DNA from: Alphaproteobacteria bacterium
Lineage (GTDB): Bacteria; Pseudomonadota; Alphaproteobacteria; UBA828
DNA: 64,000 bases
Reading direction: 5' to 3'
Assembly (NCBI GenBank): GCA_963422645.2
Contig: CAXXVO010000008.1
Location: forward strand, 1-64,000
In this document: positions 1 through 64,000 of the stretch, in pieces
Position numbering within the stretch: position 1 is the first letter of the stretch
Layout of the letters: each line of letters opens with the position of its first letter
Made by a program: the position numbers and the translations under genes
Notes under the pieces: generated by a model
Database searches by the model: none
What the model was told of the DNA's origin: nothing
Seen by the model: the letters and a program-made list of their open reading frames with translations, nothing else

Positions 1-1827
1 CCCGTGTGCTCCTCTGGGGTCGCCGGGTTTCACAGCTCAACGATGCCCCTCTTGCGGACTGCGACCGGTAAGCTACCCCGATGTGGCCCGAAGTCCGCCC
101 GCGCGACGGGCACCGATTTTCATTCTATGGGGTGGTCCAGCACGGCGTCGACCATGATCGTTTATGAGAATGGCTCCGCTGTTGGAGAACCCGTGCCAGG
201 TGAGCTTACGCGCACTTGACGGTGGCGATGAGCCGATCCGATGGGCTGGTCAGGGCTTCGATGATATTCCAGCCCTGCTTTTCTGGCGGTGGTGATGACG
301 CTGCGCAGGATGGCGAAGTTCTCGGCCCCCTGCGCGGACCGGAAGCCCCCGGAGATCTTCTGGCGCAGCTTCATCATCCGAAGGTCGCGCTCGGCCTCGT
401 TGTTCGTGAACCCGACCTCGAGGTCGATCAGGAACCGGAGCACCGCGCATTTGTGGTCGCGCAGCCTCAAGGCCAGATTGTGACCGATCCTTCGCTTCCG
501 GCGCTTCTTCCTCTTGCCAGGCGAGAACGGTGGTTGGCTCTCGTGAAAGGCCAGCGCATCGGCGATGATCTCGTCGTATCGGCGCTCGATCAGCGCCACA
601 AGCCTCGCCGGAACGGCGATATCCTTGTCCAGCGCGATGCGGGCGGCGCGATTGGCTCGGCGCAGGAGCTGCTGCATCCGCCGGGCCCAAGCCTCCCCTT
701 CGATGTCCACCAGCGCCTGCAACTCCCGCAGGTGATGGGCGTTGCACAGGCCGTGCTCCACCCCTTCCATCGCGAAGTACGGCTTCCAGTGATCGTGCAC
801 GACGATGCCGGAGACACCCGAGAGCAGGGCGCCGCGCTTGCCGCTGACCCGGTACGCCGCCAGCAGCGGCGTGCAGATCACATGAAGCCACTGCGTCTGA
901 CCGCCGATCCGCAAGCCGGTCTCGTCCATGTGTTTCACCCGCGCCGTGCCCGCCGCCAGGTCCTGTATGTGCAAGGCCGCGTCCCGCAAGCCGCTCGGCC
1001 GCCCTCTCGCTCATCGTCGCCAACGTCGCAGCCGTCACCGGCGCGCCGAAGAGCTCGGCCATCACCTGCGACAGCCGATCCTCCGGCAGGAAGTGAGCGT
1101 GCTGAAGGTAGACCGCCACCCCGGCAATGCGCGGGCCGTACTGCACCGGCGCCGACACCCCGTCGGGGAACGCCGCCCGGGTCACCGTCCCGCAATGCCC
1201 GCAGCACTTGGCATGCGCCCGGTGCTCGGTCACCTCCAGGGGGCTCGGCTCGGGCAGATCGAACACCTGGCGGGCGACGGGCGTTCCCGCCCTGGCCGCG
1301 TCCGAAAGCGGCGAACCGCATCCCTTGCAGGAAGCCGGGACGTGATCCTTCACCCGATCCGGGTGATCGGCGCGGCGCAGCGTCTTGCCCTTGTGGCCGG
1401 GCTGGCCACCGGGCTTGCGGCCCGATTTGCCGCGCAGGCTTCGGGTTCGCCGCTTCGAATTCGGCTTCCTCAGCCCATCGCTCGAAGGCGGCTTGCCGCT
1501 GTTGCCGCTGTTGAGGCCGAGACGGCGCTCCAACTCCTCGATGCGCTCGACGAGACGCGCGACTTGCTCTTCCAGCCGCGCGTTCTGCTGCCGAAGCCAG
1601 GCATTTTCCTCCCGAAGCCGGGCGTTCTCCTCCTCCAGGCGGGCGATCTTCTGCGCGGGCGTTTCGGGCGCTGCTCCCGTCGAAGGGCCGCGCGGCGACT
1701 CGGGATTGCTCATGTCGTTGTTGAGTCATTTCCCGAAATTCCCGTCAAGCCCTTTCCACCAACTCCGAACGAGAAACGCCTCAATCCACTGGCCCAAAAT
1801 GACAAATCAGACGACCTGGGCAGTTAC
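1..1827 (-). mobile_element. IS66-family element (single-tnpC type), copy 1; far end lies outside the window
   Basis: Near-identical reverse complement of 3091-4915. Terminus ACCTGGGCAGTTAC ends at 1827. Confidence 0.93.
207..1713 (-). pseudogene. tnpC: IS66 transposase TnpC, frameshifted
   Basis: Coiled-coil, NSGKPPSSD and Zn-finger N-terminus in one frame; HMDETG, VHDHW, CNAHHLREL and TNNEAERDLR in another. One additional extra base near the 3' end compared with copy 2. Confidence 0.88.
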
Positions 1828-2142
1828 GTTGAGTCAAGTGACGGTGAAGAATCTCAGCGCCGCGGGATTATTCTATCCACGATGACCGTCCTTTCGTGCA
1901 CGGCCTCAGAAAGTCCTGCCTCATGCGCGGCAAAGAGTTACTTTGGAGCTTGCTGAGTTGGGGTCTGGTGGGGCCGTAGGGGACCTCCCAGAGCGCGTAC
2001 TAGGAGGGCAGTGTGGGGAGGTAGGCGCTCCAGGCAAGGAGTGGTGTAGACGCCAGCCGAGGTTCAAGTGCGTTCGCCCAGGACGAAAACTGCTGCGATG
2101 CGTTGGTCGTGTTCTGGGGATTGGCCGATCACTTGGGCCAGT

Positions 2143-2303
2143 TCGACCGTTGGGGCAGGAGCCACGAGATCCCCAACCTCTTCATCTCCGACGGCAGCCA
2201 GTTCACTTCGTCGCTCGCGGGCAACCCGACGCTCACCATCGTCACCCTCGCCATCCGCCAGGCCGGCCACATCGCCCGCCTGATGGGCCGCGGAGAGATC
2301 TGA
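2143..2303 (+). pseudogene. 3' remnant of a GMC-family oxidoreductase
   Basis: DRWGRSHEIPNLFISDGSQFTSS..NPTLTIVTLA is a typical GMC C-terminus. No upstream coding portion is present. Confidence 0.8.
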
Positions 2304-2384
2304 CCCGCCACCCCACGCGGCGCTGGCTACGCGCCGGCATTCAGGCTATCCCGGGAGAGGCGCACCCACATCATGGAGGAGAGC

Positions 2385-2789
2385 ATGGCGACGGTCGCGA
2401 TGGTGGAGTACGACGACGCCCCGCCGGAGGTCCGCGCGGTCTACGACGACATCATGGAGACCCGCAAGACCGACTGGATCAACAACTTCTGGAAGGTGCT
2501 GGCCAACGATCCGCCGACGCTCGCGCGCACCTGGAACAGCATCAAGGAGGTGATGGCGCCCGGCGCCCTCGACCCCCTCACCAAGGAGCTGATCTATGTC
2601 GCGGTGAGCGCCACCAACGGCTGCGAGTACTGCATCCGCTCCCACACCGCAGGCGCGCGGCGGCAGGGGATGACCGACGCTATGCTGATCGAGCTGATGG
2701 CGGTGGTGGGCATGGCGAACGAAACCAACGCGCTCGCCAACGGCTACGCCGTCGATGTCGACGCGGCGTTCATGAGAGAGGCCAAGTAA
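2385..2789 (+). CDS. Carboxymuconolactone decarboxylase / AhpD-family protein
   Basis: AVSATNGCEYCIRSH (CxxC) motif. RBS GGAGGAG precedes ATG at 2385. Confidence 0.85.
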   Translation: MATVAMVEYDDAPPEVRAVYDDIMETRKTDWINNFWKVLANDPPTLARTWNSIKEVMAPGALDPLTKELIYVAVSATNGCEYCIRSHTAGARRQGMTDAMLIELMAVVGMANETNALANGYAVDVDAAFMREAK

Positions 2790-2841
2790 GCCGGCGTGGT
2801 CTTCTCGACCCTGCGGTGCCCGGATCGCCGGCTCGGAGGGC

Positions 2842-2917
2842 TGGTAGCGGGGGAGGGACTCGAACCCCCGACCCATGGATTATGATTCCACTGCTCTACC
2901 GACTGAGCTACCCCGCC
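2842..2917 (-). tRNA. tRNA-Met (CAT), elongator type
   Basis: GGCGGGGTAGCTCAGTCGGTAGAGC...ATCATAA...GGTTCGAGTCC...CTACCA, a 76-nt cloverleaf with encoded CCA. Confidence 0.96.
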
Positions 2918-2937
2918 CCAGGAGCCGGAAGCGCACC

Positions 2938-2967
2938 GCTATACGCGGCGCCCTCGCCGCCTGTCAA
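2938..2967 (-). promoter_or_regulatory. Putative sigma70 promoter of tRNA-Met
   Basis: TTGACA-18 nt-TATAGC just upstream of the tRNA. Confidence 0.6.
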
Positions 2968-2994
2968 GCGCACCGCAGCAAGCGGCGGCTTCGC

Positions 2995-3090
2995 TTAGCG
3001 GAACGGCGGCGCGTAGAGGATGCCGCCGTCGCGATAGAGGGCGCTGAGGCCGCGCGGCAGGCCCAGCGGGCTGCCTGCGCCCAAATTCTC
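2995..3090 (-). pseudogene. aapJ: 3' end of AapJ/BztA-like amino acid-binding protein, cut off by IS66
   Basis: ENLGAGSPLGLPRGLSALYRDGGILYAPPFR* is the typical AapJ C-terminus and continues the 4980-5920 frame across the TSD. Confidence 0.88.
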
Positions 3091-4979
3091 GTAACTGCCC
3101 AGGTCGTCTGATTTGTCATTTTGGGCCAGTGGATTGAGGCGTTTCTCGTTCGGAGTTGGTGGAAAGGGCTTGACGGGAATTTCGGGAAATGACTCAACAA
3201 CGACATGAGCAATCCCGAGTCGCCGCGCGGCCCTTCGACGGGAGCAGCGCCCGAAACGCCCGCGCAGAAGATCGCCCGCCTGGAGGAGGAGAACGCCCGG
3301 CTTCGGGAGGAAAATGCCTGGCTTCGGCAGCAGAACGCGCGGCTGGAAGAGCAAGTCGCGCGTCTCGTCGAGCGCATCGAGGAGTTGGAGCGCCGTCTCG
3401 GCCTCAACAGCGGCAACAGCGGCAAGCCGCCTTCGAGCGATGGGCTGAGGAAGCCGAATTCGAAGCGGCGAACCCGAAGCCTGCGCGGCAAATCGGGCCG
3501 CAAGCCCGGTGGCCAGCCCGGCCACAAGGGCAAGACGCTGCGCCGCGCCGATCACCCGGATCGGGTGAAGGATCACGTCCCGGCTTCCTGCAAGGGATGC
3601 GGTTCGCCGCTTTCGGACGCGGCCAGGGCGGGAACGCCCGTCGCCCGCCAGGTGTTCGATCTGCCCGAGCCGAGCCCCCTGGAGGTGACCGAGCACCGGG
3701 CGCATGCCAAGTGCTGCGGGCATTGCGGGACGGTGACCCGGGCGGCGTTCCCCGACGGGGTGTCGGCGCCGGTGCAGTACGGCCCGCGCATTGCCGGGGT
3801 GGCGGTCTACCTTCAGCACGCTCACTTCCTGCCGGAGGATCGGCTGTCGCAGGTGATGGCCGAGCTCTTCGGCGCGCCGGTGACGGCTGCGACGTTGGCG
3901 ACGATGAGCGAGAGGGCGGCCGAGCGGCTTGCGGGACGCGGCCTTGCACATACAGGACCTGGCGGCGGGCACGGCGCGGGTGAAACACATGGACGAGACC
4001 GGCTTGCGGATCGGCGGTCAGACGCAGTGGCTTCATGTGATCTGCACGCCGCTGCTGGCGGCGTACCGGGTCAGCGGCAAGCGCGGCGCCCTGCTCTCGG
4101 GTGTCTCCGGCATCGTCGTGCACGATCACTGGAAGCCGTACTTCGCGATGGAAGGGGTGGAGCACGGCCTGTGCAACGCCCATCACCTGCGGGAGTTGCA
4201 GGCGCTGGTGGACATCGAAGGGGAGGCTTGGGCCCGGCGGATGCAGCAGCTCCTGCGCCGAGCCAATCGCGCCGCCCGCATCGCGCTGGACAAGGATATC
4301 GCCGTTCCGGCGAGGCTTGTGGCGCTGATCGAGCGCCGATACGACGAGATCATCGCCGATGCGCTGGCCTTTCACGAGAGCCAACCACCGTTCTCGCCTG
4401 GCAAGAGGAAGAAGCGCCGGAAGCGAAGGATCGGTCACAATCTGGCCTTGAGGCTGCGCGACCACAAATGCGCGGTGCTCCGGTTCCTGATCGACCTCGA
4501 GGTCGGGTTCACGAACAACGAGGCCGAGCGCGACCTTCGGATGATGAAGCTGCGCCAGAAGATCTCCGGGGGCTTCCGGTCCGCGCAGGGGGCCGAGAAC
4601 TTCGCCATCCTGCGCAGCGTCATCACCACCGCCAGAAAGCAGGGCTGGAATATCATCGAAGCCCTGACCAGCCCATCGGATCGGCTCATCGCCACCGTCA
4701 AGTGCGCGTAAGCTCACCTGGCACGGGTTCTCCAACAGCGGAGCCATTCTCATAAACGATCATGGTCGACGCCGTGCTGGACCACCCCATAGAATGAAAA
4801 TCGGTGCCCGTCGCGCGGGCGGACTTCGGGCCACATCGGGGTAGCTTACCGGTCGCAGTCCGCAAGAGGGGCATCGTGAGCTGTGAAACCCGGCGACCCC
4901 AGAGGAGCACACGGGCGTCGCGTGGGTAGCGTTGTGCCGAATCCCAGAGAATTTTCACAGCAAGAACCTGGGCAGTTAC
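3091..4979 (+). mobile_element. IS66-family element, copy 2 (complete)
   Basis: Terminal IRs GTAACTGCCCAGGT / ACCTGGGCAGTTAC. 8-bp TSD AAATTCTC at 3083-3090 and 4980-4987. Confidence 0.96.
3205..4711 (+). pseudogene. tnpC: IS66 transposase TnpC with +1 frameshift near 3930
   Basis: N-terminal half in the 3205 frame; DDE half (3929-4711) in the +1 frame. Confidence 0.88.
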
Positions 4980-5920
4980 AAATTCTCTTCGAAGATTTCG
5001 GCGTAGTTGCCGCCCGCTGCTATGGTGCGAACAGCCCATTCGGCATCGAGGCCAAGCATCTCGCCCAGAGAGCCTTCGGTGCCCAGCATCCGGTTGATCT
5101 CAGGGTGATCCGTTCCCTTCGCCATCTCCATGACGTTTGCCTGGGTCACACCGAGCTCTTCGGCGACGATCAGCGCGTTTAGCACCCAGCGCCCGATGTC
5201 CGCCCACTGATCGTCGCCGTGGCGCACCAGCGGCCCCAGCGGCTCCTTCGAGACGATCTCCGGGTAAATCGTGTGTGCCTCCGGGTCATCGAAGGTCGAC
5301 TTCGTCGCTGCCAGGCCCGAAATGTCCGTCGTGTAGGCGTCGCAGCGCTCCGCCTCGTAGGCCGCGCGGGCCTCGGCGTTGGTCTCCAGCGGCACGGGCT
5401 CATACGTGATGCCGTTGACGCGGAAGAAGTCAGCGAGGTTAAGCTCGGTGGTTGTGCCGGTCTGGATGCAGATCGAAGCGCCGTCGAGCTCGGTGGCGCT
5501 TTCCACGCCGAGCTCCCTCCGGCCAAGGAAACCCTGGCCGTCATAGTAGTTGATGCCGACGAAGGTGAAGCCCAGGTCGGCATCGCGCGAGAAGGTCCAG
5601 GTCGTGTTGCGCGACAGGATGTCGACTTCGCCGGAGGCTAAGGCCGGGAAGCGGGTCTTCCCGGTCAGGGTGACGAAGGAGACCTTGTCCGGATCGCCCA
5701 GTACGGCGGCCGCCAATGCGCGGCAATAGGCCGTCTCGAAGCCGGACCACCGGCCCGTGTCGTCGGTGTGGGAAAAGCCCGGCAGGCCCGGATTGATGCC
5801 GCACCTGAGCCGGTCGTTGGCCCGCACGTCGTCGAGCGTCGCAGCCTGAACCGGGAGCCCGGCCGCAATCGATAGCGCGCCGGCCACCGCAAGGGCGCCG
5901 GCGATCTTCGAGTGGTTCAC
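4980..5920 (-). pseudogene. aapJ: General L-amino acid ABC transporter substrate-binding protein (AapJ/BztA-like), IS-interrupted
   Basis: Signal peptide; SRNTTWTFSRD, NYYDGQGF and ISKEPLGPLVRHGD-like motifs. GTG start with RBS at 5920. Confidence 0.88.
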
Positions 5921-6169
5921 CCTTCTCCTCCAAAAATCTGGCGTATTGAGAAGCAAGATACAGTCCATATAGGCGATACATCTCGAGAAAGACCAATGAG
6001 ATTTATTGACGGGTGTCTATAGCTATCTCCTATAGCGAACAGGTTCGCGTCGCTTCCTGAGCTTCAGTCCATGGCAGCGGCCTTGCGTGCTTCCGGGCGG
6101 ACGGAGACAATCGCACCGCCCGGTGCGCCTCTGCGCCACCTGTGCTGTCAAGGCTACGGTGACCGTCCC

Positions 6170-7162
6170 ATGAGCGATCAATCCGACCTGTCGAAGCCGC
6201 TGAAGACCTGGAGCCATCTCGCCGGCAAGCGACGGCGGCCGAGCGAGTACGAGATCGTCTCGACCAACCTGCTCTGGAGCACCGACGACGAGATGCCGTG
6301 GGCGCTCTCGCCCGATATCGACATGAACAAGTGGTATCTCCGATACCGCAACAACTCGCCGCTCAAGCACGACGACTGGGACGCCTTCCGGGACCCCGAC
6401 AAGATGGTCTATCGCTCCTACAACGTGATGCAGGATGGGCACGAGACCTATGTGGACGGCCTGATCCGCGACCATGCGAAGAACGACCACGACGCCTGCT
6501 TGAACGCGGATTGGGTGGCGGCGCTGGCGCGGGTCTACACGCCCACGCGTTATCCGCTCCATTGCCTGCAGATGGGCTCCGCCTATCTGGTTCAGATGGT
6601 GCCGGCGAGCACGATCGAGAATTGCGCGATGTTCCAGGCGTCCGACCAGCTCCGCTGGGTTTCGCGCGTCGCCTACCGCACCAAGGAGCTCGCCAACACG
6701 CACGCCGACGCGGGCTTCGTCACCGGCGAGCGCAAGGCGTGGGAGGAGGAGCCCTGCTGGCAGGGCTTTCGCGAACTGCTGGAGCGTGTCCTCGTGGCCT
6801 ACGACTGGGCGGAGCACTTCGTCGCGCTCGACGTCGTCGCCAAGCCGGCGTTTGATGAGGCGTGCATCCACCAGCTCGGCCGCCCGGCCCGGAGCAAGGG
6901 CGACACGCTGCTGGCCCAGATGCTCGACGCGCAGTGGGAGGACAGCGAACGCGCCAGACGCTGGATCGGCGCGCTCGTCGCGTTCGCACGCGAGACCGAG
7001 GGCAACGCGGCCGTCATGGCGGACTGGGTCGCGAAGTGGGCGCCCTTGGGCGACGCCGCCATCGACGCCTACTGCGCCGCGCTGCCGGCGGGTGAGGACG
7101 CGGCGGCGGAGGCGAAGGACGCAGCCCGCGCCTTCCGCGCCTCGCTCGGCTTCACGGCCTGA
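6170..7162 (+). CDS. Aromatic/alkene (soluble di-iron) monooxygenase hydroxylase beta subunit, TmoE/TouE-like
   Basis: LKTWSHLAGKRRRPSEYEIVSTNL, DWDAFRDPD, RYPLHCLQM and DWAEHFVAL motifs. Confidence 0.88.
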   Translation: MSDQSDLSKPLKTWSHLAGKRRRPSEYEIVSTNLLWSTDDEMPWALSPDIDMNKWYLRYRNNSPLKHDDWDAFRDPDKMVYRSYNVMQDGHETYVDGLIRDHAKNDHDACLNADWVAALARVYTPTRYPLHCLQMGSAYLVQMVPASTIENCAMFQASDQLRWVSRVAYRTKELANTHADAGFVTGERKAWEEEPCWQGFRELLERVLVAYDWAEHFVALDVVAKPAFDEACIHQLGRPARSKGDTLLAQMLDAQWEDSERARRWIGALVAFARETEGNAAVMADWVAKWAPLGDAAIDAYCAALPAGEDAAAEAKDAARAFRASLGFTA

Positions 7163-7199
7163 GGCGCGCGGACGCGGCCAGCATTTTCGGAGGGAGAAC

Positions 7200-8399
7200 A
7201 TGCGCAAGGTGATGATCGGCGGGACCGGGATGACCCGGTTCGGCAAGTTTCTGGACACGAACCTGCGCGCGCTCGCCGCCGAGGCGGCGACGGCAGCGCT
7301 TGCCGACGCAGATACCGCGGCCGACGAGGTCGGCATGGTCTTCTTCGGCAACGCAGCAGGCGGGCTCTTGAGCGCGCAGGAATGCGTGCGCGGGCAGGTG
7401 GCGCTGCGCCACTCCGGCCTACTGGGCAAGCCGATCGTCAATGTCGAGAACGCCTGCGCCTCCTCGTCCACGGCATTTCATCTGGCGGTGCTCGCCGTGG
7501 GCTCCGGACAGTGCGACTTGGCGCTCGCGGTCGGCGCCGAGAAGATGAGCAACGAGGACAGGTCCGTGCCGATCAAGGCACTGGAGGCGGCGGCAGACCG
7601 GGACGAGTTCGAGGAGCTGAAGAAGCGGATCGCTCCCGGCGGCGCCGGCACGGGCTCGGTCTTCATGGACCTCTATTCGAGCCTGGCCCGCGACTATGCG
7701 GAGCAGACCGGGGCGACGCCCACCGATTACGCTCGTGTCTCGGTCAAGCAGCGCCGGGCTGGCGCGCTCAACGAGAAGGCACAGTTCCAGGAAGAGGTCA
7801 CGGTGGAGGATGTGCTGGAGAGCCGCATGATCGCGGAGCCGCTCACGCTGATGATGTGCTCGTCGATCGGCGATGGCGCCGGCGCTCTGGTGCTGATGAG
7901 CGAGGACTACGCCGAGCGTAAGGCGGCCCACCCGGTCGCGGTGCTCGCGAGCGTGCTGCGCTCCGGCCAGGGTGACGACCCCGAGGCGCCGCCGGTGGCC
8001 GAGGCAGCGGCGAAGGCAGCTTACGAGACGGCGGGGCTCGGGCCCGAGGACATCAGCGTCGCCGAGATCCACGACGCTGCGGCGCCGGCAGAATTGATGC
8101 TCTCCGAGCAGCTCGGCTTCTGCCGGCCGGGCAATGCCGTCGGGCTGTTGCGGGACGGCGTGACCGCGCTGGACGGGCGCATGCCGATCAACCCGAGCGG
8201 CGGGCTTATCAGCAAGGGGCACCCCATCGGCGCGACCGGCGCGGCGCAGCTCGTCGAGCTGGCGGACCAGATGCGCGGGCGCTCGGGCGCGCGCCAGCGC
8301 GAAGGCGCCCGCTTCGGCCTCGCCGAGAATGCCGGTGGCTGGATTGGCGCGGATGCGGCTGCCGCCTGCGTCACCATCCTGGGGTCCACCCGGCACTGA
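7200..8399 (+). CDS. Thiolase family protein (SCP2/SCP-x type)
   Basis: NVENACASS, EIHDA and NPSGGLISKGHPIGATG motifs. Confidence 0.9.
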   Translation: MRKVMIGGTGMTRFGKFLDTNLRALAAEAATAALADADTAADEVGMVFFGNAAGGLLSAQECVRGQVALRHSGLLGKPIVNVENACASSSTAFHLAVLAVGSGQCDLALAVGAEKMSNEDRSVPIKALEAAADRDEFEELKKRIAPGGAGTGSVFMDLYSSLARDYAEQTGATPTDYARVSVKQRRAGALNEKAQFQEEVTVEDVLESRMIAEPLTLMMCSSIGDGAGALVLMSEDYAERKAAHPVAVLASVLRSGQGDDPEAPPVAEAAAKAAYETAGLGPEDISVAEIHDAAAPAELMLSEQLGFCRPGNAVGLLRDGVTALDGRMPINPSGGLISKGHPIGATGAAQLVELADQMRGRSGARQREGARFGLAENAGGWIGADAAAACVTILGSTRH

Positions 8400-8454
8400 C
8401 GCACCGGCACCGTCCGGGACTGCGCGTCAACACGAGACATTCAGGGAGAGGAGC

Positions 8455-9237
8455 ATGAGCGAGAGCGCCGTGCTGGTCGAGACCGCGGGGCGAGCAGGGA
8501 TCATCACCATCAACCGGCCGGAGCGGCTGAACGCGCTCGATGTGCCGACCTGTGGCGCTCTCGATGGCGCCGTGAGCCAGGTGGAGGCGGACGAGGCGGT
8601 GCGGGTCGTGGTGCTCACCGGGGCGGGCCGCGCATTCGTGGCCGGCGGCGACATCGCCGATCTCGACTCACGCCGGGGCCTCGCCCACTACGAAGAGTTC
8701 GCGGCACCGATCCATCGGCTCTTCCGCCGAATCGAGACCCTGGGCAAGCCCACCATCGCAGCCGTCAACGGCTTCGCGCTCGGCGGCGGCGCGGAACTCA
8801 TGCTTTCCACCGACATCAGGGTGCTCTCCTCCGCCGCGAAGATTGGCGTGCCTGAAATAAATCTCGGGCTCTTTCCCGGCGCCGGCGGCTCGCAGCGCCT
8901 GATCCGCCAGATCCCGCTTTGCCGCGCCAAGGAGATGATGTTCTCCGGCGCGCCCATCGGCGCTGAGGAGGCGGTGGCGCTCGGGCTTGCGAACAGGGTC
9001 GTGGAGCCGGAAGCGCTGATGGAGGAGACGCTGGCGCTCGCGGAGAAGATCGCGGACAAGTCGCCGCTCGTGCTGCGCCTGCTCAAGCGCACCATCGATG
9101 CCGGCGCCGACATGCCGCTGCCGGCGGCGCTCGCCCACGAGCAGGCCATGATCTCGCTGGTGCTCGACAGCGAGGATGCGCACGAAGGCTGCCAGGCGTT
9201 TCTGGAGAAGCGCAAGGCCAGCTTCAAGGGCGCCTGA
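8455..9237 (+). CDS. Enoyl-CoA hydratase/isomerase
   Basis: AFVAGGDI, AAVNGFALGGGAEL and PEINLGLFPGAGG motifs. Confidence 0.92.
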   Translation: MSESAVLVETAGRAGIITINRPERLNALDVPTCGALDGAVSQVEADEAVRVVVLTGAGRAFVAGGDIADLDSRRGLAHYEEFAAPIHRLFRRIETLGKPTIAAVNGFALGGGAELMLSTDIRVLSSAAKIGVPEINLGLFPGAGGSQRLIRQIPLCRAKEMMFSGAPIGAEEAVALGLANRVVEPEALMEETLALAEKIADKSPLVLRLLKRTIDAGADMPLPAALAHEQAMISLVLDSEDAHEGCQAFLEKRKASFKGA

Positions 9238-9240
9238 TCG

Positions 9241-10413
9241 GTGGATGTTCAGCTCACCGAGGAACGGGCGCTGATGCTCGAGACGGCCCGGCGCATCGGC
9301 GCCGAGTACGGTCTCGACTATTGGCGCGCGCTGGACGAGCAGGGCGCCTACCCGAGCGCGATGTGGCAGGCGATCTGCGACGCGGGCTTCGGCGGGATCG
9401 CGTTGCCTGAGGAGCATGGCGGCGCCGGGCTCGGGATGCTCGACCAGGCCCTGGTGATCGAGGCGCTCTGCGAGGCGGGGGCGGGCAGCACGCTGGCCCA
9501 GATCTTCATGGTGAACCCGATTTTCGGCGGCGTCGCCATCGCGCGCTACGGCTCGGAGGCGATGCGCCGCGCGCTGCTGCCGCCACTCATCGCCGGCGAC
9601 ATCCAGAGCTGCATGGCGCTCACGGAGCCGGACGCCGGCACCAACAGCCTGGAGCTTCGCACCTTCGCCGAGGACCACGGCAACGGTTGGCGCCTCAACG
9701 GGCGGAAGATCTGGATCTCGGCCGTGCCAACGGCGGACAAGATGCTGGTCGTGGCCCGCACCAAGAAGGTCGAGGAGTCGGAGCGCCGCACCGAGGGCAT
9801 CTCGCTCTTCCTCATCGACGTGGAGCGGGACGGGCTCAGCCATTCCACCATCGAGAAGGCCGGCACCCGCTGCGTGCCGGCGAGCAACGTCTATTTCGAG
9901 GATACGCCGGTGGCGGGCGACGAGCTGGTCGGCACGCTCCACGGCGGCTGGAAGGAGCTGCTCGACGTGCTCAACACCGAGCGCATCGTCACCACCGCCG
10001 GCCTCGTCGGCACGGTGCGGCTCGCGCTCAAGCTCGCGGTGGATTACGCCAACGAGCGCCGCGTCTTCGGCGACCGGCCGATTTCCTCTTACCAGGGATT
10101 GCAGTTCCCGCTCGCCCAGGCAAAGGCGGAGATCGAGTGCGCCGCGGTGATGAACCACAAGGCCGCCGCCCTGCACGATGCGGGCACGCCCTACGGCGCG
10201 GAGGCCAACATGGCCAAGCTCATCGCAGCGCAAGCCGCCGCCGAGGGGCTGGAGCGCGCGATGCAGGCCATGGGCGGCATGGGCTACGCCAAGGAGATGC
10301 ACCTGGAGCGGCTCTGGCGCGATGCCCGGCTCTTCCGCTTCGCGCCCATCTCGGAGGAGATGATCCTCAACTACATCGCCGTGCACGACCTCGGCATGGC
10401 GCGGGGGTACTGA
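9241..10413 (+). CDS. Acyl-CoA dehydrogenase
   Basis: ALTEPDAGT, LNGRKIWIS and GGMGYAKE motifs. Confidence 0.92.
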   Translation: MDVQLTEERALMLETARRIGAEYGLDYWRALDEQGAYPSAMWQAICDAGFGGIALPEEHGGAGLGMLDQALVIEALCEAGAGSTLAQIFMVNPIFGGVAIARYGSEAMRRALLPPLIAGDIQSCMALTEPDAGTNSLELRTFAEDHGNGWRLNGRKIWISAVPTADKMLVVARTKKVEESERRTEGISLFLIDVERDGLSHSTIEKAGTRCVPASNVYFEDTPVAGDELVGTLHGGWKELLDVLNTERIVTTAGLVGTVRLALKLAVDYANERRVFGDRPISSYQGLQFPLAQAKAEIECAAVMNHKAAALHDAGTPYGAEANMAKLIAAQAAAEGLERAMQAMGGMGYAKEMHLERLWRDARLFRFAPISEEMILNYIAVHDLGMARGY

Positions 10414-10443
10414 AGTTGGGCGTCCCGGAGCCAGCTCAGCCTG

Positions 10444-11307
10444 CTACCGATACTTATCGAGGAAAGGGCCGACGGCGGCGTGGTAGCCGCCCGGGTTCTC
10501 CCAGAAGGGCATGTGGGCGCAGCCCGGGAAGAACGCGTACTCCGCGTTCGGCAGGTATTGGCACGAGACGGCGCAAAGCTCCGGCAGGACGTAGTCGTGC
10601 TCGCTGGCGACGACCAGCATTGGCGCCGTCACGCGGTGCAGGTCGCTCATACGGTCGTACGTGCGGAGCGTGCCGGTGCAGTTGAATAGGTGCGGCCCGA
10701 ACATGTGCCTGAGCGGGCCCAAGCCGATATCGCTCAAGGACTGCTGCACCGGCTCGGGCCAGGTCTCCATCCGGCACATGTGCCGGTAGAGCATGATGGT
10801 CACCGCCGCCTGATATTCCGGGTGCTCGGTAGTGCCCTCGGATTCGCGGCGCGCCATCATGCGCACGGTCTCGTCGCCGAGGTTCTGCTTGCAGCGGAGG
10901 AAGCCGGCCTGAACCTCGCGGAAGTCGTAGGCGATGCTGCTGGAGACGAAGCATTTCACGTTGTCGGGGTGGGCGAGGCAGTATTCGAGGCCGAGCATGC
11001 CGCCCCATGAGTTGCCGACCACGGCGATCCGGCCGAGGCCAAGGGCGCTGCGCACCGTCTCCATCTCCTCGACGTAGCGCTCGACGGTCCAGAGCGAATC
11101 GTCGTCCGGCCGGTCGGATTCGCCGCAGCCAAGCTGGTCCCACGAGACCACGCGATAGCCCTGATCGGCGTAGCGCAGATGGGCGTCGCGCACGTAATTC
11201 GACGGAACGCCGGGCCCGCCGTGGACGACCAGAATCACGTCGTCGCCCTCGCCTTCGCTGAAGGCGGTCACCGTGTGGGCGCCGATACGCACCGGAATTC
11301 GCTCCAT
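10444..11307 (-). CDS. Proline iminopeptidase-family alpha/beta hydrolase
   Basis: HGGPG, WDQLGCGESD and GNSWGG nucleophile motifs. Confidence 0.88.
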   Translation of the reverse strand: MERIPVRIGAHTVTAFSEGEGDDVILVVHGGPGVPSNYVRDAHLRYADQGYRVVSWDQLGCGESDRPDDDSLWTVERYVEEMETVRSALGLGRIAVVGNSWGGMLGLEYCLAHPDNVKCFVSSSIAYDFREVQAGFLRCKQNLGDETVRMMARRESEGTTEHPEYQAAVTIMLYRHMCRMETWPEPVQQSLSDIGLGPLRHMFGPHLFNCTGTLRTYDRMSDLHRVTAPMLVVASEHDYVLPELCAVSCQYLPNAEYAFFPGCAHMPFWENPGGYHAAVGPFLDKYR

Positions 11308-11412
11308 CTCGTAACTGCCCAGGTCTGATTCTGCCGAGCACTCGGACGTGATGGATTGATGGTTCTGACCAGCCAGGGGTCAGGCGGCGCTTTCCCGGAG
11401 CAGCGCAGGATT

Positions 11413-12954
11413 TCAGAAGCGCAATACGGGGATCAGCTGGATTGGATCGGGGTGCGCCAGGGTTTCGAGGACATTCCAGCGCTGTTTTCGAGCGGTGGCG
11501 ATGACGGATCGCAGGTTTGCGAAGTCGCGGGCGCCTTGTATCGAGCGGAAGCCGCCTGAGATTTTCTGGCGCAGCTTGCCCATTCGGAGGTCGCGCTCGG
11601 CCTCGTTGTTGGAGAAGGGGGTTCGCGGATCGGTGAGGAAGCGCAGGCACCCCTCCTTGTACTTCTGGAGTCGGAGGGCGAGGTTGTGACCGATGCGGCG
11701 CTTTTGTCGTCCGCGCTTTCCGGTCTGGAGCGGTGGCATTTCTTCGTGAGAGGCGATGGCACGTTCGAGGATGCGGTCCCAGGCTCGCGAGATGCGGGCC
11801 ACCAGTGAGGCGGGCACGTCGCGGTCGTTCTTGTGGGCGAAGCGGGCGGCTCTGTTGGCACGGATGAGGAGCCGGTGCGTGCTCGTTGCCCAGTCTTCCT
11901 TCTCGATCTCGATGAGGGCTTGGAGCTCGCGCAGGTGATGGGCGTTGCAGGCCCCGTGGCGCACGCCCTCGAGAGCGAAGTAGGTGGCGTAGTCGTCATG
12001 GATGACGATGCCGTTGAGCTTCTCGTCGATGTGGCTGCGCCCGGTGGCGACGCGCAGGATGGTGAGCAACGGGGTGCACAGCACATGGAGCCAATGGGTC
12101 CGGGCGGCGATGCGGATGCCGGTCTCGTCGAGGTGTTTGACTGGGGCTGCGGTGCGGATGATCTCCGCGAGGCGATCGAGGAAGCCCTCGAAGCGCCGGG
12201 CGGTGCGCCTTCCCATGGCGACGATGGTGGCTGTTGAGAGCTTGACCGCGAAGAGGTCGCTCATGACCTCGGCGACCCGCTTCTCGGGAATGAACTGAGC
12301 GTGCAGCAGGTAGGTCACCCACGCGGTGATGCGCGGCCCGTATTGGACCGGTGCGCTCACGCCGTTCGGGAAGACGGCTGTCGTCACGGTGCCGCAGGCA
12401 GCGCAGAGGCAACGATGGCCGCGATGTTCGGTGACCTCGAGGGGCTGCGGCTCGGGCACATCGAAGACCTGCCGGCAGACGGGGGCTCCGTGACGGTCAG
12501 CGTCCGACAGCGGCGCGCCGCAGCCCTCACAGGCGGACGGATCATGATCGACGACATGGTCGGGCGTCGCGGTCCGCTCCAGGGTAGTTCCCTTGTGGCC
12601 CGGCTGGCCGCCACTGGGCCTGTCGGACTTGCCGCGCTGGCTCCGGGTGCGCTTCTCCCGGTCACCGCTCTTCTTCTTCAGACCGTCGCTGGCCGGCGGC
12701 TTGGAGCTGGTGGTGCTGTCGAGCGCGGCGCTGCGCTCGAGTTCGGCGATCCGCTCGCGCAAGCGGGCGTTCTCCCGCTCCAGCGCGTCGTTCTCCTTGA
12801 CCAGGGCCGCGCTCAGGCGCAGCAACCTCTGGCCCCATTCCCGAATGGCTTTGACGGCGGTCATTGCGAAGGATTGTGGGGTGAAAAGGTCCTGCAGGCA
12901 CGCGAAGGCCTCGTCGTGGGCAGCGAGGTCCTCGTGCCAGCGCGACACTGTCAC
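11413..12954 (-). CDS. tnpC: IS66 transposase TnpC (intact)
   Basis: SSKPPASD, HLDETG, IHDDY, CNAHHLREL and SNNEAERDLR motifs. GTG start overlaps the methylase stop (GTGA). Confidence 0.92.
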   Translation of the reverse strand: MTVSRWHEDLAAHDEAFACLQDLFTPQSFAMTAVKAIREWGQRLLRLSAALVKENDALERENARLRERIAELERSAALDSTTSSKPPASDGLKKKSGDREKRTRSQRGKSDRPSGGQPGHKGTTLERTATPDHVVDHDPSACEGCGAPLSDADRHGAPVCRQVFDVPEPQPLEVTEHRGHRCLCAACGTVTTAVFPNGVSAPVQYGPRITAWVTYLLHAQFIPEKRVAEVMSDLFAVKLSTATIVAMGRRTARRFEGFLDRLAEIIRTAAPVKHLDETGIRIAARTHWLHVLCTPLLTILRVATGRSHIDEKLNGIVIHDDYATYFALEGVRHGACNAHHLRELQALIEIEKEDWATSTHRLLIRANRAARFAHKNDRDVPASLVARISRAWDRILERAIASHEEMPPLQTGKRGRQKRRIGHNLALRLQKYKEGCLRFLTDPRTPFSNNEAERDLRMGKLRQKISGGFRSIQGARDFANLRSVIATARKQRWNVLETLAHPDPIQLIPVLRF

Positions 12955-13619
12955 GAACCCTCGTCGGCCTCGACGGCCATGATCGCGGCCAGCACCGCCA
13001 GGCGTTCGCCCGCCGGCATGGCCTCGTAGCGCCGGCCCCAGTTGGCCGCCTTGCGCTTGATGCACTGGCGCTCGGTGAAGTTCCGGCCGGCGAAGCTCGC
13101 CCAGTGCACCCGGTCAGGCACGAAGTTGAACCACACGACCTCGGTCCGCACCTGGGCCTGGGTCGTCACCTGCAGCGCCAGCCGGCGCCAGCCCGCCAGC
13201 AGCTCGTCATAGAGCGCAGACGGGTGGCCCGAGACCATCACCTGGCAGGGCAGACCCTTGAGCAGTTCGAGGAGCGCGACGTGGTCGGCCTCCTCGTACT
13301 CGAAGCGGTAGCGCTGCGACGAACGCCGGGTCGCGTGCAGATAGGGCGGATCGCTGTAGACCAGCTCCGGGCCCAGAAACGGGAACGAGGCCAGGAAGGA
13401 ATGGGCGCAGCCGGGCACCAACTCCACCGGGTAGTCGCAGCCAAAGGCCTCAAGCGCCCGCTCGTCGCGGTCGATCCCGATCGAGCGCATGGCCGCAGGC
13501 TTGCGCTTCATCAGCGCCCCGCCCCCAAGATGGCTCTCGATATAGACAGAGTGCCGCGGCATCAGCGCAATCAGCGCCTGGCTCAGACCGGTCGTCGCCT
13601 TCGACCCGAAATACCCCAC
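12951..13619 (-). CDS. Short Dam/D12-like N6-adenine DNA methyltransferase
   Basis: YFGSK N-terminus, YIESHLGGG SAM-binding motif and DPPY catalytic motif. Confidence 0.85.
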   Translation of the reverse strand: MGYFGSKATTGLSQALIALMPRHSVYIESHLGGGALMKRKPAAMRSIGIDRDERALEAFGCDYPVELVPGCAHSFLASFPFLGPELVYSDPPYLHATRRSSQRYRFEYEEADHVALLELLKGLPCQVMVSGHPSALYDELLAGWRRLALQVTTQAQVRTEVVWFNFVPDRVHWASFAGRNFTERQCIKRKAANWGRRYEAMPAGERLAVLAAIMAVEADEGS

Positions 13620-13647
13620 CGGCTGCTCCTCTCATGCGAGAGTGCAA

Positions 13648-13676
13648 CCCATAGGCGAGAGAACCTATACAGTCAA
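13648..13676 (-). promoter_or_regulatory. Putative promoter of the methylase-tnpC operon
   Basis: TTGACT-17 nt-TATGGG, overlapped by an ATAGG...CCTAT inverted repeat. Confidence 0.5.
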
Positions 13677-13850
13677 GCGGGGATCAACGACGCGCCGACG
13701 GCGAAACGGCACCGACGGCAAGCAACATCAGCACGCACTCAGAACTGGCGGCGGGGTACCTGGGTAGTTACTCCATCTCAATCTCCTTGCTCACCATTGC
13801 GGGCGTCGTCGAGTTTGGCCGGCGTCCGCCCGCGCCGGTGCGGCGCGCGG

Positions 13851-15542
13851 TTATTGGGCGCCTGCGACGGTGCCTACCCGGCGAAGGTCGGCGGTGGCGG
13901 TCTCGTCAAGCATGCCGTCACCCGAGACGGCGACGGCATAGTCCCGCCGGGCGGACTCGGGTGAGACCAGGTCGTTCTGCACGTCGGCAGCCACGTCCTC
14001 GGCGGCGCGATGGCGGGGGTCGCCGTAGCCGGCCCCGCCGGGGAGCACCAGCTTGAGACGCTTGCCCGGCGGGATGGTCTGTTGCCCCTTGCCGCGCAGC
14101 GTGGTGCCGTCGTCGAGCGCGACCGTGCCCGCTGCGCCATCGAGCCCGCCGCCCCGGCCTCGTGCGGGGTTGTCGATGCGCTCGAATTGCGCGAGCACGC
14201 TGAAGGGCGCACCGTCCGCGCCACCGATCTCCATCACCTGGCCGAGCCCGCCGCGCAGCAAGCCGGCGCCGCCGGTATCCTCCGCAAGCTCCTTCCGCCA
14301 GATCACGATGGGCGCGACCGTCTCGGTGGCCTCCGCCGGTATGGTGCGCACACCGCTTGGGAAGGCCGTCGCAGACAGGCCGTCCTTGGTCGGCCGCGCG
14401 CCGGCGCCCCCTGAGTTGAAGAGCGCCACCTCGAACTCCGGCGGCTCGAACGCCGCGTTGCGCCGGGCCTCGCTGTCGATCGCCGTCGCACCGCCGCGCA
14501 GCTGCACGATCCAGAGCGAGGCCGCGCCCTCCGCCGGCACCCGCTCGGGGATCGCCTGATGCAGGCAGCCGAACACCAGATCGGGCAGCATATGGCCGAT
14601 GACGTGGCGGGCCGCGACCGGCCACGGCCTGGGCGCGTTGAGGATCGAGCCCGCCGGCGCCGAGACGGTGAGCGGCGCGAGCGAGCCCGCGTTGTTCGGT
14701 ATGTCTTTCGCCACGATGCACTTGAGGCCGAAGCTCGTGTAAGCGGTGGTGTAGTTGAGCACCACGTTGATGCCGTGATTGCTGGCGGGCGAGGTGCCGG
14801 TGAAATCGACGTGGATTCCGTCGCCCGAGATGGTCATGGCGGCGACCAGCGTGATCGGCTCGTCGTAGCCGTCCATGGTGAGCGTGTTGCGGTAGGTGGC
14901 CTTGGGCAGCTCGGCGATGGCTGCCAGGGTCGCCGCGCGCGAGCGTTCGATGATCTCCCCGCCCAGCGCATCGAGGTCGGTCAGTCCGAATTCCTCCATC
15001 ATGGAGAGCAACCGGTCGGCGCCCGCCCGGTTGCAGGCGATGAGCGAGTGAACGTCGCCTTCGAGCTGGAGCGGCTCGCGCACATTCCAGCGCACCATCT
15101 CCAGCAGATCCTCGTTGATCCGGCCCTCGCGGCAGAGCGGCATGATCGGGATGTAGAGGCCTTCCTCGAACACCGATCGCGCATCCGGCCCGAAGCCGCG
15201 CCCGCCGATGTCGACCACGTGCGCGGTGCAGGCGAAGGAGCCGATCACCTGGCCTTCACGGAACACCGGGGTCACCACCGTGAGGTCGTGCAGGTGACCG
15301 CAGGTGAGCCATGGGTCGTTGGTGATGTAGACGTCGCCCTCACGCATGACCTCGTTGGGGTAGCGGTCGAGAAAATGCTGCACGGCGATGGCCATGGAGT
15401 TCACGTGGCCAGGCGTGCCGGTGACCGCTTGGGCCAGCATCCGGCCCTTGGTGTCGAAGACGCCGGCGGAGAGGTCGCCCGCCTCGCGCACGGTGGTGCT
15501 GAAGGCGGTGCGCAGCAGCGTCTGCGCCTGCTCTTCGACCAC
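13851..15542 (-). pseudogene. Hydantoinase B/oxoprolinase subunit, 5'-truncated
   Basis: Begins abruptly at VEEQAQTLLRTAFS; TNDPW..GHLHD and HVVDIGG motifs. Upstream DNA is transposon sequence. Confidence 0.85.
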
Positions 15543-16449
15543 CCTCGGCTACCGCAGAGACCCGACCGACCGGGCGCGCTTCAAGCGCGGGGGCTCGGTC
15601 ATCAGCATCAACGGCGAGAAGTTCTTCGATCACCTGCGCGGCACGGGAGGGGGTGGCGCCATCGACCTCGTCATCCATGCGACGGGATGCCGCTTCCCGG
15701 AAGCCCTCCGCTTCCTCGGAAGCCATGAGGGGCGGAGGGAGATCACCACCATCCCAGCCGCCCCGCGACGCCTGCGGCTGCCAAGGCCCAGTCCCCGCGC
15801 CTGGCCCAGGGTCCGGGACGCCCTCATCCGCCAACGCGCTATCGGCACCGACGTGCTCGAAGCCTGCCACGGCCGAGGCCTCCTCTACGCCGATGACAGG
15901 ATCAACGCCGTCTTCATCTGCCGAAACGCCAGCGGGCACACGACCGGCGCCGAGATCCTCGGCACCGCGCCGCAGCCCGGAACAAAACGCTTCAGGGGCA
16001 TGGCCCCGGGATCGCGCAAGGCGCGTGGCGGCTTCTGGCTCCACTGCGACCGAAACCAGCCCGCCCTCGTCATCCTCACCGAGAGCGCCGTCGACGCCAT
16101 CTCTGCACGAAGCCTGCGCGTCGAGGGGACGCGCGAGAACGGCGCCGTCGTCGCCTCAACCGCCGGCATCGCCAGCTCGGTCCCGCCCTGGATCAAGGAG
16201 TGGAAGCCACGTCGCATCGTCTGTGCCTACGACGCAGACAGCGCCGGCGACACTGCCGCCGAGCATCTCGTGCTCAACGATCCAAGGGTGAAAAGGTTGC
16301 GCCCACGACACGCCAAGGACTGGAACGAGATGCTCCTGCGGTCTCGATGAAAGCCAGGCCACTCACCGCTCTCGCAGATCAACCAAGCGCCGCATCACGA
16401 ACATCAAATAATCCGAAAACCGCACCATCAAATGCTGGGCGCACGCTCA
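15542..16449 (+). mobile_element. Right-end fragment (908 bp) of the 31295-36483 transposon, with 5'-truncated Toprim gene
   Basis: Matches 35576-36483 (identical ORF translations). Identity stops exactly at ...GCGCACGCTCA. Confidence 0.93.
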
Positions 16450-16450
16450 C

Positions 16451-16684
16451 CTGGTCGCCGAGCGCTCGGGCACCGACGGCCACGCCGACCGCTTCTGGGC
16501 GCTCGCGCTCGCCTGCCTCTCGGCCTCGCAGGCATCCGGCCCCTTCCAGGCCTGGATCGGCGAGGGCCGCCACGCCGTCCATGACATGCCGGGCTCCCCC
16601 CTCGACGGCGATACCGGCTACCGCATCGACACCGAACTCGGCGTCGTCCATTCCCCCCTCTCCGCCCTGAACGGCTGGCGATAG
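16451..16684 (+). pseudogene. C-terminal remnant of a Mu-like terminase large subunit (gp28)
   Basis: LVAERSGTDGHADRFWALALA motif directly upstream of the portal gene. Confidence 0.75.
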
Positions 16685-16687
16685 CCC

Positions 16688-18175
16688 ATGGCCGCGCCCG
16701 CCCCCGCACGTCCCGGGACCGCCGAGATCGCAGGCCCGCAGGCCGGCATCGGCGGCATCGGCGAGCTCGTCCTCCCCTGGCTCGACAGCGACCCGGCGCT
16801 CGGCGCCGACCCCCGCCAGTGGCAGGCCGATCCCACCGGGATCGCGGCCGCACAGGCCGCGCTCCGCGACCCCCACGCCCGCGCCGTCCTCGACCAGCGC
16901 CTCGACGCCGTCACGGCCGCCCCCCTCGATATCGAACCCGGCGGCCCGATGCGCCGCGACAGACAGGCCGCCGGGGACCTCGCGGACCAGTTCGGCGGGA
17001 TCGAGATCGACCGCATCTCCCGCGAACTCCTCCACGCCGCCTGGTACGGATACAGCATCGCCGAGTGCATCTGGGAGATCGACGGCGCCCGCGTCCGCCT
17101 CGCCGATCTCAAGGTCCGCGACCCCGCCCGCTTCCGCTGGCGCAGGGACGGAACCCCGCTGCTCGTTACCCGCGAGAACCCGCGCGGCGCCGAACTCCCG
17201 CCCGCCAAGTTCGTCGTGCTGACCCAGCCCCGCAGCCACGGCGGCCAGCCCCACGGCCCCGGCGCCGCACAGTGGTGCCTCTGGCCGGTCTGGCTCAAGC
17301 GCCAGGCTGTGCGCATGTGGGCGGTCGCGCTCGAGAAGTTCGGCAGCCCCACCGCCATCGGCACCGTCCGCCGCGACGCGCCGGCGGCCGAGATCGAGAC
17401 GATGCTCCAGGCCCAGCGCGCCATGGCCGGAGGCGCCGGCCTCGTCATCCCCGAAGGCCAGGAACTCAGGCTGCTCGACTCGGCCCGCCGCGCCGGCGGC
17501 GACTACGGCGCCTTCGTCGCAGCCCTCGACGGCATGATCGCGGACGCCGTCCTCGGCCAGCGCGCAACCTCCGAGATCGGACCCTGGCGCGGCACCGCCG
17601 AAGTCCAGGCCAAGGTGCTGGAGCGCCTCGTCGCCGCCGACGCCCGACGGCTCTCCGCCGCGCTGCGCAACTCCGTCGCCGCCTGGCTCACCCAATGGAA
17701 CTTCCCCGGCGCAGACGTGCCCGAACTCGCCCGCAACACCGCGCCCCCCGAGGACCTCGTGGCCCGCGCCAGGCGCGAGGAGACCGTCGCCCGAACCTCG
17801 GGCCTCCGCCCCACCCCCGCCCATGTCGAGCAGGTCTACGGCGGAGAATGGGAGAAAGCCCCCGACGCGCCCCCGACGCCAGGCGGCGATCCCCGCCCCG
17901 CGCGCCTCGCCGAGCCGGCGCAGCAGGACGACGACGCCATCGACGACGCCGTGGACGCGATCGCCGCAGACTGGCAGCCCCTCATGGAGCCGGTCGTCGC
18001 CCCCGTGCTCGGCGCCGCAGAGAACGCCGACAGCCTCGGCCGCTTCCGTGCCGCGCTCGACGAGCGCCAGCTCTGGGAGGACATGAACGCAGACCGCATC
18101 GCCCGCCGCCTCCGCCGCACCGCATTCTCCGCCCGCCTCTCCGGCGACGCAGGCCTCGACGAGGGCGAGGGCTGA
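16688..18175 (+). CDS. Mu-like portal protein (gp29/DUF935)
   Basis: AWYGYSIAECIW, LEKFGSP and AVLGQ motifs; terminase-portal-gp30 gene order. Confidence 0.85.
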   Translation: MAAPAPARPGTAEIAGPQAGIGGIGELVLPWLDSDPALGADPRQWQADPTGIAAAQAALRDPHARAVLDQRLDAVTAAPLDIEPGGPMRRDRQAAGDLADQFGGIEIDRISRELLHAAWYGYSIAECIWEIDGARVRLADLKVRDPARFRWRRDGTPLLVTRENPRGAELPPAKFVVLTQPRSHGGQPHGPGAAQWCLWPVWLKRQAVRMWAVALEKFGSPTAIGTVRRDAPAAEIETMLQAQRAMAGGAGLVIPEGQELRLLDSARRAGGDYGAFVAALDGMIADAVLGQRATSEIGPWRGTAEVQAKVLERLVAADARRLSAALRNSVAAWLTQWNFPGADVPELARNTAPPEDLVARARREETVARTSGLRPTPAHVEQVYGGEWEKAPDAPPTPGGDPRPARLAEPAQQDDDAIDDAVDAIAADWQPLMEPVVAPVLGAAENADSLGRFRAALDERQLWEDMNADRIARRLRRTAFSARLSGDAGLDEGEG

Positions 18176-19368
18176 TGCCCGCGCCCGAGATCCTGGACGT
18201 ACCCCCCGCCGAGGCCGTCGAGCACTTCCGCGCCAGGGGCTTCCACGTCGGCTTCGACTGGCGCGACACCGATGCCGAGCAGCACCTGGTCTCCTTCACC
18301 GCCGCCAAGACCGCGAAGCTCGACATCCTCCAGGACCTGCGCACCGCCGCCGACAAGGCCATCGCGGACGGCACAACCTTCGAGACCTTCCGCGCCGAGC
18401 TCGAACCCACCCTGGTCCGCAAGGGATGGTGGGGCAGGCAGCCCATGACCGATCCCGTCACCGGCAAGACGCGCATCGTCCAGCTCGGCTCGGCCCACCG
18501 CCTGCGCATTATCTTCGATACCAACATCCGCATGGCCTACGCCCGCGGCCGATGGGAGCGCATCGAGCGCCTCAGGGAGGCCATGCCCTGGCTCCGCTAC
18601 GTCGCCGTCCAGGACGCCCGCACCAGGCCCGACCACCTCGCATGGCACGGCACCATCCTTCCGGTCGATCACCCCTTCTGGCAGACGCACTACCCGCCCA
18701 ACGGATGGAAGTGCCGCTGCATCGTCCAGCAGTTCGGAGACGACGACCTGGAGCGCTACGGATACAAGGTGTCCGAGGGTCCGCCGCCCGGCTCCGGGCG
18801 CACCAGGCCCTGGAAGAACCGCCGCACAGGCCGCGTCCACCAGGTCCCCCCCGGCATCGATCCCGGCTTCCAGCACAACGTCGGCCGCGCCCGGCCCGGG
18901 CGCGACAGCGCAAACCGCCTGATCGAGAAGATCGACGACGCGCCCCCCGACCTCGCACGCGCCGCCATAGGCCAACCCTGGCGCGGGCAGCTCTTCCGCC
19001 GCCACCTCGAAGGCCGGTCCGACGCCGACTGGCCCGCGGCCGTGCTCTCCGCCCCGGTGCGCGGCGCCATCGGCGCACGCTCCCGAACCGTCCGCCTCTC
19101 CACAGAAACCGCCGCAAAGCAGGCCAGGAGACACCCCGATCTCGAACCCGCAGACTACGCCCGCGTCCAGCGCATCCTCGATCAAGGGGAGATGTTCGCC
19201 GGCTACGAACGTCAGGCCGTCGGCTTCCTCGAAGAGAACGGCCGCCTGTGGCGCGCCGTCGTCAAGGCCACCGTGGACGGCTCCGAGACTTATCTCGTGA
19301 CCCTTCACAAGGCGCAGCCCCGGGACCGCGACGTGGCGCAGCGGCGTTGGGTCAGGATCGAGCTTTGA
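18175..19368 (+). CDS. Mu gp30/MuF head morphogenesis protein with C-terminal PBECR-like domain
   Basis: RLRIIFDTN, RTRPDH, FWQTHYPPNGWKCRC and GIDPGF motifs, plus a ~110-aa extension (KQARRHPDL..DY..RAVVKAT..ETYLVTLHK). Confidence 0.85.
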   Translation: MPAPEILDVPPAEAVEHFRARGFHVGFDWRDTDAEQHLVSFTAAKTAKLDILQDLRTAADKAIADGTTFETFRAELEPTLVRKGWWGRQPMTDPVTGKTRIVQLGSAHRLRIIFDTNIRMAYARGRWERIERLREAMPWLRYVAVQDARTRPDHLAWHGTILPVDHPFWQTHYPPNGWKCRCIVQQFGDDDLERYGYKVSEGPPPGSGRTRPWKNRRTGRVHQVPPGIDPGFQHNVGRARPGRDSANRLIEKIDDAPPDLARAAIGQPWRGQLFRRHLEGRSDADWPAAVLSAPVRGAIGARSRTVRLSTETAAKQARRHPDLEPADYARVQRILDQGEMFAGYERQAVGFLEENGRLWRAVVKATVDGSETYLVTLHKAQPRDRDVAQRRWVRIEL

Positions 19369-19377
19369 AGGGAAAGA

Positions 19378-19446
19378 TGGCGCCGGGCGGGCCGCAACCC
19401 CCGCGCTCGCCCGAAGGCATGAGAGTCATGCGTGCTTCCAGCGCCA
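19378..19446 (-). ncRNA. Candidate tRNA-like small RNA convergent with the MuF-nuclease gene
   Basis: 9-bp closing stem UGGCGCUGG/CCGGCGCCA stacked on a 5-bp GCGGG/CCCGC arm, with internal hairpins. Promoter-like TTGAGG-17-TAGGGT lies 5 nt upstream. Confidence 0.5.
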
Positions 19447-19451
19447 CGCCG

Positions 19452-19480
19452 ACCCTACGCGCCGCCGCACGCCACCTCAA
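19452..19480 (-). promoter_or_regulatory. Putative sigma70 promoter for the small RNA
   Basis: TTGAGG (19480-19475), 17-nt spacer, TAGGGT (19457-19452). Confidence 0.5.
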
Positions 19481-19655
19481 GCCGATTCAGCGCCCCGGCG
19501 CGGGCCGCCGCCAGCCTCGCGGGACGGGCGCCTCGCCCCGGATTTTCCAGCCGAATCCGATACCCCGAAACCGACCCGATTTGCCGCCGTCGCAAGACCC
19601 CTGAAACGCCCCGAAAATCGCCGTTTCCAGCCGATTCACGGTCGCTTCCAGACCG

Positions 19656-19799
19656 GATTCGCAAAGACTTTCGTCCGCCCGCCGCGACGCACCCGCCGTT
19701 GACGACGCCCCGCATCCCCTTGAGATTCCGCCACCTTCCGCCCGATTCCGCCTGATTCCACCCCTTGACCCGATTCACAACGACTTTCGTCCGTCTACA
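19656..19799 (+). repeat. Mu-like right end: two 22-bp direct repeats and terminal CA
   Basis: GATTCGCAAAGACTTTCGTCCG (19656-19677) vs GATTCACAACGACTTTCGTCCG (19772-19793), 20/22 identical. ...TCTACA ends at the hydantoinase A junction. Confidence 0.7.
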
Positions 19800-21411
19800 C
19801 TCCTCGCGCGACGATAGCGGCGGCCTCGTCGCGCATTTCCTCTAGCACCCGGTTGGCGGTGTCGGGGTTGAAAGCGCTCACGACCTGATAGGCGCTGCGC
19901 ACCACCTCGTAGGCGACCGGCGCACGAAGGAAGCCCACCGCCGAGCCGACGGCTGCGGCAGTTGGGATCAGGATGCGGTCCATGTCGAGCTTCTCGGCGA
20001 GGCGGGCGGCGTGCAGGGGCGCTGCGCCGCCGAACGCGATCATTGTGCGCTCGCCGAGCGTGGCTCCGATCTCGATGGCGTGGACGCGCGCGGCGCTCGC
20101 CATGTTCTCCCCCACCATCTCGCCGACCCCAAGGGCGGCCACCTGCGGTTCCAGATCCAGCGGCGAGCCGATCGCTGACGCGAGCGTATTGACGGCGGCC
20201 TGCTCGTCGAGCGCGATGCGCCCGCCCGAGAAATCGCCAGAGTCGATGCGCCCCATCACCAGATCGGCGTCGGTCACCGTGGGCTCCGCACCGCCCTGGC
20301 CGTAGCAGGCCGGTCCCGGCTGGGCGCCGGCGCTTTCCGGCCCCACCGCGATGCGGCCCAACCGGTCCACGGCGGCGATGGAGCCGCCGCCTGCGCCGAT
20401 CTCCACCATCTCGATCACCGGGATGCGGAGCGGCAGGCCGCTACCCTTGAGAAAGCGATGGGCCCGGGCGACCTCGAAGGCCCGCGTCGTTTGAGGCTGG
20501 GCGTTGTCGATCAGGCAGATCTTGGCTGTGGTGCCGCCCATGTCGAAGGAGAGAACGCGATCGAGGCCACATTGGCGGGCGACGTGGCTGGCGAAGACGG
20601 CGCCGCCCACCGGGCCGGATTCCACAAGGCGGATGGGAAAGCGGATTGCCGTCCCGATGTCGGCGACGCCGCCGCCCGAGAGCATGACGAAGAGCGGGCA
20701 GCGGAAACCCGCTTCGCGCAGGCCAGCTTCCAGATTGCGCAGATAGCGCGCCATGACCGGCTGGACGTAGGCGTTGGCGCAGGCAGTGGAGAAGCGCTCG
20801 TACTCGCGCATCTCCGGTGCCACCTCTGACGACAGAGTGATTGCGAGGTCAGGCAGCGCCTTGCGCAGGATGTCGTGTACCCGTCGCTCGTGCGCCGGAT
20901 TGACGTAGCTGTGCAGGAGGCCGACCGCGGCGCTCTCGATGCCCTCGGCGGCGAGCCGGGTGGCCGTGGTTGCGACCGCCGACTCGTCGAGCGGCAGGAT
21001 CGGATCGCCAGAGGCGTTGAGCCGCTCGGGGATGGGGAAGCGCCATTGCCGGGGCACCAGCGGCACCGGCTTCTCCATGTCGATGTCGTACTGCTCGAAG
21101 CGGCTCTCCGTGCCCATCTCGATGGAATCGCGGAATCCCTCCGTGGTGATCAGCGCGGTGCGTGCGCCCTTGCGCTCGATCAGTGCGTTGGTCGCGAGCG
21201 TGGTGCCGTGGATGACCAGCGCCACCTCGTGCGGTGCGACGCCGCATGCCTCCATCGCCTGCGCCAGCCCCTGGCGCACACCCTCCTCGGGCGCGTCGGG
21301 CGTCGTCAGCACCTTCGCCGTGAACCGCTCAGTTCCTCGCTCGAGCACGATATCGGTGAAGGTGCCGCCGATATCGACGCCGATCCGAACCTCAACGCCC
21401 GTTCGCGTCAT
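19795..21411 (-). pseudogene. Hydantoinase A/oxoprolinase subunit, 3'-truncated by the Mu-like end
   Basis: GVDIGGTFTD, HGTTLATN, DMGGTT and GPESAGA motifs. Stops 1-2 codons into the phage end and lacks the usual C-terminal domain. Confidence 0.85.
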
Positions 21412-21525
21412 TCGTGACCTGCCTGCAATGAGTTGGATCGCACGGTCTGAGACGGGTCTCGGTCAGGCTTGGCCGGAAGAGCGGGGGCGGGTCCGACGAA
21501 GCAAGACTGCGGCCTAGCCGCCGAC

Positions 21526-22311
21526 CTATTGCCGTGCCGTGGTTCCGCCGTCGATGGTAAGCACGGTGCCGTTGCAGTAGGTCGCCTCATCGGAGCCGAG
21601 ATAGAGGCAGCCGTAGGCCATCTCCTCAGGCGTGCCGGGGCGCAGCATCGGCGTGAGGCGCTCCGCCATGTCCGGATCGTCGAAGAGATTGAGCACGGGC
21701 GCCACCATCGGCGTGTCGATGAAGCCCGGCGCAACGCAATTGGCCCGAATATTGTCCTTGGCATAGGTCACGCAGAGCGAGCGCGTCAGGTTGATCGCAG
21801 CGCCTTTCGCCGCCGTGTAGGTGTGCGCGACGGGAAGGCCCTGGAAGCCCGAGATGCTGGCCACGTTGACGATCGCGCCACCGCCCTGCTTCTGCATGAT
21901 GGGGACCACGCCGCGGCAGAGATAGAAATAGGAATCGAGGTTGATCCCCATCACCTCCTGCCACTTCTCGGGCGTGGTGTTGACCACGTCGCCCATCGAA
22001 TCCGGGCTCTTCTCGAGCCAGCTGTAGCCCACGCTCGCGCAGTTCACGAGGATGTCGATGCGCCCGTAGGCATCCATGGCAGCCTGGATCAGTGCCTCGG
22101 CTCCTTCGGGCTGCGCCAGGTCGTGTGCGACCACGAAGCCATCGCCGCCCGCCTCCTTCGTGAGCTGCAGCGCCTCGTCGAGGTTCGCCTGGGTTCGCGA
22201 GCAGCCGACGACGCTCGCGCCCTCGCGCCCGAACAGAACCATGCAGGCGCGCCCGACGCCCGTGCCGGCGCCCGAGATGAGCGCGATCTTGCCGTCGACC
22301 CTTCCGGTCAT
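21526..22311 (-). CDS. Short-chain dehydrogenase/reductase
   Basis: SGAGTGVG and YTAAK motifs. Confidence 0.92.
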   Translation of the reverse strand: MTGRVDGKIALISGAGTGVGRACMVLFGREGASVVGCSRTQANLDEALQLTKEAGGDGFVVAHDLAQPEGAEALIQAAMDAYGRIDILVNCASVGYSWLEKSPDSMGDVVNTTPEKWQEVMGINLDSYFYLCRGVVPIMQKQGGGAIVNVASISGFQGLPVAHTYTAAKGAAINLTRSLCVTYAKDNIRANCVAPGFIDTPMVAPVLNLFDDPDMAERLTPMLRPGTPEEMAYGCLYLGSDEATYCNGTVLTIDGGTTARQ

Positions 22312-22324
22312 GGTCTCCCTCCCG

Positions 22325-23356
22325 TCAGTCCCGCTGGGGACGCAGCAGCACTTTGCACTCGTCGGTCGGCGTCCTGAGCCTCTCGAAGCGCTCGGCCAGA
22401 TCGTCGAAGCCGATCACGTGGGTGATGAGCGGCTTGGGATCGATCCGTCCATTCGCGATCAAGTCGAGCACGACCTCGAAGTCCCTTGGCTTGTAGCCGA
22501 GCGCCCATTGCAGGCACACCTCCTTTGCCAGTGCCGCGAGCGGAATGAAGCTCTCCTCGTTGGTGCAGACGCCGCAGACCATCACCTTGCCCTGGTGCTT
22601 CACCAGGTCGATGCAGAGCCCGAGCATGCCGGGCACGCCGACGCATTCGATCACAAGGTCGGGCGGGCCGCCGGCAATCGCCCTGTACTGCTCGGCCACG
22701 TCGCCCGCGTTGGGATCGATCACGTCGGTCGCGCCCATTGCCAGCGCGCGCTCGCGGCGGTTCTCGGCGAACTCGCTCACCACCACGTGGCGGGCGCCGG
22801 CAAATCGCGCGAATGTCGTGCAGGAAAGGCCAATGGGGCCGGCGCCGATCACCAGCACGTTGGTGCCCGGCCGCATGCCGGCCTTGTCAATCACGTGATG
22901 GCCGACAGAGAGCGGCTCCGCCGTCGCGCCTTCGCGGAAACTCAGGCCCTGTGGCAGGCGCAACGCGTTGCCGGCATCGACCCGGATGTACTCGGCGTAG
23001 GCCCCCGGCGCGCCGAATCCGGTGATGATGTTGTTGGGGCAGTGGATGCCCATGCCGAGCTTGCACTGGCGCCCGCACTCGGCACAGGCGTTGACCGGTA
23101 CGGCGGTGACGTGGTCGCCCACGTTCCAGTCCCCGCCGGCATCCGCGCCTACTTCGACCACCGTCCCGGTGAACTCGTGGCCCAAAATCTGGCCGTCCGG
23201 CACTACCAGCGCGCCCGCCTCGGTCGCGTGGAGGTCCGAGCCGCAGATCCCGCAGTACTCGACCTTGATGAGGAGATCGCCCGTCTGCACGGCCGGCGCC
23301 TCGACCTTCTCGATCGACAAGGGATTGCCGACACCCCTGAACACTGCTGCTTCCAT
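22325..23356 (-). CDS. Zn-dependent alcohol dehydrogenase family
   Basis: CGSDLH, GHE, structural Cys cluster and GAGPIG motifs. Confidence 0.92.
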   Translation of the reverse strand: MEAAVFRGVGNPLSIEKVEAPAVQTGDLLIKVEYCGICGSDLHATEAGALVVPDGQILGHEFTGTVVEVGADAGGDWNVGDHVTAVPVNACAECGRQCKLGMGIHCPNNIITGFGAPGAYAEYIRVDAGNALRLPQGLSFREGATAEPLSVGHHVIDKAGMRPGTNVLVIGAGPIGLSCTTFARFAGARHVVVSEFAENRRERALAMGATDVIDPNAGDVAEQYRAIAGGPPDLVIECVGVPGMLGLCIDLVKHQGKVMVCGVCTNEESFIPLAALAKEVCLQWALGYKPRDFEVVLDLIANGRIDPKPLITHVIGFDDLAERFERLRTPTDECKVLLRPQRD

Positions 23357-23400
23357 CTCTCTCCCTCCTCGATCCGGTCAAGCGCAGGCGCTGCCCCGGC

Positions 23401-24261
23401 TCAGCCTGCGTCGTAGCGATACCAGCCCTTGCCCGCGCTGCGCCCATTGTAGCCCGCCTTCACCATCTGCTTCAGCAGGGGGCGTGGCATGAAGCGCGGG
23501 CCGTAGGCCTCGTGCAGGATCTCCTGCACGTCGAGGCTGAGGTTGTTGGTCACCGCGTCCATCAGGCGGAAGGGCCCGACCGGGAGCCCCATGCCGAGCT
23601 TGCAGGCGGTATTGATGTCTTCCGGCGTCGCCACCCCCTCCTCGACCAGGCGGATCGCCTCGATCCAGAATATGTGGATCAGGCGATTGACCGCGAAGCC
23701 CACCACATCCTTGATTGGCACCGGCGTCTTGCCCGCCTCCTCGCAGACGGCGGTCACGGTGGCGACGGTCTCGTCCGCGGTCTCCAGCCCCGGGATCACC
23801 TCGACCAGCTTCATGCGCGAGACCGGCGAAAAGAAGTGGGTGCCGAGGAAGCGGGGCCGGCGGGCCTCCTCCAGGTAGGAGGCGAGCACGCTGATCGAGA
23901 TGCTCGACGTGTTGCTCGCGATCAGGCAATCGGGGGCCAAGACCTCGTCCAGCGCTTCGTAGACGCCGGCCTTCACCCGCTCGTCCTCGAACACGGCCTC
24001 GATCACCATGTCGCAGGACGCGAAGTCGCCGAGGTCGAGGGTGGTGCGCAGACTATCCTGCGCCTTGACCTTGTCGTCCGTCGTGTAGAAGCCGCGCGCG
24101 ATGCCCTTGTCCAGCACGCCGTCGAGCTTGGCCACGGCCTTGTCGAGGAGCGCCTGCTCGCGGTCGCTCAGCAGCACCGTCTTGCCGGCGAGCGCCATCA
24201 CCAGCGCGATCTCCGAGCCCATCATGCCGGCGCCCACCACGCCGATGGTGTTCACGGTCAT
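23401..24261 (-). CDS. 3-hydroxyacyl-CoA dehydrogenase
   Basis: GAGMMG, IEAVFE, ASNTSS and HFFSP motifs. Confidence 0.92.
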   Translation of the reverse strand: MTVNTIGVVGAGMMGSEIALVMALAGKTVLLSDREQALLDKAVAKLDGVLDKGIARGFYTTDDKVKAQDSLRTTLDLGDFASCDMVIEAVFEDERVKAGVYEALDEVLAPDCLIASNTSSISISVLASYLEEARRPRFLGTHFFSPVSRMKLVEVIPGLETADETVATVTAVCEEAGKTPVPIKDVVGFAVNRLIHIFWIEAIRLVEEGVATPEDINTACKLGMGLPVGPFRLMDAVTNNLSLDVQEILHEAYGPRFMPRPLLKQMVKAGYNGRSAGKGWYRYDAG

Positions 24262-24289
24262 CCGTCAGCTCTCCCTCTGCGGCGAGCCG

Positions 24290-24368
24290 CTAGTGCACGA
24301 CGCGCTCGATCAGCATGGCCAATCCCTGGCCCGCGCCCATGCACATGCTGATGATGGCGCTCTTTGCC
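24290..24368 (-). pseudogene. 3' end of thiolase split by IS110
   Basis: AKSAIISMCMGAGQGLAMLIERVVH* carries the catalytic CxGxG. Confidence 0.88.
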
Positions 24369-26136
24369 GTGAAACAGATTCTGGCGAGGGACGCGCGGTG
24401 ACGCTCCAACCCCGAGGTCACGGCGTTGGCTGAGACCGCCAGGGTCGGCGCGGCGGAGACGAGCGGTGGACTTCCCCGATGTGGTCCGAAGCGGTCCCGC
24501 GTAGCCGGCTGACGAGATGCGGGCCGCTCAGGCGGCCTTGAGTTCCGCGCCTACGGGCTCGATGTAGCCGTAGCGGCGGAGCATGCGGATCCACCGAGGA
24601 GCGTTGCGCTTGACCATCAGAGCGTCGTAGTCGGCCGTGCGGTCGTAGTAGGGCCTGCCGGTCTTGAGCACCACATAGATGATGCGCAGCATCTTGTGAG
24701 CGCCGGCGACGATGGCGCGCTTGTAGCCGCGCCGGGCGGCGAGGGCGCGGTGATGAGCCTCGAACTGGCACCCCTTGGTTCGGGCCGCGCCGTGGGCACA
24801 CTCGACGAGGCAGGCGCGCAGGGTCTTGGAGCCCATGCGGGTGCGTGCGTTGCGGCGCTTGCCCCCGCTCTCGTTGTTGCCGGGGCAGAGCCCGGCCCAG
24901 GCGGCGAAGTGCTCCTTGGAGGCGAACACGCCGATGTCGGGGCCGATCTCGATGAGGATGGTCGAGGCGGCGGTGCGGTCGATGCCGGGGATGGTGGTCA
25001 GCAGACGGAGCTGCTCCTCCCACGGTGTCATCTGCCCGTCGATCTTCCTGGTGTAGGACGCGATGCGCGCCTCAAGCGCGTCATGCTCCTCCAGCAGGTC
25101 GTTGAGCATGAAGCGGTCGTTGTCGCCCAGGCTCAGGGTGAGCGCCTCGCCGAGCCCCTCCAGCTTGTTCGCAACGTGGCTGGTGAGCGAGGCGAGGATG
25201 ACCTCGCGCGCCGTCCCCTGCGCCAGGCCGTCGAGGATCTTCCGGCCGTTGACGCCGAAGACGTCGGAGAGGATGCCGCCGATGCGCGCACCGGCGCGGT
25301 CGATGATCTTCTGCACGCGGTTGCGCACGGCGGAGCGCTGCCTGACCAGGACGCGGCGCTGGCGGCTCAGTGCGCGCAGCTCCCGGAACGGCTCAGGCGG
25401 AACGTGGGAAGGCGTGCAGAGCCCGAACTGGCACACGCAGGCCAGCCACACGCTGTCCGCCACGTCGGTCTTGCGCCCCTTCAACTGCTTCACCTGACGC
25501 GCATGCACCAGGATCGCCTCGAGCCCGGCCGCCTCCAGGGCCGCGAAGGGCGCCTGCCAGTAGACCCCGGTCCCTTCCATCACCGCAGCCTCGACGCCGT
25601 GACCGGTCAGCCACGCGACCATCTCCTCCAGACCGCTCGGCAGCGTGCCGAAGCAGCGCGTCTCCACCACCGGCTCACCCTCGCCCTCACAGAGGCGAAC
25701 CGTCGCGGTGATCTCCATCTTGTGCACGTCCAGACCCGCCGCGCGCGGCCGGACGACGTGCAAGCCTTCCGTCTTCATCGCCTTCCTCCTCATTTGCGCT
25801 CTCGCCACGGCGGCGTACGATCACGCCGTGGCATCGCCACGGTGGAGGCGGGGACAGCGGTCGGAAGAACACGCATCCGACGAGCGGGTGCGGTGCAATT
25901 TGCCGCGCGTCCACGGCCACGGGCCGGGTACAATACGGGGTGCGGAGCCGGCCGCCGGAAGCAGTTTTGTCATCGGGAACTACGTCACCGATATAACGAC
26001 GCTCACACGTCCCCACCTCCGCCAATACCCATCCTGACACGGCAAATGGGTGCAAGCGCAAGGAAAACGTCAGCCGAACCGCTCCTGTTTCATGCCACGG
26101 GGTGGCTCAGAACCGCGGGGACCATGACTGTTTTGT
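24369..26136 (-). mobile_element. IS110-family element
   Basis: Removing 24369-26136 restores the thiolase frame (...ETGAKSA...) with no TSD. Short subterminal IR AAACAG. Confidence 0.88.
24528..25778 (-). CDS. IS110-family DEDD transposase/recombinase
   Basis: GLDVHK, MEGTG, RKTDVAD and C-terminal ESGG motifs. Strong RBS before ATG 25778. Confidence 0.93.
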   Translation of the reverse strand: MKTEGLHVVRPRAAGLDVHKMEITATVRLCEGEGEPVVETRCFGTLPSGLEEMVAWLTGHGVEAAVMEGTGVYWQAPFAALEAAGLEAILVHARQVKQLKGRKTDVADSVWLACVCQFGLCTPSHVPPEPFRELRALSRQRRVLVRQRSAVRNRVQKIIDRAGARIGGILSDVFGVNGRKILDGLAQGTAREVILASLTSHVANKLEGLGEALTLSLGDNDRFMLNDLLEEHDALEARIASYTRKIDGQMTPWEEQLRLLTTIPGIDRTAASTILIEIGPDIGVFASKEHFAAWAGLCPGNNESGGKRRNARTRMGSKTLRACLVECAHGAARTKGCQFEAHHRALAARRGYKRAIVAGAHKMLRIIYVVLKTGRPYYDRTADYDALMVKRNAPRWIRMLRRYGYIEPVGAELKAA

Positions 26137-27239
26137 CCCGTCTCGGCCAGATGCTGCATGGCGACGAGGGTCATGCGCGCGCCGGTGGCGCCGGGCGGAT
26201 GGCCGAGGGAGATGCAGCCGCCGTAGAGGTTGCAGCGCTCGCGCGAGACGCCGAGCTGCTTCTCGGCATGCAGGTTGACGACGGCGAAGGCCTCGTTGAT
26301 CTCGTAGTAGTCGACGTCGTCCACCCTCATGTCGTGCTTCTCGAGTAGTGCGGCAATTGCGGGCACCGGTCCGCAGCCCATGATGCGGGGCGGGACGCCG
26401 ATGATGCACCAATCGACGATGCGGGCTTGCGGCTCCACGCCGAGCGCTTCGGCGCGCGCTCGGTCGGCGACGACGACCATCGCTGCCCCGTCGGTGACGC
26501 TGCTGGAGTTGCCGGCCGTCACCATTCCGTCCTGACGGAACACCGGCTTCATGCTGGCGAGCTTCTCTCGCTCGACGTTGGGGCGCGGGCTCTCGTCCTC
26601 GCTCATCGTGCGGGTGGCCCGACGTTCCTTGACCTCGATCGGTGCGATGTGGCGGCTCAAAAACGCCCGCGCCGCGCCTGCCCTGCGCTGGCTCTCGATG
26701 GCGTATTGGTCCATCGTCTCGCGCCGGTACTGGAAGTCCTCGGCGAGGTTCTCCGCAGTCTCGCCCATCAGCTCCAGACTGAAGGGGTCGCTGTAGGCCC
26801 AGTCGAGCGTATCGACCATGGTCTGCGGCCCGCGCTTGTGGCCCCAGCGCCCGGTGGTGACCGCGAAGGGCGCGCGGGAGAAATTCTCACCGCCGCCGGC
26901 CACCGCGACCTCGCCGTGGCCCGTTATGATCTGCTGCGCCGCCGAAATGATAGCCTGGGTTCCGGAGCCGCAGGCGCGATTAACGTTGAGCGCGGCGCTC
27001 TCCTCCGGCAGGCCAGCCTTGATCGCGATGTAGCGCGCGGCCAGATAGCCCTCCTGATCGACGGGCAGCACGTTGCCCCAGACCAGATGATCGACGTGTT
27101 CGGCATCGAGGCCCGCCCTTTCCAGGCACGCCCTGGTTGCGTGGATGCCGAGCGCCGCCAGCGGGATGTCCTTGAGCGACTTGCCGAAATCGCCAAAGGG
27201 CGTGCGCATGCCGCCGGCGAGAGTAATCTCCCGCGTCAT
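26137..27239 (-). pseudogene. Acetyl-CoA acyltransferase (thiolase), IS110-interrupted
   Basis: NRACGSG, NEAFA and GHPPGATG motifs. The C-terminus lies beyond the IS. Confidence 0.9.
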
Positions 27240-27424
27240 CGTCCAAACCCTCTTCGTCTGCTGAGGAAGCGCGGCGCTCGCGCGATCTCCGAGAGAGCCG
27301 AATACTATCGAGGGAGCGGGCTCCGTCAATCATTGTCCCCGGGCCCGCATCCCCGGCGGCGCTCACGGCCCGCATCGCCTTCAGGAACAATTGACGGGGC
27401 GTGGTCGATCGAGACGGTCCCGCG

Positions 27425-30190
27425 TCAATGGGCGTCGGCCCAGCTTGCGCCGGTGCCGATATCGACGGTGAGCGGAACGTCGAGATGGGCCGCGCTCTCC
27501 ATCAGCTGGGTCACGACTGCGCCGGTCTCCTCCACCTCCGCTTCCGGCACCTCGAAGACCAACTCGTCATGCACCTGGAGGAGCATCCGCGCGCCCAGGC
27601 CCTTGGCCTCCAGCGCTCTCTGCATCGGGATCATCGCGCGCTTGATGACGTCGGCGGCGGCTCCCTGGATCGGCGCATTGATCGCCGCCCGCTCCGAGAA
27701 CGCCCGGCGTGCCGGGTTGCGGTCGTTGATCCCCGGCAGCCGGCACTTGCGGCCGAACAGAGTGGTCACGAAGCCCTCTGCGTGCGCCGCCTTCTTCGTG
27801 CGCTCCATATAGTCCTTGATGCCGGGATACTGGGTGAAATAGGCCTCGATAAGGCTCTTGGCCTCGGCTTGGGGGACCCCGATCTGGCGTGCGAGCCCGA
27901 AGGGGCTGATGCCGTAGATGATCCCAAAGTTGATGGCCTTGGCCGAGCGGCGGACCATGGGATCCATGCCCTCCAGCGGTAAGCCGAATACCTGGCTTGC
28001 AGTCAGCGCGTGGATATCGATCCCATCGCGAAAGGCCCGCTTGAGCGGCTCGACATCCGCAACATGGGCGAGAATACGAAGCTCGATCTGCGAGTAGTCC
28101 GCGGACATCAGCACATGGCCGGGAGCTGCCACGAAAGCCCGGCGGATGCGCCGGCCTTCCTCGGTGCGAATCGGGATGTTCTGCAGGTTGGGATCGTTGG
28201 AGGAGAGCCGCCCCGTATTGGCGGCGGTCATCGTATAGGTGGTGTGGACACGTCGGGTTTGGGGATTGATGTGCTCGATCAGCGCGTCCGTGTAGGTGCT
28301 CTTGAGCTTGGTGAGCTGGCGCCATTCGAGCACCCGTGCCGGCAGGTCGTGGCCCTGGGCTGCAAGCTCCTCCAGGATGTCGGCGCCCGTGCTGTAGGCG
28401 CCCGACTTGCCCTTGCGCCCGCCCTGGAGCCCCATCTCCTCGAATAACACCTCGCCCAGCTGCTTGGGCGAGCCGATGGTAAAGGGATGGCCGGCAAGGG
28501 CGTGGATCTCGCTCTCCAGCGTCTCGATACGGCCGGCGAAGTTCGTGGATAGCGCGACGAGTTCGCCCTGGTCGACCAGGATGCCGGCTGCCTCCATATG
28601 CGCGAGCACCGCGATCAGCGGGCGCTCGATCCGCTCGAAGACCGTGGTGAGCTGGTCGGCGACCAGCCGAGGCCGAATAACCCGATGGAGGCGAAGGGCG
28701 AGGTCGGCGTGAGCCGCCGCAGTGTCCCGCAGTGCCGCGGGCGATACCGCGTCGACGGAGACCTTGCTGCGTCCGCTGCCGAGCACGTCGGTCAGCGCTG
28801 GTGCCGCGCGGTCGAGGTGGATGCGCGTGAGGTCCTCGAGCGCGTGGTTATGCAGGCTGCCGTCCAGCACCCAGGAGGCGAGCATCGGGTCGTCGATTGG
28901 GCCGAGCGTTCCGTTCTCGCGCGTCAGTAAGCGCAGGGTGCGTTTGATATCGAGGCCGGCTTTGAGGACACCGCGGTCGCCCAGCACGGGCGCGAGGATG
29001 CCGAGCGCCTCGTCAGGACTCAACTGCGGGACCGCCTGCTCCGCTCCGATCAGGTCGGGGCCAGCGTGGCCCAAGGGCACGTAGCAGGCGTTTCCTGGTG
29101 CCGTTGCGAGCGCGAGGCCGACGAGGCCAGCACCCTCTGGCGATCCTTCCAGCGCAAACGACTCCAGTGCCAGCACGCCGCTGTCGCGCGCCTTCTCTGC
29201 CCAGTCCGCGAGAGTGTCGGCATCGGTCACAAGCGGATAAGAGTCCGGCAAGGGGGCCGTCTCCTCCGGCTCTGCCTCTTCCTCGGCCAGCGTCGTCTCT
29301 CCGTCATCCGGGTCGAGCCGCGCGGCGATCGACCGGAAGCCGTTCTCCTGGAAGAAGGCGCGTAGCGAGCCAGGCTCGGGTTGCCGGCGCTCCAACGCCT
29401 CCAGCGGCATCGGCAGAGGCGCATCCCGGCGCAGCGTCACGAGATCGCGCGAGACCCGTGCCATCTCGGCATGCTCGATCAGGTTCTGGCGCCGCTTGGG
29501 CTGCTTGATCTCCTCAGCGCGTGCCAACAGTTGATCGAGGTCGCCATAGTCGTTGATGAGCTGTGCCGCCGTCTTTACCCCGATGCCAGGCACACCCGGC
29601 ACATTGTCGGTGCTGTCCCCGGCGAGCGCCTGGACGTCGATTACCCGCTCAGGCCCCACGCCGAAACGCTCCCGCACCTGGTCCGGGCCGATCTCCCGAT
29701 TCTTGAAGTAGTCGTACATGATCACGGAATCGGTCTCGACGAGTTGCATCAGGTCCTTGTCGGCGGAGACGATGGTGACCCGCGCGCCCTGCGCCCGCGC
29801 AGCGCTCGCATAGGCGGCGATGAGGTCGTCCGCTTCGAAACCCTCGAGCTCAATCGACGCCAGGTTGAAGGCGGCGGCGGCCTCGCGCACCAGCGGGAAC
29901 TGCGGAATCAGCTCTTCCGGTGTCTCGCCCCTGTTGGCCTTGTAGAGCTCGTAGATCTCGTTGCGAAATGTAAGCCGCGCTGTATCGAATATGACCGCGG
30001 CGTGGTCCGCGTCGGTCTCGCGCAGAATCTTCCAGAGCATGTTGCTGAAGCCGAGCACCGCGTTGACCGGCGTGCCGTCGGAGCGGGTGAGCGGCGGCAG
30101 TGCGTGGAAGGCGCGGAAGACGAAGCCCGAGCCGTCAATCAGGTAGAGGTGGCGCAGTTCGCTCGCTTCGGCGGGGGCGACGTCGTTCAC
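27425..30190 (-). CDS. polA: DNA polymerase I
   Basis: 5'-3' exonuclease LIDGS..FRAFHA, DYSQIELR and LLQVHDEL motifs. Start approximate (GTG). Confidence 0.97.
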   Translation of the reverse strand: MNDVAPAEASELRHLYLIDGSGFVFRAFHALPPLTRSDGTPVNAVLGFSNMLWKILRETDADHAAVIFDTARLTFRNEIYELYKANRGETPEELIPQFPLVREAAAAFNLASIELEGFEADDLIAAYASAARAQGARVTIVSADKDLMQLVETDSVIMYDYFKNREIGPDQVRERFGVGPERVIDVQALAGDSTDNVPGVPGIGVKTAAQLINDYGDLDQLLARAEEIKQPKRRQNLIEHAEMARVSRDLVTLRRDAPLPMPLEALERRQPEPGSLRAFFQENGFRSIAARLDPDDGETTLAEEEAEPEETAPLPDSYPLVTDADTLADWAEKARDSGVLALESFALEGSPEGAGLVGLALATAPGNACYVPLGHAGPDLIGAEQAVPQLSPDEALGILAPVLGDRGVLKAGLDIKRTLRLLTRENGTLGPIDDPMLASWVLDGSLHNHALEDLTRIHLDRAAPALTDVLGSGRSKVSVDAVSPAALRDTAAAHADLALRLHRVIRPRLVADQLTTVFERIERPLIAVLAHMEAAGILVDQGELVALSTNFAGRIETLESEIHALAGHPFTIGSPKQLGEVLFEEMGLQGGRKGKSGAYSTGADILEELAAQGHDLPARVLEWRQLTKLKSTYTDALIEHINPQTRRVHTTYTMTAANTGRLSSNDPNLQNIPIRTEEGRRIRRAFVAAPGHVLMSADYSQIELRILAHVADVEPLKRAFRDGIDIHALTASQVFGLPLEGMDPMVRRSAKAINFGIIYGISPFGLARQIGVPQAEAKSLIEAYFTQYPGIKDYMERTKKAAHAEGFVTTLFGRKCRLPGINDRNPARRAFSERAAINAPIQGAAADVIKRAMIPMQRALEAKGLGARMLLQVHDELVFEVPEAEVEETGAVVTQLMESAAHLDVPLTVDIGTGASWADAH

Positions 30191-30326
30191 GGTCAGTGCT
30201 CCGGCTCCCGGATGGTCACGGGTGCCCTTGCGGTGGGCGGTGCGCGCCACTATGCCACGCGGGCCGGCCCCGGCACAGCAGGCCGGCGAACGCGTGCCAC
30301 CAACTGTTGGCAATCGAGACCCGCCC

Positions 30327-31294
30327 GTGACCGCCCCGAGCGCTCCCGTTCCCTATGCGGCTCCGCGTATCTCCGCCTTCTACGCGGCCTATTTCCTGGT
30401 GGCCGGGGTGGCGTTGCCATTCTGGCCGCTCTACTTGCAGGCGCGGGGGCTCTCAGTGACGGAAATCGGGCTGATGCTCGGTCTCACGCTGATGCTGCGC
30501 GCTGCCGCCGGTCCCTTCATCGGCCGCTTCGCTGACCGCCGCGACAGTACGCGGGGGCCGCTCGTCGCCTGTGCGCTGACGGTGCTGCTGGTCGCGGCTG
30601 CGTTCTACTGGACCTGGGGCTTCTGGCCGATCTTCGTGGTCAGCACCGTCTTCACCCTGGCCTACGCCGGCGTTCTGCCGCTGGGGGAGACCATTGCGCT
30701 TCGTACCGTCTCGGCCGAGTCCGGCTACGGCCGCGTGCGATTGTGGGGCTCAGTCTCCTACCTCATTGCCGCGGCAGTCGGCGGCGCGGTGCTGGAGATC
30801 GACAAGGTACCGTCCGCCGACCTGATCCTCACCATGATCCTCGCGACCATCGTGGTGATGATTGCAGGTTCCTTCGCTATGCCGGACAAGCGCGGCGGCA
30901 GTGCACCGCCGGCGGCGCCGATCCTGAGCGTGCTGGGCGATCGCCAGTTCCGCCTCATGGTGCTGGCGACCACTGCGATTCACGGCGCGCACGCGGTGTT
31001 CTACGGGTTCTCCACTCTGCACTGGCTCTCGGCCGGACTCTCGGAGTGGGTGATTGGCCTCCTGTGGGCGGGCGGAGTCGTTGCCGAGGTGATCCTCTTT
31101 GCGTGGAACGCGCCGCTCGTGCGCCGTATCGGGGCGGTCGGGCTGCTTGGGGCTGCAGCGGTGGCCGGAGTTGTGCGTTGGACGGTTCTGGCCCTGACGA
31201 CGGAGGTCTGGGCGCTGGCGCTCGCCCAGTGCCTGCACGCGCTCACCTTCGGCGCCATGCACTTGGGCGCGATGGTGTTCATTGCGCGTACCGT
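30327..31294 (+). pseudogene. MFS transporter (HcaT-like), 3'-truncated by transposon
   Basis: YGRVRLWGS and QCLHALTFG motifs. The hydrophobic pattern ends at the transposon left end. Confidence 0.82.
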
Positions 31295-31444
31295 TGAGCG
31301 CGCGCGGTCTTTCAGCGGGGATCGGGGCCTGATCCGCTCGGATTTGTTGAGGTTTTGGGGCGGGTGCCCCTCGGCGAACTTGCAAGAAGTTCGCCGGGGG
31401 GCTTTGTCTCGTGGTGACGGTCACAATCGCCAGAGACGGCCCCA

Positions 31445-32062
31445 ATGTCGCACAACATTTTCCGCCACTCCATGCTTTGCAACGCCCTGGTCTGGGCCTG
31501 GCTGCGCGAGGTCGATGAGGCCGAGGCGGCGCGCTGCCGCGAGGCGGGCTGCCGACACTGCCCCGGCAAGCTGCACAGCGCGACGTATCCGCGCAAGCCG
31601 TACGGTCTGGCAGCCGAGTTGAGGGAAGAGGGCACGCGGCGGTTCAGCTTCTGCTGCGCGGATTGCCGCCTGCGAGCGACCCCACCATCGGTACGATTCT
31701 TCGGGCGCCGCTTTTATCTGGGCGCCCTGTTCGTTCTGTTGAGTGCACTGGTTCTGAGAGGCGGGGTGCGGTTGCAGACGATCAAGCGGAAGTGGGGGGT
31801 CTCGGTCGCCACACTGCGCCGCTGGCGGAAGTGGTGGCTGGAGGCGTTCCCGGCGACGGAGCCCTGGGGAGCGAAGCGTGGCGAACTGGTGATGCCACCC
31901 GAGGAGGTGCCGCTGCTCTTCGTGCTGCGGCAGATGCGGGGCGGACGCTTCGGTGAGCGTCTGTTCCTGAGCCTGATCTGGTTCAAGCCGTGGACGGGCT
32001 ATTGCGGGCTCGGCGATGGCTCGGCGCCGCCCGCAGAAAGTGTTCCTGTCACGCCCGGATAG
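31445..32062 (+). CDS. Zn-ribbon/HTH accessory protein of the transposon
   Basis: CRHC...CCADC, TPPSVRF and HTH-like GVSVATLRRWRKWW motifs. Confidence 0.7.
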   Translation: MSHNIFRHSMLCNALVWAWLREVDEAEAARCREAGCRHCPGKLHSATYPRKPYGLAAELREEGTRRFSFCCADCRLRATPPSVRFFGRRFYLGALFVLLSALVLRGGVRLQTIKRKWGVSVATLRRWRKWWLEAFPATEPWGAKRGELVMPPEEVPLLFVLRQMRGGRFGERLFLSLIWFKPWTGYCGLGDGSAPPAESVPVTPG

Positions 32063-32111
32063 GGCGTTCTACATGGGCATCTCTCCGATGCGGCGAGGGA
32101 GGGATGCCGGA

Positions 32112-33587
32112 ATGGACAAGGACGACGCGGGCGCCAGGCGCGAGAAGTGGGCCCGGCTGCGCTTTGCGGTGGTGGGGCCGCTTCTGGCTTCACCGCCGCC
32201 TGCAGGCCAGCTGGGGGCCGAGTTCGAGCGTCTGTCGCAGCGCGACTGGGAGCACCCGTCGGGCAAGGGGCCGGTGCGCTTTGCGGCCTCGACGATCGAG
32301 CGCTGGTACTACCGGGCGCGGGCAGAGGAGCAGGACCCGGTCAAGGCGCTGCGCCGGAAGCCTCGGACCGACGTCGGCCGCGAGCGGTCCATGTCGGCGG
32401 GGCTGATCGCGGCGCTGCGCGAGCAGTACCGGGTCCATCCCTCGTGGGCGGCGCAGCTCCACTACGAGACCCTCAAGGCTCATGTTGCGACCCATCCCGA
32501 GCTCGGCCCGATGCCGTCCTACGCGACGCTGACGCGGGCGATGCGCAATCGCGGCCTGGTGCGCGAGCGCCCCAGGAAGTGGCACGAGGGTGAGGACAAG
32601 CCGGCGGTCGAAGCCCGCGAGGTCCTTAGCTACGAGGTGTCTCGCAGTCACGCGCTGTGGCACGGGGACTTCCACCACGGCAAGCGCCGCGTGCTGACGG
32701 CGTCGGGCGAATGGCAGACGCCCATCCTGCTCGGCTTCCTCGACGACCACTCCAGGCTTGGCTGCCACCTGCAGTGGTACCTGGAGGAGACCGCCGAGGT
32801 CTTCGTCCACGGGCTCTGTCAGGCCTTCATGAAGAGGGACTTGCCCAGGTCCCTGCTGACCGACAACGGCGGGCCGATGACGGCGGGCGAGGTCGAGGAG
32901 GGCTTGCACCGCCTCGGCATCGTGGGGGCCACGACACTCGCTTACAGCCCCCATCAAAATGGAAAAATCGAGTCGTTCTGGGGCACGGTCGAGGGCCGCC
33001 TGATGGCTCAGCTCGAAGGCGTCGACGCGCTCACCCTGAAGATGCTCAACGACGCCACCATAGCCTGGCTGGAGCAGGACTACCATCGGCGGGTGCACCG
33101 CGAGCTCGGCATGACGCCGCATGAACGCCTCGCCGGGAGCGTCAAGGCATCGAGGCCCTGCCCCGCCTCGGACGAGCTCAAGGCGGCCTTCCGCATCGCC
33201 AGGAAGCGCACGCTCAGGCGCTCGGACGGCACCGTCTCGGTCGAGGGCATCCGCTACCAGGTGCCACAGCCGTGGCGCCACCTGAGGACGCTCTGGGTCC
33301 GCTATGCGCGCTGGGACCTCAGCGGCGTCGATCTGGTGGAAGGCCGAAGCGGCGAGCGGCTGTGCACGCTGTACCCCCTCGACAAGCGCGGCAACGCCGA
33401 TGGCGTCCGCCGTCCTGCGAGACCCGGCAGCGACCATGGCGGCGCCAGCGCGGGCGTCGGCGAACTTCCGCCGCTGCTCAAGGGCGTGCTCGACGCCCAG
33501 GCCGCAACAGGCCTGCCGCCGGCCTGGGTACCCCATAACAAGACGCCCGGTCCGGGCGAGGACGACGATCAGGGAGATCCGTCATGA
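32112..33587 (+). CDS. DDE (rve-type) transposase with N-terminal HTH
   Basis: LWHGDFHH, FLDDHSR, LTDNGG and NGKIESFW motifs; Mu-like C-terminal RRSDGTVSVEGIRYQVP. Confidence 0.9.
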   Translation: MDKDDAGARREKWARLRFAVVGPLLASPPPAGQLGAEFERLSQRDWEHPSGKGPVRFAASTIERWYYRARAEEQDPVKALRRKPRTDVGRERSMSAGLIAALREQYRVHPSWAAQLHYETLKAHVATHPELGPMPSYATLTRAMRNRGLVRERPRKWHEGEDKPAVEAREVLSYEVSRSHALWHGDFHHGKRRVLTASGEWQTPILLGFLDDHSRLGCHLQWYLEETAEVFVHGLCQAFMKRDLPRSLLTDNGGPMTAGEVEEGLHRLGIVGATTLAYSPHQNGKIESFWGTVEGRLMAQLEGVDALTLKMLNDATIAWLEQDYHRRVHRELGMTPHERLAGSVKASRPCPASDELKAAFRIARKRTLRRSDGTVSVEGIRYQVPQPWRHLRTLWVRYARWDLSGVDLVEGRSGERLCTLYPLDKRGNADGVRRPARPGSDHGGASAGVGELPPLLKGVLDAQAATGLPPAWVPHNKTPGPGEDDDQGDPS

Positions 33588-34417
33588 ACCGCGAGCTGCT
33601 CACCTTCTACGGGCTCAAATGGAACCCCTTCGCCACCGACCTTCCGGTCGACAGCCTCATGGTGAGCCCCGCCGTCGACAGCTTCTGCCTCAGAATCGAG
33701 CATCATCTTGTGCGCCAGGGCGGCTTCGCGTTGATCGCCGGCGAGCCCGGCACCGGAAAGAGCGTGGCGTTGCGCGTGCTCGCCGACCGCCTCGGCCGCT
33801 CGGACGGGCTCAGGGTCTGTGCCATCACCCACCCCTCTTCCAGGCTGTCCGACTTCTACCGCGAGATCGGCGGGATGTTCGGCGTCGACCTGATGTACAA
33901 CAACCGCTGGGCCAGCTTCAAAAACCTGCGCGAGCGATGGCTCACCCATGTCGACGACACCCGCATGCGGCCCGTGGTGCTCATCGACGAGGCCCAGGAG
34001 CTGCTGCCCTCGGTGATCTCCGAGATCCGCCTGCTGGCGTCCACCGACTTCGACTCGCGCGCCATCCTCTCGGTCGTCTTCGCCGGCGACAGCCGCCTGA
34101 TCGACAGGCTCCGCCAGCCCGACTTGCAGCCCATCGCCTCGCGCCTGCGCCAGCGCCTGGTCATGACCCAGGCAGACGCCGGCGACCTCGCGGCCCTGCT
34201 CGACCATCTGGTCGAGCAGGCCGGCAATCCGGGCCTCATGAGCGCAGAGCTCAAGGACACCCTGGTCACCCACGCCGGCGGCAACCCCAGGGCGCTTACC
34301 GTCATGGGCGACATGCTGCTCGCCGCCGGCGCCGAGAAGAACCGCGAGGTTCTCGACGAGAAGCTCTTCATGGAGATCCTGGGCGAGCCCGCCAAGCCGA
34401 AGAGGGCACGGCGGTGA
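33584..34417 (+). CDS. ExeA-like AAA+ ATPase (transposition helper)
   Basis: YGLKWNPF, Walker A GEPGTGKS, Walker B LIDEAQ and GNPR motifs. ATGA overlap with the transposase. Confidence 0.88.
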   Translation: MNRELLTFYGLKWNPFATDLPVDSLMVSPAVDSFCLRIEHHLVRQGGFALIAGEPGTGKSVALRVLADRLGRSDGLRVCAITHPSSRLSDFYREIGGMFGVDLMYNNRWASFKNLRERWLTHVDDTRMRPVVLIDEAQELLPSVISEIRLLASTDFDSRAILSVVFAGDSRLIDRLRQPDLQPIASRLRQRLVMTQADAGDLAALLDHLVEQAGNPGLMSAELKDTLVTHAGGNPRALTVMGDMLLAAGAEKNREVLDEKLFMEILGEPAKPKRARR

Positions 34418-35412
34418 AGGGCTTCCCGACACGGGCGCCGATGCAGCTCGAGGATCGCCCCCGGGCGCAACAGTGGATGGTGGACACGCTGTGGGCCGAG
34501 CAGGCCGTGGGCATCGTCGGCGGCGAGCCCAAGTGCGGCAAATCCCTGCTCGCGCTCGATCTCGCCGTCGCCGTGGCCACCGGCGTCCCATGCCTGCGCC
34601 ACTACCGCCCCAGCGCAAGCGGCACCGTGCTGCTCTTCGCCGCCGAGGACGCCGGCCACAGGGTGCGCAAGCGTCTGCAGGGGATCGCCCGCGCCGCCGC
34701 CACCCCCTTCGACGAACTCGACATCGCCGTCATCGACGTGCCCACCCTGCGTCTCGACCGGCCCGGCGACCGTCAACGCCTGCAGCAGACCGTGGAGCGC
34801 ATCGAACCGCGCCTCCTGATCCTCGATCCCCTGGTCCGCCTGCACAGCGTCGACGAGAACGCCGTCGCAGAGATCGCCCCCATCCTCGGCTTCCTGCGCG
34901 AACTGCAGCGCCGCTTCGAAACCGCCGTCCTCCTCGTCCACCACGCCCGCAAGAGCGGCGGCACCCGGCCGGGGCAGGCCCTGCGCGGGAGCAGCGAGCT
35001 GCACGCTTGGGGTGACTCAAATCTGTACCTGCGCCGGCGCGACAAGAAGATCGTCATGACGGTCGAGCAGCGCGACGCCCGGGGCCTCAACGACATCGAG
35101 CTGGAACTCGTCGACGGCGGACATGGGCCGGCCTTCCGTCTGCACCAGGACGCGGCAGATGAAGACAGGCACGAGCCCGCCACCGTCGAGCAGCGCGTCT
35201 TCAAGGCGATCGAGCAGGCCGAAAAGCCGCTCTCGAAAGCCCAGATCCGCTCACGCGCCGCTGCCCGCAACGCCACCGTCGTTGCCGCCATCGAGAGCCT
35301 CACCAGGGAGGGGCGCATCGAACGGGCGCCCAGGGGTGGCTATCGCCTCGCAGCCGCCGAGGCGCACCGGGAGCCGCAATCCCCTGCCGCCATCAACGGA
35401 AGTGCGGGATGA
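34414..35412 (+). CDS. RepA-like (AAA_25, RecA/SF4) helicase-type ATPase with C-terminal wHTH
   Basis: GEPKCGKS, LILDPL, LVHHARK and LRGSS motifs. GTGA overlap with the previous gene. Confidence 0.85.
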   Translation: MKGFPTRAPMQLEDRPRAQQWMVDTLWAEQAVGIVGGEPKCGKSLLALDLAVAVATGVPCLRHYRPSASGTVLLFAAEDAGHRVRKRLQGIARAAATPFDELDIAVIDVPTLRLDRPGDRQRLQQTVERIEPRLLILDPLVRLHSVDENAVAEIAPILGFLRELQRRFETAVLLVHHARKSGGTRPGQALRGSSELHAWGDSNLYLRRRDKKIVMTVEQRDARGLNDIELELVDGGHGPAFRLHQDAADEDRHEPATVEQRVFKAIEQAEKPLSKAQIRSRAAARNATVVAAIESLTREGRIERAPRGGYRLAAAEAHREPQSPAAINGSAG

Positions 35413-35473
35413 GGCGTTCCCGTTCCCGTTCCCGGAACTCTTAAGCGTTGAAGGGTACAGGAACGGGAACGCC
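35413..35473. repeat. 21-bp imperfect inverted repeat built of CGTTCC units (origin-like)
   Basis: GGCGTTCCCGTTCCCGTTCCC - 19-nt AT-richer spacer - GGGTACAGGAACGGGAACGCC; 19/21 positions pair. Confidence 0.85.
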
Positions 35474-35514
35474 GTCAGCCTCCCTTCCAAGCAGACCTTC
35501 GCCGGGACCCGGCA

Positions 35515-36384
35515 ATGAGCGGCGGCGATCCCCTGGCCACCTGCCGCAACATCCCCCTCGACCGGGTCGCCGCCGCCCTCGGCTACCGCAGAGACCCGAC
35601 CGACCGGGCGCGCTTCAAGCGCGGGGGCTCGGTCATCAGCATCAACGGCGAGAAGTTCTTCGATCACCTGCGCGGCACGGGAGGGGGTGGCGCCATCGAC
35701 CTCGTCATCCATGCGACGGGATGCCGCTTCCCGGAAGCCCTCCGCTTCCTCGGAAGCCATGAGGGGCGGAGGGAGATCACCACCATCCCAGCCGCCCCGC
35801 GACGCCTGCGGCTGCCAAGGCCCAGTCCCCGCGCCTGGCCCAGGGTCCGGGACGCCCTCATCCGCCAACGCGCTATCGGCACCGACGTGCTCGAAGCCTG
35901 CCACGGCCGAGGCCTCCTCTACGCCGATGACAGGATCAACGCCGTCTTCATCTGCCGAAACGCCAGCGGGCACACGACCGGCGCCGAGATCCTCGGCACC
36001 GCGCCGCAGCCCGGAACAAAACGCTTCAGGGGCATGGCCCCGGGATCGCGCAAGGCGCGTGGCGGCTTCTGGCTCCACTGCGACCGAAACCAGCCCGCCC
36101 TCGTCATCCTCACCGAGAGCGCCGTCGACGCCATCTCTGCACGAAGCCTGCGCGTCGAGGGGACGCGCGAGAACGGCGCCGTCGTCGCCTCAACCGCCGG
36201 CATCGCCAGCTCGGTCCCGCCCTGGATCAAGGAGTGGAAGCCACGTCGCATCGTCTGTGCCTACGACGCAGACAGCGCCGGCGACACTGCCGCCGAGCAT
36301 CTCGTGCTCAACGATCCAAGGGTGAAAAGGTTGCGCCCACGACACGCCAAGGACTGGAACGAGATGCTCCTGCGGTCTCGATGA
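35515..36384 (+). CDS. Toprim-domain primase-like protein (DUF3991-like)
   Basis: GGGAIDLV, TESAVDA, YDADSAG (DxD) and KDWNE motifs. Confidence 0.85.
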   Translation: MSGGDPLATCRNIPLDRVAAALGYRRDPTDRARFKRGGSVISINGEKFFDHLRGTGGGGAIDLVIHATGCRFPEALRFLGSHEGRREITTIPAAPRRLRLPRPSPRAWPRVRDALIRQRAIGTDVLEACHGRGLLYADDRINAVFICRNASGHTTGAEILGTAPQPGTKRFRGMAPGSRKARGGFWLHCDRNQPALVILTESAVDAISARSLRVEGTRENGAVVASTAGIASSVPPWIKEWKPRRIVCAYDADSAGDTAAEHLVLNDPRVKRLRPRHAKDWNEMLLRSR

Positions 36385-36483
36385 AAGCCAGGCCACTCAC
36401 CGCTCTCGCAGATCAACCAAGCGCCGCATCACGAACATCAAATAATCCGAAAACCGCACCATCAAATGCTGGGCGCACGCTCA

Positions 36484-36843
36484 CTTTCTCGTCGACGGCT
36501 TGTACCGGTCGAAGTGGGCCTCCTTCCACTCGCCCTCGATGAATTCCCGCAACAGCGGAACAGCGCGTTTCGGCGCGGTCTCTCTGTCGGGCTCAGTAAG
36601 GGACTGCCGCGCGAGGCATTCCTTTCGGGCCTCGGCGATCCCCATTGTCGAGACGGGACCGAGAGAGACGCGCCGTGATACGCCTCCGACATGGCGCAAC
36701 ATGACAAAGGTCCGTGCTCCGGTTGACCGTACCCGGACCCCGAGACCCGGGCTGCGGCTGTCCCAGACGGTATATTCCCGCTCGCGGGGACGCAGGCGGG
36801 CGATGGCGGCATCGGTGAGGCGCATGCGTTTCCTGCCCGCCAT
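36484..36843 (-). pseudogene. Second tyrosine integrase; only the arm-binding N-terminus remains
   Basis: RLTDAAI..VWDSRSPGLGVRV..G.RTF motif; cut at the transposon right end. Confidence 0.8.
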
Positions 36844-36846
36844 GGC

Positions 36847-37968
36847 TCAGCGCTCCAGAATGGCGCCGACGGTCTCGGCGGCGTCCAGCACCATGGCGTC
36901 GGCGGCATGGGTGTATTTGAGCGTGGTTTTCGCACTGCGGTGCCCGAGCAGCCGGCCGATGGCGAGGACGGTCTCGCCCTGCCGCAATGCGATGCTGGCA
37001 TGGGTATGGCGAAGATCGTGAAGACGGACGTCGTTGAGGTCTGCCTCGGCGCGGATCGTAAACCAGAAAGGGTCCAGCCAACTTCTACCCGACGGCCCTC
37101 CGGTCCGGGGCGCCAGGAAGACCCACCGGCCGGTTCGCTCGATCCCGTCGAGGATCTTCCGTGCTGGGTCGGATAGCCAGACGGTTCGGGGACCCGTCTT
37201 GCTGTCGCGCAGGAAGAGACGGCCTTCCCGGTAGTCAGACCATCGCAGCGTCAGGATCTCGCTCTTGCGGCACCCCGTCAGGAGGAGAAGACGGACGGCC
37301 GCGACTTGAAGCGGCTTTCGTTCGGCATGAGCAGACAGTGCTGCGGACAGCCGGCGGATCTCGTCGTCGGACAGGAAGCACTCCCTCCCTTTCCGGCGAT
37401 AGCGCCGGATGCCCCGGCAGGGGTTGGAGCCCTCGGGACGAAGGCCCATCGTCTCCGCCTCTCTCATGATGACGGAGAGCACCGGCATGGAACGATCGGC
37501 CGCGACCGGGATAGCACGGAGCGAGGCGAACCAGTTGCGGACCTCCCGGCTGTCGACGTCGGCAACCGGGCGTCCCGAGAAGCACGGCAGGATCTGATTG
37601 CGCAGGTAGCCGCGGTTCACTTCGAGCGTTCGCGCCTTCCAGACCCGCTGGTAGCGCTCGAACACGGTCTCGGCGACGGCTTCGAAGAGGGTCTCGCCGG
37701 AATGGGGAGGCGTATCCTCCCCCCGCCGGATCGCGGCCTGCATTTCGTCTGCGCGACGCCGTGCCTCCCCGACGCTCATGGAGTTAGCATCCCCGACGAT
37801 CTTCCAGACGCGCTCGCCGCGATGCTGGCAGTGGATGAAGAAGCATTTGCGGCCCGAGGGCGAGACGCGGACGCCGAAGCCGGTGAGCTTGCTGTCGCGG
37901 GTGTCGTATGCGGACTTGCGGGGCCGGAGCGCTGTGACGCGGGCGGCGGTAAGAGTGATTCTGGCCAT
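36847..37968 (-). CDS. Tyrosine recombinase/integrase with arm-binding domain
   Basis: TGCRKSEI, HDLRHT and LGH...TLKY catalytic residues. Confidence 0.92.
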   Translation of the reverse strand: MARITLTAARVTALRPRKSAYDTRDSKLTGFGVRVSPSGRKCFFIHCQHRGERVWKIVGDANSMSVGEARRRADEMQAAIRRGEDTPPHSGETLFEAVAETVFERYQRVWKARTLEVNRGYLRNQILPCFSGRPVADVDSREVRNWFASLRAIPVAADRSMPVLSVIMREAETMGLRPEGSNPCRGIRRYRRKGRECFLSDDEIRRLSAALSAHAERKPLQVAAVRLLLLTGCRKSEILTLRWSDYREGRLFLRDSKTGPRTVWLSDPARKILDGIERTGRWVFLAPRTGGPSGRSWLDPFWFTIRAEADLNDVRLHDLRHTHASIALRQGETVLAIGRLLGHRSAKTTLKYTHAADAMVLDAAETVGAILER

Positions 37969-38111
37969 TCGTATTCTCCCGGTTGCAGTTGCAGCCAGGG
38001 AACGGAGGGTTGCGGAATCCGTTCACCTGCAACAATTGTCAGGAGAAAAAACGACCCTGTGTCAGATGGTTAGAACCGAAGGTGCGTCGTCCGGTGTGCC
38101 TGACTGCGCAA

Positions 38112-38138
38112 GATGCCCGGAACGAGTCCGGGCATGAC
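38112..38138. repeat. REP-like palindrome
   Basis: ATGCCCGGA-ACGAG-TCCGGGCAT followed by GAC, resembling alphaproteobacterial GTCAT-type extragenic palindromes. Confidence 0.6.
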
Positions 38139-38249
38139 GAGAAGGGGGAAGGACTCGGTTGGAGGGGCAGCGCGTCTCTCCGACCGTATGCGAATGAACT
38201 TCGGAAACCGGACACTAGGTAGGGCCCGAGCTCCAAGAATCCACCCGAA

Positions 38250-39794
38250 CTAAGGCCGCACGGGAAAGCTCGTCGGGCCCTTCAGGTGCGCGAGCAGCGG
38301 CTGGACCCGGGCGATCCAGTCGCAGAGCACGGGGCGGGTCTCGCGCGGGTCGATGAGCTCGTGGATCGAGAAGCTCTCCGCGCGCGGCTCCGGGGACTGC
38401 CGCGCGAGCATCTCCTCCTCAAGCCGCTCGCGCTCGGCGATGGGGTCGTCGGCCTTGGCGATCTGGCGGCCGAAGACCACTGCCACGCCGCCCTCGACCG
38501 GGAGGGCACCCGTCTCGGCGGACGGCCAGGCAACGACGAATCCGTCAGGGCCGAAGTGCGCGGCCACGGCAACGCCATGCGCCTTGCGCACGATCACCGA
38601 CGCCCAGGGCACCACGGAACTCGCGGCAGCCAGCACGGTGGCCGCGCCGAAGCGGATCGTACCGGCCTTCTCCGCCTCCGTCCCGAGCATGAAGCCGGGC
38701 TCGTCGACCAGGCTCACGATCGGCAGGTGAAACGTGTCGCAGAGCTCGATGAAGCGGCGGGTTTTCTGAGAGCCTGCCGCGGTCATCGCGCCGGCCAGGT
38801 GCCAGCAGTCGTTGGCGAGCACGCCGACCGGCTGGCCCGAGAGCCGGGCGAGGCCGGTGATCGTGCCTTGGCCGTAGAGCCGGCCGATCTCGAAGAACGA
38901 GCCCTCGTCCAGCACCAGCGCAATCACGCGCCGCATGTCGTAGAGCTTGCGCCGGTTGCGCGGCACGATCTCGATGAGTTCCTCGGTCCGCCGGCCCGCC
39001 GGGTCGTCGGCCGCCGTGCAGGGCGGGAGCTCCCAGACGTTGGGCGGCAGGTAGCTCAGGAATCGACGGATCTCGGCGAAGGCCGCCGGCTCGTCCGCCA
39101 CAAGATTGTCGACGACGCCGTTCCTGGCATGCACCTTCGGCCCGCCGAGCGCCTCCTTGCTCGGGCGGCGGCCGAGCGCGCGCGCGACCACGGCGGGGCC
39201 CGCGACCATAACCTGCGTCGTCTCGGTCATCACCGAGAAGTGCGAGGCCACCAGGCGCGCCGCAGGCAGGCCCGCCACCGCGCCGAGCCCCGCCGAGGCG
39301 ACCGGCACGGTCGCCATCGCGCGAGCCACGGAGGCGAAGCGCGGCGGGGCGTTGACCGGCGTGCCCACCGTCTTGGAGCCGGAGCCGGCGACGCTGCCGC
39401 CCGCGCCCTGGTGCAGGCGCACCAGAGGCACGCGGTAGGTGCAGGCGAGTTCCTCCGCATAGACGCTCTTGCGCAAGCCGGCCTCGTTGGGCGAGCCGCC
39501 CCGGAGCGTGAAGTCCTCACCGCCAATCACGCAGCGGCGCCCGTCGACCGTGCCGAAGCCGAGCACGAAGTTGGCCGGGGAGAAATCGGTGAGCCGCCCC
39601 TCGCTGTCGCGGGTCGCATCGCCCGAGGCGCCGCCCAGCTCCTGAAAGGAACCGTCGTCGAGCATGGCGTCGATCCGTTCGCGGATCGTGAGCAGCCCCC
39701 TGGCGTGCTGTCGGGCGACGCCCTCCTCCCCGCCCTGCGCCTGCGCGAGCGCCCGCTTCTGCGCGAGCTCGTCGACCTCCTTCTCCCAGCTCAT
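38250..39794 (-). CDS. Acyl-CoA carboxylase carboxyltransferase subunit
   Basis: TIRERID, DFTLRGGS and VDEPGFM motifs. Confidence 0.9.
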   Translation of the reverse strand: MSWEKEVDELAQKRALAQAQGGEEGVARQHARGLLTIRERIDAMLDDGSFQELGGASGDATRDSEGRLTDFSPANFVLGFGTVDGRRCVIGGEDFTLRGGSPNEAGLRKSVYAEELACTYRVPLVRLHQGAGGSVAGSGSKTVGTPVNAPPRFASVARAMATVPVASAGLGAVAGLPAARLVASHFSVMTETTQVMVAGPAVVARALGRRPSKEALGGPKVHARNGVVDNLVADEPAAFAEIRRFLSYLPPNVWELPPCTAADDPAGRRTEELIEIVPRNRRKLYDMRRVIALVLDEGSFFEIGRLYGQGTITGLARLSGQPVGVLANDCWHLAGAMTAAGSQKTRRFIELCDTFHLPIVSLVDEPGFMLGTEAEKAGTIRFGAATVLAAASSVVPWASVIVRKAHGVAVAAHFGPDGFVVAWPSAETGALPVEGGVAVVFGRQIAKADDPIAERERLEEEMLARQSPEPRAESFSIHELIDPRETRPVLCDWIARVQPLLAHLKGPTSFPVRP

Positions 39795-39813
39795 ATTGGG
39801 GACTTGTGGGGTC

Positions 39814-40998
39814 TCAGGCGACGACGCCGGCGTCGTGCAGCGCGGCGATCTCGCTGGCGGAAAGCCCGGCCTCGGCAAGCAGCTCGTCCGTTTGCTCGCC
39901 GAGCATGGGCGCGCCGCGGCGGATCGCGCTTGGCGTCGCCTCGAAGCGCGCCGCGGGCCTCGCCTGGCGTATCCTTCCCGCGACGGGATGGTCGGCTTCC
40001 ACCAGCGTGCCGGCGGCGGCGACCTGCGGGTGCTCGACCAGCGCACTCCGGGTCAGCACCGGGGCGCAGGGCACGCTTTCGGCCTCCAGCCGTTCCATCC
40101 ACTCGTCGGTGGTCCGGGTGCGCAGCACCTCCTGGGTGAGCGAGAGGCGGTCGTCGATATTCTCGTCGCGGAGCGCCGGCGTCCTGAAGCGCGCGTCCTG
40201 CAGCCATTCGGGTCGTTCGAGCGCACGGGTGAGGCCGATCCATTCGCGGTCGCTCATCACCGCGACGCTCATGTGGCCGTCCTTCGTCTCGTAGATGAGG
40301 TCGATGAAGCTCGCCGCCCGTTGCTCCGTCGGCGGCTGCTCGAGAAAGGTCTGGTCGCCCATGTCCGACGCCCACAGGAACGAAACGACGACATCGAGCA
40401 TGGAGAGGCGCACGTGCTGGCTCTCGCCCGTGCGTTCGCGCGCGAGGAGCGCGGCGGTAACGGCCTGCGCCGCAGTCACGCCTGTGAGCTTGTCGGGCAG
40501 GATCGTACGCACCAGGCGGGGGCGGGCATCGTCCGATCCACCCTGGACCGAGGCCAGGCCGGACGCGGCCTGAATGATCGGATCGTAGACGCGCTTGTGC
40601 GCGTAAGGCCCGGTCTCGCCGAAGCCGTTGATGGAGACGTAGACGATCTCGGGGCTGACGGCCCGAATGTCCGGCTCGGCGACCCCCAGCCGCTCGACCA
40701 CGCCCGGCCGGAAATTCTGGATGAAGACGTCGGCACTCTGGGCGAGCCGAAGCAGGGCGTCGCGCCCGCGCGGGTCCTTCAGGTTGACGGCGAGCGAGCG
40801 CTTGTTGCGGTTGACGTTCAGAAAGCCCGAGGCCAGCCCGTTGGAGCGGTTGCTGCCCGTGCGCGTGTGATCGCCCTGGCCAATGGTCTCCACCTTGATC
40901 ACCTCGGCGCCCTGGTCGCCCAGCATCATGGTGGCAAAGGGGCCTGAGACCATCGACGTGAGGTCGATGACGCGGTAGCCGTCGAGCGGTCCTGGCAC
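39814..40998 (-). CDS. CaiB/BaiF family III CoA-transferase
   Basis: GPFATMMLGDQGAEVIKVE, NRNKRS, NFRPG and YDPIIQA motifs. Confidence 0.92.
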   Translation of the reverse strand: MPGPLDGYRVIDLTSMVSGPFATMMLGDQGAEVIKVETIGQGDHTRTGSNRSNGLASGFLNVNRNKRSLAVNLKDPRGRDALLRLAQSADVFIQNFRPGVVERLGVAEPDIRAVSPEIVYVSINGFGETGPYAHKRVYDPIIQAASGLASVQGGSDDARPRLVRTILPDKLTGVTAAQAVTAALLARERTGESQHVRLSMLDVVVSFLWASDMGDQTFLEQPPTEQRAASFIDLIYETKDGHMSVAVMSDREWIGLTRALERPEWLQDARFRTPALRDENIDDRLSLTQEVLRTRTTDEWMERLEAESVPCAPVLTRSALVEHPQVAAAGTLVEADHPVAGRIRQARPAARFEATPSAIRRGAPMLGEQTDELLAEAGLSASEIAALHDAGVVA

Positions 40999-41058
40999 TG
41001 GTCTTCTCCTCGCTGGGCGGAACGGCGCGATGGCTTGCGGGGGGCGGCGGCGCCTGCT

Positions 41059-41436
41059 CTATCGGCCGGCCGGCGTGCGCTTCTTCAACTCGATGGGCTG
41101 GCCGTGGGGGGTGTGGATGGTCGCCTCGGTCCAGTCATCCTTGAGGCTGGCAAGCTCCGCCTCGGAACCGAGTCCCTTGTCGATCACGAGCTTCTCGAGC
41201 GCGTTCAGCCAGTGCTCGTAGTAACGATCGCCGAGATCGAGATCGCCTCTCTGCTTCGCCGCCGCGATCTCCGCTGACAGGTAGTCGACCCACTCCGACC
41301 AGGTGAACTTGCCGGCCTCCGAGAGGCGCACCGCCATGGCGAAGGCGGTCGCCTCCCACGGCTCCTTGAAGACCGGCCCGTCTTCGGCCTCCCAGGGAAG
41401 CTGCGGCAGGTCGTCAGCCGATTCCCCAGCGCTCAT
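41059..41436 (-). CDS. Nitrile hydratase accessory protein (P14K-like)
   Basis: PVFKEPWEATAFAMAV, FTWSEW and YYEHWLNALE motifs. Confidence 0.88.
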   Translation of the reverse strand: MSAGESADDLPQLPWEAEDGPVFKEPWEATAFAMAVRLSEAGKFTWSEWVDYLSAEIAAAKQRGDLDLGDRYYEHWLNALEKLVIDKGLGSEAELASLKDDWTEATIHTPHGQPIELKKRTPAGR

Positions 41437-41786
41437 GCGCGATCGATGTAGTCGTCGAAGAGGTCGATGTAGACGCAGGCGTTCGCGTTCGCGTGACCGC
41501 CCCAGAGCTCGCTCCCCTCGAAGCGCACGCTGTAGACATGCTGCGGGTTGCTGTGGGTGCCCGATTCGGCCGAGGTGTCCGGGAACGAGAAGACGCCGTG
41601 ATCGCGCACGATCCGTCCGGTCCTGCCGCGGATGTAGCGCGGCAGCCGGGTGTGGGACACAGGGTTGATGTCGCGGGCCTTGACCGTGTCGCCCACCTTG
41701 AAATTCGGTGCGACGTCCGCATCCATTCGGCATGAGGCGCCGCCGGCCACCAGGCCCGGGACCATGTCAGGCGTGAGCGTTGGCAT
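41433..41786 (-). CDS. nthB: Nitrile hydratase beta subunit, C-terminal (SH3-like) part
   Basis: FKVGDTV, HTRLPRYIRG and YSVRF..ELWG motifs. ATG overlaps the upstream TGA; GGAGG RBS. Confidence 0.85.
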   Translation of the reverse strand: MPTLTPDMVPGLVAGGASCRMDADVAPNFKVGDTVKARDINPVSHTRLPRYIRGRTGRIVRDHGVFSFPDTSAESGTHSNPQHVYSVRFEGSELWGGHANANACVYIDLFDDYIDRA

Positions 41787-42100
41787 CACGATCCTCCCTC
41801 TTCGCGAAGGCTCGCGATCTTCGTCTCGATCTCGTCCTTGGTCAGAATGCCCCGCTCCACCAGCACGGTCTCGTAGACGTGCAGCCAGTGCTCGTAATAC
41901 GAGGTCTCCAGATACTCGGCCGGGCCCATCCGCTCGATGGCGTGGCGGAACATGTCCACGTTGAAGTGGCCCTCGGCGAAGTTGGTGAAGAACATGCCGA
42001 AGACCCGGCCCTCCCACTCCTCGTGGAACTGGGGCTCGTTTTCCTCGCGCTCGATCGGGCCCATGCACTGCATGCCGCCCATGTCGTGGATTCCGTTCAT
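41786..42100 (-). CDS. nthB: Nitrile hydratase beta subunit, N-terminal part
   Basis: MNGIHDMGG, FHEEWE, RHAIERM and YLETSYYEHW motifs. Confidence 0.88.
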   Translation of the reverse strand: MNGIHDMGGMQCMGPIEREENEPQFHEEWEGRVFGMFFTNFAEGHFNVDMFRHAIERMGPAEYLETSYYEHWLHVYETVLVERGILTKDEIETKIASLREEGGS

Positions 42101-42123
42101 CGCTGTGCTCCTTCAGGAACCGG

Positions 42124-42732
42124 CTAGTCAGCCGGCGCTTCAGCCAGCGCCGTGCCGATCATCGAGTCGCGGGTCACCAGTGCCGCGAGCTGGTCCTCGC
42201 CCATGCCCTCGGTGCCTGCGGGCCTTTGCGGCAGCACCAGGTAGCGGAGCTCGGCGTTGCTGTCCCACACCCGCACCTCGATGTCGTCGGAGAGCTCGAC
42301 GCCGAATTCGTTGAGCACGCCACGCGGATCGATGACCGAGCGGGCGCGGAAGGGTGCGCTCTTGTACCAGATCGGCGGCAGCCCCAGCGTCGGCCACGGG
42401 TAGCAGGAGCAGAGCGTGCAGGTGACCAGGTTATGCACCTCGTCGGTGTTCTCGACGACCACCATGTCCTCGCCCTGTACGCCGCTGAAGCCGAGCTCGG
42501 CGATGGCCTTCGTGCCGTGCTCGAGCAGCCTCCGCTTGTAGTCCGGGTCAGTCCACGCGCGCGCCACCACCTGGGCGCCGTTGCGCGGCCCGACGCGGGT
42601 CTCGTAGATCTCCACCAAGGCGTCGATGGCGGCCGGGTCAAGCAGGCCCTTCTCGGAGAGGAGCGTCTCCAAAGCCTTGACCCTCATCGCCGTCTCGGAT
42701 GGCGGAGCGTTATGGGCGTGATCGTGTGCCAT
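42124..42732 (-). CDS. nthA: Cobalt-type nitrile hydratase alpha subunit
   Basis: CTLCSCY metal-binding motif; ARAWTDP and [10 protein letters not shown] motifs. Confidence 0.95.
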
Positions 42733-42848
42733 GGCAGAACATTCCCCCTTATCAGCCCTGCCACGATGGTATCCGCAGGCCGTGGGCCGTTCAACGGACA
42801 TCGTGTCGGCGCGATCGGTGGGCGCCGACGGCGACCGGTTCGCCGTCC

Positions 42849-43538
42849 TTAACTCTCCGGTGAATCGGGGTCGGGCTGCTGGCCGTAGGTCTTCAACATC
42901 TCCAGCACCTCGCCCATCTTGCGCTGTGAGATGATCTTCGGGTCATTGCCAGTGGCAGCACCGATGGCCAGCGTGCGGCAATAGAGCTCCGCCAGATACT
43001 CGACCTCGATGTGCAGGTTGACGCAGTCATCCGGTGTCTCACCCAGGACGATCGCACCGTGATTCTGCAACAGACAGGCGCGTCGATCCTTGAGCGCCTC
43101 GACGGCGACGTCGGAGAGTGCCTGGGTCGTGGGCGTGCGGTAGGGCGCGCAGCGGATGGTTGTACCGCCTGCGGTTCCTACCATGTAGTGAACAGCCGGA
43201 ATCTCCATCCCGTGCACGGCGAGCGCGGTGCAATGAACCGAATGACTGTGGAGGATCGCGTTCACATCTGGCCGCGAGGCGAGGATATCGCGATGGAAGC
43301 GCCATTCGCTGGTGGGGATTCGCGTGCCCCACTGGCGGCCGCCGAAATCCATCTCAACGATGTCGGCGGGTGTCATCGTGTCGTAATCGAGGCCGGAGGG
43401 AGTAACCAGGAAGCGCTCGCCCACCCGGAATCCGATGTTGCCCACGGTCCCGTGATTGAGGCCAACTGCGTCGGTCCTGTGGGCGGCGTCGATGATCGCG
43501 CGCCGCGCTTTCAAATGCGTCAGTCTCTTGCGGGGCAT
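42849..43538 (-). CDS. Class II aldolase/adducin family (FucA-like)
   Basis: GNI, TPSG, SEWRFH, HSH and LLQNHG motifs. Confidence 0.88.
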
Positions 43539-43581
43539 GGCAGCGGTAACCATGGACGACAGGAGAGGCTCGCGCCTCGCC

Positions 43582-44229
43582 TCACTCCTGAAGAGCGGCG
43601 ACAATGGCCGCCGAGATGGCATCGATGCCGCCCGAGCCGTCGACCCGGGCGATACGCCCGCCGGCCTCGTAGTGCGGGATGATCGGCTCCGTCTGCTCGT
43701 GGTAGGCGGCGAGCCGCGCGGTCATGGTCTCGCGATTATCGTCAGCCCGGCGCGTGAAGTTCTTGCTGCCGCACTGGTCGCAGACGCCCTCGGTGCTCGG
43801 CCGGTTGAAGTGGTCGTGGTAGCCGGCGCCGCAGTCGGCACAGGAGAAGCGGCCGACGATGCGCTGGATCAGCGCCTCCTCGTCGACCTCGATGGCAACC
43901 ACTCTGTCGAGCGCGAGCCCGCGCTCCGCCAGCATGGCGTCCAGCGCGTCGGCCTGCGCCACAGTGCGCGGGAAGCCGTCGAGGATGAAGCCATTGGCGC
44001 AGTCGGGTTGCTCGATCCGTTCCGCAATCAGCGCCACCATGAGGTCGTCCGGCACCAGCTCGCCGGCTTCCATGATCGTCTTGGCCTGGGTACCGAGCGC
44101 GGTACCGGCCTTCACGGCCGCCCGCAGCATGTCGCCGGTGGAGATCTGGACAATGTCGAAGCGCTCGACCAGTCGCTGCGCCTGCGTGCCCTTGCCCGCC
44201 CCCGGTGGGCCGAGAAGGATCAGGTTCAA
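43582..44229 (-). CDS. adk: Adenylate kinase
   Basis: [17 protein letters not shown] and Zn-lid Cys motifs. TTG start. Confidence 0.96.
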
Positions 44230-45569
44230 CGTCGGCTCCCTCGCAGCTTCGCCTTCTTGATCAGCCCCTCGTACTGATGCGCGAGGAGGTGGGACTGGAT
44301 CTGCCCGACGGTGTCCATGGTGACGGTGACGACGATGAGCAGACTCGTGCCGCCGAAGTAGAACGGCACCGCGTACTGGGAGATCAGGAGCTCGGGCAGG
44401 AGGCTCACCGAAGTGAGATAGAGCGCGCCCCAGAAGGTCAGCCGGGTCAGCACGTAGTCGAGGTATTCGGCGGTGTTCTTGCCTGGACGGACTCCGGGTA
44501 TGAAACCGCCGTTTTTCTTCAAATTGTCGGCTGTGTCCTCGGGATTGAACACGACCGAGGTGTAGAAGAACGTGAAAAAGATGATCGCCACGGCATAGAT
44601 GATCATGTAGATCGGCTGGCCGCGACCGAGATAGCTGGTGACCGCGGTCAGCCACTCGGGCCCGGTGCCCGCGTTGATGCTGAGCGCGGTGATCGGCAGC
44701 AGCAGGATCGAGCTTGCGAAGATCGGCGGGATCACGCCAGCGGTGTTGACCTTCAACGGCAGATGCGTGCTCTCGCCGCCGAACATCCGCCGCCCCACCT
44801 GTCGTTTGGGGTATTGGACGACGATGCGCCGCTGCGCCCGCTCGATGAAGACGATGAAGCCGATGACGGCGACCGCCATGACGAAGAGCGCGATAAGCAC
44901 GACCGCAGAGATTGCGCCGGTGCGGCCGAGCTCCAGCGTGCTCGCGAGCGCGCCTGGCAGCTCCGCCACAATGCCGGCGAAGATAATCAGCGATATGCCG
45001 TTGCCGACCCCTCTGGCGGTGATCTGCTCGCCCAGCCACATCAGGAAGATGGTGCCGCCAGTTAGTGTCACCACCGTGGTCAAGCGGAAGAAGCCACCGG
45101 GATCCAGTACCAGATCACCGCTCTGGCCGGTGTAGCCCTCAAGGCCCGAAGAGATGCCGAAGGCCTGCAACGCGGCGAGAAAGACGGTGCCGTAACGGGT
45201 GTACTGATTGATCTTCTTGCGCCCGGCCTCGCCTTCCTTCTTGAGCTGGGCGAGGTGCGGCGAGACCGTCGTCATCAGCTGGATGATGATGGCGGCCGAG
45301 ATGTACGGCATGATGTTGAGCGCAAAGATGGTCATGCGCCCGAGCGCGCCACCGGCGAACATGTTGAACATGCCGAGGATGCCGCCGGCCTGCTGCTGGA
45401 ACACCTCGTCGAGCACCACCGGGTCGATGCCCGGGATCGGGATGTAGGTGCCCAACCTATAGATGATCAGGGCGCCGAGCGTGAAGAGCAGGCGCTTCTG
45501 TAGCTCCTTCGCCTTGGCGAAGGCCCCGAAGTTGAGGTTCGCAGCGAGTTGTTCGGCTGCCGAAGCCAC
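44226..45569 (-). CDS. secY: Preprotein translocase SecY
   Basis: [16 protein letters not shown] and GGTSLLI motifs. Confidence 0.97.
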
Positions 45570-45574
45570 GTCCG

Positions 45575-46078
45575 TTAGGTGTCCTTAGCCGTTTCCTCGG
45601 CCGCTTTTTCGGCCTTCGCCGCGCCGCTGAGGATCACCGAGCCGCCGGCCGCTTCAACTGCAGCGATGGCTGCCTTCGATGCGCCGGTGACCTCGACGGT
45701 GACGGCGCTTTCGATCCGGCCCTTGGCGAGCAGCCGCACGCCGTGCCGCCCGCGCCTGAGCCCGGCCGCGGCCAGCGCGGCCTCGGTCACGGGCGCGCCC
45801 GCGTCGATCCGCCCCTGCTCGATCGCCTCCTGCAGGCGCCCGATGTTGACGGCCTCGAAGGTCTTGCGGAAGCGGGCGTTGGTGAAACCCCGCTTGGGCA
45901 GACGCCGATAGAGCGGCATCTGGCCGCCCTCGAAGCCCTTGAGGGCGACGCCGGCCCGCGATTTCTGGCCCTTGTGGCCACGGCCCGAGGTCTTGCCGCG
46001 GCCTGAGCCGATGCCACGCCCGAGCCTGCGCCCCTTCTTGGACGAGCCGTCGCGGTCAGCGAGTTCGTTCAGTCTCAT
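45575..46078 (-). CDS. rplO: 50S ribosomal protein L15
   Basis: GRGIGSG and FEGGQMPL motifs. Confidence 0.96.
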
Positions 46079-46299
46079 CACTCAGCCTCCGCGTCCACCG
46101 GCTCGGCCCGCACGAGGTGCGAAATCTTGTCGATCATGCCGCGCACCGCGGGCGTGTCCTCGAGCACACGGCTCCGGTGCATCTTATTCAGGCCGAGGCC
46201 CACCAGGGTGGCGCGCTGCTTCGCCGGCCGGCCGATGGGGCTGCCGGTCTGCGTCACCCGCACCCTGGGCGTCGTGGCGGCCTTCTTGCTCCCTACCAT
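46078..46299 (-). CDS. rpmD: 50S ribosomal protein L30
   Basis: [16 protein letters not shown] motif. Confidence 0.95.
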
Positions 46300-46302
46300 G
46301 GC

Positions 46303-46881
46303 CTACGCCTGCTCCTTCTGCTCCTTAGCGGAGTCGTCCTGGCCCAAGATCTGGCTCACCGTGCGGTTGCGCTTGGCGGCCACGGCACGCGGCGAATGGC
46401 AGCGACCGAGCGCATCGAAGGTCGCCTTGACCATGTTCTGCGGGTTCGAACTGCCCACCGACTTGGCGACCACGTCCTTCACGCCGAGCATCTCGAACAC
46501 GGCGCGCATCGGCCCGCCCGCGATGATGCCAGTGCCTGGCGGCGCTGCGCGGATAATCACCTTGCCCGCACCGAAGCGACCTTGGACATCGTGATGCAGC
46601 GTGCGTCCCTCGCGTAGCGGCACGCGGACCATGCGCCGCCTGGCCTGCTCGGTGGCCTTGCGGATGGCCTCCGGCACCTCCCGCGCCTTGCCGGAGCCGC
46701 CGCCAACGCGCCCGCGCTGGTCGCCGACAACGACGAGCGCCGAGAAGCCGAAGCGCCGACCGCCCTTCACCACCTTGGCGACGCGGTTGATGCTGACAAG
46801 CTTGTCCTGGAACTCGGGCTCTTCGCGATCCCGCCCGCGGCCGCCGCGATCCCGATCCCGACTCATGGATGGTCGTGCCAT
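46303..46881 (-). CDS. rpsE: 30S ribosomal protein S5
   Basis: [12 protein letters not shown] motif. Confidence 0.97.
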
Positions 46882-46895
46882 TCCGGGCCCTTCCC

Positions 46896-47246
46896 CTAGA
46901 AAGAGAGGCCGCTTTCGCGGGCCGCCTCGGCGAGCGCCTTCACACGCCCGTGATACTGATATCCGCCACGGTCGAAGACGACCTCCTTGTGGCCGGCCGC
47001 GAGCGCACGCTCTGCGATGAGTGCGCCGACACGGCCGGCGGCCGCGCGGTCGGCTCCGCCTTCGCTCCTCAGCACGCCCTCCACCGTCGATGCGGCAACC
47101 ACGGTCCTGCCCTCTTCATCGTCGATGAGTTGGGCATAAATGTGGCGGTTGGAGCGGAAGACCGAAAGCCGGGGCCTGCCGCCTGCGACGGTGCGCAGTT
47201 TGAACCGCACCCGCTGCTTGCGCTTATCGTATTCGCTTCTGCTCAT
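46896..47246 (-). CDS. rplR: 50S ribosomal protein L18
   Basis: RPRLSVFRS and FDRGGY.YHGRV motifs. Confidence 0.97.
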
Positions 47247-47248
47247 CG

Positions 47249-47782
47249 CTACTTCTTCTTGCCCTCCTTGCGCCGGACGTACTCACCGACATAGCGGATG
47301 CCCTTGCCCTTGTAGGGCTCGGGCTTGCGGAAGGCACGTATCTCGGCGGCGGCCTGGCCGACCGCCTGGCGGTCAGCACCGACGACCCTGATCGCCGTCG
47401 GCCGCTCGCACGTGATCTCGATGCCGTCGGGAATCGGGTAGCGGACCCGGTGGCTGTAGCCGAGATCGAGCGTGAGCGTCTTGCCCTCGACCGCGGCGCG
47501 GTAGCCCACGCCCTCGATCTGCAGATCCTTGTGGAAGCCCTGGCTCACGCCCACGACCATGTTGTTGATGATGCTCCGGGTGAGCCCCCACAACTGACGC
47601 GAGCGCTTGTCGCCCCCGCGCGGCGTGACCGAGACCTGGCCGTTGCCGAACTCGGCGATCACCTCGGACGTGATGGTGGCCTCGAGGCGGCCCAGCTTGC
47701 CGCTCACAGCGACCGCCGCGCCGTCGATCGTCACCTCGACGCCATCGGGTACGGGGACCGGGTTTCTGCCGACGCGTGACAT
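47249..47782 (-). CDS. rplF: 50S ribosomal protein L6
   Basis: MSRVG and PEPYKGKG motifs. Confidence 0.97.
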
Positions 47783-47783
47783 C

Positions 47784-48179
47784 TCAGAACACCCGGCAGA
47801 GCACTTCGCCGCCGACCTTCTGCTGGCGCGCCTCGTTGTCCGAGAGCACGCCCCGCGGCGTCGACAAAATGGAGATCCCGAGCCCGTCGTAGTAGCGGGG
47901 CAGGTCCTTGATGCCCGAATAGACCCGCCGTCCCGGCTTCGACACACGATGGAGCTCGGCGATCACGGGCCGGCCTTCCTGGTACTTGAGCTCGATCGAG
48001 AACGCGGGCTTGCCGGTGTCCGATTCCGCCGACGAGTAGCCGCGGATATAGCCCTCGCGCTTCAGCACGTCGAGCACGGAACTGCGCAGCTTGGACGCCG
48101 GTGACAGGACCGCGGACTTTCGCGCCCGCTGCCCGTTCCGGATACGGGTCAGCATGTCCGCCAGGGGGTCAGTCATCAT
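47784..48179 (-). CDS. rpsH: 30S ribosomal protein S8
   Basis: [12 protein letters not shown] and SKPGRRVY motifs. Confidence 0.97.
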
Positions 48180-48189
48180 GGCTTGCGCC

Positions 48190-48495
48190 TCACCAGCTCG
48201 ATTTGACCATGCCGGGTATCTGGCCCGCCGAGGCGAGCTCCCGGAGTGCGATGCGCGAGAGCCCGAACTTGCGGTAATTGCCGCGTGACCGGCCGGTCAG
48301 CCCGCAGCGGTTGCGCACCCGCACCGGCGCGCCGTTACGCGGCATCTCCGCGAGCTTGAGCTGCGCCGCAAAGCGCTCCTCCGGCGGGAGCTCGCGGTCC
48401 CGCACGATGGCACGCAGGTCCGCCCGCTTGGCCGCGTCACGCTTCGCCATCCGCTGGCGCCGCTTGTTCTTCTCGATCGTGCTCTTCTTCGCCAT
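48190..48495 (-). CDS. rpsN: 30S ribosomal protein S14 (long form)
   Basis: RNRCGLTGR and IPGMVKSSW motifs. Confidence 0.97.
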
Positions 48496-48518
48496 CTCTC
48501 AACCCGGCCCCTCTGCCC

Positions 48519-49115
48519 TCACTGGCCGACGAACGGCATCTGAAAGGCAGCGAGCAGCGCCCGGCCTTCGTCATCGGTCCTTGCCGTCGTGCAAATGACG
48601 ACGTTCAATCCGCGCACCTGATCGACCTTGTCGTAGTCGATTTCGGGGAAGATGATCTGCTCTTTGAGGCCCAACGCGTAGTTGCCTCGGCCGTCGAAGG
48701 CGCGCCCGGAAAGCCCGCGAAAGTCGCGCACTCGCGGCAGCGCAATCGTGACCAGCCGGTCGAGGAACTCGTACATTCGCTCGCGCCGGAGCGTGGTCTT
48801 GCAGCCGACCTGCATGCCGGTGCGCACCTTGAACGCGGCGATGGACTTGCGCGCCCTGGTGACGATCGGCTTCTGGCCGGCGATCAGCGTCATGTCCTGA
48901 ACCGCGGCATTGATCTTCTTGTTGTCCGAGGCCCCTTCGCCGACACCCATGTTGATCACGATCTTGTCCAGCTTCGGCGCCTGCATGATGTTGGCGTAGC
49001 CGAACTGCTGCATGAGATTGGGCCTGATCTCGCTCTCGTAGAGCAGCCGGAGCCGGCTCTGGCCGTTGGCCTCGCCGTTGGGCTGGCCGCCGTCTCGGCC
49101 GTTCGCTTCAGACAT
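48519..49115 (-). CDS. rplE: 50S ribosomal protein L5
   Basis: KIVINMGVG and LPRVRDFRG motifs. Confidence 0.97.
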
Positions 49116-49431
49116 CGATCACTTCCCCCGAGCGGGCGGCGGCGCGCACCTTGCGCCCGCCCTCGAGATACTTGTAGCGCACTCGGGTCGGCCGATCGCT
49201 CTCGGGATCGATCAGCGCCACGTTCGAGATATGGATCGGCGCCTCGCGCTCGACAATGCCGCCCTGCGGGTCGGCCTGAGTCGGCTTGACGTGGCGCTTG
49301 GTCATGTTGACTCCCTCGACGAGCACGCGGTCGGTCTTGGTGATGATCCGAAGCACGGCGCCGCGCTTTCCCTTGTCTCGTCCGGTGAGGACGATGACCT
49401 CGTCATCCTTGCGTATCTTTCGCTTGCGCAT
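49108..49431 (-). CDS. rplX: 50S ribosomal protein L24
   Basis: GRDKGKRG and EAPIHISNV motifs. Confidence 0.97.
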
Positions 49432-49437
49432 GGCGGC

Positions 49438-49806
49438 CTACAGCACTTCGGGCGCGAGTGAGATGATCTTCATGTACTGACGCTGACGGAGCTCACGGGT
49501 CACCGGCCCGAAGATGCGGGTCCCGATCGGCTCCCCCTGGGCGGTGATGAGCACGGCCGCATTGCGGTCGAAGCGGATCGCGCTGCCGTCTGGGCGCCTG
49601 ATTTCCTTGGCGGTGCGCACGATGACGGCGCGGTGGAGCTCGCCCTTGCGCACCTTGCCGCGCGGGATCGCCTCCTTGACCGTGACGACGATGGTGTCGC
49701 CCACCGAGGCGGTCCTGCGCTTCGAACCACCGAGCACCTTCACGCACTGCACGCGCCGCGCACCGGAATTGTCGGCGACGTCCAGATTCGTCTGCATCTG
49801 AATCAT
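49438..49806 (-). CDS. rplN: 50S ribosomal protein L14
   Basis: VADNSGA and GTRIFGPV motifs. Confidence 0.97.
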
Positions 49807-49839
49807 GGCTTCCGACCCTTCCGCCGCCTAACGCGGCCC

Positions 49840-50088
49840 TCAGCCCTGCTCGGCGCTAGCATCGTCGAGCACGATCCAGCGCTTGCGCTTTGATATGGGG
49901 GCGCACTCGCGAATCTGTACGATGTCGCCGACCTTGCGACTGTTGCCGTCGTCATGCGCCGTGTAGCGCTTCGAGCGGCGTACGACCTTCTTGTAGAGCG
50001 GGTGCATGACGCGGCGGTCGACGCGGACGACGACGGTCTTGTCCGCCTTGTCGCCGACCACGGTTCCCCGCATTACACGGCGCGGCAT
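49840..50088 (-). CDS. rpsQ: 30S ribosomal protein S17
   Basis: DKTVVV, HPLYKK and PISKRK motifs. Confidence 0.97.
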
Positions 50089-50119
50089 GCGAGCTCTCCT
50101 TCACCCATCTCCCAAATCC

Positions 50120-50326
50120 TCAGGCTTCGCCGCCGGCAGCGCGCATGCGCTCGGCAACGATCGTCTTGATGCGGGCCACGTCGCGCCTGACGGCGCGCAT
50201 GCGCGCGGTGTTCTCGAGCTGGCCGGAGGCCCGCTGGAAGCGCAGGTTGAACGCCTCCTTCTTCAACGCGAGCAGCATCGACTTGAGCTCGTCATCGGTC
50301 TTGAGGCGGACTTCGACGCCGTTCAT
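50120..50326 (-). CDS. rpmC: 50S ribosomal protein L29
   Basis: [20 protein letters not shown] motif. Confidence 0.96.
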
Positions 50327-50748
50327 CAGGACGCCCCTTCGCCGAGCCGGGTCACCACCCTGGTCTGCACCCTGAACTTCGCGGACGCGCGGCGGAACGC
50401 CTCTTCCGCTACCGCGCGCGGCACGCCGTCCACCTCGAACATGATGCGCCCGGGCTTCACCCTGGCGACCCAGAATTCCGGCGAGCCCTTGCCCTTGCCC
50501 ATGCGCACCTCGGCGGGCTTGGTCGAGACAGGCACGTCCGGAAAGACGCGGATCCAGATCTTGCCAGCACGCTTCATGTGCCGCGTGATGGTGCGGCGGC
50601 CGGCCTCGATCTCGCGCGCGGTGATGCGGCCGGGCGTGATGGCCTTGAGCCCGTAGGCGCCGAAATTGAGCTGCGTGCCACCCTTGGCCTTGCCGTGGAT
50701 GCGGCCCTTGTGGGCCTTGCGGTACTTGGTGGCTTTCGGCTGCTGCAT
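50326..50748 (-). CDS. rplP: 50S ribosomal protein L16
   Basis: [12 protein letters not shown] motif. Confidence 0.97.
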
Positions 50749-50768
50749 GATCCGGTCCCCGTCCGGCC

Positions 50769-51446
50769 CTAGCGGGGCGAGGCCTGCTCCATGGCGCGCT
50801 TGTCCTGCGCCATGGGGTCGTGCGCCATGATCTCGCCCTTGAAGACCCAGACCTTGACACCGCAGGTACCGTAGGCCGTGCGCGCCGTGGCAAGCCCGAA
50901 GTCCACATCGGCCCGGAGCGTGTGGAGCGGGACCCGGCCCTCGCGATACCACTCGGTCCGCGCGATCTCCGCCCCGCCGAGCCGGCCGCCGCAGTTGATG
51001 CGGATGCCCTGCGCGCCGAGCCTGATCGCGGACTGCACCGCCCGCTTCATGGCCCGGCGGAACGCCACCCGGCGCACCAGCTGCTGGGCGATGTTCTCGG
51101 CAACCAGCTTGGCCTCGATCTCGGGCTTGCGGATCTCGACGATGTTCAGGTGGACGTCGCTCCCCGTCATCTTGGTGATGTCGGTGCGCAGCCGCTCGAT
51201 GTCCGTGCCCTTCTTGCCGATCACGACGCCAGGTCTCGCGGTATGGATGGTGATGCGCGCCTTCTTGGCGGGCCGCTCGATGACGACGCGCCCGATCCCC
51301 GCCTGATTCAGCCGCTTGAACAAGAAACTGCGGATCTGCAGGTCCTCGTGCAGCAGCTGGGCATAATTGTCGTCGGCGTACCACCGCGAATCCCAGGTGC
51401 GGTTGATGCCGAGACGCAGCCCGACGGGATTGACCTTCTGACCCAT
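50769..51446 (-). CDS. rpsC: 30S ribosomal protein S3
   Basis: MGQKVNP and [10 protein letters not shown] motifs. Confidence 0.97.
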
Positions 51447-51826
51447 CAGGCCCCCTTGGCGCGTTCGCGCACAACGATGGTGAGATGGCTGAACGGCTTA
51501 ATCACGCGCCCGACCCGGCCGCGTGCACGCGGCCGCCAGCGCTTCATCACCAAGCCCTTGCCGACCGTCGCTTCCGCAACGACGAGCCGGTCCACATCCA
51601 GCTCGTGATTGTTCTCGGCATTCGCGATCGCCGACTGCAGGCACTTGCGCACGTCGCCGGCGATGCGGCGGCGCGAATGAGCCAGCGTGATCAGCGCCTG
51701 GTCCACCGGGCGCCCACGAATGGTGGCAGCAACCAGGCCGAGCTTCCGCGGGCTGATCCGCAGATTCCGGATCTTGGCCTGGGCCTCGGTCTCGCCGAGT
51801 TGCCGGGGACGCGACATCTTGCCCAT
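51446..51826 (-). CDS. rplV: 50S ribosomal protein L22
   Basis: [13 protein letters not shown] and RPRARGR motifs. Confidence 0.97.
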
Positions 51827-51828
51827 GA

Positions 51829-52107
51829 TCAGCCCCGCCGCGCCCTCTTGTCGCCGGCATGGCCGTGGAAGACCCGCGTCGGCGAGAACTCGCCGAACTT
51901 GTGGCCCACCATGTTCTCGTTGACCAACACGGGCAGGAACTTGCGACCGTTATAGACGCCGAAAGTGAGGCCCACAAACTGCGGCAGGATCGTGGACCGC
52001 CGCGACCAGGTGCGGATGATATCCTTGCGCCCACTTGCCCGCGCCTCTTCGGCCTTCTTGAGAAGATAGCCGTCGACGAAGGGACCCTTCCATACGGAAC
52101 GCGCCAT
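51829..52107 (-). CDS. rpsS: 30S ribosomal protein S19
   Basis: [10 protein letters not shown] and MVGHKFGEF motifs. Confidence 0.97.
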
Positions 52108-52122
52108 CGACTGTCTCCCGCC

Positions 52123-52950
52123 CTACTTCTTGCCCCGACGCCGCATGATGAAGCGGTCGGTTCTCTTGTTGCTTCGCGTGCGCTTGCCCTTGGTGGGCAC
52201 ACCCCAAGGAGTGACCGGGTGCCGCCCGCCCGAGGACTTGCCTTCGCCGCCGCCGTGGGGATGGTCCACCGGGTTCATGGCGACGCCGCGCACCTTGGGC
52301 CGCCGGCCCTTCCAGCGCATGCGGCCGGCCTTGCCCTGGTTGGTATTCTGATTGTCCTGGTTGGAGACTGCGCCGATGGTGGCCATACATCGGGCATGGA
52401 CCACGCGCTGCTCGCCCGACGGCAGCCGGAGCTGAGCGTAGCCCTGGTCCTTGCCGACCAGCTGCACGTAGTTGCCGGCTGAGCGAGCGATCTGGCCGCC
52501 CTTCCCCGGCTTCATCTCGACATTGTGGATGATCGTGCCGACGGGAATGTTGCTCATCGGCATCGCGTTGCCGGGCTTGATGTCGCAGCGCTCGCCGGAG
52601 ACCACCTTGTCGCCCGGCGAGACCCGCTGCGGGGCAAGGATGTAGGCCTGCTCGCCGTCCTCGTAGCGGATCAGCGCGATGAAAGCCGAGCGGTTGGGGT
52701 CGTACTCGAGCCGCTCCACGGTCGCCGACACATCGAACTTGCGCCGCTTGAAGTCGATCACGCGGTAGCGGCGCTTATGCCCGCCGCCGCGGTGGCGCAT
52801 GGTGATGCGGCCGTCGCTGTTGCGCCCGCCCTTCTGGCTGAGGCCCTCGGTCAGCGCCTTGACCGGCTTGCCCTTCCAGAGATCGGAGCGGTCCACCAGG
52901 ACGAGCTGGCGGCGCCCCGGCGTGGTCGGCCTGTAGTGTTTGAGAGCCAT
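52123..52950 (-). CDS. rplB: 50S ribosomal protein L2
   Basis: EYDPNRSA and [13 protein letters not shown] motifs. Confidence 0.98.
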
Positions 52951-52953
52951 CGT

Positions 52954-53259
52954 CTAGAGCCCGGTCATCACGTCGATCGTATCGCCTTCGCCGAGCGATA
53001 CGGTTGCCTTCTTCCAATCCGAGCGCTTGCCCAGCCGGCCGCCGCGGCCGCGCTTGACCTTGCCCTTGACCAGAATGGTATTGACCTTCTTCACCTTGAC
53101 CTCGAACAGCCCTTCCACGGCTTCCTTGATCTGAGGCTTGGTCGCGTCGGTACGCACCTTGAAGGTGACCTGGTTGTACTCCGAGCCCTGGGTCGACTTC
53201 TCGGTCACCACCGGGCCGAGAATCATGTCGTACCAGCGCTCTTTGGGCTCGACGCTCAT
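52954..53259 (-). CDS. rplW: 50S ribosomal protein L23
   Basis: PVVTEKS and KKA.V.L motifs. Confidence 0.96.
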
Positions 53260-53876
53260 GCGAGCCTCGCCTGCAGGCTTTCCACCGCGCTCCGGGTCAG
53301 CACCAGGCGGTCGCGGCGAAGGATGTCGTAGACATTGGCGCCCAACTGGGGAAGCACCTGAACCTCGGTCAGATTCTGCGCGGCGCGGGCGAAGCCGGCA
53401 TCGACCTCGTCGCCGTCGATGACCAGCGCAGACGACCAGCCCAGGCGCGCGATGCGATCGGCGAGCACCCGGGCCTTGGCCGAACCGAGATCAAGGGAAT
53501 CGACGATCGAGAGCTTGCCATCCGCCTGTTTGGCCGAGAGCGCGGACTTGAGCGCGAGCTTGCGCACCTTCTTCGGCAGCTTGTGCGCATGGTCGCGCAG
53601 CTGGGGGCCGAAGATCGCCACGCCGCCCCGATGGTGCGCTGCGCGGCGAGAGCCTTGGCGGGCGCGGCCCGTGCCCTTCTGCTTGAAGGGCTTGCGGGTC
53701 GATCCGCGAAGCTCCGCCACCGTCTTGGTCTTGTGCGTGCCGGCACGGCGCTTGGCGAGCTGCCAGCGCACGGTGCGGTGCATCAGGTCGGGCCGCACGG
53801 CCACGCCGAACACCTCGTCGGCGAGCTCGATCTCGCCGACGCGCTTGGCCTTGAGGTCGGTGACGTCGACCTTCAC
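53256..53876 (-). CDS. rplD: 50S ribosomal protein L4
   Basis: [10 protein letters not shown] motif. Confidence 0.97.
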
Positions 53877-54658
53877 GAGGTCTCCTCCTCGTCGCCGTCG
53901 GCGCCGGTTTCGTCTTCCGCCTCGGCGGCGGGAGCCTCATTCTCAGGCTCCGGCTCCGATTGCTCCAGAAGCCCTGCCGGGAAAGGCACATCCTCCGGCA
54001 AGCTGCGCTTCTTCGCGTCCGACAACAGGACGACGCCGCCCTTCGGGCCAGGGACGCCGCCCTTGACCATGATCAGGCCGCGCACCGCATCCGTCGCCAC
54101 CACCTCGAGGTTCTGCACGGTCGCGCGCGCATTCCCCAGATGGCCCGCCATCTTCTTGCCCTTGAAGACCTTGCCGGGGTCCTGGCACTGGCCGGTCGAG
54201 CCGTGGGCGCGGTGCGAAACCGACACGCCGTGGCTCGCGCGCAGACCCGAGAAGTTGTGCCGCTTCATGCTGCCGGCGAAGCCCTTGCCGATGGAGGTGC
54301 CGACCGCATCGACGAACTGGCCGGCGGCGAAGTGTTCGGCGCCGAGCGTGGCGCCCACATCCACCAGCGCATCCTCGCTCACGCGGAACTCGACAACGTG
54401 GCGCTTGGGCTCGACCTTTGACTTGGCGAAGTGGCCGCGCTGGGCGCGGGAGGTGTTCTTGACCTTGACCCGGCCCGCGCCGAGCTGAAGCGCGACATAG
54501 CCGCCCGCATCGGGGGTCCGCTGCGCGATGACCTGGCAACCGTCAACGCGCAGCACGGTCACCGGCACATGCTCGCCGGCGTCGTCGAAGACGCGCGACA
54601 TGCCGAGCTTTTCGGTGATCACGCCCGTGCGCCTGCGCGCTGCTGCCTGGCCGGCCAT
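53873..54658 (-). CDS. rplC: 50S ribosomal protein L3
   Basis: GKGFAG and [18 protein letters not shown] motifs. Confidence 0.97.
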
Positions 54659-54667
54659 GACGCCCTC

Positions 54668-54982
<315 letters not shown>

Positions 54983-55019
54983 TGTGCGTGCCCGGCCTCT
55001 TGTCCGCCTCGGTTAAGCT

Positions 55020-56210
<1,191 letters not shown>

Positions 56211-56250
56211 CGGTGCTCTCTCTCAGAGTGTTCTTGTCGCGGCTACGCGG

Positions 56251-58326
<2,076 letters not shown>

Positions 58327-58356
58327 GATCTTTTTCTTGTCCGCGAACGCCTGCGC

Positions 58357-58848
<492 letters not shown>

Positions 58849-59220
58849 CTATTTCGGCCGTTTGGCGCCGTACTTGGAGCGACGCTGGCGGCGGTCCTGG
58901 ATGCCCTGGGTGTCGAGCAAGCCGCGAATGATGTGATAGCGCACGCCCGGCAGGTCCTTCACCCGCCCGCCGCGAATCATCACCACCGAATGCTCCTGGA
59001 GGTTGTGCCCCTCGCCGGGGATGTAGCTCGTCACCTCGAAGCCGTTGGTGAGTCGCACGCGCGCAACCTTGCGCAGCGCCGAGTTCGGCTTCTTCGGCGT
59101 CGTCGTGTAGACCCGGGTACACACGCCGCGCTTCTGCGGGCAGGCCTGCAGCGCCGGCACCTTGTTGCGGGTAGCAGGCGCCGTGCGCGGCTTGCGAATC
59201 AGTTGGTTGATCGTCGGCAT
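58849..59220 (-). CDS. rpsL: 30S ribosomal protein S12
   Basis: MPTINQL and PKKPNSA motifs. Confidence 0.98.
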
Positions 59221-59399
59221 CGCGGCGGTTCCAAATTCAACAGCTAGTGCGGCGCGTGCAGGTGGACCCGGACAAGCGAAACTGAGCCGCTTCCCCGCCG
59301 CCGGCCTGCGCCGACACATCGGAAACTCTCTCGATCCCAAGGCTTAGCAACAGGCACCCAGAGGCGCACCGACAAGCCCCGTCAGCAAGAAGGTGGCGC

Positions 59400-59428
59400 A
59401 TCCTAGTGACGAGCCTACCCACCGTCAA
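59400..59428 (-). promoter_or_regulatory. Putative sigma70 promoter of the str operon
   Basis: TTGACG-17 nt-TAGGAT upstream of rpsL. Confidence 0.65.
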
Positions 59429-59535
59429 GCGGCAAGAATGGCCAAATTCGTAAGAAATTCCCTAGAGAATAGCGGGCCGGCTGAAGCCCGGGCGTGTATC
59501 GTAGCACGGGCATCAGCCGGTGCGGAGAAGCCTGT

Positions 59536-60798
59536 ATGAACGTCTTGGTCGTGGGCTCGGGTGGGCGCGAGCATGCCCTCTGCTGGCAGCTGGCTGCGTC
59601 GCCGCTGCTGGGAGCGCTCTGGTGCGCGCCGGGGAACGCGGGCATCGAGAACGAGGCGACCTGCGTTGCGCTCGACCCCATGGATTTCGACCGGTTGGTT
59701 GCGTTCTGCCGCGAGCAGGCGATCGACCTGGTCGTGGTGGGGCCGGAGGCGCCGCTCTGCGCAGGTCTGGTCGACCGGCTGGAGGCCGAGGACATCGCCG
59801 CCTTCGGCCCGCGCGCGGGCGCCGCACGGATCGAGGGCTCCAAGGGCTTCATGAAGGACCTCTGCGCACGCTGCGACGTGCCGACTGCTGCCTATCGGCG
59901 GATCGCGTCGCTCGCGGAGGCCGAGGCGTTCATCGCCGAGCTGGGCGCACCCTTGGTGGTCAAGGCAGACGGGCTCGCCGCCGGCAAGGGTGTCGTGCTC
60001 GCTGAGACCGAGGCCGAAGCCCTCGATGCCGCGCAGGCGGCGCTGGGCGGCGCCTTCGGCGAGGCCGGCGCCGCGCTCGTGATCGAGGAGATGCTGGTCG
60101 GCGAGGAGGCGAGCTACTTCGCCCTGGTCGACGGCGAGACCGTGCTTCCGCTGGAGACGGCGCAGGACCACAAGGCGGTGGGCGAGGGCGATACCGGGCC
60201 CAACACCGGCGGCATGGGCGCCTATTCGCCGGCGCCCGCGATGACCCCGGCGCTCTGCGAGGAGACGCGGACAGGCATCGTCGAGCCGCTCGTGCGCGGC
60301 CTGGCGGCGGAGGGGGTGCCCTACACAGGCGTCTTCTACGCCGGGCTGATACTCACCGCCGATGGGCCGAAGCTGCTGGAGGTCAATGCCCGCTTCGGCG
60401 ATCCGGAATGCCAAGTGCTCATGCCCCGGCTCAAGTCCGATCTGCTGGCTGCGCTGGTGGCGGCGCACGATGGCGAGCTCAAGGAGTTCGACCTGCGCTG
60501 GCGCGATGAGGCCGCGCTTTGCGTGGTGCTCGCCACGCGAGGCTATCCGGGCGCCTATGAGAAGGGCAGCGTGATCCGCGGCATCGAAGCAGCAGACGAC
60601 CTCGACGACGCGATGGTGTTTCACGCGGGAACGGCGCGCACCGATGCCGGCGTCGTCGCCGCGGGTGGGCGTGTGCTTGGTGTAACGGCGCTGGGCGCGG
60701 GTGTCGCCGCGGCTCAGAGCCGCGCTTACGAGGCTGTCGGGCACATCGACTGGCCCGAGGGTTTCTGCCGCCGAGACATCGGCTGGCGGGCGGTCTGA
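59536..60798 (+). CDS. purD: Phosphoribosylamine--glycine ligase
   Basis: [19 protein letters not shown] and [10 protein letters not shown] motifs. Confidence 0.97.
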
Positions 60799-60847
60799 AG
60801 CCAAGCGACTCCTTGGCGAACCGCAGCGCGGCCCTATAATCAAATAA

Positions 60848-61645
60848 ATGACCAACGAAAACCGCCCGCTTGAAAGCCAACACCCGGCGCGGACGCGCGC
60901 GCCGCAGGGTGGCGGTCTCAAGTTTCTGGGCGTGACCCCGCTCCGCCACTGCCCCTACCTGCCGGGGCGTCTGGAGCGCTCGATCGTCACCCCGCTCGCG
61001 GGCCCCCGTGCCGAGACCGCTTACGACGAGATGCTGCGTGGAGGCTTCCGCCGAAGCCACCTTGGCGCCTACCGCCCGGCTTGCCCCGGCTGCCGGGCCT
61101 GCGTCTCCGCACGGGTGCGTGCCGACGCGTTCGTGCCGAGCCGCTCGCTCCGCCGGGTCAGCGCGCGCAACGCGGGAATCACGCTCAACGTGCTGCCGGC
61201 TCTGGCGCGACCCGATCACTACACCCTGTTCAGGCGCTATCTGGCGGCACGGCACCCCGACGGCACCATGGCGGCCATGGGACGCGAGGGCTACGGCGCG
61301 CTCGTCGAGGAGAGTGCGGTCGAGACCCGCCTCGCCGAGTTCCGCAGCCCCGGCGGAGGGCTCTACGGCGTCTGCGTGTTCGATGTCGTCGCCGACGGGC
61401 TGTCGGCGGTGTATTCCTTTTATGAACCCACGCGGGTCAAGGACAGTCCGGGCAGCTACATGATCCTCAGGCTCGTGGAAGAGGCGCGCGCGCAAGCGCT
61501 GCCCTACCTCTATCTCGGCTACTGGATCGACGGTTGCGACAAGATGGACTACAAGGCCCGCTTTCGCCCGCTCGAGGTGCACGGCCCGAAGGGCTGGACC
61601 ATCCTGGACGCCCGACCGGATGGTCGGGGCGTCTCGGATCATTGA
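60848..61645 (+). CDS. bpt: Aminoacyl-tRNA--protein transferase (ATE-like/Bpt)
   Basis: CPYLPG, GFRRS..YRP.C..C and YLYLGYWI..KM.YK motifs. Confidence 0.88.
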   Translation: MTNENRPLESQHPARTRAPQGGGLKFLGVTPLRHCPYLPGRLERSIVTPLAGPRAETAYDEMLRGGFRRSHLGAYRPACPGCRACVSARVRADAFVPSRSLRRVSARNAGITLNVLPALARPDHYTLFRRYLAARHPDGTMAAMGREGYGALVEESAVETRLAEFRSPGGGLYGVCVFDVVADGLSAVYSFYEPTRVKDSPGSYMILRLVEEARAQALPYLYLGYWIDGCDKMDYKARFRPLEVHGPKGWTILDARPDGRGVSDH

Positions 61646-61673
61646 CCCGAACCATCGAAGGGAGACCAAGGAC

Positions 61674-62747
61674 ATGAGCACGAAGATCGGACGACGCAGC
61701 CTTCTCAAGGGAACGGCCATCGCCGGAGCCGCCGTGGCGGCCGCAGCGGCATCGAACTTTCCCGCCCCCGCCGTCTCGCAGGGCAAGATTCAGCTCAAGC
61801 TGGCCACCTCCTGGCCCAAGCAATTCCCCGGCCTCGGCACCGGCGCGCAACGGCTCGCCGATCGCATCACCAATGCGACCGAGGGACGGATCGAGGTCAA
61901 GCACTACGGCGGCGGCGAGCTGGTGCCGCCTCTCGGCTGCTTCGACGCGGTCTCGGAGGGCGCCGCGGACATGTACCACTCCGCCGAGTACTACTGGCAG
62001 GGCAAGTCCAAAGCCTTCAACTTCTTCGCGACCGTCCCCTTCGGGCTGACCGCGGACGAGGTCAACGCCTGGATCTACCACGCGGGCGGGCAGGAGCTCT
62101 GGGACGAGCTCGGCGCCGACTTCAATGTGAAGCCACTGATGGCCGGCAACACCGGCGTCCAGTGGGGCGGGTGGTTCAACAAGGAGATGAACTCGCTCGA
62201 GGACTACAAGGGCCTCAAGATGCGCATGCCGGGCCTCGGCGGCGAGGTGCTGCGCCGCGTCGGCGCGAACGCCCTGCTGCTGCCGGGCGGCGAGATCTAT
62301 CCGGCGCTCGAGGCCGGCACGATCGACGCCACCGAATGGGTGGGGCCGTGGAACGACCTCGCCTTCGGGTTCTACAAGATCACCAAGTACTACTACTGGC
62401 CCGGCTTCCACGAGCCCGGCACGATCCTCACCTGCGGCATCAACCGGGGCGTGTGGGAAAGCTTGAGCGCCGCGGACCAGAGCCTGATCGAGAGCTGCTG
62501 CGCAGCCGACAACGCGACCATGCTGGCAGAGTTCAACGCACGCAACGCGGGAGCGCTCGACACGCTCATCAACGAGCACGGCGTGCAGGTGCGGCAGGTA
62601 TCGGACGAGATGTTGAAGGCACTCGGAGAACAGTCGGCTGAGGTGGTCGCCGAAGTCGGCGCCGAGGGCGGAATCACGCAACGCGTCTACGAGAGCTTCA
62701 GCAACTTCCGCAAGACGGCGATATCCTCAGACTTCCTGACCTCGTGA
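61674..62747 (+). CDS. TRAP transporter substrate-binding protein (TakP/DctP-like) with Tat signal; C-terminus probably clipped by an IS
   Basis: RRSLLK twin-Arg, GNTGVQWGGWF, LKMRMPG and EWVGP motifs. The last codons run into the IS end. Confidence 0.85.
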   Translation: MSTKIGRRSLLKGTAIAGAAVAAAAASNFPAPAVSQGKIQLKLATSWPKQFPGLGTGAQRLADRITNATEGRIEVKHYGGGELVPPLGCFDAVSEGAADMYHSAEYYWQGKSKAFNFFATVPFGLTADEVNAWIYHAGGQELWDELGADFNVKPLMAGNTGVQWGGWFNKEMNSLEDYKGLKMRMPGLGGEVLRRVGANALLLPGGEIYPALEAGTIDATEWVGPWNDLAFGFYKITKYYYWPGFHEPGTILTCGINRGVWESLSAADQSLIESCCAADNATMLAEFNARNAGALDTLINEHGVQVRQVSDEMLKALGEQSAEVVAEVGAEGGITQRVYESFSNFRKTAISSDFLTS

Positions 62748-64000
62748 TGCTGGCTGTTCTGGGCAGCGTGCCGGGAACTCCTTGAATTCTGATACATTTC
62801 GGTTGTTTCAGGCGGTTTTTCGCTGGGTGTCGCGCCCGAGGTCTGATAGTATAATTTGATACCAATTGCACGGTCTCAACCATGCCCAGTACCCTCCCAA
62901 TGTGCCCTCCAGAGGCGGTCTCGATCGGCAACAGCTGCTTCGCCGTCCTGATCTCGGACGACACCTTCACCTACTTTTCCAACCTCATTCCCTTTGACAG
63001 CCACGCCGCCGATGACCGCACGGCCATGCTCTTGCGGATCGGCCGCCTCGCGGCGATCAGCGCGGTCTCGCCGCAGGAACTGGCTGACGCTTTCGCTGTC
63101 TCGCGCGCGACGGTGCAGCGCGCACGACGGCGCTACCTGGCCGAGGGCGAAGCGGGGTTCATGAAGCCCCGGCGCGGTCGCGGGCCGTCGGTGTTCACTC
63201 CGGAGTTGGCGGAGAAGGCGACGGCGTTGCTGGCATCGGGCCTGAGCGGCTCTGCGGCGGCCCGGGTTCTCGGCGTGTCAGCGCCATCGGTCAACAAGTG
63301 GCGCCGTCAGGGACTGATCGGCAACACGGAGGCGGATGGGGAGCCCGGACGCTCAGCGCTGGCTGCGCCGCCTGACGCGGGTGCGGCTCCTGAAGGCCGT
63401 GTCGATGAAGAGAGTACCGGTGCCCCGGGGCCGGAGACGGCGCCGGGGCTGGAAGCGCAGCCGCAAACGGATCGCAGCGCGCGCGATCGGCGGGACCGGC
63501 AGGCGCCGATGGGGCGTGCGACTTGCGATGTTCCGGCTCGGGTTCTGGCCAGTTGTGGACAGGCGGGGCCGGTCGAACCGCAGTTCGCCGCCGCCGCCCG
63601 CGGTGTCCGCTTCGGCGGCGTGCTCGCCGCCCTGCCGGCCCTGCTGAAGGAAGGTCTTCTCTCCGAGACCGGTCTCCTGCCATTGCTGCCGAAGGGCTAT
63701 TACGGCTTGCCTACGATCCTGCTCTTCCTGGCCTTCATGACCTTGGCGCGGGTGCGCAACCCCGAGAGCCTGCGCTACCAGGCGCCGGGCGAATGGGGCG
63801 CCATTCTCGGCCTCGATCGCTGCCCCGAGGTCAAGACGCTGCGCCGCAAGATCGCTCTCATCGCCGACGACGAGGCCGGCGTGCGGGCGTGGCAGCTCGC
63901 CCTTGCCAGGCGCTGGCAGGCGCCGACGAGCCGGAGCTCTGGGCGACGCTGGCCATCGACGGGCACGTCAAGGTCTACTCCGGCCGCAAGGGGCGCTTGC
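62725..64000 (+). mobile_element. IS element (unclassified family), continues beyond the window
   Basis: Sharp drop in GC after 62725 (TCAGACTTCCTGA...), followed by a transposase-like ORF. Boundary approximate. Confidence 0.65.
62882..64000 (+). CDS. Putative transposase, partial; absent from the ORF track; apparent frameshift near 63920
   Basis: HTH (AVSRATVQRA), GGVLAALPALL and GLDRCPEVKTLRRK in the ATG frame; AIDGHVKVYSG (catalytic D) in a shifted frame. Confidence 0.75.
   Translation, partial: MPSTLPMCPPEAVSIGNSCFAVLISDDTFTYFSNLIPFDSHAADDRTAMLLRIGRLAAISAVSPQELADAFAVSRATVQRARRRYLAEGEAGFMKPRRGRGPSVFTPELAEKATALLASGLSGSAAARVLGVSAPSVNKWRRQGLIGNTEADGEPGRSALAAPPDAGAAPEGRVDEESTGAPGPETAPGLEAQPQTDRSARDRRDRQAPMGRATCDVPARVLASCGQAGPVEPQFAAAARGVRFGGVLAALPALLKEGLLSETGLLPLLPKGYYGLPTILLFLAFMTLARVRNPESLRYQAPGEWGAILGLDRCPEVKTLRRKIALIADDEAGVRAWQLALARRWQAPTSRSSGRRWPSTGTSRSTPAARGAC

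Follow-up and report, generated by a model that had tools for sequence, protein, structure and literature searches.

The window analysed here, a stretch of 64,000 nucleotides of alphaproteobacterial DNA, carries, between hyuB and hyuA, a 3.35-kb insertion that is a left-truncated fragment of a multicopy Mu-type element and comprises a portal gene, the gene of a MuF-family head protein, a structured RNA and the right end of the element (Table 1). The repeat that bounds the fragment on its left is present in about 25 copies at 99.8–100% identity, and at least 22 genomic copies of the element share the same CA terminus and differ in their flanks. The right end, which was compared with that of phage Mu, hence displays the hallmarks of a Mu-type terminus: a sharp ...CA boundary, repeated subterminal sites and many insertions with different flanking sequences. 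No MuA/MuB-type transposase was detected in the window fragment, and a single weak MuB_C match lies upstream of one related copy (C8). With portal, MuF, RNA and right end as its only components, the locus cannot be regarded as an intact Mu-like prophage, and the placement of the RNA "in a Mu-like phage" by an earlier, first-pass annotation has to be amended accordingly: what carries the RNA here is an incomplete copy of a Mu-type transposable element that recurs in the genome, and the RNA lies some 350 nt from its right end. Further along the window, the region at 44–59 kb holds a ribosomal-protein/EF-Tu/SecY operon.

Table 1. Features of the MuF-RNA locus, in window coordinates (P1–P3, helices; J1/2, linker between P1 and P2).
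Feature	Position	Strand	Basis or remarks
High-copy repeat, 911 bp	15539..16449	.	Adjoins the Mu-type element on the left and cuts it short
Mu-type portal protein	16688..18175	+	Pfam Portal_Mu, E 2.3e-78
MuF-family head protein, 398 aa	18172..19368	+	Pfam PF04233, E 1.2e-21
Phage_Mu_F domain	residues 55-185 of MuF
MuF-C/BECR-like RNase-fold domain (predicted)	residues ~224-398 of MuF (18841-19365)		AlphaFold2 model and fold matches
MuF stop codon	19366-19368
Pyrimidine-rich 3' tail AUCUUUCCCUUCA	19366..19378	-	Reaches the MuF stop codon, on its complementary strand
Small structured RNA, short form	19376..19448	-	R1 covariance-model match, 90 bits, E 9e-20
Optional ninth P1 pair	U19446-A19378	-
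P1 3' strand CCGGCGCC	19379..19386	-	Pair counts across homologues
P3 hairpin GCGGG-(GGUUGCGG)-CCCGC	19387..19404	-	19400-19404 pairs with 19387-19391; contiguous with P1 3' strand
P2 hairpin CUC-AU-GCC-(UUCG)-GGC-GAG	19406..19423	-	Tetraloop 19412-19415
J1/2 linker	19424..19437	-	CGCA 19429-19432 pseudoknots with UGCG 19393-19396 in P3 loop
P1 5' strand GGCGCUGG	19438..19445	-	Pairs with CCGGCGCC at 19379-19386
-10 box TAGGGT	19452..19457	-	Predicted transcription start ~19445-19446
-35 box TTGAGG	19475..19480	-	17-nt spacer to -10
Mu-type element right end	19528..19799	+	GATTC..GACTTTCGTCCG sites repeated, cores 19669 and 19785; terminus ...TCTACA at 19799

The C-terminal region of the MuF protein models as a BECR-type RNase fold (barnase/EndoU/colicin D-E5/RelE). 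The AlphaFold2 model used for this region has a pLDDT of 87, and its top matches in VIA-align, which are modest in score (Z 4.0–5.9 over 72–84 residues), are all BECR toxins, including CdiA-CT 5i4q (Z 5.9), 7vd7 (Z 5.8), BrnT (Z 5.5) and colicin D (Z 4.8), with RelE also among the best structural matches (Z 4–6 group); in Foldseek, the comparison with BrnT yields a TMt of 0.70 and a probability of 0.99. The window domain itself has no Pfam match at E≤10, the families sought being PF18812 and PF18819, and among 19 aligned relatives PBECR3 is matched by two (best E 2.4e-4) and MuF_C by one. Motifs of the form HP[DE] and [ST]x[HR][RK] can be seen by eye in most of the MuF-C relatives. The nuclease-type C-domain postulated in the first-pass annotation is thus backed by the structural model, its toxin matches and the PBECR3 hits in relatives. 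The domain class has been predicted to act as an RNA-binding or RNase module, and the portions of that study considered here call the MuF-C of phage Mu inactive and predict RNA binding for it (Iyer et al., 2017; PMC5512222).

On the opposite strand, about 10 nt past the MuF stop codon, lies what appears to be a discrete, promoter-driven and structured RNA gene, as first proposed from the letters of the minus strand, which read as quoted at the time. Its core covers about 72 nt (19379–19446), and the predicted fold is a compact, pseudoknotted three-helix arrangement, in which P1 closes the structure, P3 abuts it, the loop of P3 pairs with J1/2 and a C(UUCG)G tetraloop caps P2. The acceptor-like stem stacked on a 5-bp hairpin of the original description is recovered as the eight pairs of P1, plus one optional pair, running directly into GCGGG/CCCGC. 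The internal hairpins fared less evenly. The UUCG loop recurs in 20 of the 21 distinct homologous sequences, but the GCAUGA(CUC)UCAUGC hairpin is confined to this copy and a 98% identical twin and was discarded; the second conserved helix is CUC-AU-GCC-UUCG-GGC-GAG. A small open reading frame on either strand was likewise rejected, since frames differ among copies, copies of the C13/C15 type contain a stop codon and the lengths of the indels would break a reading frame, not being divisible by three.

Taken as a single sequence, the minus strand does not stand out in the shuffle control that the first-pass annotation had considered necessary: its minimum free energy (−32.6 kcal/mol) corresponds to z = −0.32, with 65 of 200 shuffles folding as well, and in this copy a better value is obtained for the plus strand (z = −2.45). 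Yet the comparison among homologues does support the fold. In an alignment of 21 distinct homologues (A4), which was fitted to the model, P1, P2 and P3 are paired in 95.4% of cells, as opposed to 40–48% when the partners are slid, and neither this percentage nor the covariation score is matched by any of 500 shuffles. Changes on both sides occur in 12 of the 19 pairs, distributed over P1 (4/8, with 95.2% of cells paired), P2 (5/6) and P3 (3/5), and, many of the compared sequences being related copies, these counts overstate the number of independent events. The pseudoknot, which is absent from the model, pairs columns 26–29 with 63–66 of A4 in 86.7% of cases, versus 15–49% when slid; pair 28-64 alternates between CG (15) and UA (6), and pair 29-63 among AU (11), CG (4), GC (1) and UA (1). 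This in-register column test was used instead of an unconstrained search for complementarity between J1/2 and the P3 loop, which proved too weak (own 4.38, cross 3.90, shuffled 3.83). The element is moreover conserved at 79–98% in other genomes with unrelated flanks. At the level of comparative sequence analysis, the conservation of both fold and pseudoknot can be considered established.

The TTGAGG-17-TAGGGT promoter that had been reported to face MuF is present, and its spacing from the helix is conserved: a sigma-70-type −35/−10 arrangement ends 6–7 nt before P1 in 17 of 21 short forms, with a mean match of 7.8/12 against 5.8 in shuffles. Among homologues, the −35 boxes at 17-nt spacing include TTGACA, TTGAAA, TTGACC and TTGCGG, in promoters such as TTGACA-17-TATGCT and TTGAAA-17-TAAATT, and in 16 of 24 other forms of the RNA a TAnnnT motif lies 4–10 nt before P1, as compared to 12% in shuffles. 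This promoter conservation suggests that the locus is transcribed, giving a small RNA of about 72 nt with a short C/U-rich tail, which would start near 19445 on the strand opposite to MuF. C/U-rich tails are found in all homologues, and the transcript may possibly end within the tail. Wobble pairs are less informative as to strand. The U-G pair that had been taken to work only on the minus strand does so in this copy, but across the short forms 9 G-U against 6 A-C pairs amount to a mild minus-strand lean that is not decisive.

A longer relative of the RNA (~95–107 nt), with a four-helix, cloverleaf-like fold and kissing loops, occupies the same position in other Mu-like phages. These long forms were found by eye and with MAFFT/RNAalifold; in a MAFFT-only alignment they are 92.6% paired, with double changes in 17 of 27 pairs, a kissing-loop helix that is 97% paired and about 15 G-U versus 8 A-C wobbles. 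Covariance models R1 and R2, run with default filters on 80 and 100 MuF loci, gave no significant match, and the exact core pattern had no matches in IMG/VR. The RNA of the window would therewith represent the short form of a wider family that accompanies MuF heads with a MuF-C/PBECR C-terminus. In 29 of 38 MuF genes with a MuF-C (BECR) domain, a closing helix of 7 bp or more starts no further than 15 nt from the stop codon, as it does in 1 of 23 with another or no C-domain, the rate in shuffles being 7–8%; the RNA thus co-occurs with MuF-C across phages, and does so at a fixed position. In the MuF loci examined with metallopeptidase-like or ART-like C-domains, MuF is followed by an open reading frame, not by this RNA, and in phage Mu the F and G genes overlap, with no gap and no RNA match. 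In Ochrobactrum phage POA1180 and Haemophilus phage SuMu, the RNA is internal to the head operon and precedes protease or G genes; in the POA1180 record it is predicted on the minus strand at 5142-5215. Its presence correlates imperfectly with the putative catalytic histidine of the domain. SuMu retains the RNA next to a MuF-C in which no HP[DE] histidine is apparent by eye, two loci (L158 and L208) have the histidine and no visible RNA, and Mu, B23 and L199 have neither; the SuMu case fits a role as an RNA ligand better than a role as antitoxin only. In two solo copies beside transposases (L070 and L056) the pseudoknot is disrupted and the promoter missing, and two copies about 290 nt apart were seen in one genome only (G015).

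The first-pass annotation likened the RNA to tRNA, and the parallel holds for topology. As in tRNA, the molecule measures about 72 nt, the 3' strand of its acceptor-like stem runs without a spacer into a hairpin of 5–6 bp, and a covarying loop-loop contact corresponds to the meeting of the D and T loops; the long form is a cloverleaf of four helices, one of them a D-like stem of 4 bp. Unlike in tRNA, P2 ends in a tetraloop instead of a 7-nt anticodon loop, the P3 loop is a variable segment of 8–9 nt (GGUUGCGG, GUUUACGA, GAUUGCGU and others) and not a 7-nt T-loop (UUCRANY), and the supposed CCA end is in fact the helix plus one base that varies among copies (CA, CU, CG), leaving no conserved discriminator-CCA. 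ARAGORN finds only a tRNA-Met in the window (2842–2917), with nothing at the RNA site here or in 21 loci, which rejects a tRNA or tmRNA gene, and the Rfam tRNA model (RF00005) has no match in 19330–19830 even at E≤10. A detectable relationship to tRNA is thus not supported by the sequence data. Searches with Rfam 15, whose models include pRNA, hammerhead and Mu-gpT-DE, gave no match in the window at gathering score, none in 19330–19830 at E≤10 and none in 12 related loci at E≤0.1. A literature search found no published description of the RNA or of its arrangement beside MuF, in agreement with the first-pass annotation, and the RNA hence appears to define a structured family that is absent from Rfam 15 and seemingly undescribed.

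The reading favoured here, tentatively and at a little short of an even chance, is that the RNA serves as a cognate ligand of the MuF-C domain, probably as a pseudo-substrate inhibitor. In this model, the tRNA-shaped RNA would bind MuF-C and mask the domain, in the manner of an antitoxin, in the lysogen or in the producing cell, until MuF has been built into the head. Binding and inhibition alike are inferred. The case for an antitoxin is not obvious, since MuF is a late gene, expressed in a cell near lysis.

Several other roles can be envisaged for such an RNA. The RNA could be structural or co-packaged, forming with MuF-C a ribonucleoprotein that aids head assembly at the portal, or being injected with MuF as a "DNA pilot" to act early, for instance as a decoy for host defences that target tRNA. 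The RNA adjoins the terminase-portal-MuF packaging module, its topology is tRNA-like, it is kept in SuMu without the putative catalytic histidine, and MuF-type head proteins are thought to be injected, with an RNA-binding MuF-C predicted in the portions of the source consulted (PMC5512222). The promoter, however, looks constitutive and not late, and there is no similarity to pRNA or tRNA models, so that this role is unlikely, if well short of negligible. A somewhat weaker prospect is a virion-borne form of the ligand, in which the tRNA-shaped RNA would travel in the capsid on MuF-C as a ribonucleoprotein, enter the host together with the DNA and act within minutes of infection; it might, for instance, decoy host anticodon nucleases or serve as a specificity subunit aiming the nuclease. 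To our knowledge, no virion-borne RNA cofactor has been described in tailed DNA phages. Among structured phage RNAs, the pRNA of phi29 has several helices meeting at a junction and pairing between loops, and is tied to the portal and packaging. The RNA described here resembles pRNA in its multi-helix fold, its loop-loop pairing and its linkage to portal and packaging genes, but it shares with it neither sequence nor Rfam model similarity, belongs to a different phage group and would have a role in packaging only by conjecture.

Almost on a par with a structural or packaged role, and likewise unlikely, is an action in cis, as an antisense or transcriptional-interference element. Transcription from the convergent promoter would run into the end of the late head operon and dampen leaky expression of portal and MuF in the lysogen, or else trigger cleavage of the mRNA in the way that the OOP RNA of lambda acts on cII, the fold serving mainly to stabilise the RNA. 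The convergent promoter is indeed conserved at a fixed place, the 3' tail reaches the MuF stop codon and lambda OOP RNA provides a precedent. OOP is likewise short, driven by a promoter and convergent with a phage gene at its 3' end, but it shares tens of bases with cII and works through antisense pairing. The MuF-side RNA, in contrast, barely reaches the stop codon and, should it end after P1, would have no more than a few bases in common with MuF; its covarying tertiary fold, with pseudoknot or kissing loop and a cloverleaf, far exceeds the needs of antisense pairing, and the element tracks the C-terminal domain and not MuF as such.

A small RNA acting in trans on host or phage mRNAs, through the C/U-rich tail or its loops, with a merely historical link to MuF, would account for the promoter and for the conserved, pyrimidine-rich tail, which resembles an anti-Shine-Dalgarno sequence. 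It is quite improbable, however, given how strictly the RNA keeps its place and accompanies the domain in distant phages, the decay of both unlinked copies and the fact that the structural parts are the most conserved. Still less probable is an element of the plus strand, be it a late-operon terminator or mRNA stabiliser in the 3'-UTR, or a DNA-level site of the transposon end. The helices could form on either strand, the plus strand of this copy is the better folder by z-score and the right end of the element is close by, but on the plus strand C(UUCG)G would read CGAA, and only on the minus strand do the promoter hexamers make sense. In POA1180 and SuMu, moreover, a terminator at this place would interrupt the head operon to the detriment of the phage, and there is no transposon end near. 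Lastly, stems formed by chance in GC-rich DNA, with which the non-significant single-sequence control would agree, have a practically nil probability, being already contradicted by covariation in every helix, the pseudoknot and conservation across unrelated flanks.

The proposed ligand of MuF-C finds its closest functional parallel in type III toxin-antitoxin systems (ToxIN, CptIN), in which an endoribonuclease is encoded beside a small pseudoknotted RNA. There, the antitoxin RNA is a tandem repeat array located upstream on the same strand and processed by the ToxN-like toxin. The MuF locus similarly places an RNase-fold protein beside a pseudoknotted RNA that is proposed to neutralise it by direct binding, but it differs in having a single RNA, downstream and antisense, with its own promoter, and a partner that forms the BECR-fold part of a virion protein. 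Protein immunity is the rule in the MuF polymorphic toxins, reportedly described by Zhang et al. in 2012. These toxins combine a MuF N-domain with a variable C-terminal effector, and their neutraliser is expected directly downstream (Jamet et al., 2017; PMC5576092). In the portions of that work considered here the neutralisers described are proteins and no RNA is mentioned, unlike the arrangement at the MuF locus. The same domain class as the PBECR/MuF-C of the window is treated in the earlier domain survey, the consulted portions of which propose no RNA partner (PMC5512222).

With these results, a very common phage head module gains a structured RNA family that is well supported, and a concrete candidate RNA partner is put forward for MuF-C/PBECR, which would be the first candidate ligand of the domain. 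Were the RNA to inhibit MuF-C, a BECR-fold RNase would have an antitoxin made of RNA, in contrast to the protein neutralisers of BECR toxins encountered among the fold matches and in the portions of the literature consulted; were it packaged, it would represent a new kind of virion cargo. The family also explains why some sequenced phages have unannotated gaps behind their MuF genes, for example the gap of 308 bp in POA1180.

A block of ~72 nt on the minus strand, antisense to and just past the gene for the Mu-type head protein MuF (Table), is, by its pattern of sequence conservation, a unit in its own right. It is retained in 11 of the 11 element copies that reach that far, and their alignment shows an almost invariant core, with variation in the few bases between the core and the stop codon. 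At the DNA level, a search across 60 related genomes matched exactly window positions 19369-19447, at 79-98% identity, in four congeneric genomes (G002, G011, G015 and G016); in every case the block comes after codons for the C-terminus of a MuF homologue or of a MuF remnant, and the remainder of the tail has no match in these four genomes. With stricter filters, a covariance model of the element (R1) found the RNA in 5/20 other congeneric genomes, as against 0/23 genomes from nine other genera of the family. Of the 68 loci scanned, 66 are MuF loci taken from public genomes and the other two are L056 and L070; R1 matched nine of the 68 (L071, L072 with two copies, L073, L077, L080, L098, L100, L108 and L114), invariably antisense and 5-50 nt past the MuF stop. 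The two copies in genome G015 (L024/L072) lie ~290 nt apart, each preceded by the last codons of a MuF C-terminus.

Table. Features of the insertion and of the RNA element in the window
Feature	Positions	Strand	Remarks
hyuB	13851-15542	-	
911-bp high-copy repeat	15539-16449		
Mu-type portal	16688-18175	+	
MuF	18172-19368	+	398 aa
Non-coding tail	19369-19799		431 bp
hyuA	19795-21411	-	
-35 box TTGAGG	19475-19480	-	17-nt spacer to -10
-10 box TAGGGT	19452-19457	-	
P1 5' strand GGCGCUGG	19438-19445	-	
J1/2 linker	19424-19437	-	
P2 hairpin CUC-AU-GCC-(UUCG)-GGC-GAG	19406-19423	-	
Lone C separating P2 from P3	19405	-	
P3 hairpin GCGGG-(GGUUGCGG)-CCCGC	19387-19404	-	
P1 3' strand CCGGCGCC	19379-19386	-	
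Pyrimidine-rich tail	19366-19378	-	reaches complement of MuF stop codon (19366-19368)

The first-pass annotation had proposed a promoter-driven tRNA-mimic antitoxin at this position, and the sequence letters it quoted are correct on re-reading of the window. Its GCAUGA/UCAUGC hairpin, however, is present just in the window copy and its twin in the alignment of 11 copies, its 'CCA' end varies among copies and is unconserved, and the minus-strand fold of this one sequence does not stand out from the shuffle control that the annotation called for (MFE -32.6 kcal/mol, z = -0.32, equalled by 65/200 shuffles). ARAGORN calls no tRNA at the element, its sole call in the window being tRNA-Met at 2842-2917, and Rfam gives no match there at gathering score or at E<=10.

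RNAalifold recovered helices P1, P2 and P3 from 12 sequences. In the short-form alignment (A4; 22 matches, 21 distinct, fitted to the model), 95.4% of P1-P3 cells are paired, against 40-48% with 3' partners slid, and two-sided changes occur in 12/19 pairs. Shuffles of A4 match neither the percentage paired nor the covariation score of the real alignment (0/500). At L108, P2 changes from CUC/GAG and GCC/GGC to CGU/ACG and GGC/GCC with the UUCG loop intact, and P3 from GCGGG/CCCGC to GAGGG/CCCUC. Covariation also extends to columns unpaired in the model, where CGCA of J1/2 pairs as a pseudoknot with UGCG of the P3 loop, with in-register variants CGUA/UACG, GCAA/UUGC, CCGCC/GGCGG, CGUC/GACG, CGUGA/UCACG and CGCU/AGCG. 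At 86.7%, pairing in this helix exceeds the 15-49% of slid controls, and its covariation score is 0.406 versus 0.229 in shuffles (0/500); by an unconstrained complementarity score, own pairs of J1/2 and P3 loop are not separable from cross pairs.

A convergent promoter is likewise conserved. Within 52 nt upstream, the best -35/-10 pair ends 6-7 nt ahead of P1 in 17/21 sequences, for instance TTGACA-17-TATGCT (L100), TTGAAA-17-TAAATT (L077), TTGACC-17-TAAATT (L073) and TTGACG-18-TATATT (L071), with a mean consensus match of 7.8/12 versus 5.8 in shuffles. The four exceptions comprise L070 and L056, solo copies adjoining transposases in which the pseudoknot is broken as well, and L041 and L026, where the scorer placed the best pair otherwise. 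The start site predicted in the window (~19445-19446) agrees with the earlier estimate, and the element is predicted to be transcribed.

More distant MuF genes, read to 170 nt past the stop, carry a longer element of 78-109 nt at the same position. Fourteen 'type A' long forms, aligned by MAFFT alone (A6), share four helices, namely the closing helix, a 4-bp stem capped by a 14-nt loop, a hairpin that varies, and a last hairpin that abuts the closing helix on its 3' strand; 92.6% of cells are paired (slid controls, 33-48%), with double changes in 17/27 pairs. The loops kiss (CUCCC/GGGAG, CUUCC/GGAAG, CUGCC/GGCAG, CUUGC/GCAAG) through a helix that is 97% paired, and the long form is a predicted cloverleaf with a D-loop/T-loop-like contact. 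ARAGORN makes no call at the post-MuF site of 21 loci, and Rfam has no match in 12 related loci. In 16/24 non-short forms, versus 12% of shuffles, a TAnnnT precedes the closing helix by 4-10 nt. Other post-MuF variants of 78-124 nt, with strong closing helices, are type B (L116, L117, L120, L123, L167, L202, L213), which seems to carry a 5' extension, and type C (L110, L184, L187, L205, L220).

The C-terminal 175 residues of the window MuF have no Pfam match; among 19 aligned relatives, PBECR3 matches two and MuF_C one. The best structural matches of an AlphaFold2 model of this domain (pLDDT 87) are BECR-fold RNase toxins (CdiA-CT 5i4q, Z 5.9; 7vd7, Z 5.8; BrnT, Z 5.5; 8ey4, Z 5.0; colicin D, Z 4.8 and Z 4.0; RelE and YafQ, about 3.6), and Foldseek pairs the model with BrnT at probability 0.99 and TMt 0.70. 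With match scores that are modest but consistent, the domain is predicted to adopt a BECR fold. The available text of Iyer et al. 2017 (PMC5512222) names it MuF-C/PBECR, regards the Mu gp30 version as inactive ('probably via RNA binding') and holds its orthologues to be likely RNases. A perfect closing helix of >=7 bp, starting <=15 nt past the stop and spanning 55-125 nt, follows 29/38 MuF genes with a MuF-C domain and 1/23 that either have no C-domain or have one of another type (metallopeptidase-like, ART-like), against 7-8% in shuffles; some of the loci are near-duplicates. The HP[DE] histidine of the domain correlates imperfectly with the RNA: B23 and L199 are without both, Haemophilus phage SuMu has the RNA and, by eye, no such histidine, and L158 and L208 have the histidine and no visible RNA.

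Matches to the element extend to cultured phages. In Ochrobactrum phage POA1180, a gap of 308 bp from gp04 (MuF) to gp05 (protease) is unannotated, and a second covariance model (R2, filters off) gives this phage a minus-strand match at positions 5142-5215 of the locus (31.7 bits, E 4.5e-6). SuMu has, by eye, a long form with TTGATT-17-TATATT. In phage Mu (L233, record 17389-18056), F and G overlap with no gap, no model match lies beside F, and the HP[DE] histidine is missing by eye. The one gap of any size hereabouts in the Mu head operon, from G to I, contains the gyrase site that is annotated there, and an RNA linked to MuF is not seen.

The comparisons show that the pseudoknotted RNA-type fold and the convergent promoter are conserved, that the element's position is fixed, and that it co-occurs with the BECR-fold domain. 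The reading that we tentatively favor is that the RNA serves MuF-C as a cognate ligand, in the likeliest case as an inhibitory pseudo-substrate, which would bind the domain and mask it. That it is instead a co-packaged or assembly RNA seems unlikely, if conceivable; a cis-antisense or transcriptional interference element, for which the convergent promoter speaks, is rather unlikely, and a trans-acting sRNA improbable. Action of the plus strand or of the DNA itself is more doubtful still. C(UUCG)G is found in 20/21 sequences, the opposite strand reading CGAA. Wobble counts (9 G-U vs 6 A-C) are not decisive as a strand test, and in favor of the plus strand, that of the window copy folds better, at z = -2.45 in the same shuffle test. 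Chance stems can be all but dismissed. Rfam holds no family for the element, and, as the first-pass annotation had supposed of the arrangement, searches of open full-text literature, including the available text of PMC5512222 and PMC5576092, gave no account of an RNA gene downstream of MuF.

Gene order in the window, from GC3 profiles and Pfam, places repeat, portal, MuF and tail between hyuB and hyuA, indicating a hydantoinase A/B pair split by a 4.2-kb insertion. The split genes are hydantoinase/oxoprolinase B and A, and the terminal CA of the element overlaps the hyuA stop codon region. The remainder of the window is chromosomal (e.g., an EF-G/EF-Tu/ribosomal-protein/SecY cluster at 44-59 kb), and an intact prophage was rejected, the insertion being a fragment in chromosomal surroundings. 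This fragment belongs to a multicopy Mu-type element. Within the window's own genome (G000), a 426-bp tail query (19369-19794) has 43 matches and the MuF protein 12, and there are ~11 copies of the terminase-portal-MuF-RNA element with its Mu-type right end (including window 16450-19799). Fuller copies also have the large terminase upstream (C9:185004-189882, C8:85071-89404, C15:383832-388277), and eight shorter ones are truncated on the left at breakpoints differing from copy to copy; the right terminus is identical in all, at window 19799. At least 22 genomic sites read ...GATTCACAACGACTTTCGTCCGTCTACA and then unrelated DNA, and a second, internal copy of the GATTCGCAAAGACTTTCGTCCG motif lies ~116 nt inward from the right end. 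The phage Mu right end, ...CGTTTTTCGTGCGCCGCTTCA, is of the same kind, both having subterminal TTTCG repeats and terminal CA.

Further ends in this genome comprise about nine solo (87-92% identity, one 100%) and ~20 diverged ones (72-80% identity). A second multicopy family (L020, C15:40280-45328; ~10 copies plus a truncation series) has a shorter, 312-aa MuF-like gene followed directly by a related 270-bp end, and the RNA motif is absent from it. A 3.5-kb repeat with a 2OG-Fe(II) oxygenase ORF adjoins both L020 and the first family's copy on C15. Another end type, ...GATTCGCAAAGACTTTCGTCCGGCTACA and then unrelated flanks, occurs at C5:252157, C6:9151, C8:804497, C9:256579, C9:628854, C13:74315, C14:63001 and C15:297846; at C9:628065-628870 it faces an inverted L020-type end, and the pair may be a miniature element of ~800 bp. 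The 911-bp repeat has ~25 copies genome-wide (99.8-100% identity) and frequently borders MuF-element copies that are truncated. The long ORF that it carries (within 15388-16350, +) matches DUF3991 and Toprim_2 and no usual transposase family. An IS66-family element lies at window 11413-13771, its final ~770 bp being multicopy in two identity classes (~99% and ~88%). One Roseovarius MAG has at least 18 near-identical loci (L084-L097, L099, L104, L106, L124) with a MuF homologue bearing a metallopeptidase-like C-domain, indicating that multicopy MuF-bearing elements are present in another lineage too.

Follow-up and report, generated by a model that had tools for sequence, protein, structure and literature searches.

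Helicase and primase genes on a Tn6049-family transposon of an alphaproteobacterium: a possible element-borne primosome

What could genes for a helicase and a primase be doing inside a transposon? The question is raised by a 64,000-nucleotide stretch of an alphaproteobacterial contig (CAXXVO010000008.1; hereafter the window), where the initial annotation proposed a DDE transposon that replicates itself. The evidence gives good support to placing the element, with its five genes, in the Tn6049 family: it has a g1-g2-g3 core, TG...CA ends and target duplications of 4-5 bp (Table 1). That the family has here been extended by a facultative primosome, starting the copying at the transposition intermediate by a mechanism that we infer, is a reading to which we give about even chances. 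If so, the element may carry along part of its own copying machinery.

Table 1. Features of the element and of its second, partial copy in the window (positions refer to the window)
Feature	Position	Strand	Remarks
Left terminal inverted repeat	31295..31307	+	TGAGCGCGCGCGG; first base identical at 24/24 left ends in genome
Terminator-like stem-loop with T-rich tail, within left end 5' of g1	31366..31402	+	pattern scan: 16 pairs, 11 G-C
g1, 205-aa Cys-rich (CxxC...CCxxC) and HTH protein	31445..32062	+	weak HTH_23 match
g2, 491-aa rve-type DDE transposase	32112..33587	+	Pfam rve, rve_3, HTH_32; D186, D251, E287
g3, 277-aa MuB-like AAA+ ATPase ('gspA/ExeA-like' gene of Tn6049)	33584..34417	+	AAA_22, E 6e-19
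g4, 332-aa RepA-like (AAA_25, RecA-fold) helicase-type ATPase, C-terminal winged-helix domain	34414..35412	+	AAA_25, E 2.5e-36
Palindrome, arms of three tandem hexamers (GTTCCC / GGGAAC), ~19-nt loop	35413..35473	.	directly 3' of g4
g5, 289-aa compact DnaG-type primase: Cys-less N-terminal domain, DUF3991, Toprim	35515..36384	+	DUF3991, Toprim_2
Right terminal inverted repeat	36471..36483	-	...GGGCGCACGCTCA; last base identical at 27/27 right ends in genome
Truncated second copy	15539..16449	+	element positions 4279-5189: most of g5 and right end

The element and its Tn6049 core

Positions 31295-36483 form a discrete transposon of 5189 bp and, as annotated, its TGAGCG...CGCTCA ends enclose five genes on the same strand (+). 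The left end (TGAGCGCGCGCGG) and the reverse complement of the right end (TGAGCGTGCGCCC) match at 10 of their first 11 bases. In the bacterium's own genome, where this 5.2-kb element is present in about two dozen copies, BLAST finds 44 pieces of it. Eight copies are intact, four are full but interrupted by other insertion sequences, and 28 pieces are partial; identity is 99.4-100% in nearly all (89% in one piece of 520 nt), and the termini are the same throughout. These intact and full copies, with the same termini genome-wide, confirm that it is one mobile unit with which the helicase and primase genes move. Such co-movement had been deduced from the second copy in the window, which does end at the identical nucleotide in a different context, but is a fragment only (99.9% identical to the element across 911-912 nt), so that the whole-genome comparison is much the stronger proof for all five genes.

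Direct repeats are kept in five of the 12 full copies (5 bp in three, 4 bp in two), giving a target duplication of 4-5 bp where the repeats survive, and 5-bp duplications were read in all four related elements from other genomes. Their absence from the other seven full copies is explained by recombination between copies as well as by intramolecular replicative events. The window copy has no direct repeat, and is flanked by a truncated MFS gene on the left and a truncated integrase gene on the right.

The core itself is already known, as that of the named, little-studied transposon family Tn6049. Tn6049 of Cupriavidus metallidurans is a transposon of 3.5 kb (3517 bp), whose transposition module, according to its description, "could not be categorized". 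Homologues of g1-g2-g3 stand in the same order in the Tn6049 copies of pMOL30 and of P. aeruginosa plasmid pHS87a (41%, 50% and 50% identity; PMC4739549, PMC2864759), and their products are, as here, a small Cys-rich/HTH 'transposase', an rve transposase of ~480 aa and a 277-aa AAA ATPase ('gspA'). Short imperfect terminal repeats starting with TG, duplications of 4-5 bp and many copies per genome are likewise common to both (PMC4739549, PMC2864759). The termini differ, being TGTGC... in Tn6049 and TGAGCG... in the window element, and in Tn6049 the ATPase gene is followed by nothing but a 71-aa ORF and a simple hairpin; AAA_25 gene, hexamer palindrome and primase are all missing. What is new, therefore, is the addition to the Tn6049 core: a start/stop-coupled RepA-like helicase, a covarying palindrome and a lineage-specific primase of the DnaG fold.

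In an alignment of 26 g1 sequences, C36, C39, C70, C71, C74 and an RW..WW helix are invariant; the AF2 model (pLDDT 75) found no clear match in the PDB, the Atlas match is to DUF6431/HTH clusters, and g1 lies 5' of the transposase gene in 73 of 80 related loci. The D/D/E triad of g2 is invariant across the homologues aligned, and the enzyme resembles IS481/IS3-type transposases (NCBIfam IS481, 117 bits, under the cut-off of 224) as much as those of phages (PHROG 310 transposase, E 6e-35). The ATPase g3 scores under the cut-off of TIGR03015 'ExeA/EpsA-like' and matches PHROG 296 'DNA transposition protein'; hhalign aligns it with the B protein of phage Mu at a probability of 96.9% (E 1.4e-10) and with TniB at 54.6%.

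Like IS21 (IstA/IstB), Tn7 and Tn5053/Tn402 (TniA/B/Q), the element combines an rve-type transposase with an AAA+ helper, in stop/start-coupled genes. It differs in that its IS21 score in NCBIfam is 37 bits (cut-off 160), the TniB match is weak, that to TniA has E 0.004 (probability 8.5%), and no similarity between g1 and TniQ was found. We know of no member of these families with a helicase or a primase as a core gene. With phage Mu it shares a DDE transposase with a separate AAA+ ATPase, TG...CA ends and the 5-bp duplication; however, it has no phage genes, g2 lacks the Mu-transpos_C domain, and because hhalign does not relate g2 to MuA (E 0.24) the analogy to Mu lies in the ATPase alone.

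The helicase, its palindrome and the primase

The middle three genes have overlapping stop and start codons, as first noticed, the 4-nt overlaps being ATGA between g2 and g3, and GTGA between g3 and g4, with GTG as the start of the latter. The RepA-like character given to g4 from the beginning is borne out by its AAA_25 domain and by its sole match among PDB sequences, RSF1010 RepA (1g8y, E 1.9e-8). Walker A (G37, P39, K40, K43), D138, DEN 147-149 and RGS 191-193 are invariant in 25 sequences, the catalytic motifs remaining so down to 40% identity, none of the 35 homologous ORFs inspected is interrupted, and some homologues have GntR/MarR/IclR HTH matches in Pfam. The dN/dS of g4 (0.29-0.39) and of g5 (0.32-0.59), set against that of the transposase (0.25-0.33), indicates purifying selection on both genes comparable to that on the transposase.

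Had homologous elements mostly lacked both genes, the initial proposal would have been refuted; its helicase part stands, while its primase part is weakened. Among 52 testable loci the helicase gene was retained in 47 and, counted by isolates, in 36 of the 39 that could be tested, from ten phyla, whereas a g5-type primase occurs in 3 of 21 testable isolates. The primase moves with the element in this genome, as proposed, but its addition is confined to the window element's lineage.

Directly after g4, the palindrome would fold, as single-stranded DNA, at -23.9 kcal/mol (z = -5.4). Among 37 g4-bearing elements, 19 have a similar one with a score of at least 12 and 14 more have a weaker form; no hexamer palindrome was seen in the eight g4-lacking loci examined. 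Its arms covary, 86.2% of cells being paired against 77.2% in shuffles (none of 500 as high), and both sides change in 8 of 21 pairs. From these sequence patterns it is probably a cis-acting site paired with g4, though it might instead be an ordinary terminator or operator.

As for g5, the Foldseek search of its AF2 model (pLDDT 87) supports the DnaG-primase fold: 40 PDB matches have E <= 1e-3, and among the matches listed all are DnaG, T7 gp4, T4 or Twinkle primases. E201, D251 and G256-D257 are invariant, the Toprim residues are intact, and the nearest plasmid relatives (30-38% identity) stand under MobV relaxase annotations.

A self-contained RepA-type helicase, with its own primase and a structured DNA site alongside, resembles the arrangement in the plasmid RSF1010 (IncQ), where the helicase/primase module frees priming from the host and gives the plasmid a broad host range. 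The primase there is of the RepB' type rather than of the DnaG/Toprim fold, and the window module, which has neither a RepC initiator nor iterons of ~20 bp, lies within a transposon that shows no sign of free replication in depth or contigs.

It is also conceivable that g4 is here not a replicative helicase but a RecA-fold protein that regulates transposition or selects its targets, contacting the palindrome or the target DNA by way of the winged helix; the primase would then be a later passenger. Such a role would suit the strictness with which g4 is coupled to g2 and g3, the lack of a primase in most relatives, the C-terminal DNA-binding domain of g4 and the regulatory role that other AAA+/RecA-type ATPases have in Tn7-like elements and Mu (PMC11406308). 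We nevertheless think it unlikely: the best and only solved relative of g4 is a true hexameric helicase, the phage profiles that match it are primase/helicases, a MuB-like target ATPase is already there, and it is exactly g4 that the primase joined, apparently more than once or anciently.

Copy number and spread of relatives

Were the element to amplify as an excised form, as the initial annotation suggested, its depth should exceed its chromosomal copies and its ends should be found joined. Contig word depth over the element is 19-27x that of the flanks (run X1), matching the 19-29 chromosomal copies per position, with no excess; the Logan contigs of three runs contain no right-to-left end junction, although rare circles could escape such contigs, and no small assembly contig is made of the element. 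The same data make improbable an episomal phase in which an excised or copied-out circle replicates like a small plasmid (g4, by its winged helix, would be the initiator-helicase, the palindrome the origin and g5 the primase) and then re-inserts. It is true that both RepA-type helicases and the proteins closest to g5 come from plasmids, that an origin-like repeat palindrome lies between g4 and g5, and that IS3/IS481-like transposases are tied to circular intermediates, a copy-out mechanism being named for the IS3 family in bioRxiv 10.1101/2023.06.07.543989. On the other hand, a RepC-like initiator and long iterons are absent, and most relatives have the helicase without the primase.

Three-gene Tn6049, without a helicase too, has 12 copies in strain CH34 (PMC2864759), and four-gene relatives lacking the primase occupy at least nine places in each of two genomes (G005 and G009) and eight loci in a third (OZ224045.1). 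Neither gene is essential for spread, because these three- and four-gene relatives reach equal copy numbers. This spread, and the frequency of cargo on transposons, could suggest that helicase and primase are mere cargo without a role in movement, e.g., plasmid-derived, host-benefiting or interfering with replicons or phages. That they are cargo is decidedly doubtful given the fixed position, the translational coupling and the cognate palindrome, kept across 40-90% protein identity and ten phyla; in PADLOC, moreover, g4 has no defence match and g5 matches only the DnaG-like part of a DRT model.

The proposal of a satellite of Mu-like phages, whose replication module would amplify the element during infection for the phage to package, found no support and seems to us extremely improbable. 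Copies of a single multi-copy Mu-like fragment (portal, Mu F) lie immediately beside six of the 51 element ends. The second copy in the window has a Mu-like fragment at its right end and a truncated hydantoinase B gene at its left edge; the terminase gene first proposed for this site finds no backing in Pfam, where the ORF beside that copy has no match, and the neighbouring genes encode a Mu-type portal and Mu F. The adjoining fragments, however, may be no more than junk that a genome full of IS tolerates. The element lacks packaging, capsid-redirecting and integrase genes, its family is a plain multi-copy insertion in many genomes, and tblastn of g2 and g3 against 50,697 phage records gave no match.

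Possible role of the helicase and primase

In an element-borne primosome, the DDE transposase would join the 3' ends of the element to target DNA that the MuB-like ATPase holds, leaving a branched intermediate that would require replication. In phage Mu, replicative transposition forms a fork-like structure for which the PriA helicase is required, and the intermediate must pass to a primosome (PMC5778457). Mu uses the host's PriA/DnaB/DnaG, whereas the window element encodes a putative helicase and primase. Many members of the family, forming a large branch, have a RepA-like ATPase of the hexameric-helicase type that may be translated together with the transposase and its ATPase, and that would probably load itself on the branched intermediate, or on the hexamer-repeat palindrome after its gene; in the window lineage the DnaG-type g5 would then lay the primers. 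The two proteins could together make the copying step less reliant on the host restart primosome (PriA/DnaC-type loading), which might help the element in many hosts while transposition would be possible without it.

Casposons and Polintons are likewise transposons encoding part of their own replication apparatus, according to PMC4046053. They have a DNA polymerase with Cas1 or a retroviral-type integrase, whereas the window element lacks any polymerase domain and encodes just the helicase and the primase. At the other side of the element, the stem-loop in the left end may act as a block against transcription reading in from outside.

A five-gene mobile unit

ORF calling bears out the arrangement first noted for the 5189-bp element at 31295-36483, namely five co-oriented genes coding for a Cys-rich HTH protein (g1), an rve DDE transposase (g2), a MuB-like AAA+ ATPase (g3), a RepA-like helicase (g4) and a DnaG-type primase (g5), with four-base overlaps at g2/g3 and at g3/g4. 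The element starts with TGAGCGCGCGCGG... on the left and ends with ...GGGCGCACGCTCA on the right, 10 of its first 11 bases being repeated inversely at the other end. BLAST against the genome to which the window belongs (23 contigs, 5.9 Mb in all) finds 44 pieces of it, nearly all of them at 99.4-100% identity, with the exception of one 520-nt piece at 89%. There are eight intact copies (5189-5192 bp), four full copies that another IS interrupts (with overlaps of 4 nt at the break) and 28 partial pieces, and the terminal nucleotide is the same at 24 of 24 left ends and 27 of 27 right ends. The element, with all its five genes, is one mobile unit. The second copy that the initial annotation saw in the window does stop at that same nucleotide in a different context, but it is only a fragment (element positions 4279-5189).

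Direct repeats around the 12 full copies are of 5 bp in three cases and of 4 bp in two, and are absent in the other seven, the window copy included. Recombination or inversion partners of these seven were sought through reciprocal flanks, and the few 5-mer matches seen in the 24 x 27 combinations of ends agree roughly with chance expectation. On its left the window copy has a 3'-truncated MFS transporter gene; a fragment of an integrase gene, also truncated, borders it on the right. An intact tyrosine integrase gene stands beside this fragment, and no tRNA gene was found near the two integrase genes (36481-37968).

Features of the element and of its surroundings in the window
Feature	Position	Orientation or place	Remarks
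g1	31445-32062	co-oriented with g2-g5	205 aa; weak HTH_23 match; CxxC...CCxxC invariant
g2	32112-33587	co-oriented	491 aa; rve DDE protein; D186, D251, E287 invariant
g3	33584-34417	co-oriented	AAA_22 ATPase
g4	34414-35412	co-oriented	AAA_25, E 2.5e-36; RSF1010 RepA (1g8y), E 1.9e-8
Palindrome	35413-35473	directly 3' of g4	arms of three tandem hexamers each
g5	35515-36384	co-oriented	DUF3991 + Toprim_2
Integrase fragment	36481-36843	(-)	120 aa, N-terminal, truncated by the right end of the element
Intact tyrosine integrase gene	36847-37968	(-)
Hydantoinase B gene	13851-15542	(-)	5'-truncated
Element fragment	15539-16449	between hydantoinase B and A
Mu-like piece, 3.35 kb	16450-19799	between hydantoinase B and A	Portal_Mu (16688-18175) and Phage_Mu_F
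Hydantoinase A gene	19795-21411	(-)
IS66-family transposase gene	11413-13065		DDE_Tnp_IS66, E 3e-38
Inverted duplication	1-4915	contig start	arms 1-1828 and 3090-4915
tRNA-Met gene	2842-2917	enclosed by the inverted duplication

The Tn6049 family and its architectures

Assignment of the element to the family of Tn6049, the three-gene transposon of Cupriavidus metallidurans, is secure. The best matches of the transposase in plasmid records (50% identity) are on C. metallidurans megaplasmids and on P. aeruginosa pHS87a, and tblastn on the Tn6049 of pMOL30 and pHS87a gives 41% identity for g1 and 50% each for g2 and g3, in conserved order. In these plasmids Tn6049 measures 3517 bp and its three genes are co-oriented like g1-g2-g3. 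Passages of earlier accounts describe it as 3.5 kb long, with 12 copies in strain CH34 and the ATPase gene gspA on every copy (PMC2864759), as bounded by imperfect 12-bp inverted repeats and a 4-bp direct repeat (PMC4739549), and as having a transposition module that "could not be categorized" (PMC6210171). Both transposons have a small Cys-rich/HTH protein, an rve transposase of ~480 aa, an AAA ATPase of ~277 aa, short imperfect terminal inverted repeats and direct repeats of 4-5 bp (4 bp in Tn6049). They differ in their termini (TGAGCG here, TGTGC in Tn6049) and in content, since Tn6049 has ~3.5 kb and no further large gene; given its larger size, its two extra genes and its palindrome, we file the element as a variant of Tn6049 and not as Tn6049 itself.

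In hhalign comparisons the g3 family agrees better with phage Mu B (probability 96.9%, E 1.4e-10, 142 columns) than with TniB (probability 54.6%); g3 also matches PHROG 296 'DNA transposition protein' (E 6e-19), and the element resembles the Mu A/B module in encoding a MuB-like AAA+ ATPase. The transposase has no Mu-transposase C-terminal Pfam domain, does not match MuA (hhalign E 0.24), is weakly similar to TniA (E 0.0039, probability 8.5%) and remained without a match when 50,697 phage records were searched by tblastn; its match to the PHROG 310 phage transposase profile (E 6e-35) points to a possible distant link to Mu-type transposases. IS481 membership was rejected, as g2 reaches 117 bits against model NF033577 (cut-off 224) and five genes in 5.2 kb stand against the single ORF of a ~1-kb IS. 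For g1, hhalign detected no link to one Tn402 TniQ template sequence (E 0.17), and Foldseek with VIA-align returned no convincing fold, the best being a TrpR-like HTH at Z 4.4. Rfam gave nothing on the whole element, and PADLOC only partial matches, of g3 to mad8 and of g5 to the DnaG-like part of a DRT model.

Abundant as it is, the family is named only through Tn6049. Unnamed homologues of g2 number 6955 at E <= 1e-3 among the 8000 scored, and metagenomes hold thousands of unnamed g2 and g4 homologues. A scan of species-representative genomes confirmed at least 472 loci, of which the best 80 represent 65 isolates from ten phyla. Comparison of copies distinguishes three architectures: g1-g3 in 3441 bp (a Chromatiaceae MAG), g1-g4 in 4355-4384 bp (two alphaproteobacterial MAGs, one with 8 loci) and g1-g5, found elsewhere in 5161 bp (another MAG, with a primase 47% identical), all four compared relatives showing a 5-bp duplication as read from their flanks. 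The initial annotation had raised the case of relatives mostly lacking both helicase and primase, and this describes the primase and not the helicase: g4 is present in 47 of 52 loci (36 of 39 isolates) holding at least 1100 nt past g3, and g5 in 4 of 32 (3 of 21 isolates) holding at least 1100 nt past g4, shares drawn from the best 80 of the 472 loci, which are the most query-like and give no population estimate. Four- and five-gene forms are mixed in the fully supported clade of 12 to which a 66-row transposase tree assigns the window, and another supported clade, of 15, has only three-gene forms or untestable contigs. Within the window's genus, one genome has at least nine full five-gene copies among the matches listed (87% identity), and two others have at least nine places each where the match ends at element position ~3990-4060, before the primase gene; one such locus has g1-g4 and no g5 across 1.4 kb downstream.

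Small ORFs stand at g4's position in Tn6049 (L093:6303-6518; 71 aa, acidic) and in loci L072, L073, L063, L066 and L069, and these three-gene small ORFs have no similarity to g4. In the four-gene loci L013 (9320-9574), L020, L037 and L099, a conserved non-coding stretch of ~200 nt lies between palindrome and right end in the primase's place, and Rfam found no match in this 3' part of a four-gene relative. In locus L100 (genome G009), both g3 and g4 give a match broken into two pieces in the single copy examined, suggesting frameshifts in an element that is still present at many copies and is possibly mobilised in trans. Variants are also mosaics: between the window and locus L097, dS is 0.16 for g4 and 0.48 for g3, with g2, g4 and g5 86-91% identical and g1 and g3 only 66-68%, and the comparison of the window with L022 and L098 reverses the pattern (against L098, g3 91%, g4 74%). 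Such strongly unequal values indicate recombination between co-resident variants.

Helicase, primase and palindrome

The only solved structure that g4 matches in sequence is the RepA helicase of RSF1010. Its Walker A, Walker B, DEN and RGS motifs are invariant in 25 sequences down to 40% identity, a winged-helix domain lies at its C-terminal end, and the reading frame is intact in all 35 homologues examined. By its motifs g4 is a protein of the RepA/DnaB-like hexameric-helicase type, with hexamer formation and unwinding predicted; a regulatory g4 that does not unwind DNA is a rival reading. The AlphaFold model of g5 (pLDDT 87) retrieves with Foldseek only DnaG, T7 gp4, T4 and Twinkle primase domains among the hits listed at E <= 1e-3 (down to 9.8e-8). 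Like DnaG-type primases, g5 has the RNA-polymerase domain fold, the Toprim Glu and the DxD, the latter two invariant (E201, D251); unlike them, it is without the Cys4/CHC2 zinc-binding domain for template recognition, as its N-terminal domain keeps the strand pattern and has lost the zinc ligands (no conserved Cys/His set in the alignment). Its closest plasmid relatives (30-38% identity) stand under MobV relaxase annotations. Values of dN/dS are 0.29-0.39 for g4 and 0.32-0.59 for g5, compared to 0.25-0.33 for the transposase. That helicase and primase are pure cargo is a further rival reading.

The palindrome after g4 is built of the hexamers GTTCCC / GGGAAC around a loop of ~19 nt and would fold, as single-stranded DNA, at -23.9 kcal/mol (z = -5.4). 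Its design is shared by related elements and its hexamers are lineage-specific (GTTCCC, CTTCCC, ATTTCC, GTTACC), a hairpin scan of 37 g4-bearing elements scoring at least 12 in 19, weaker in 14 and unclear in 4. None of the 8 loci examined that lack g4 has the hexamer palindrome; in most of them a small ORF stands instead, and Tn6049 has a simple hairpin in addition. In an alignment of the 19 palindromes, which are related and whose structure is read from the same sequences, 86.2% of cells pair, compared to 77.2% in shuffled alignments (none of 500 as high) and 34-55% with the partner slid, and both sides have changed in 8 of 21 pairs. Within these bounds the alignment shows a maintained dyad symmetry, which would serve as a binding site in double-stranded form or else act as a hairpin.

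An episomal phase, the excised amplification initially envisaged, should be weighed against contig depth. In sequencing run X1, word depth on contigs rises from 40-57 in the flanks to ~1081 within the element, and the resulting ratio of 19-27 matches the 19-29 copies assembled per element position (mean 23). No joint of right to left end was reported in the contigs of three runs, and no assembly contig is made of the element alone. Depth and joints therefore fit chromosomal copies only, on a reading of assembled contigs, from which rare circles could escape. An IncQ-type plasmid replicon, which replicates autonomously with an initiator (RepC) and iterons, was likewise rejected, since none of the five proteins has an initiator domain, depth is chromosomal and no circle junction appears; the palindrome is the element's sole origin-like feature. 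Unlike casposons and Polintons, the element has no DNA polymerase domain in any of its five proteins.

To our knowledge, the way in which replicative or copy-out transposons hand their branched intermediates over to the replisome is known in detail only for phage Mu. The DDE reaction would leave here, too, a branched intermediate in need of replication. In Mu, replication of such an intermediate is described as requiring the host's PriA-directed primosome (PMC5778457). A self-loading helicase of the RepA type, translated together with the transposition proteins and having a DNA site of its own, could supply the primosome from within the element, and in some lineages the element's primase would be part of it. 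This element-borne primosome is the most economical mechanism: what we observe are intact, conserved and coupled genes, and the mechanism beyond this we infer. The module is facultative, as elements with three or four genes have spread just as well, and its retention across phyla suggests a benefit in hosts whose own factors suit the element badly. It is possible, though we hold it rather doubtful, that this widespread branch of the Tn6049 family comprises the first known bacterial DDE transposons with their own replication-initiation module, in which a self-loading RepA-type helicase recognises the internal six-hexamer palindrome and in some lineages recruits a dedicated DnaG-type primase, the element then initiating its own replicative copying with no need of the host's restart primosome. 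If true, such a module would explain the spread across at least ten phyla. The family itself is already known; its helicase-, primase- and palindrome-bearing relatives are apparently undescribed, as no description was found in a literature search that stopped short of the original Tn6049 description and of supplements, where larger relatives may have been mentioned earlier. The variants form a natural series (three genes; helicase and palindrome added; primase added), every stage of which reaches ~10-25 copies per genome, and comparing or swapping them makes the contribution of the element-borne helicase and primase directly testable.

Surroundings in a genome of IS expansion

The genome of the window is in massive, general IS expansion. 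A repeat of 2.55 kb (e.g., contig C9:177616-180167) has ~70 near-identical matches genome-wide, and several further repeat termini occur at 48-123 copies, many of them truncating copies of the 5.2-kb element. Where a partial copy of the element breaks off, it mostly adjoins the terminus of another repeat (13 to ~120 copies); the partial copies are therefore ordinary IS damage and no signature of the element, and their interpretation as abortive replication products was rejected. Genes visibly broken by the element and other IS in the window are the MFS transporter, the integrase and the hydantoinase operon, and an IS66-family transposase gene lies in the window as well.

The Mu-like piece inside the hydantoinase operon belongs to a multi-copy fragment whose copies (84-98% identity) share one right boundary (C9:185565-189888, C8:85063-89404 and others). 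A life as phage satellite, as initially suggested, has on its side only that 6 of 51 element ends directly adjoin copies of this fragment, at varying positions and in both orientations; this adjacency may as well reflect target preference, tolerated junk DNA or shared rearrangements. At the contig start, the arms of the inverted duplication match perfectly, in three pieces of 100% complementarity; two IS copies in opposite orientation, or a fold-back artefact of assembly at the contig end, could account for them.
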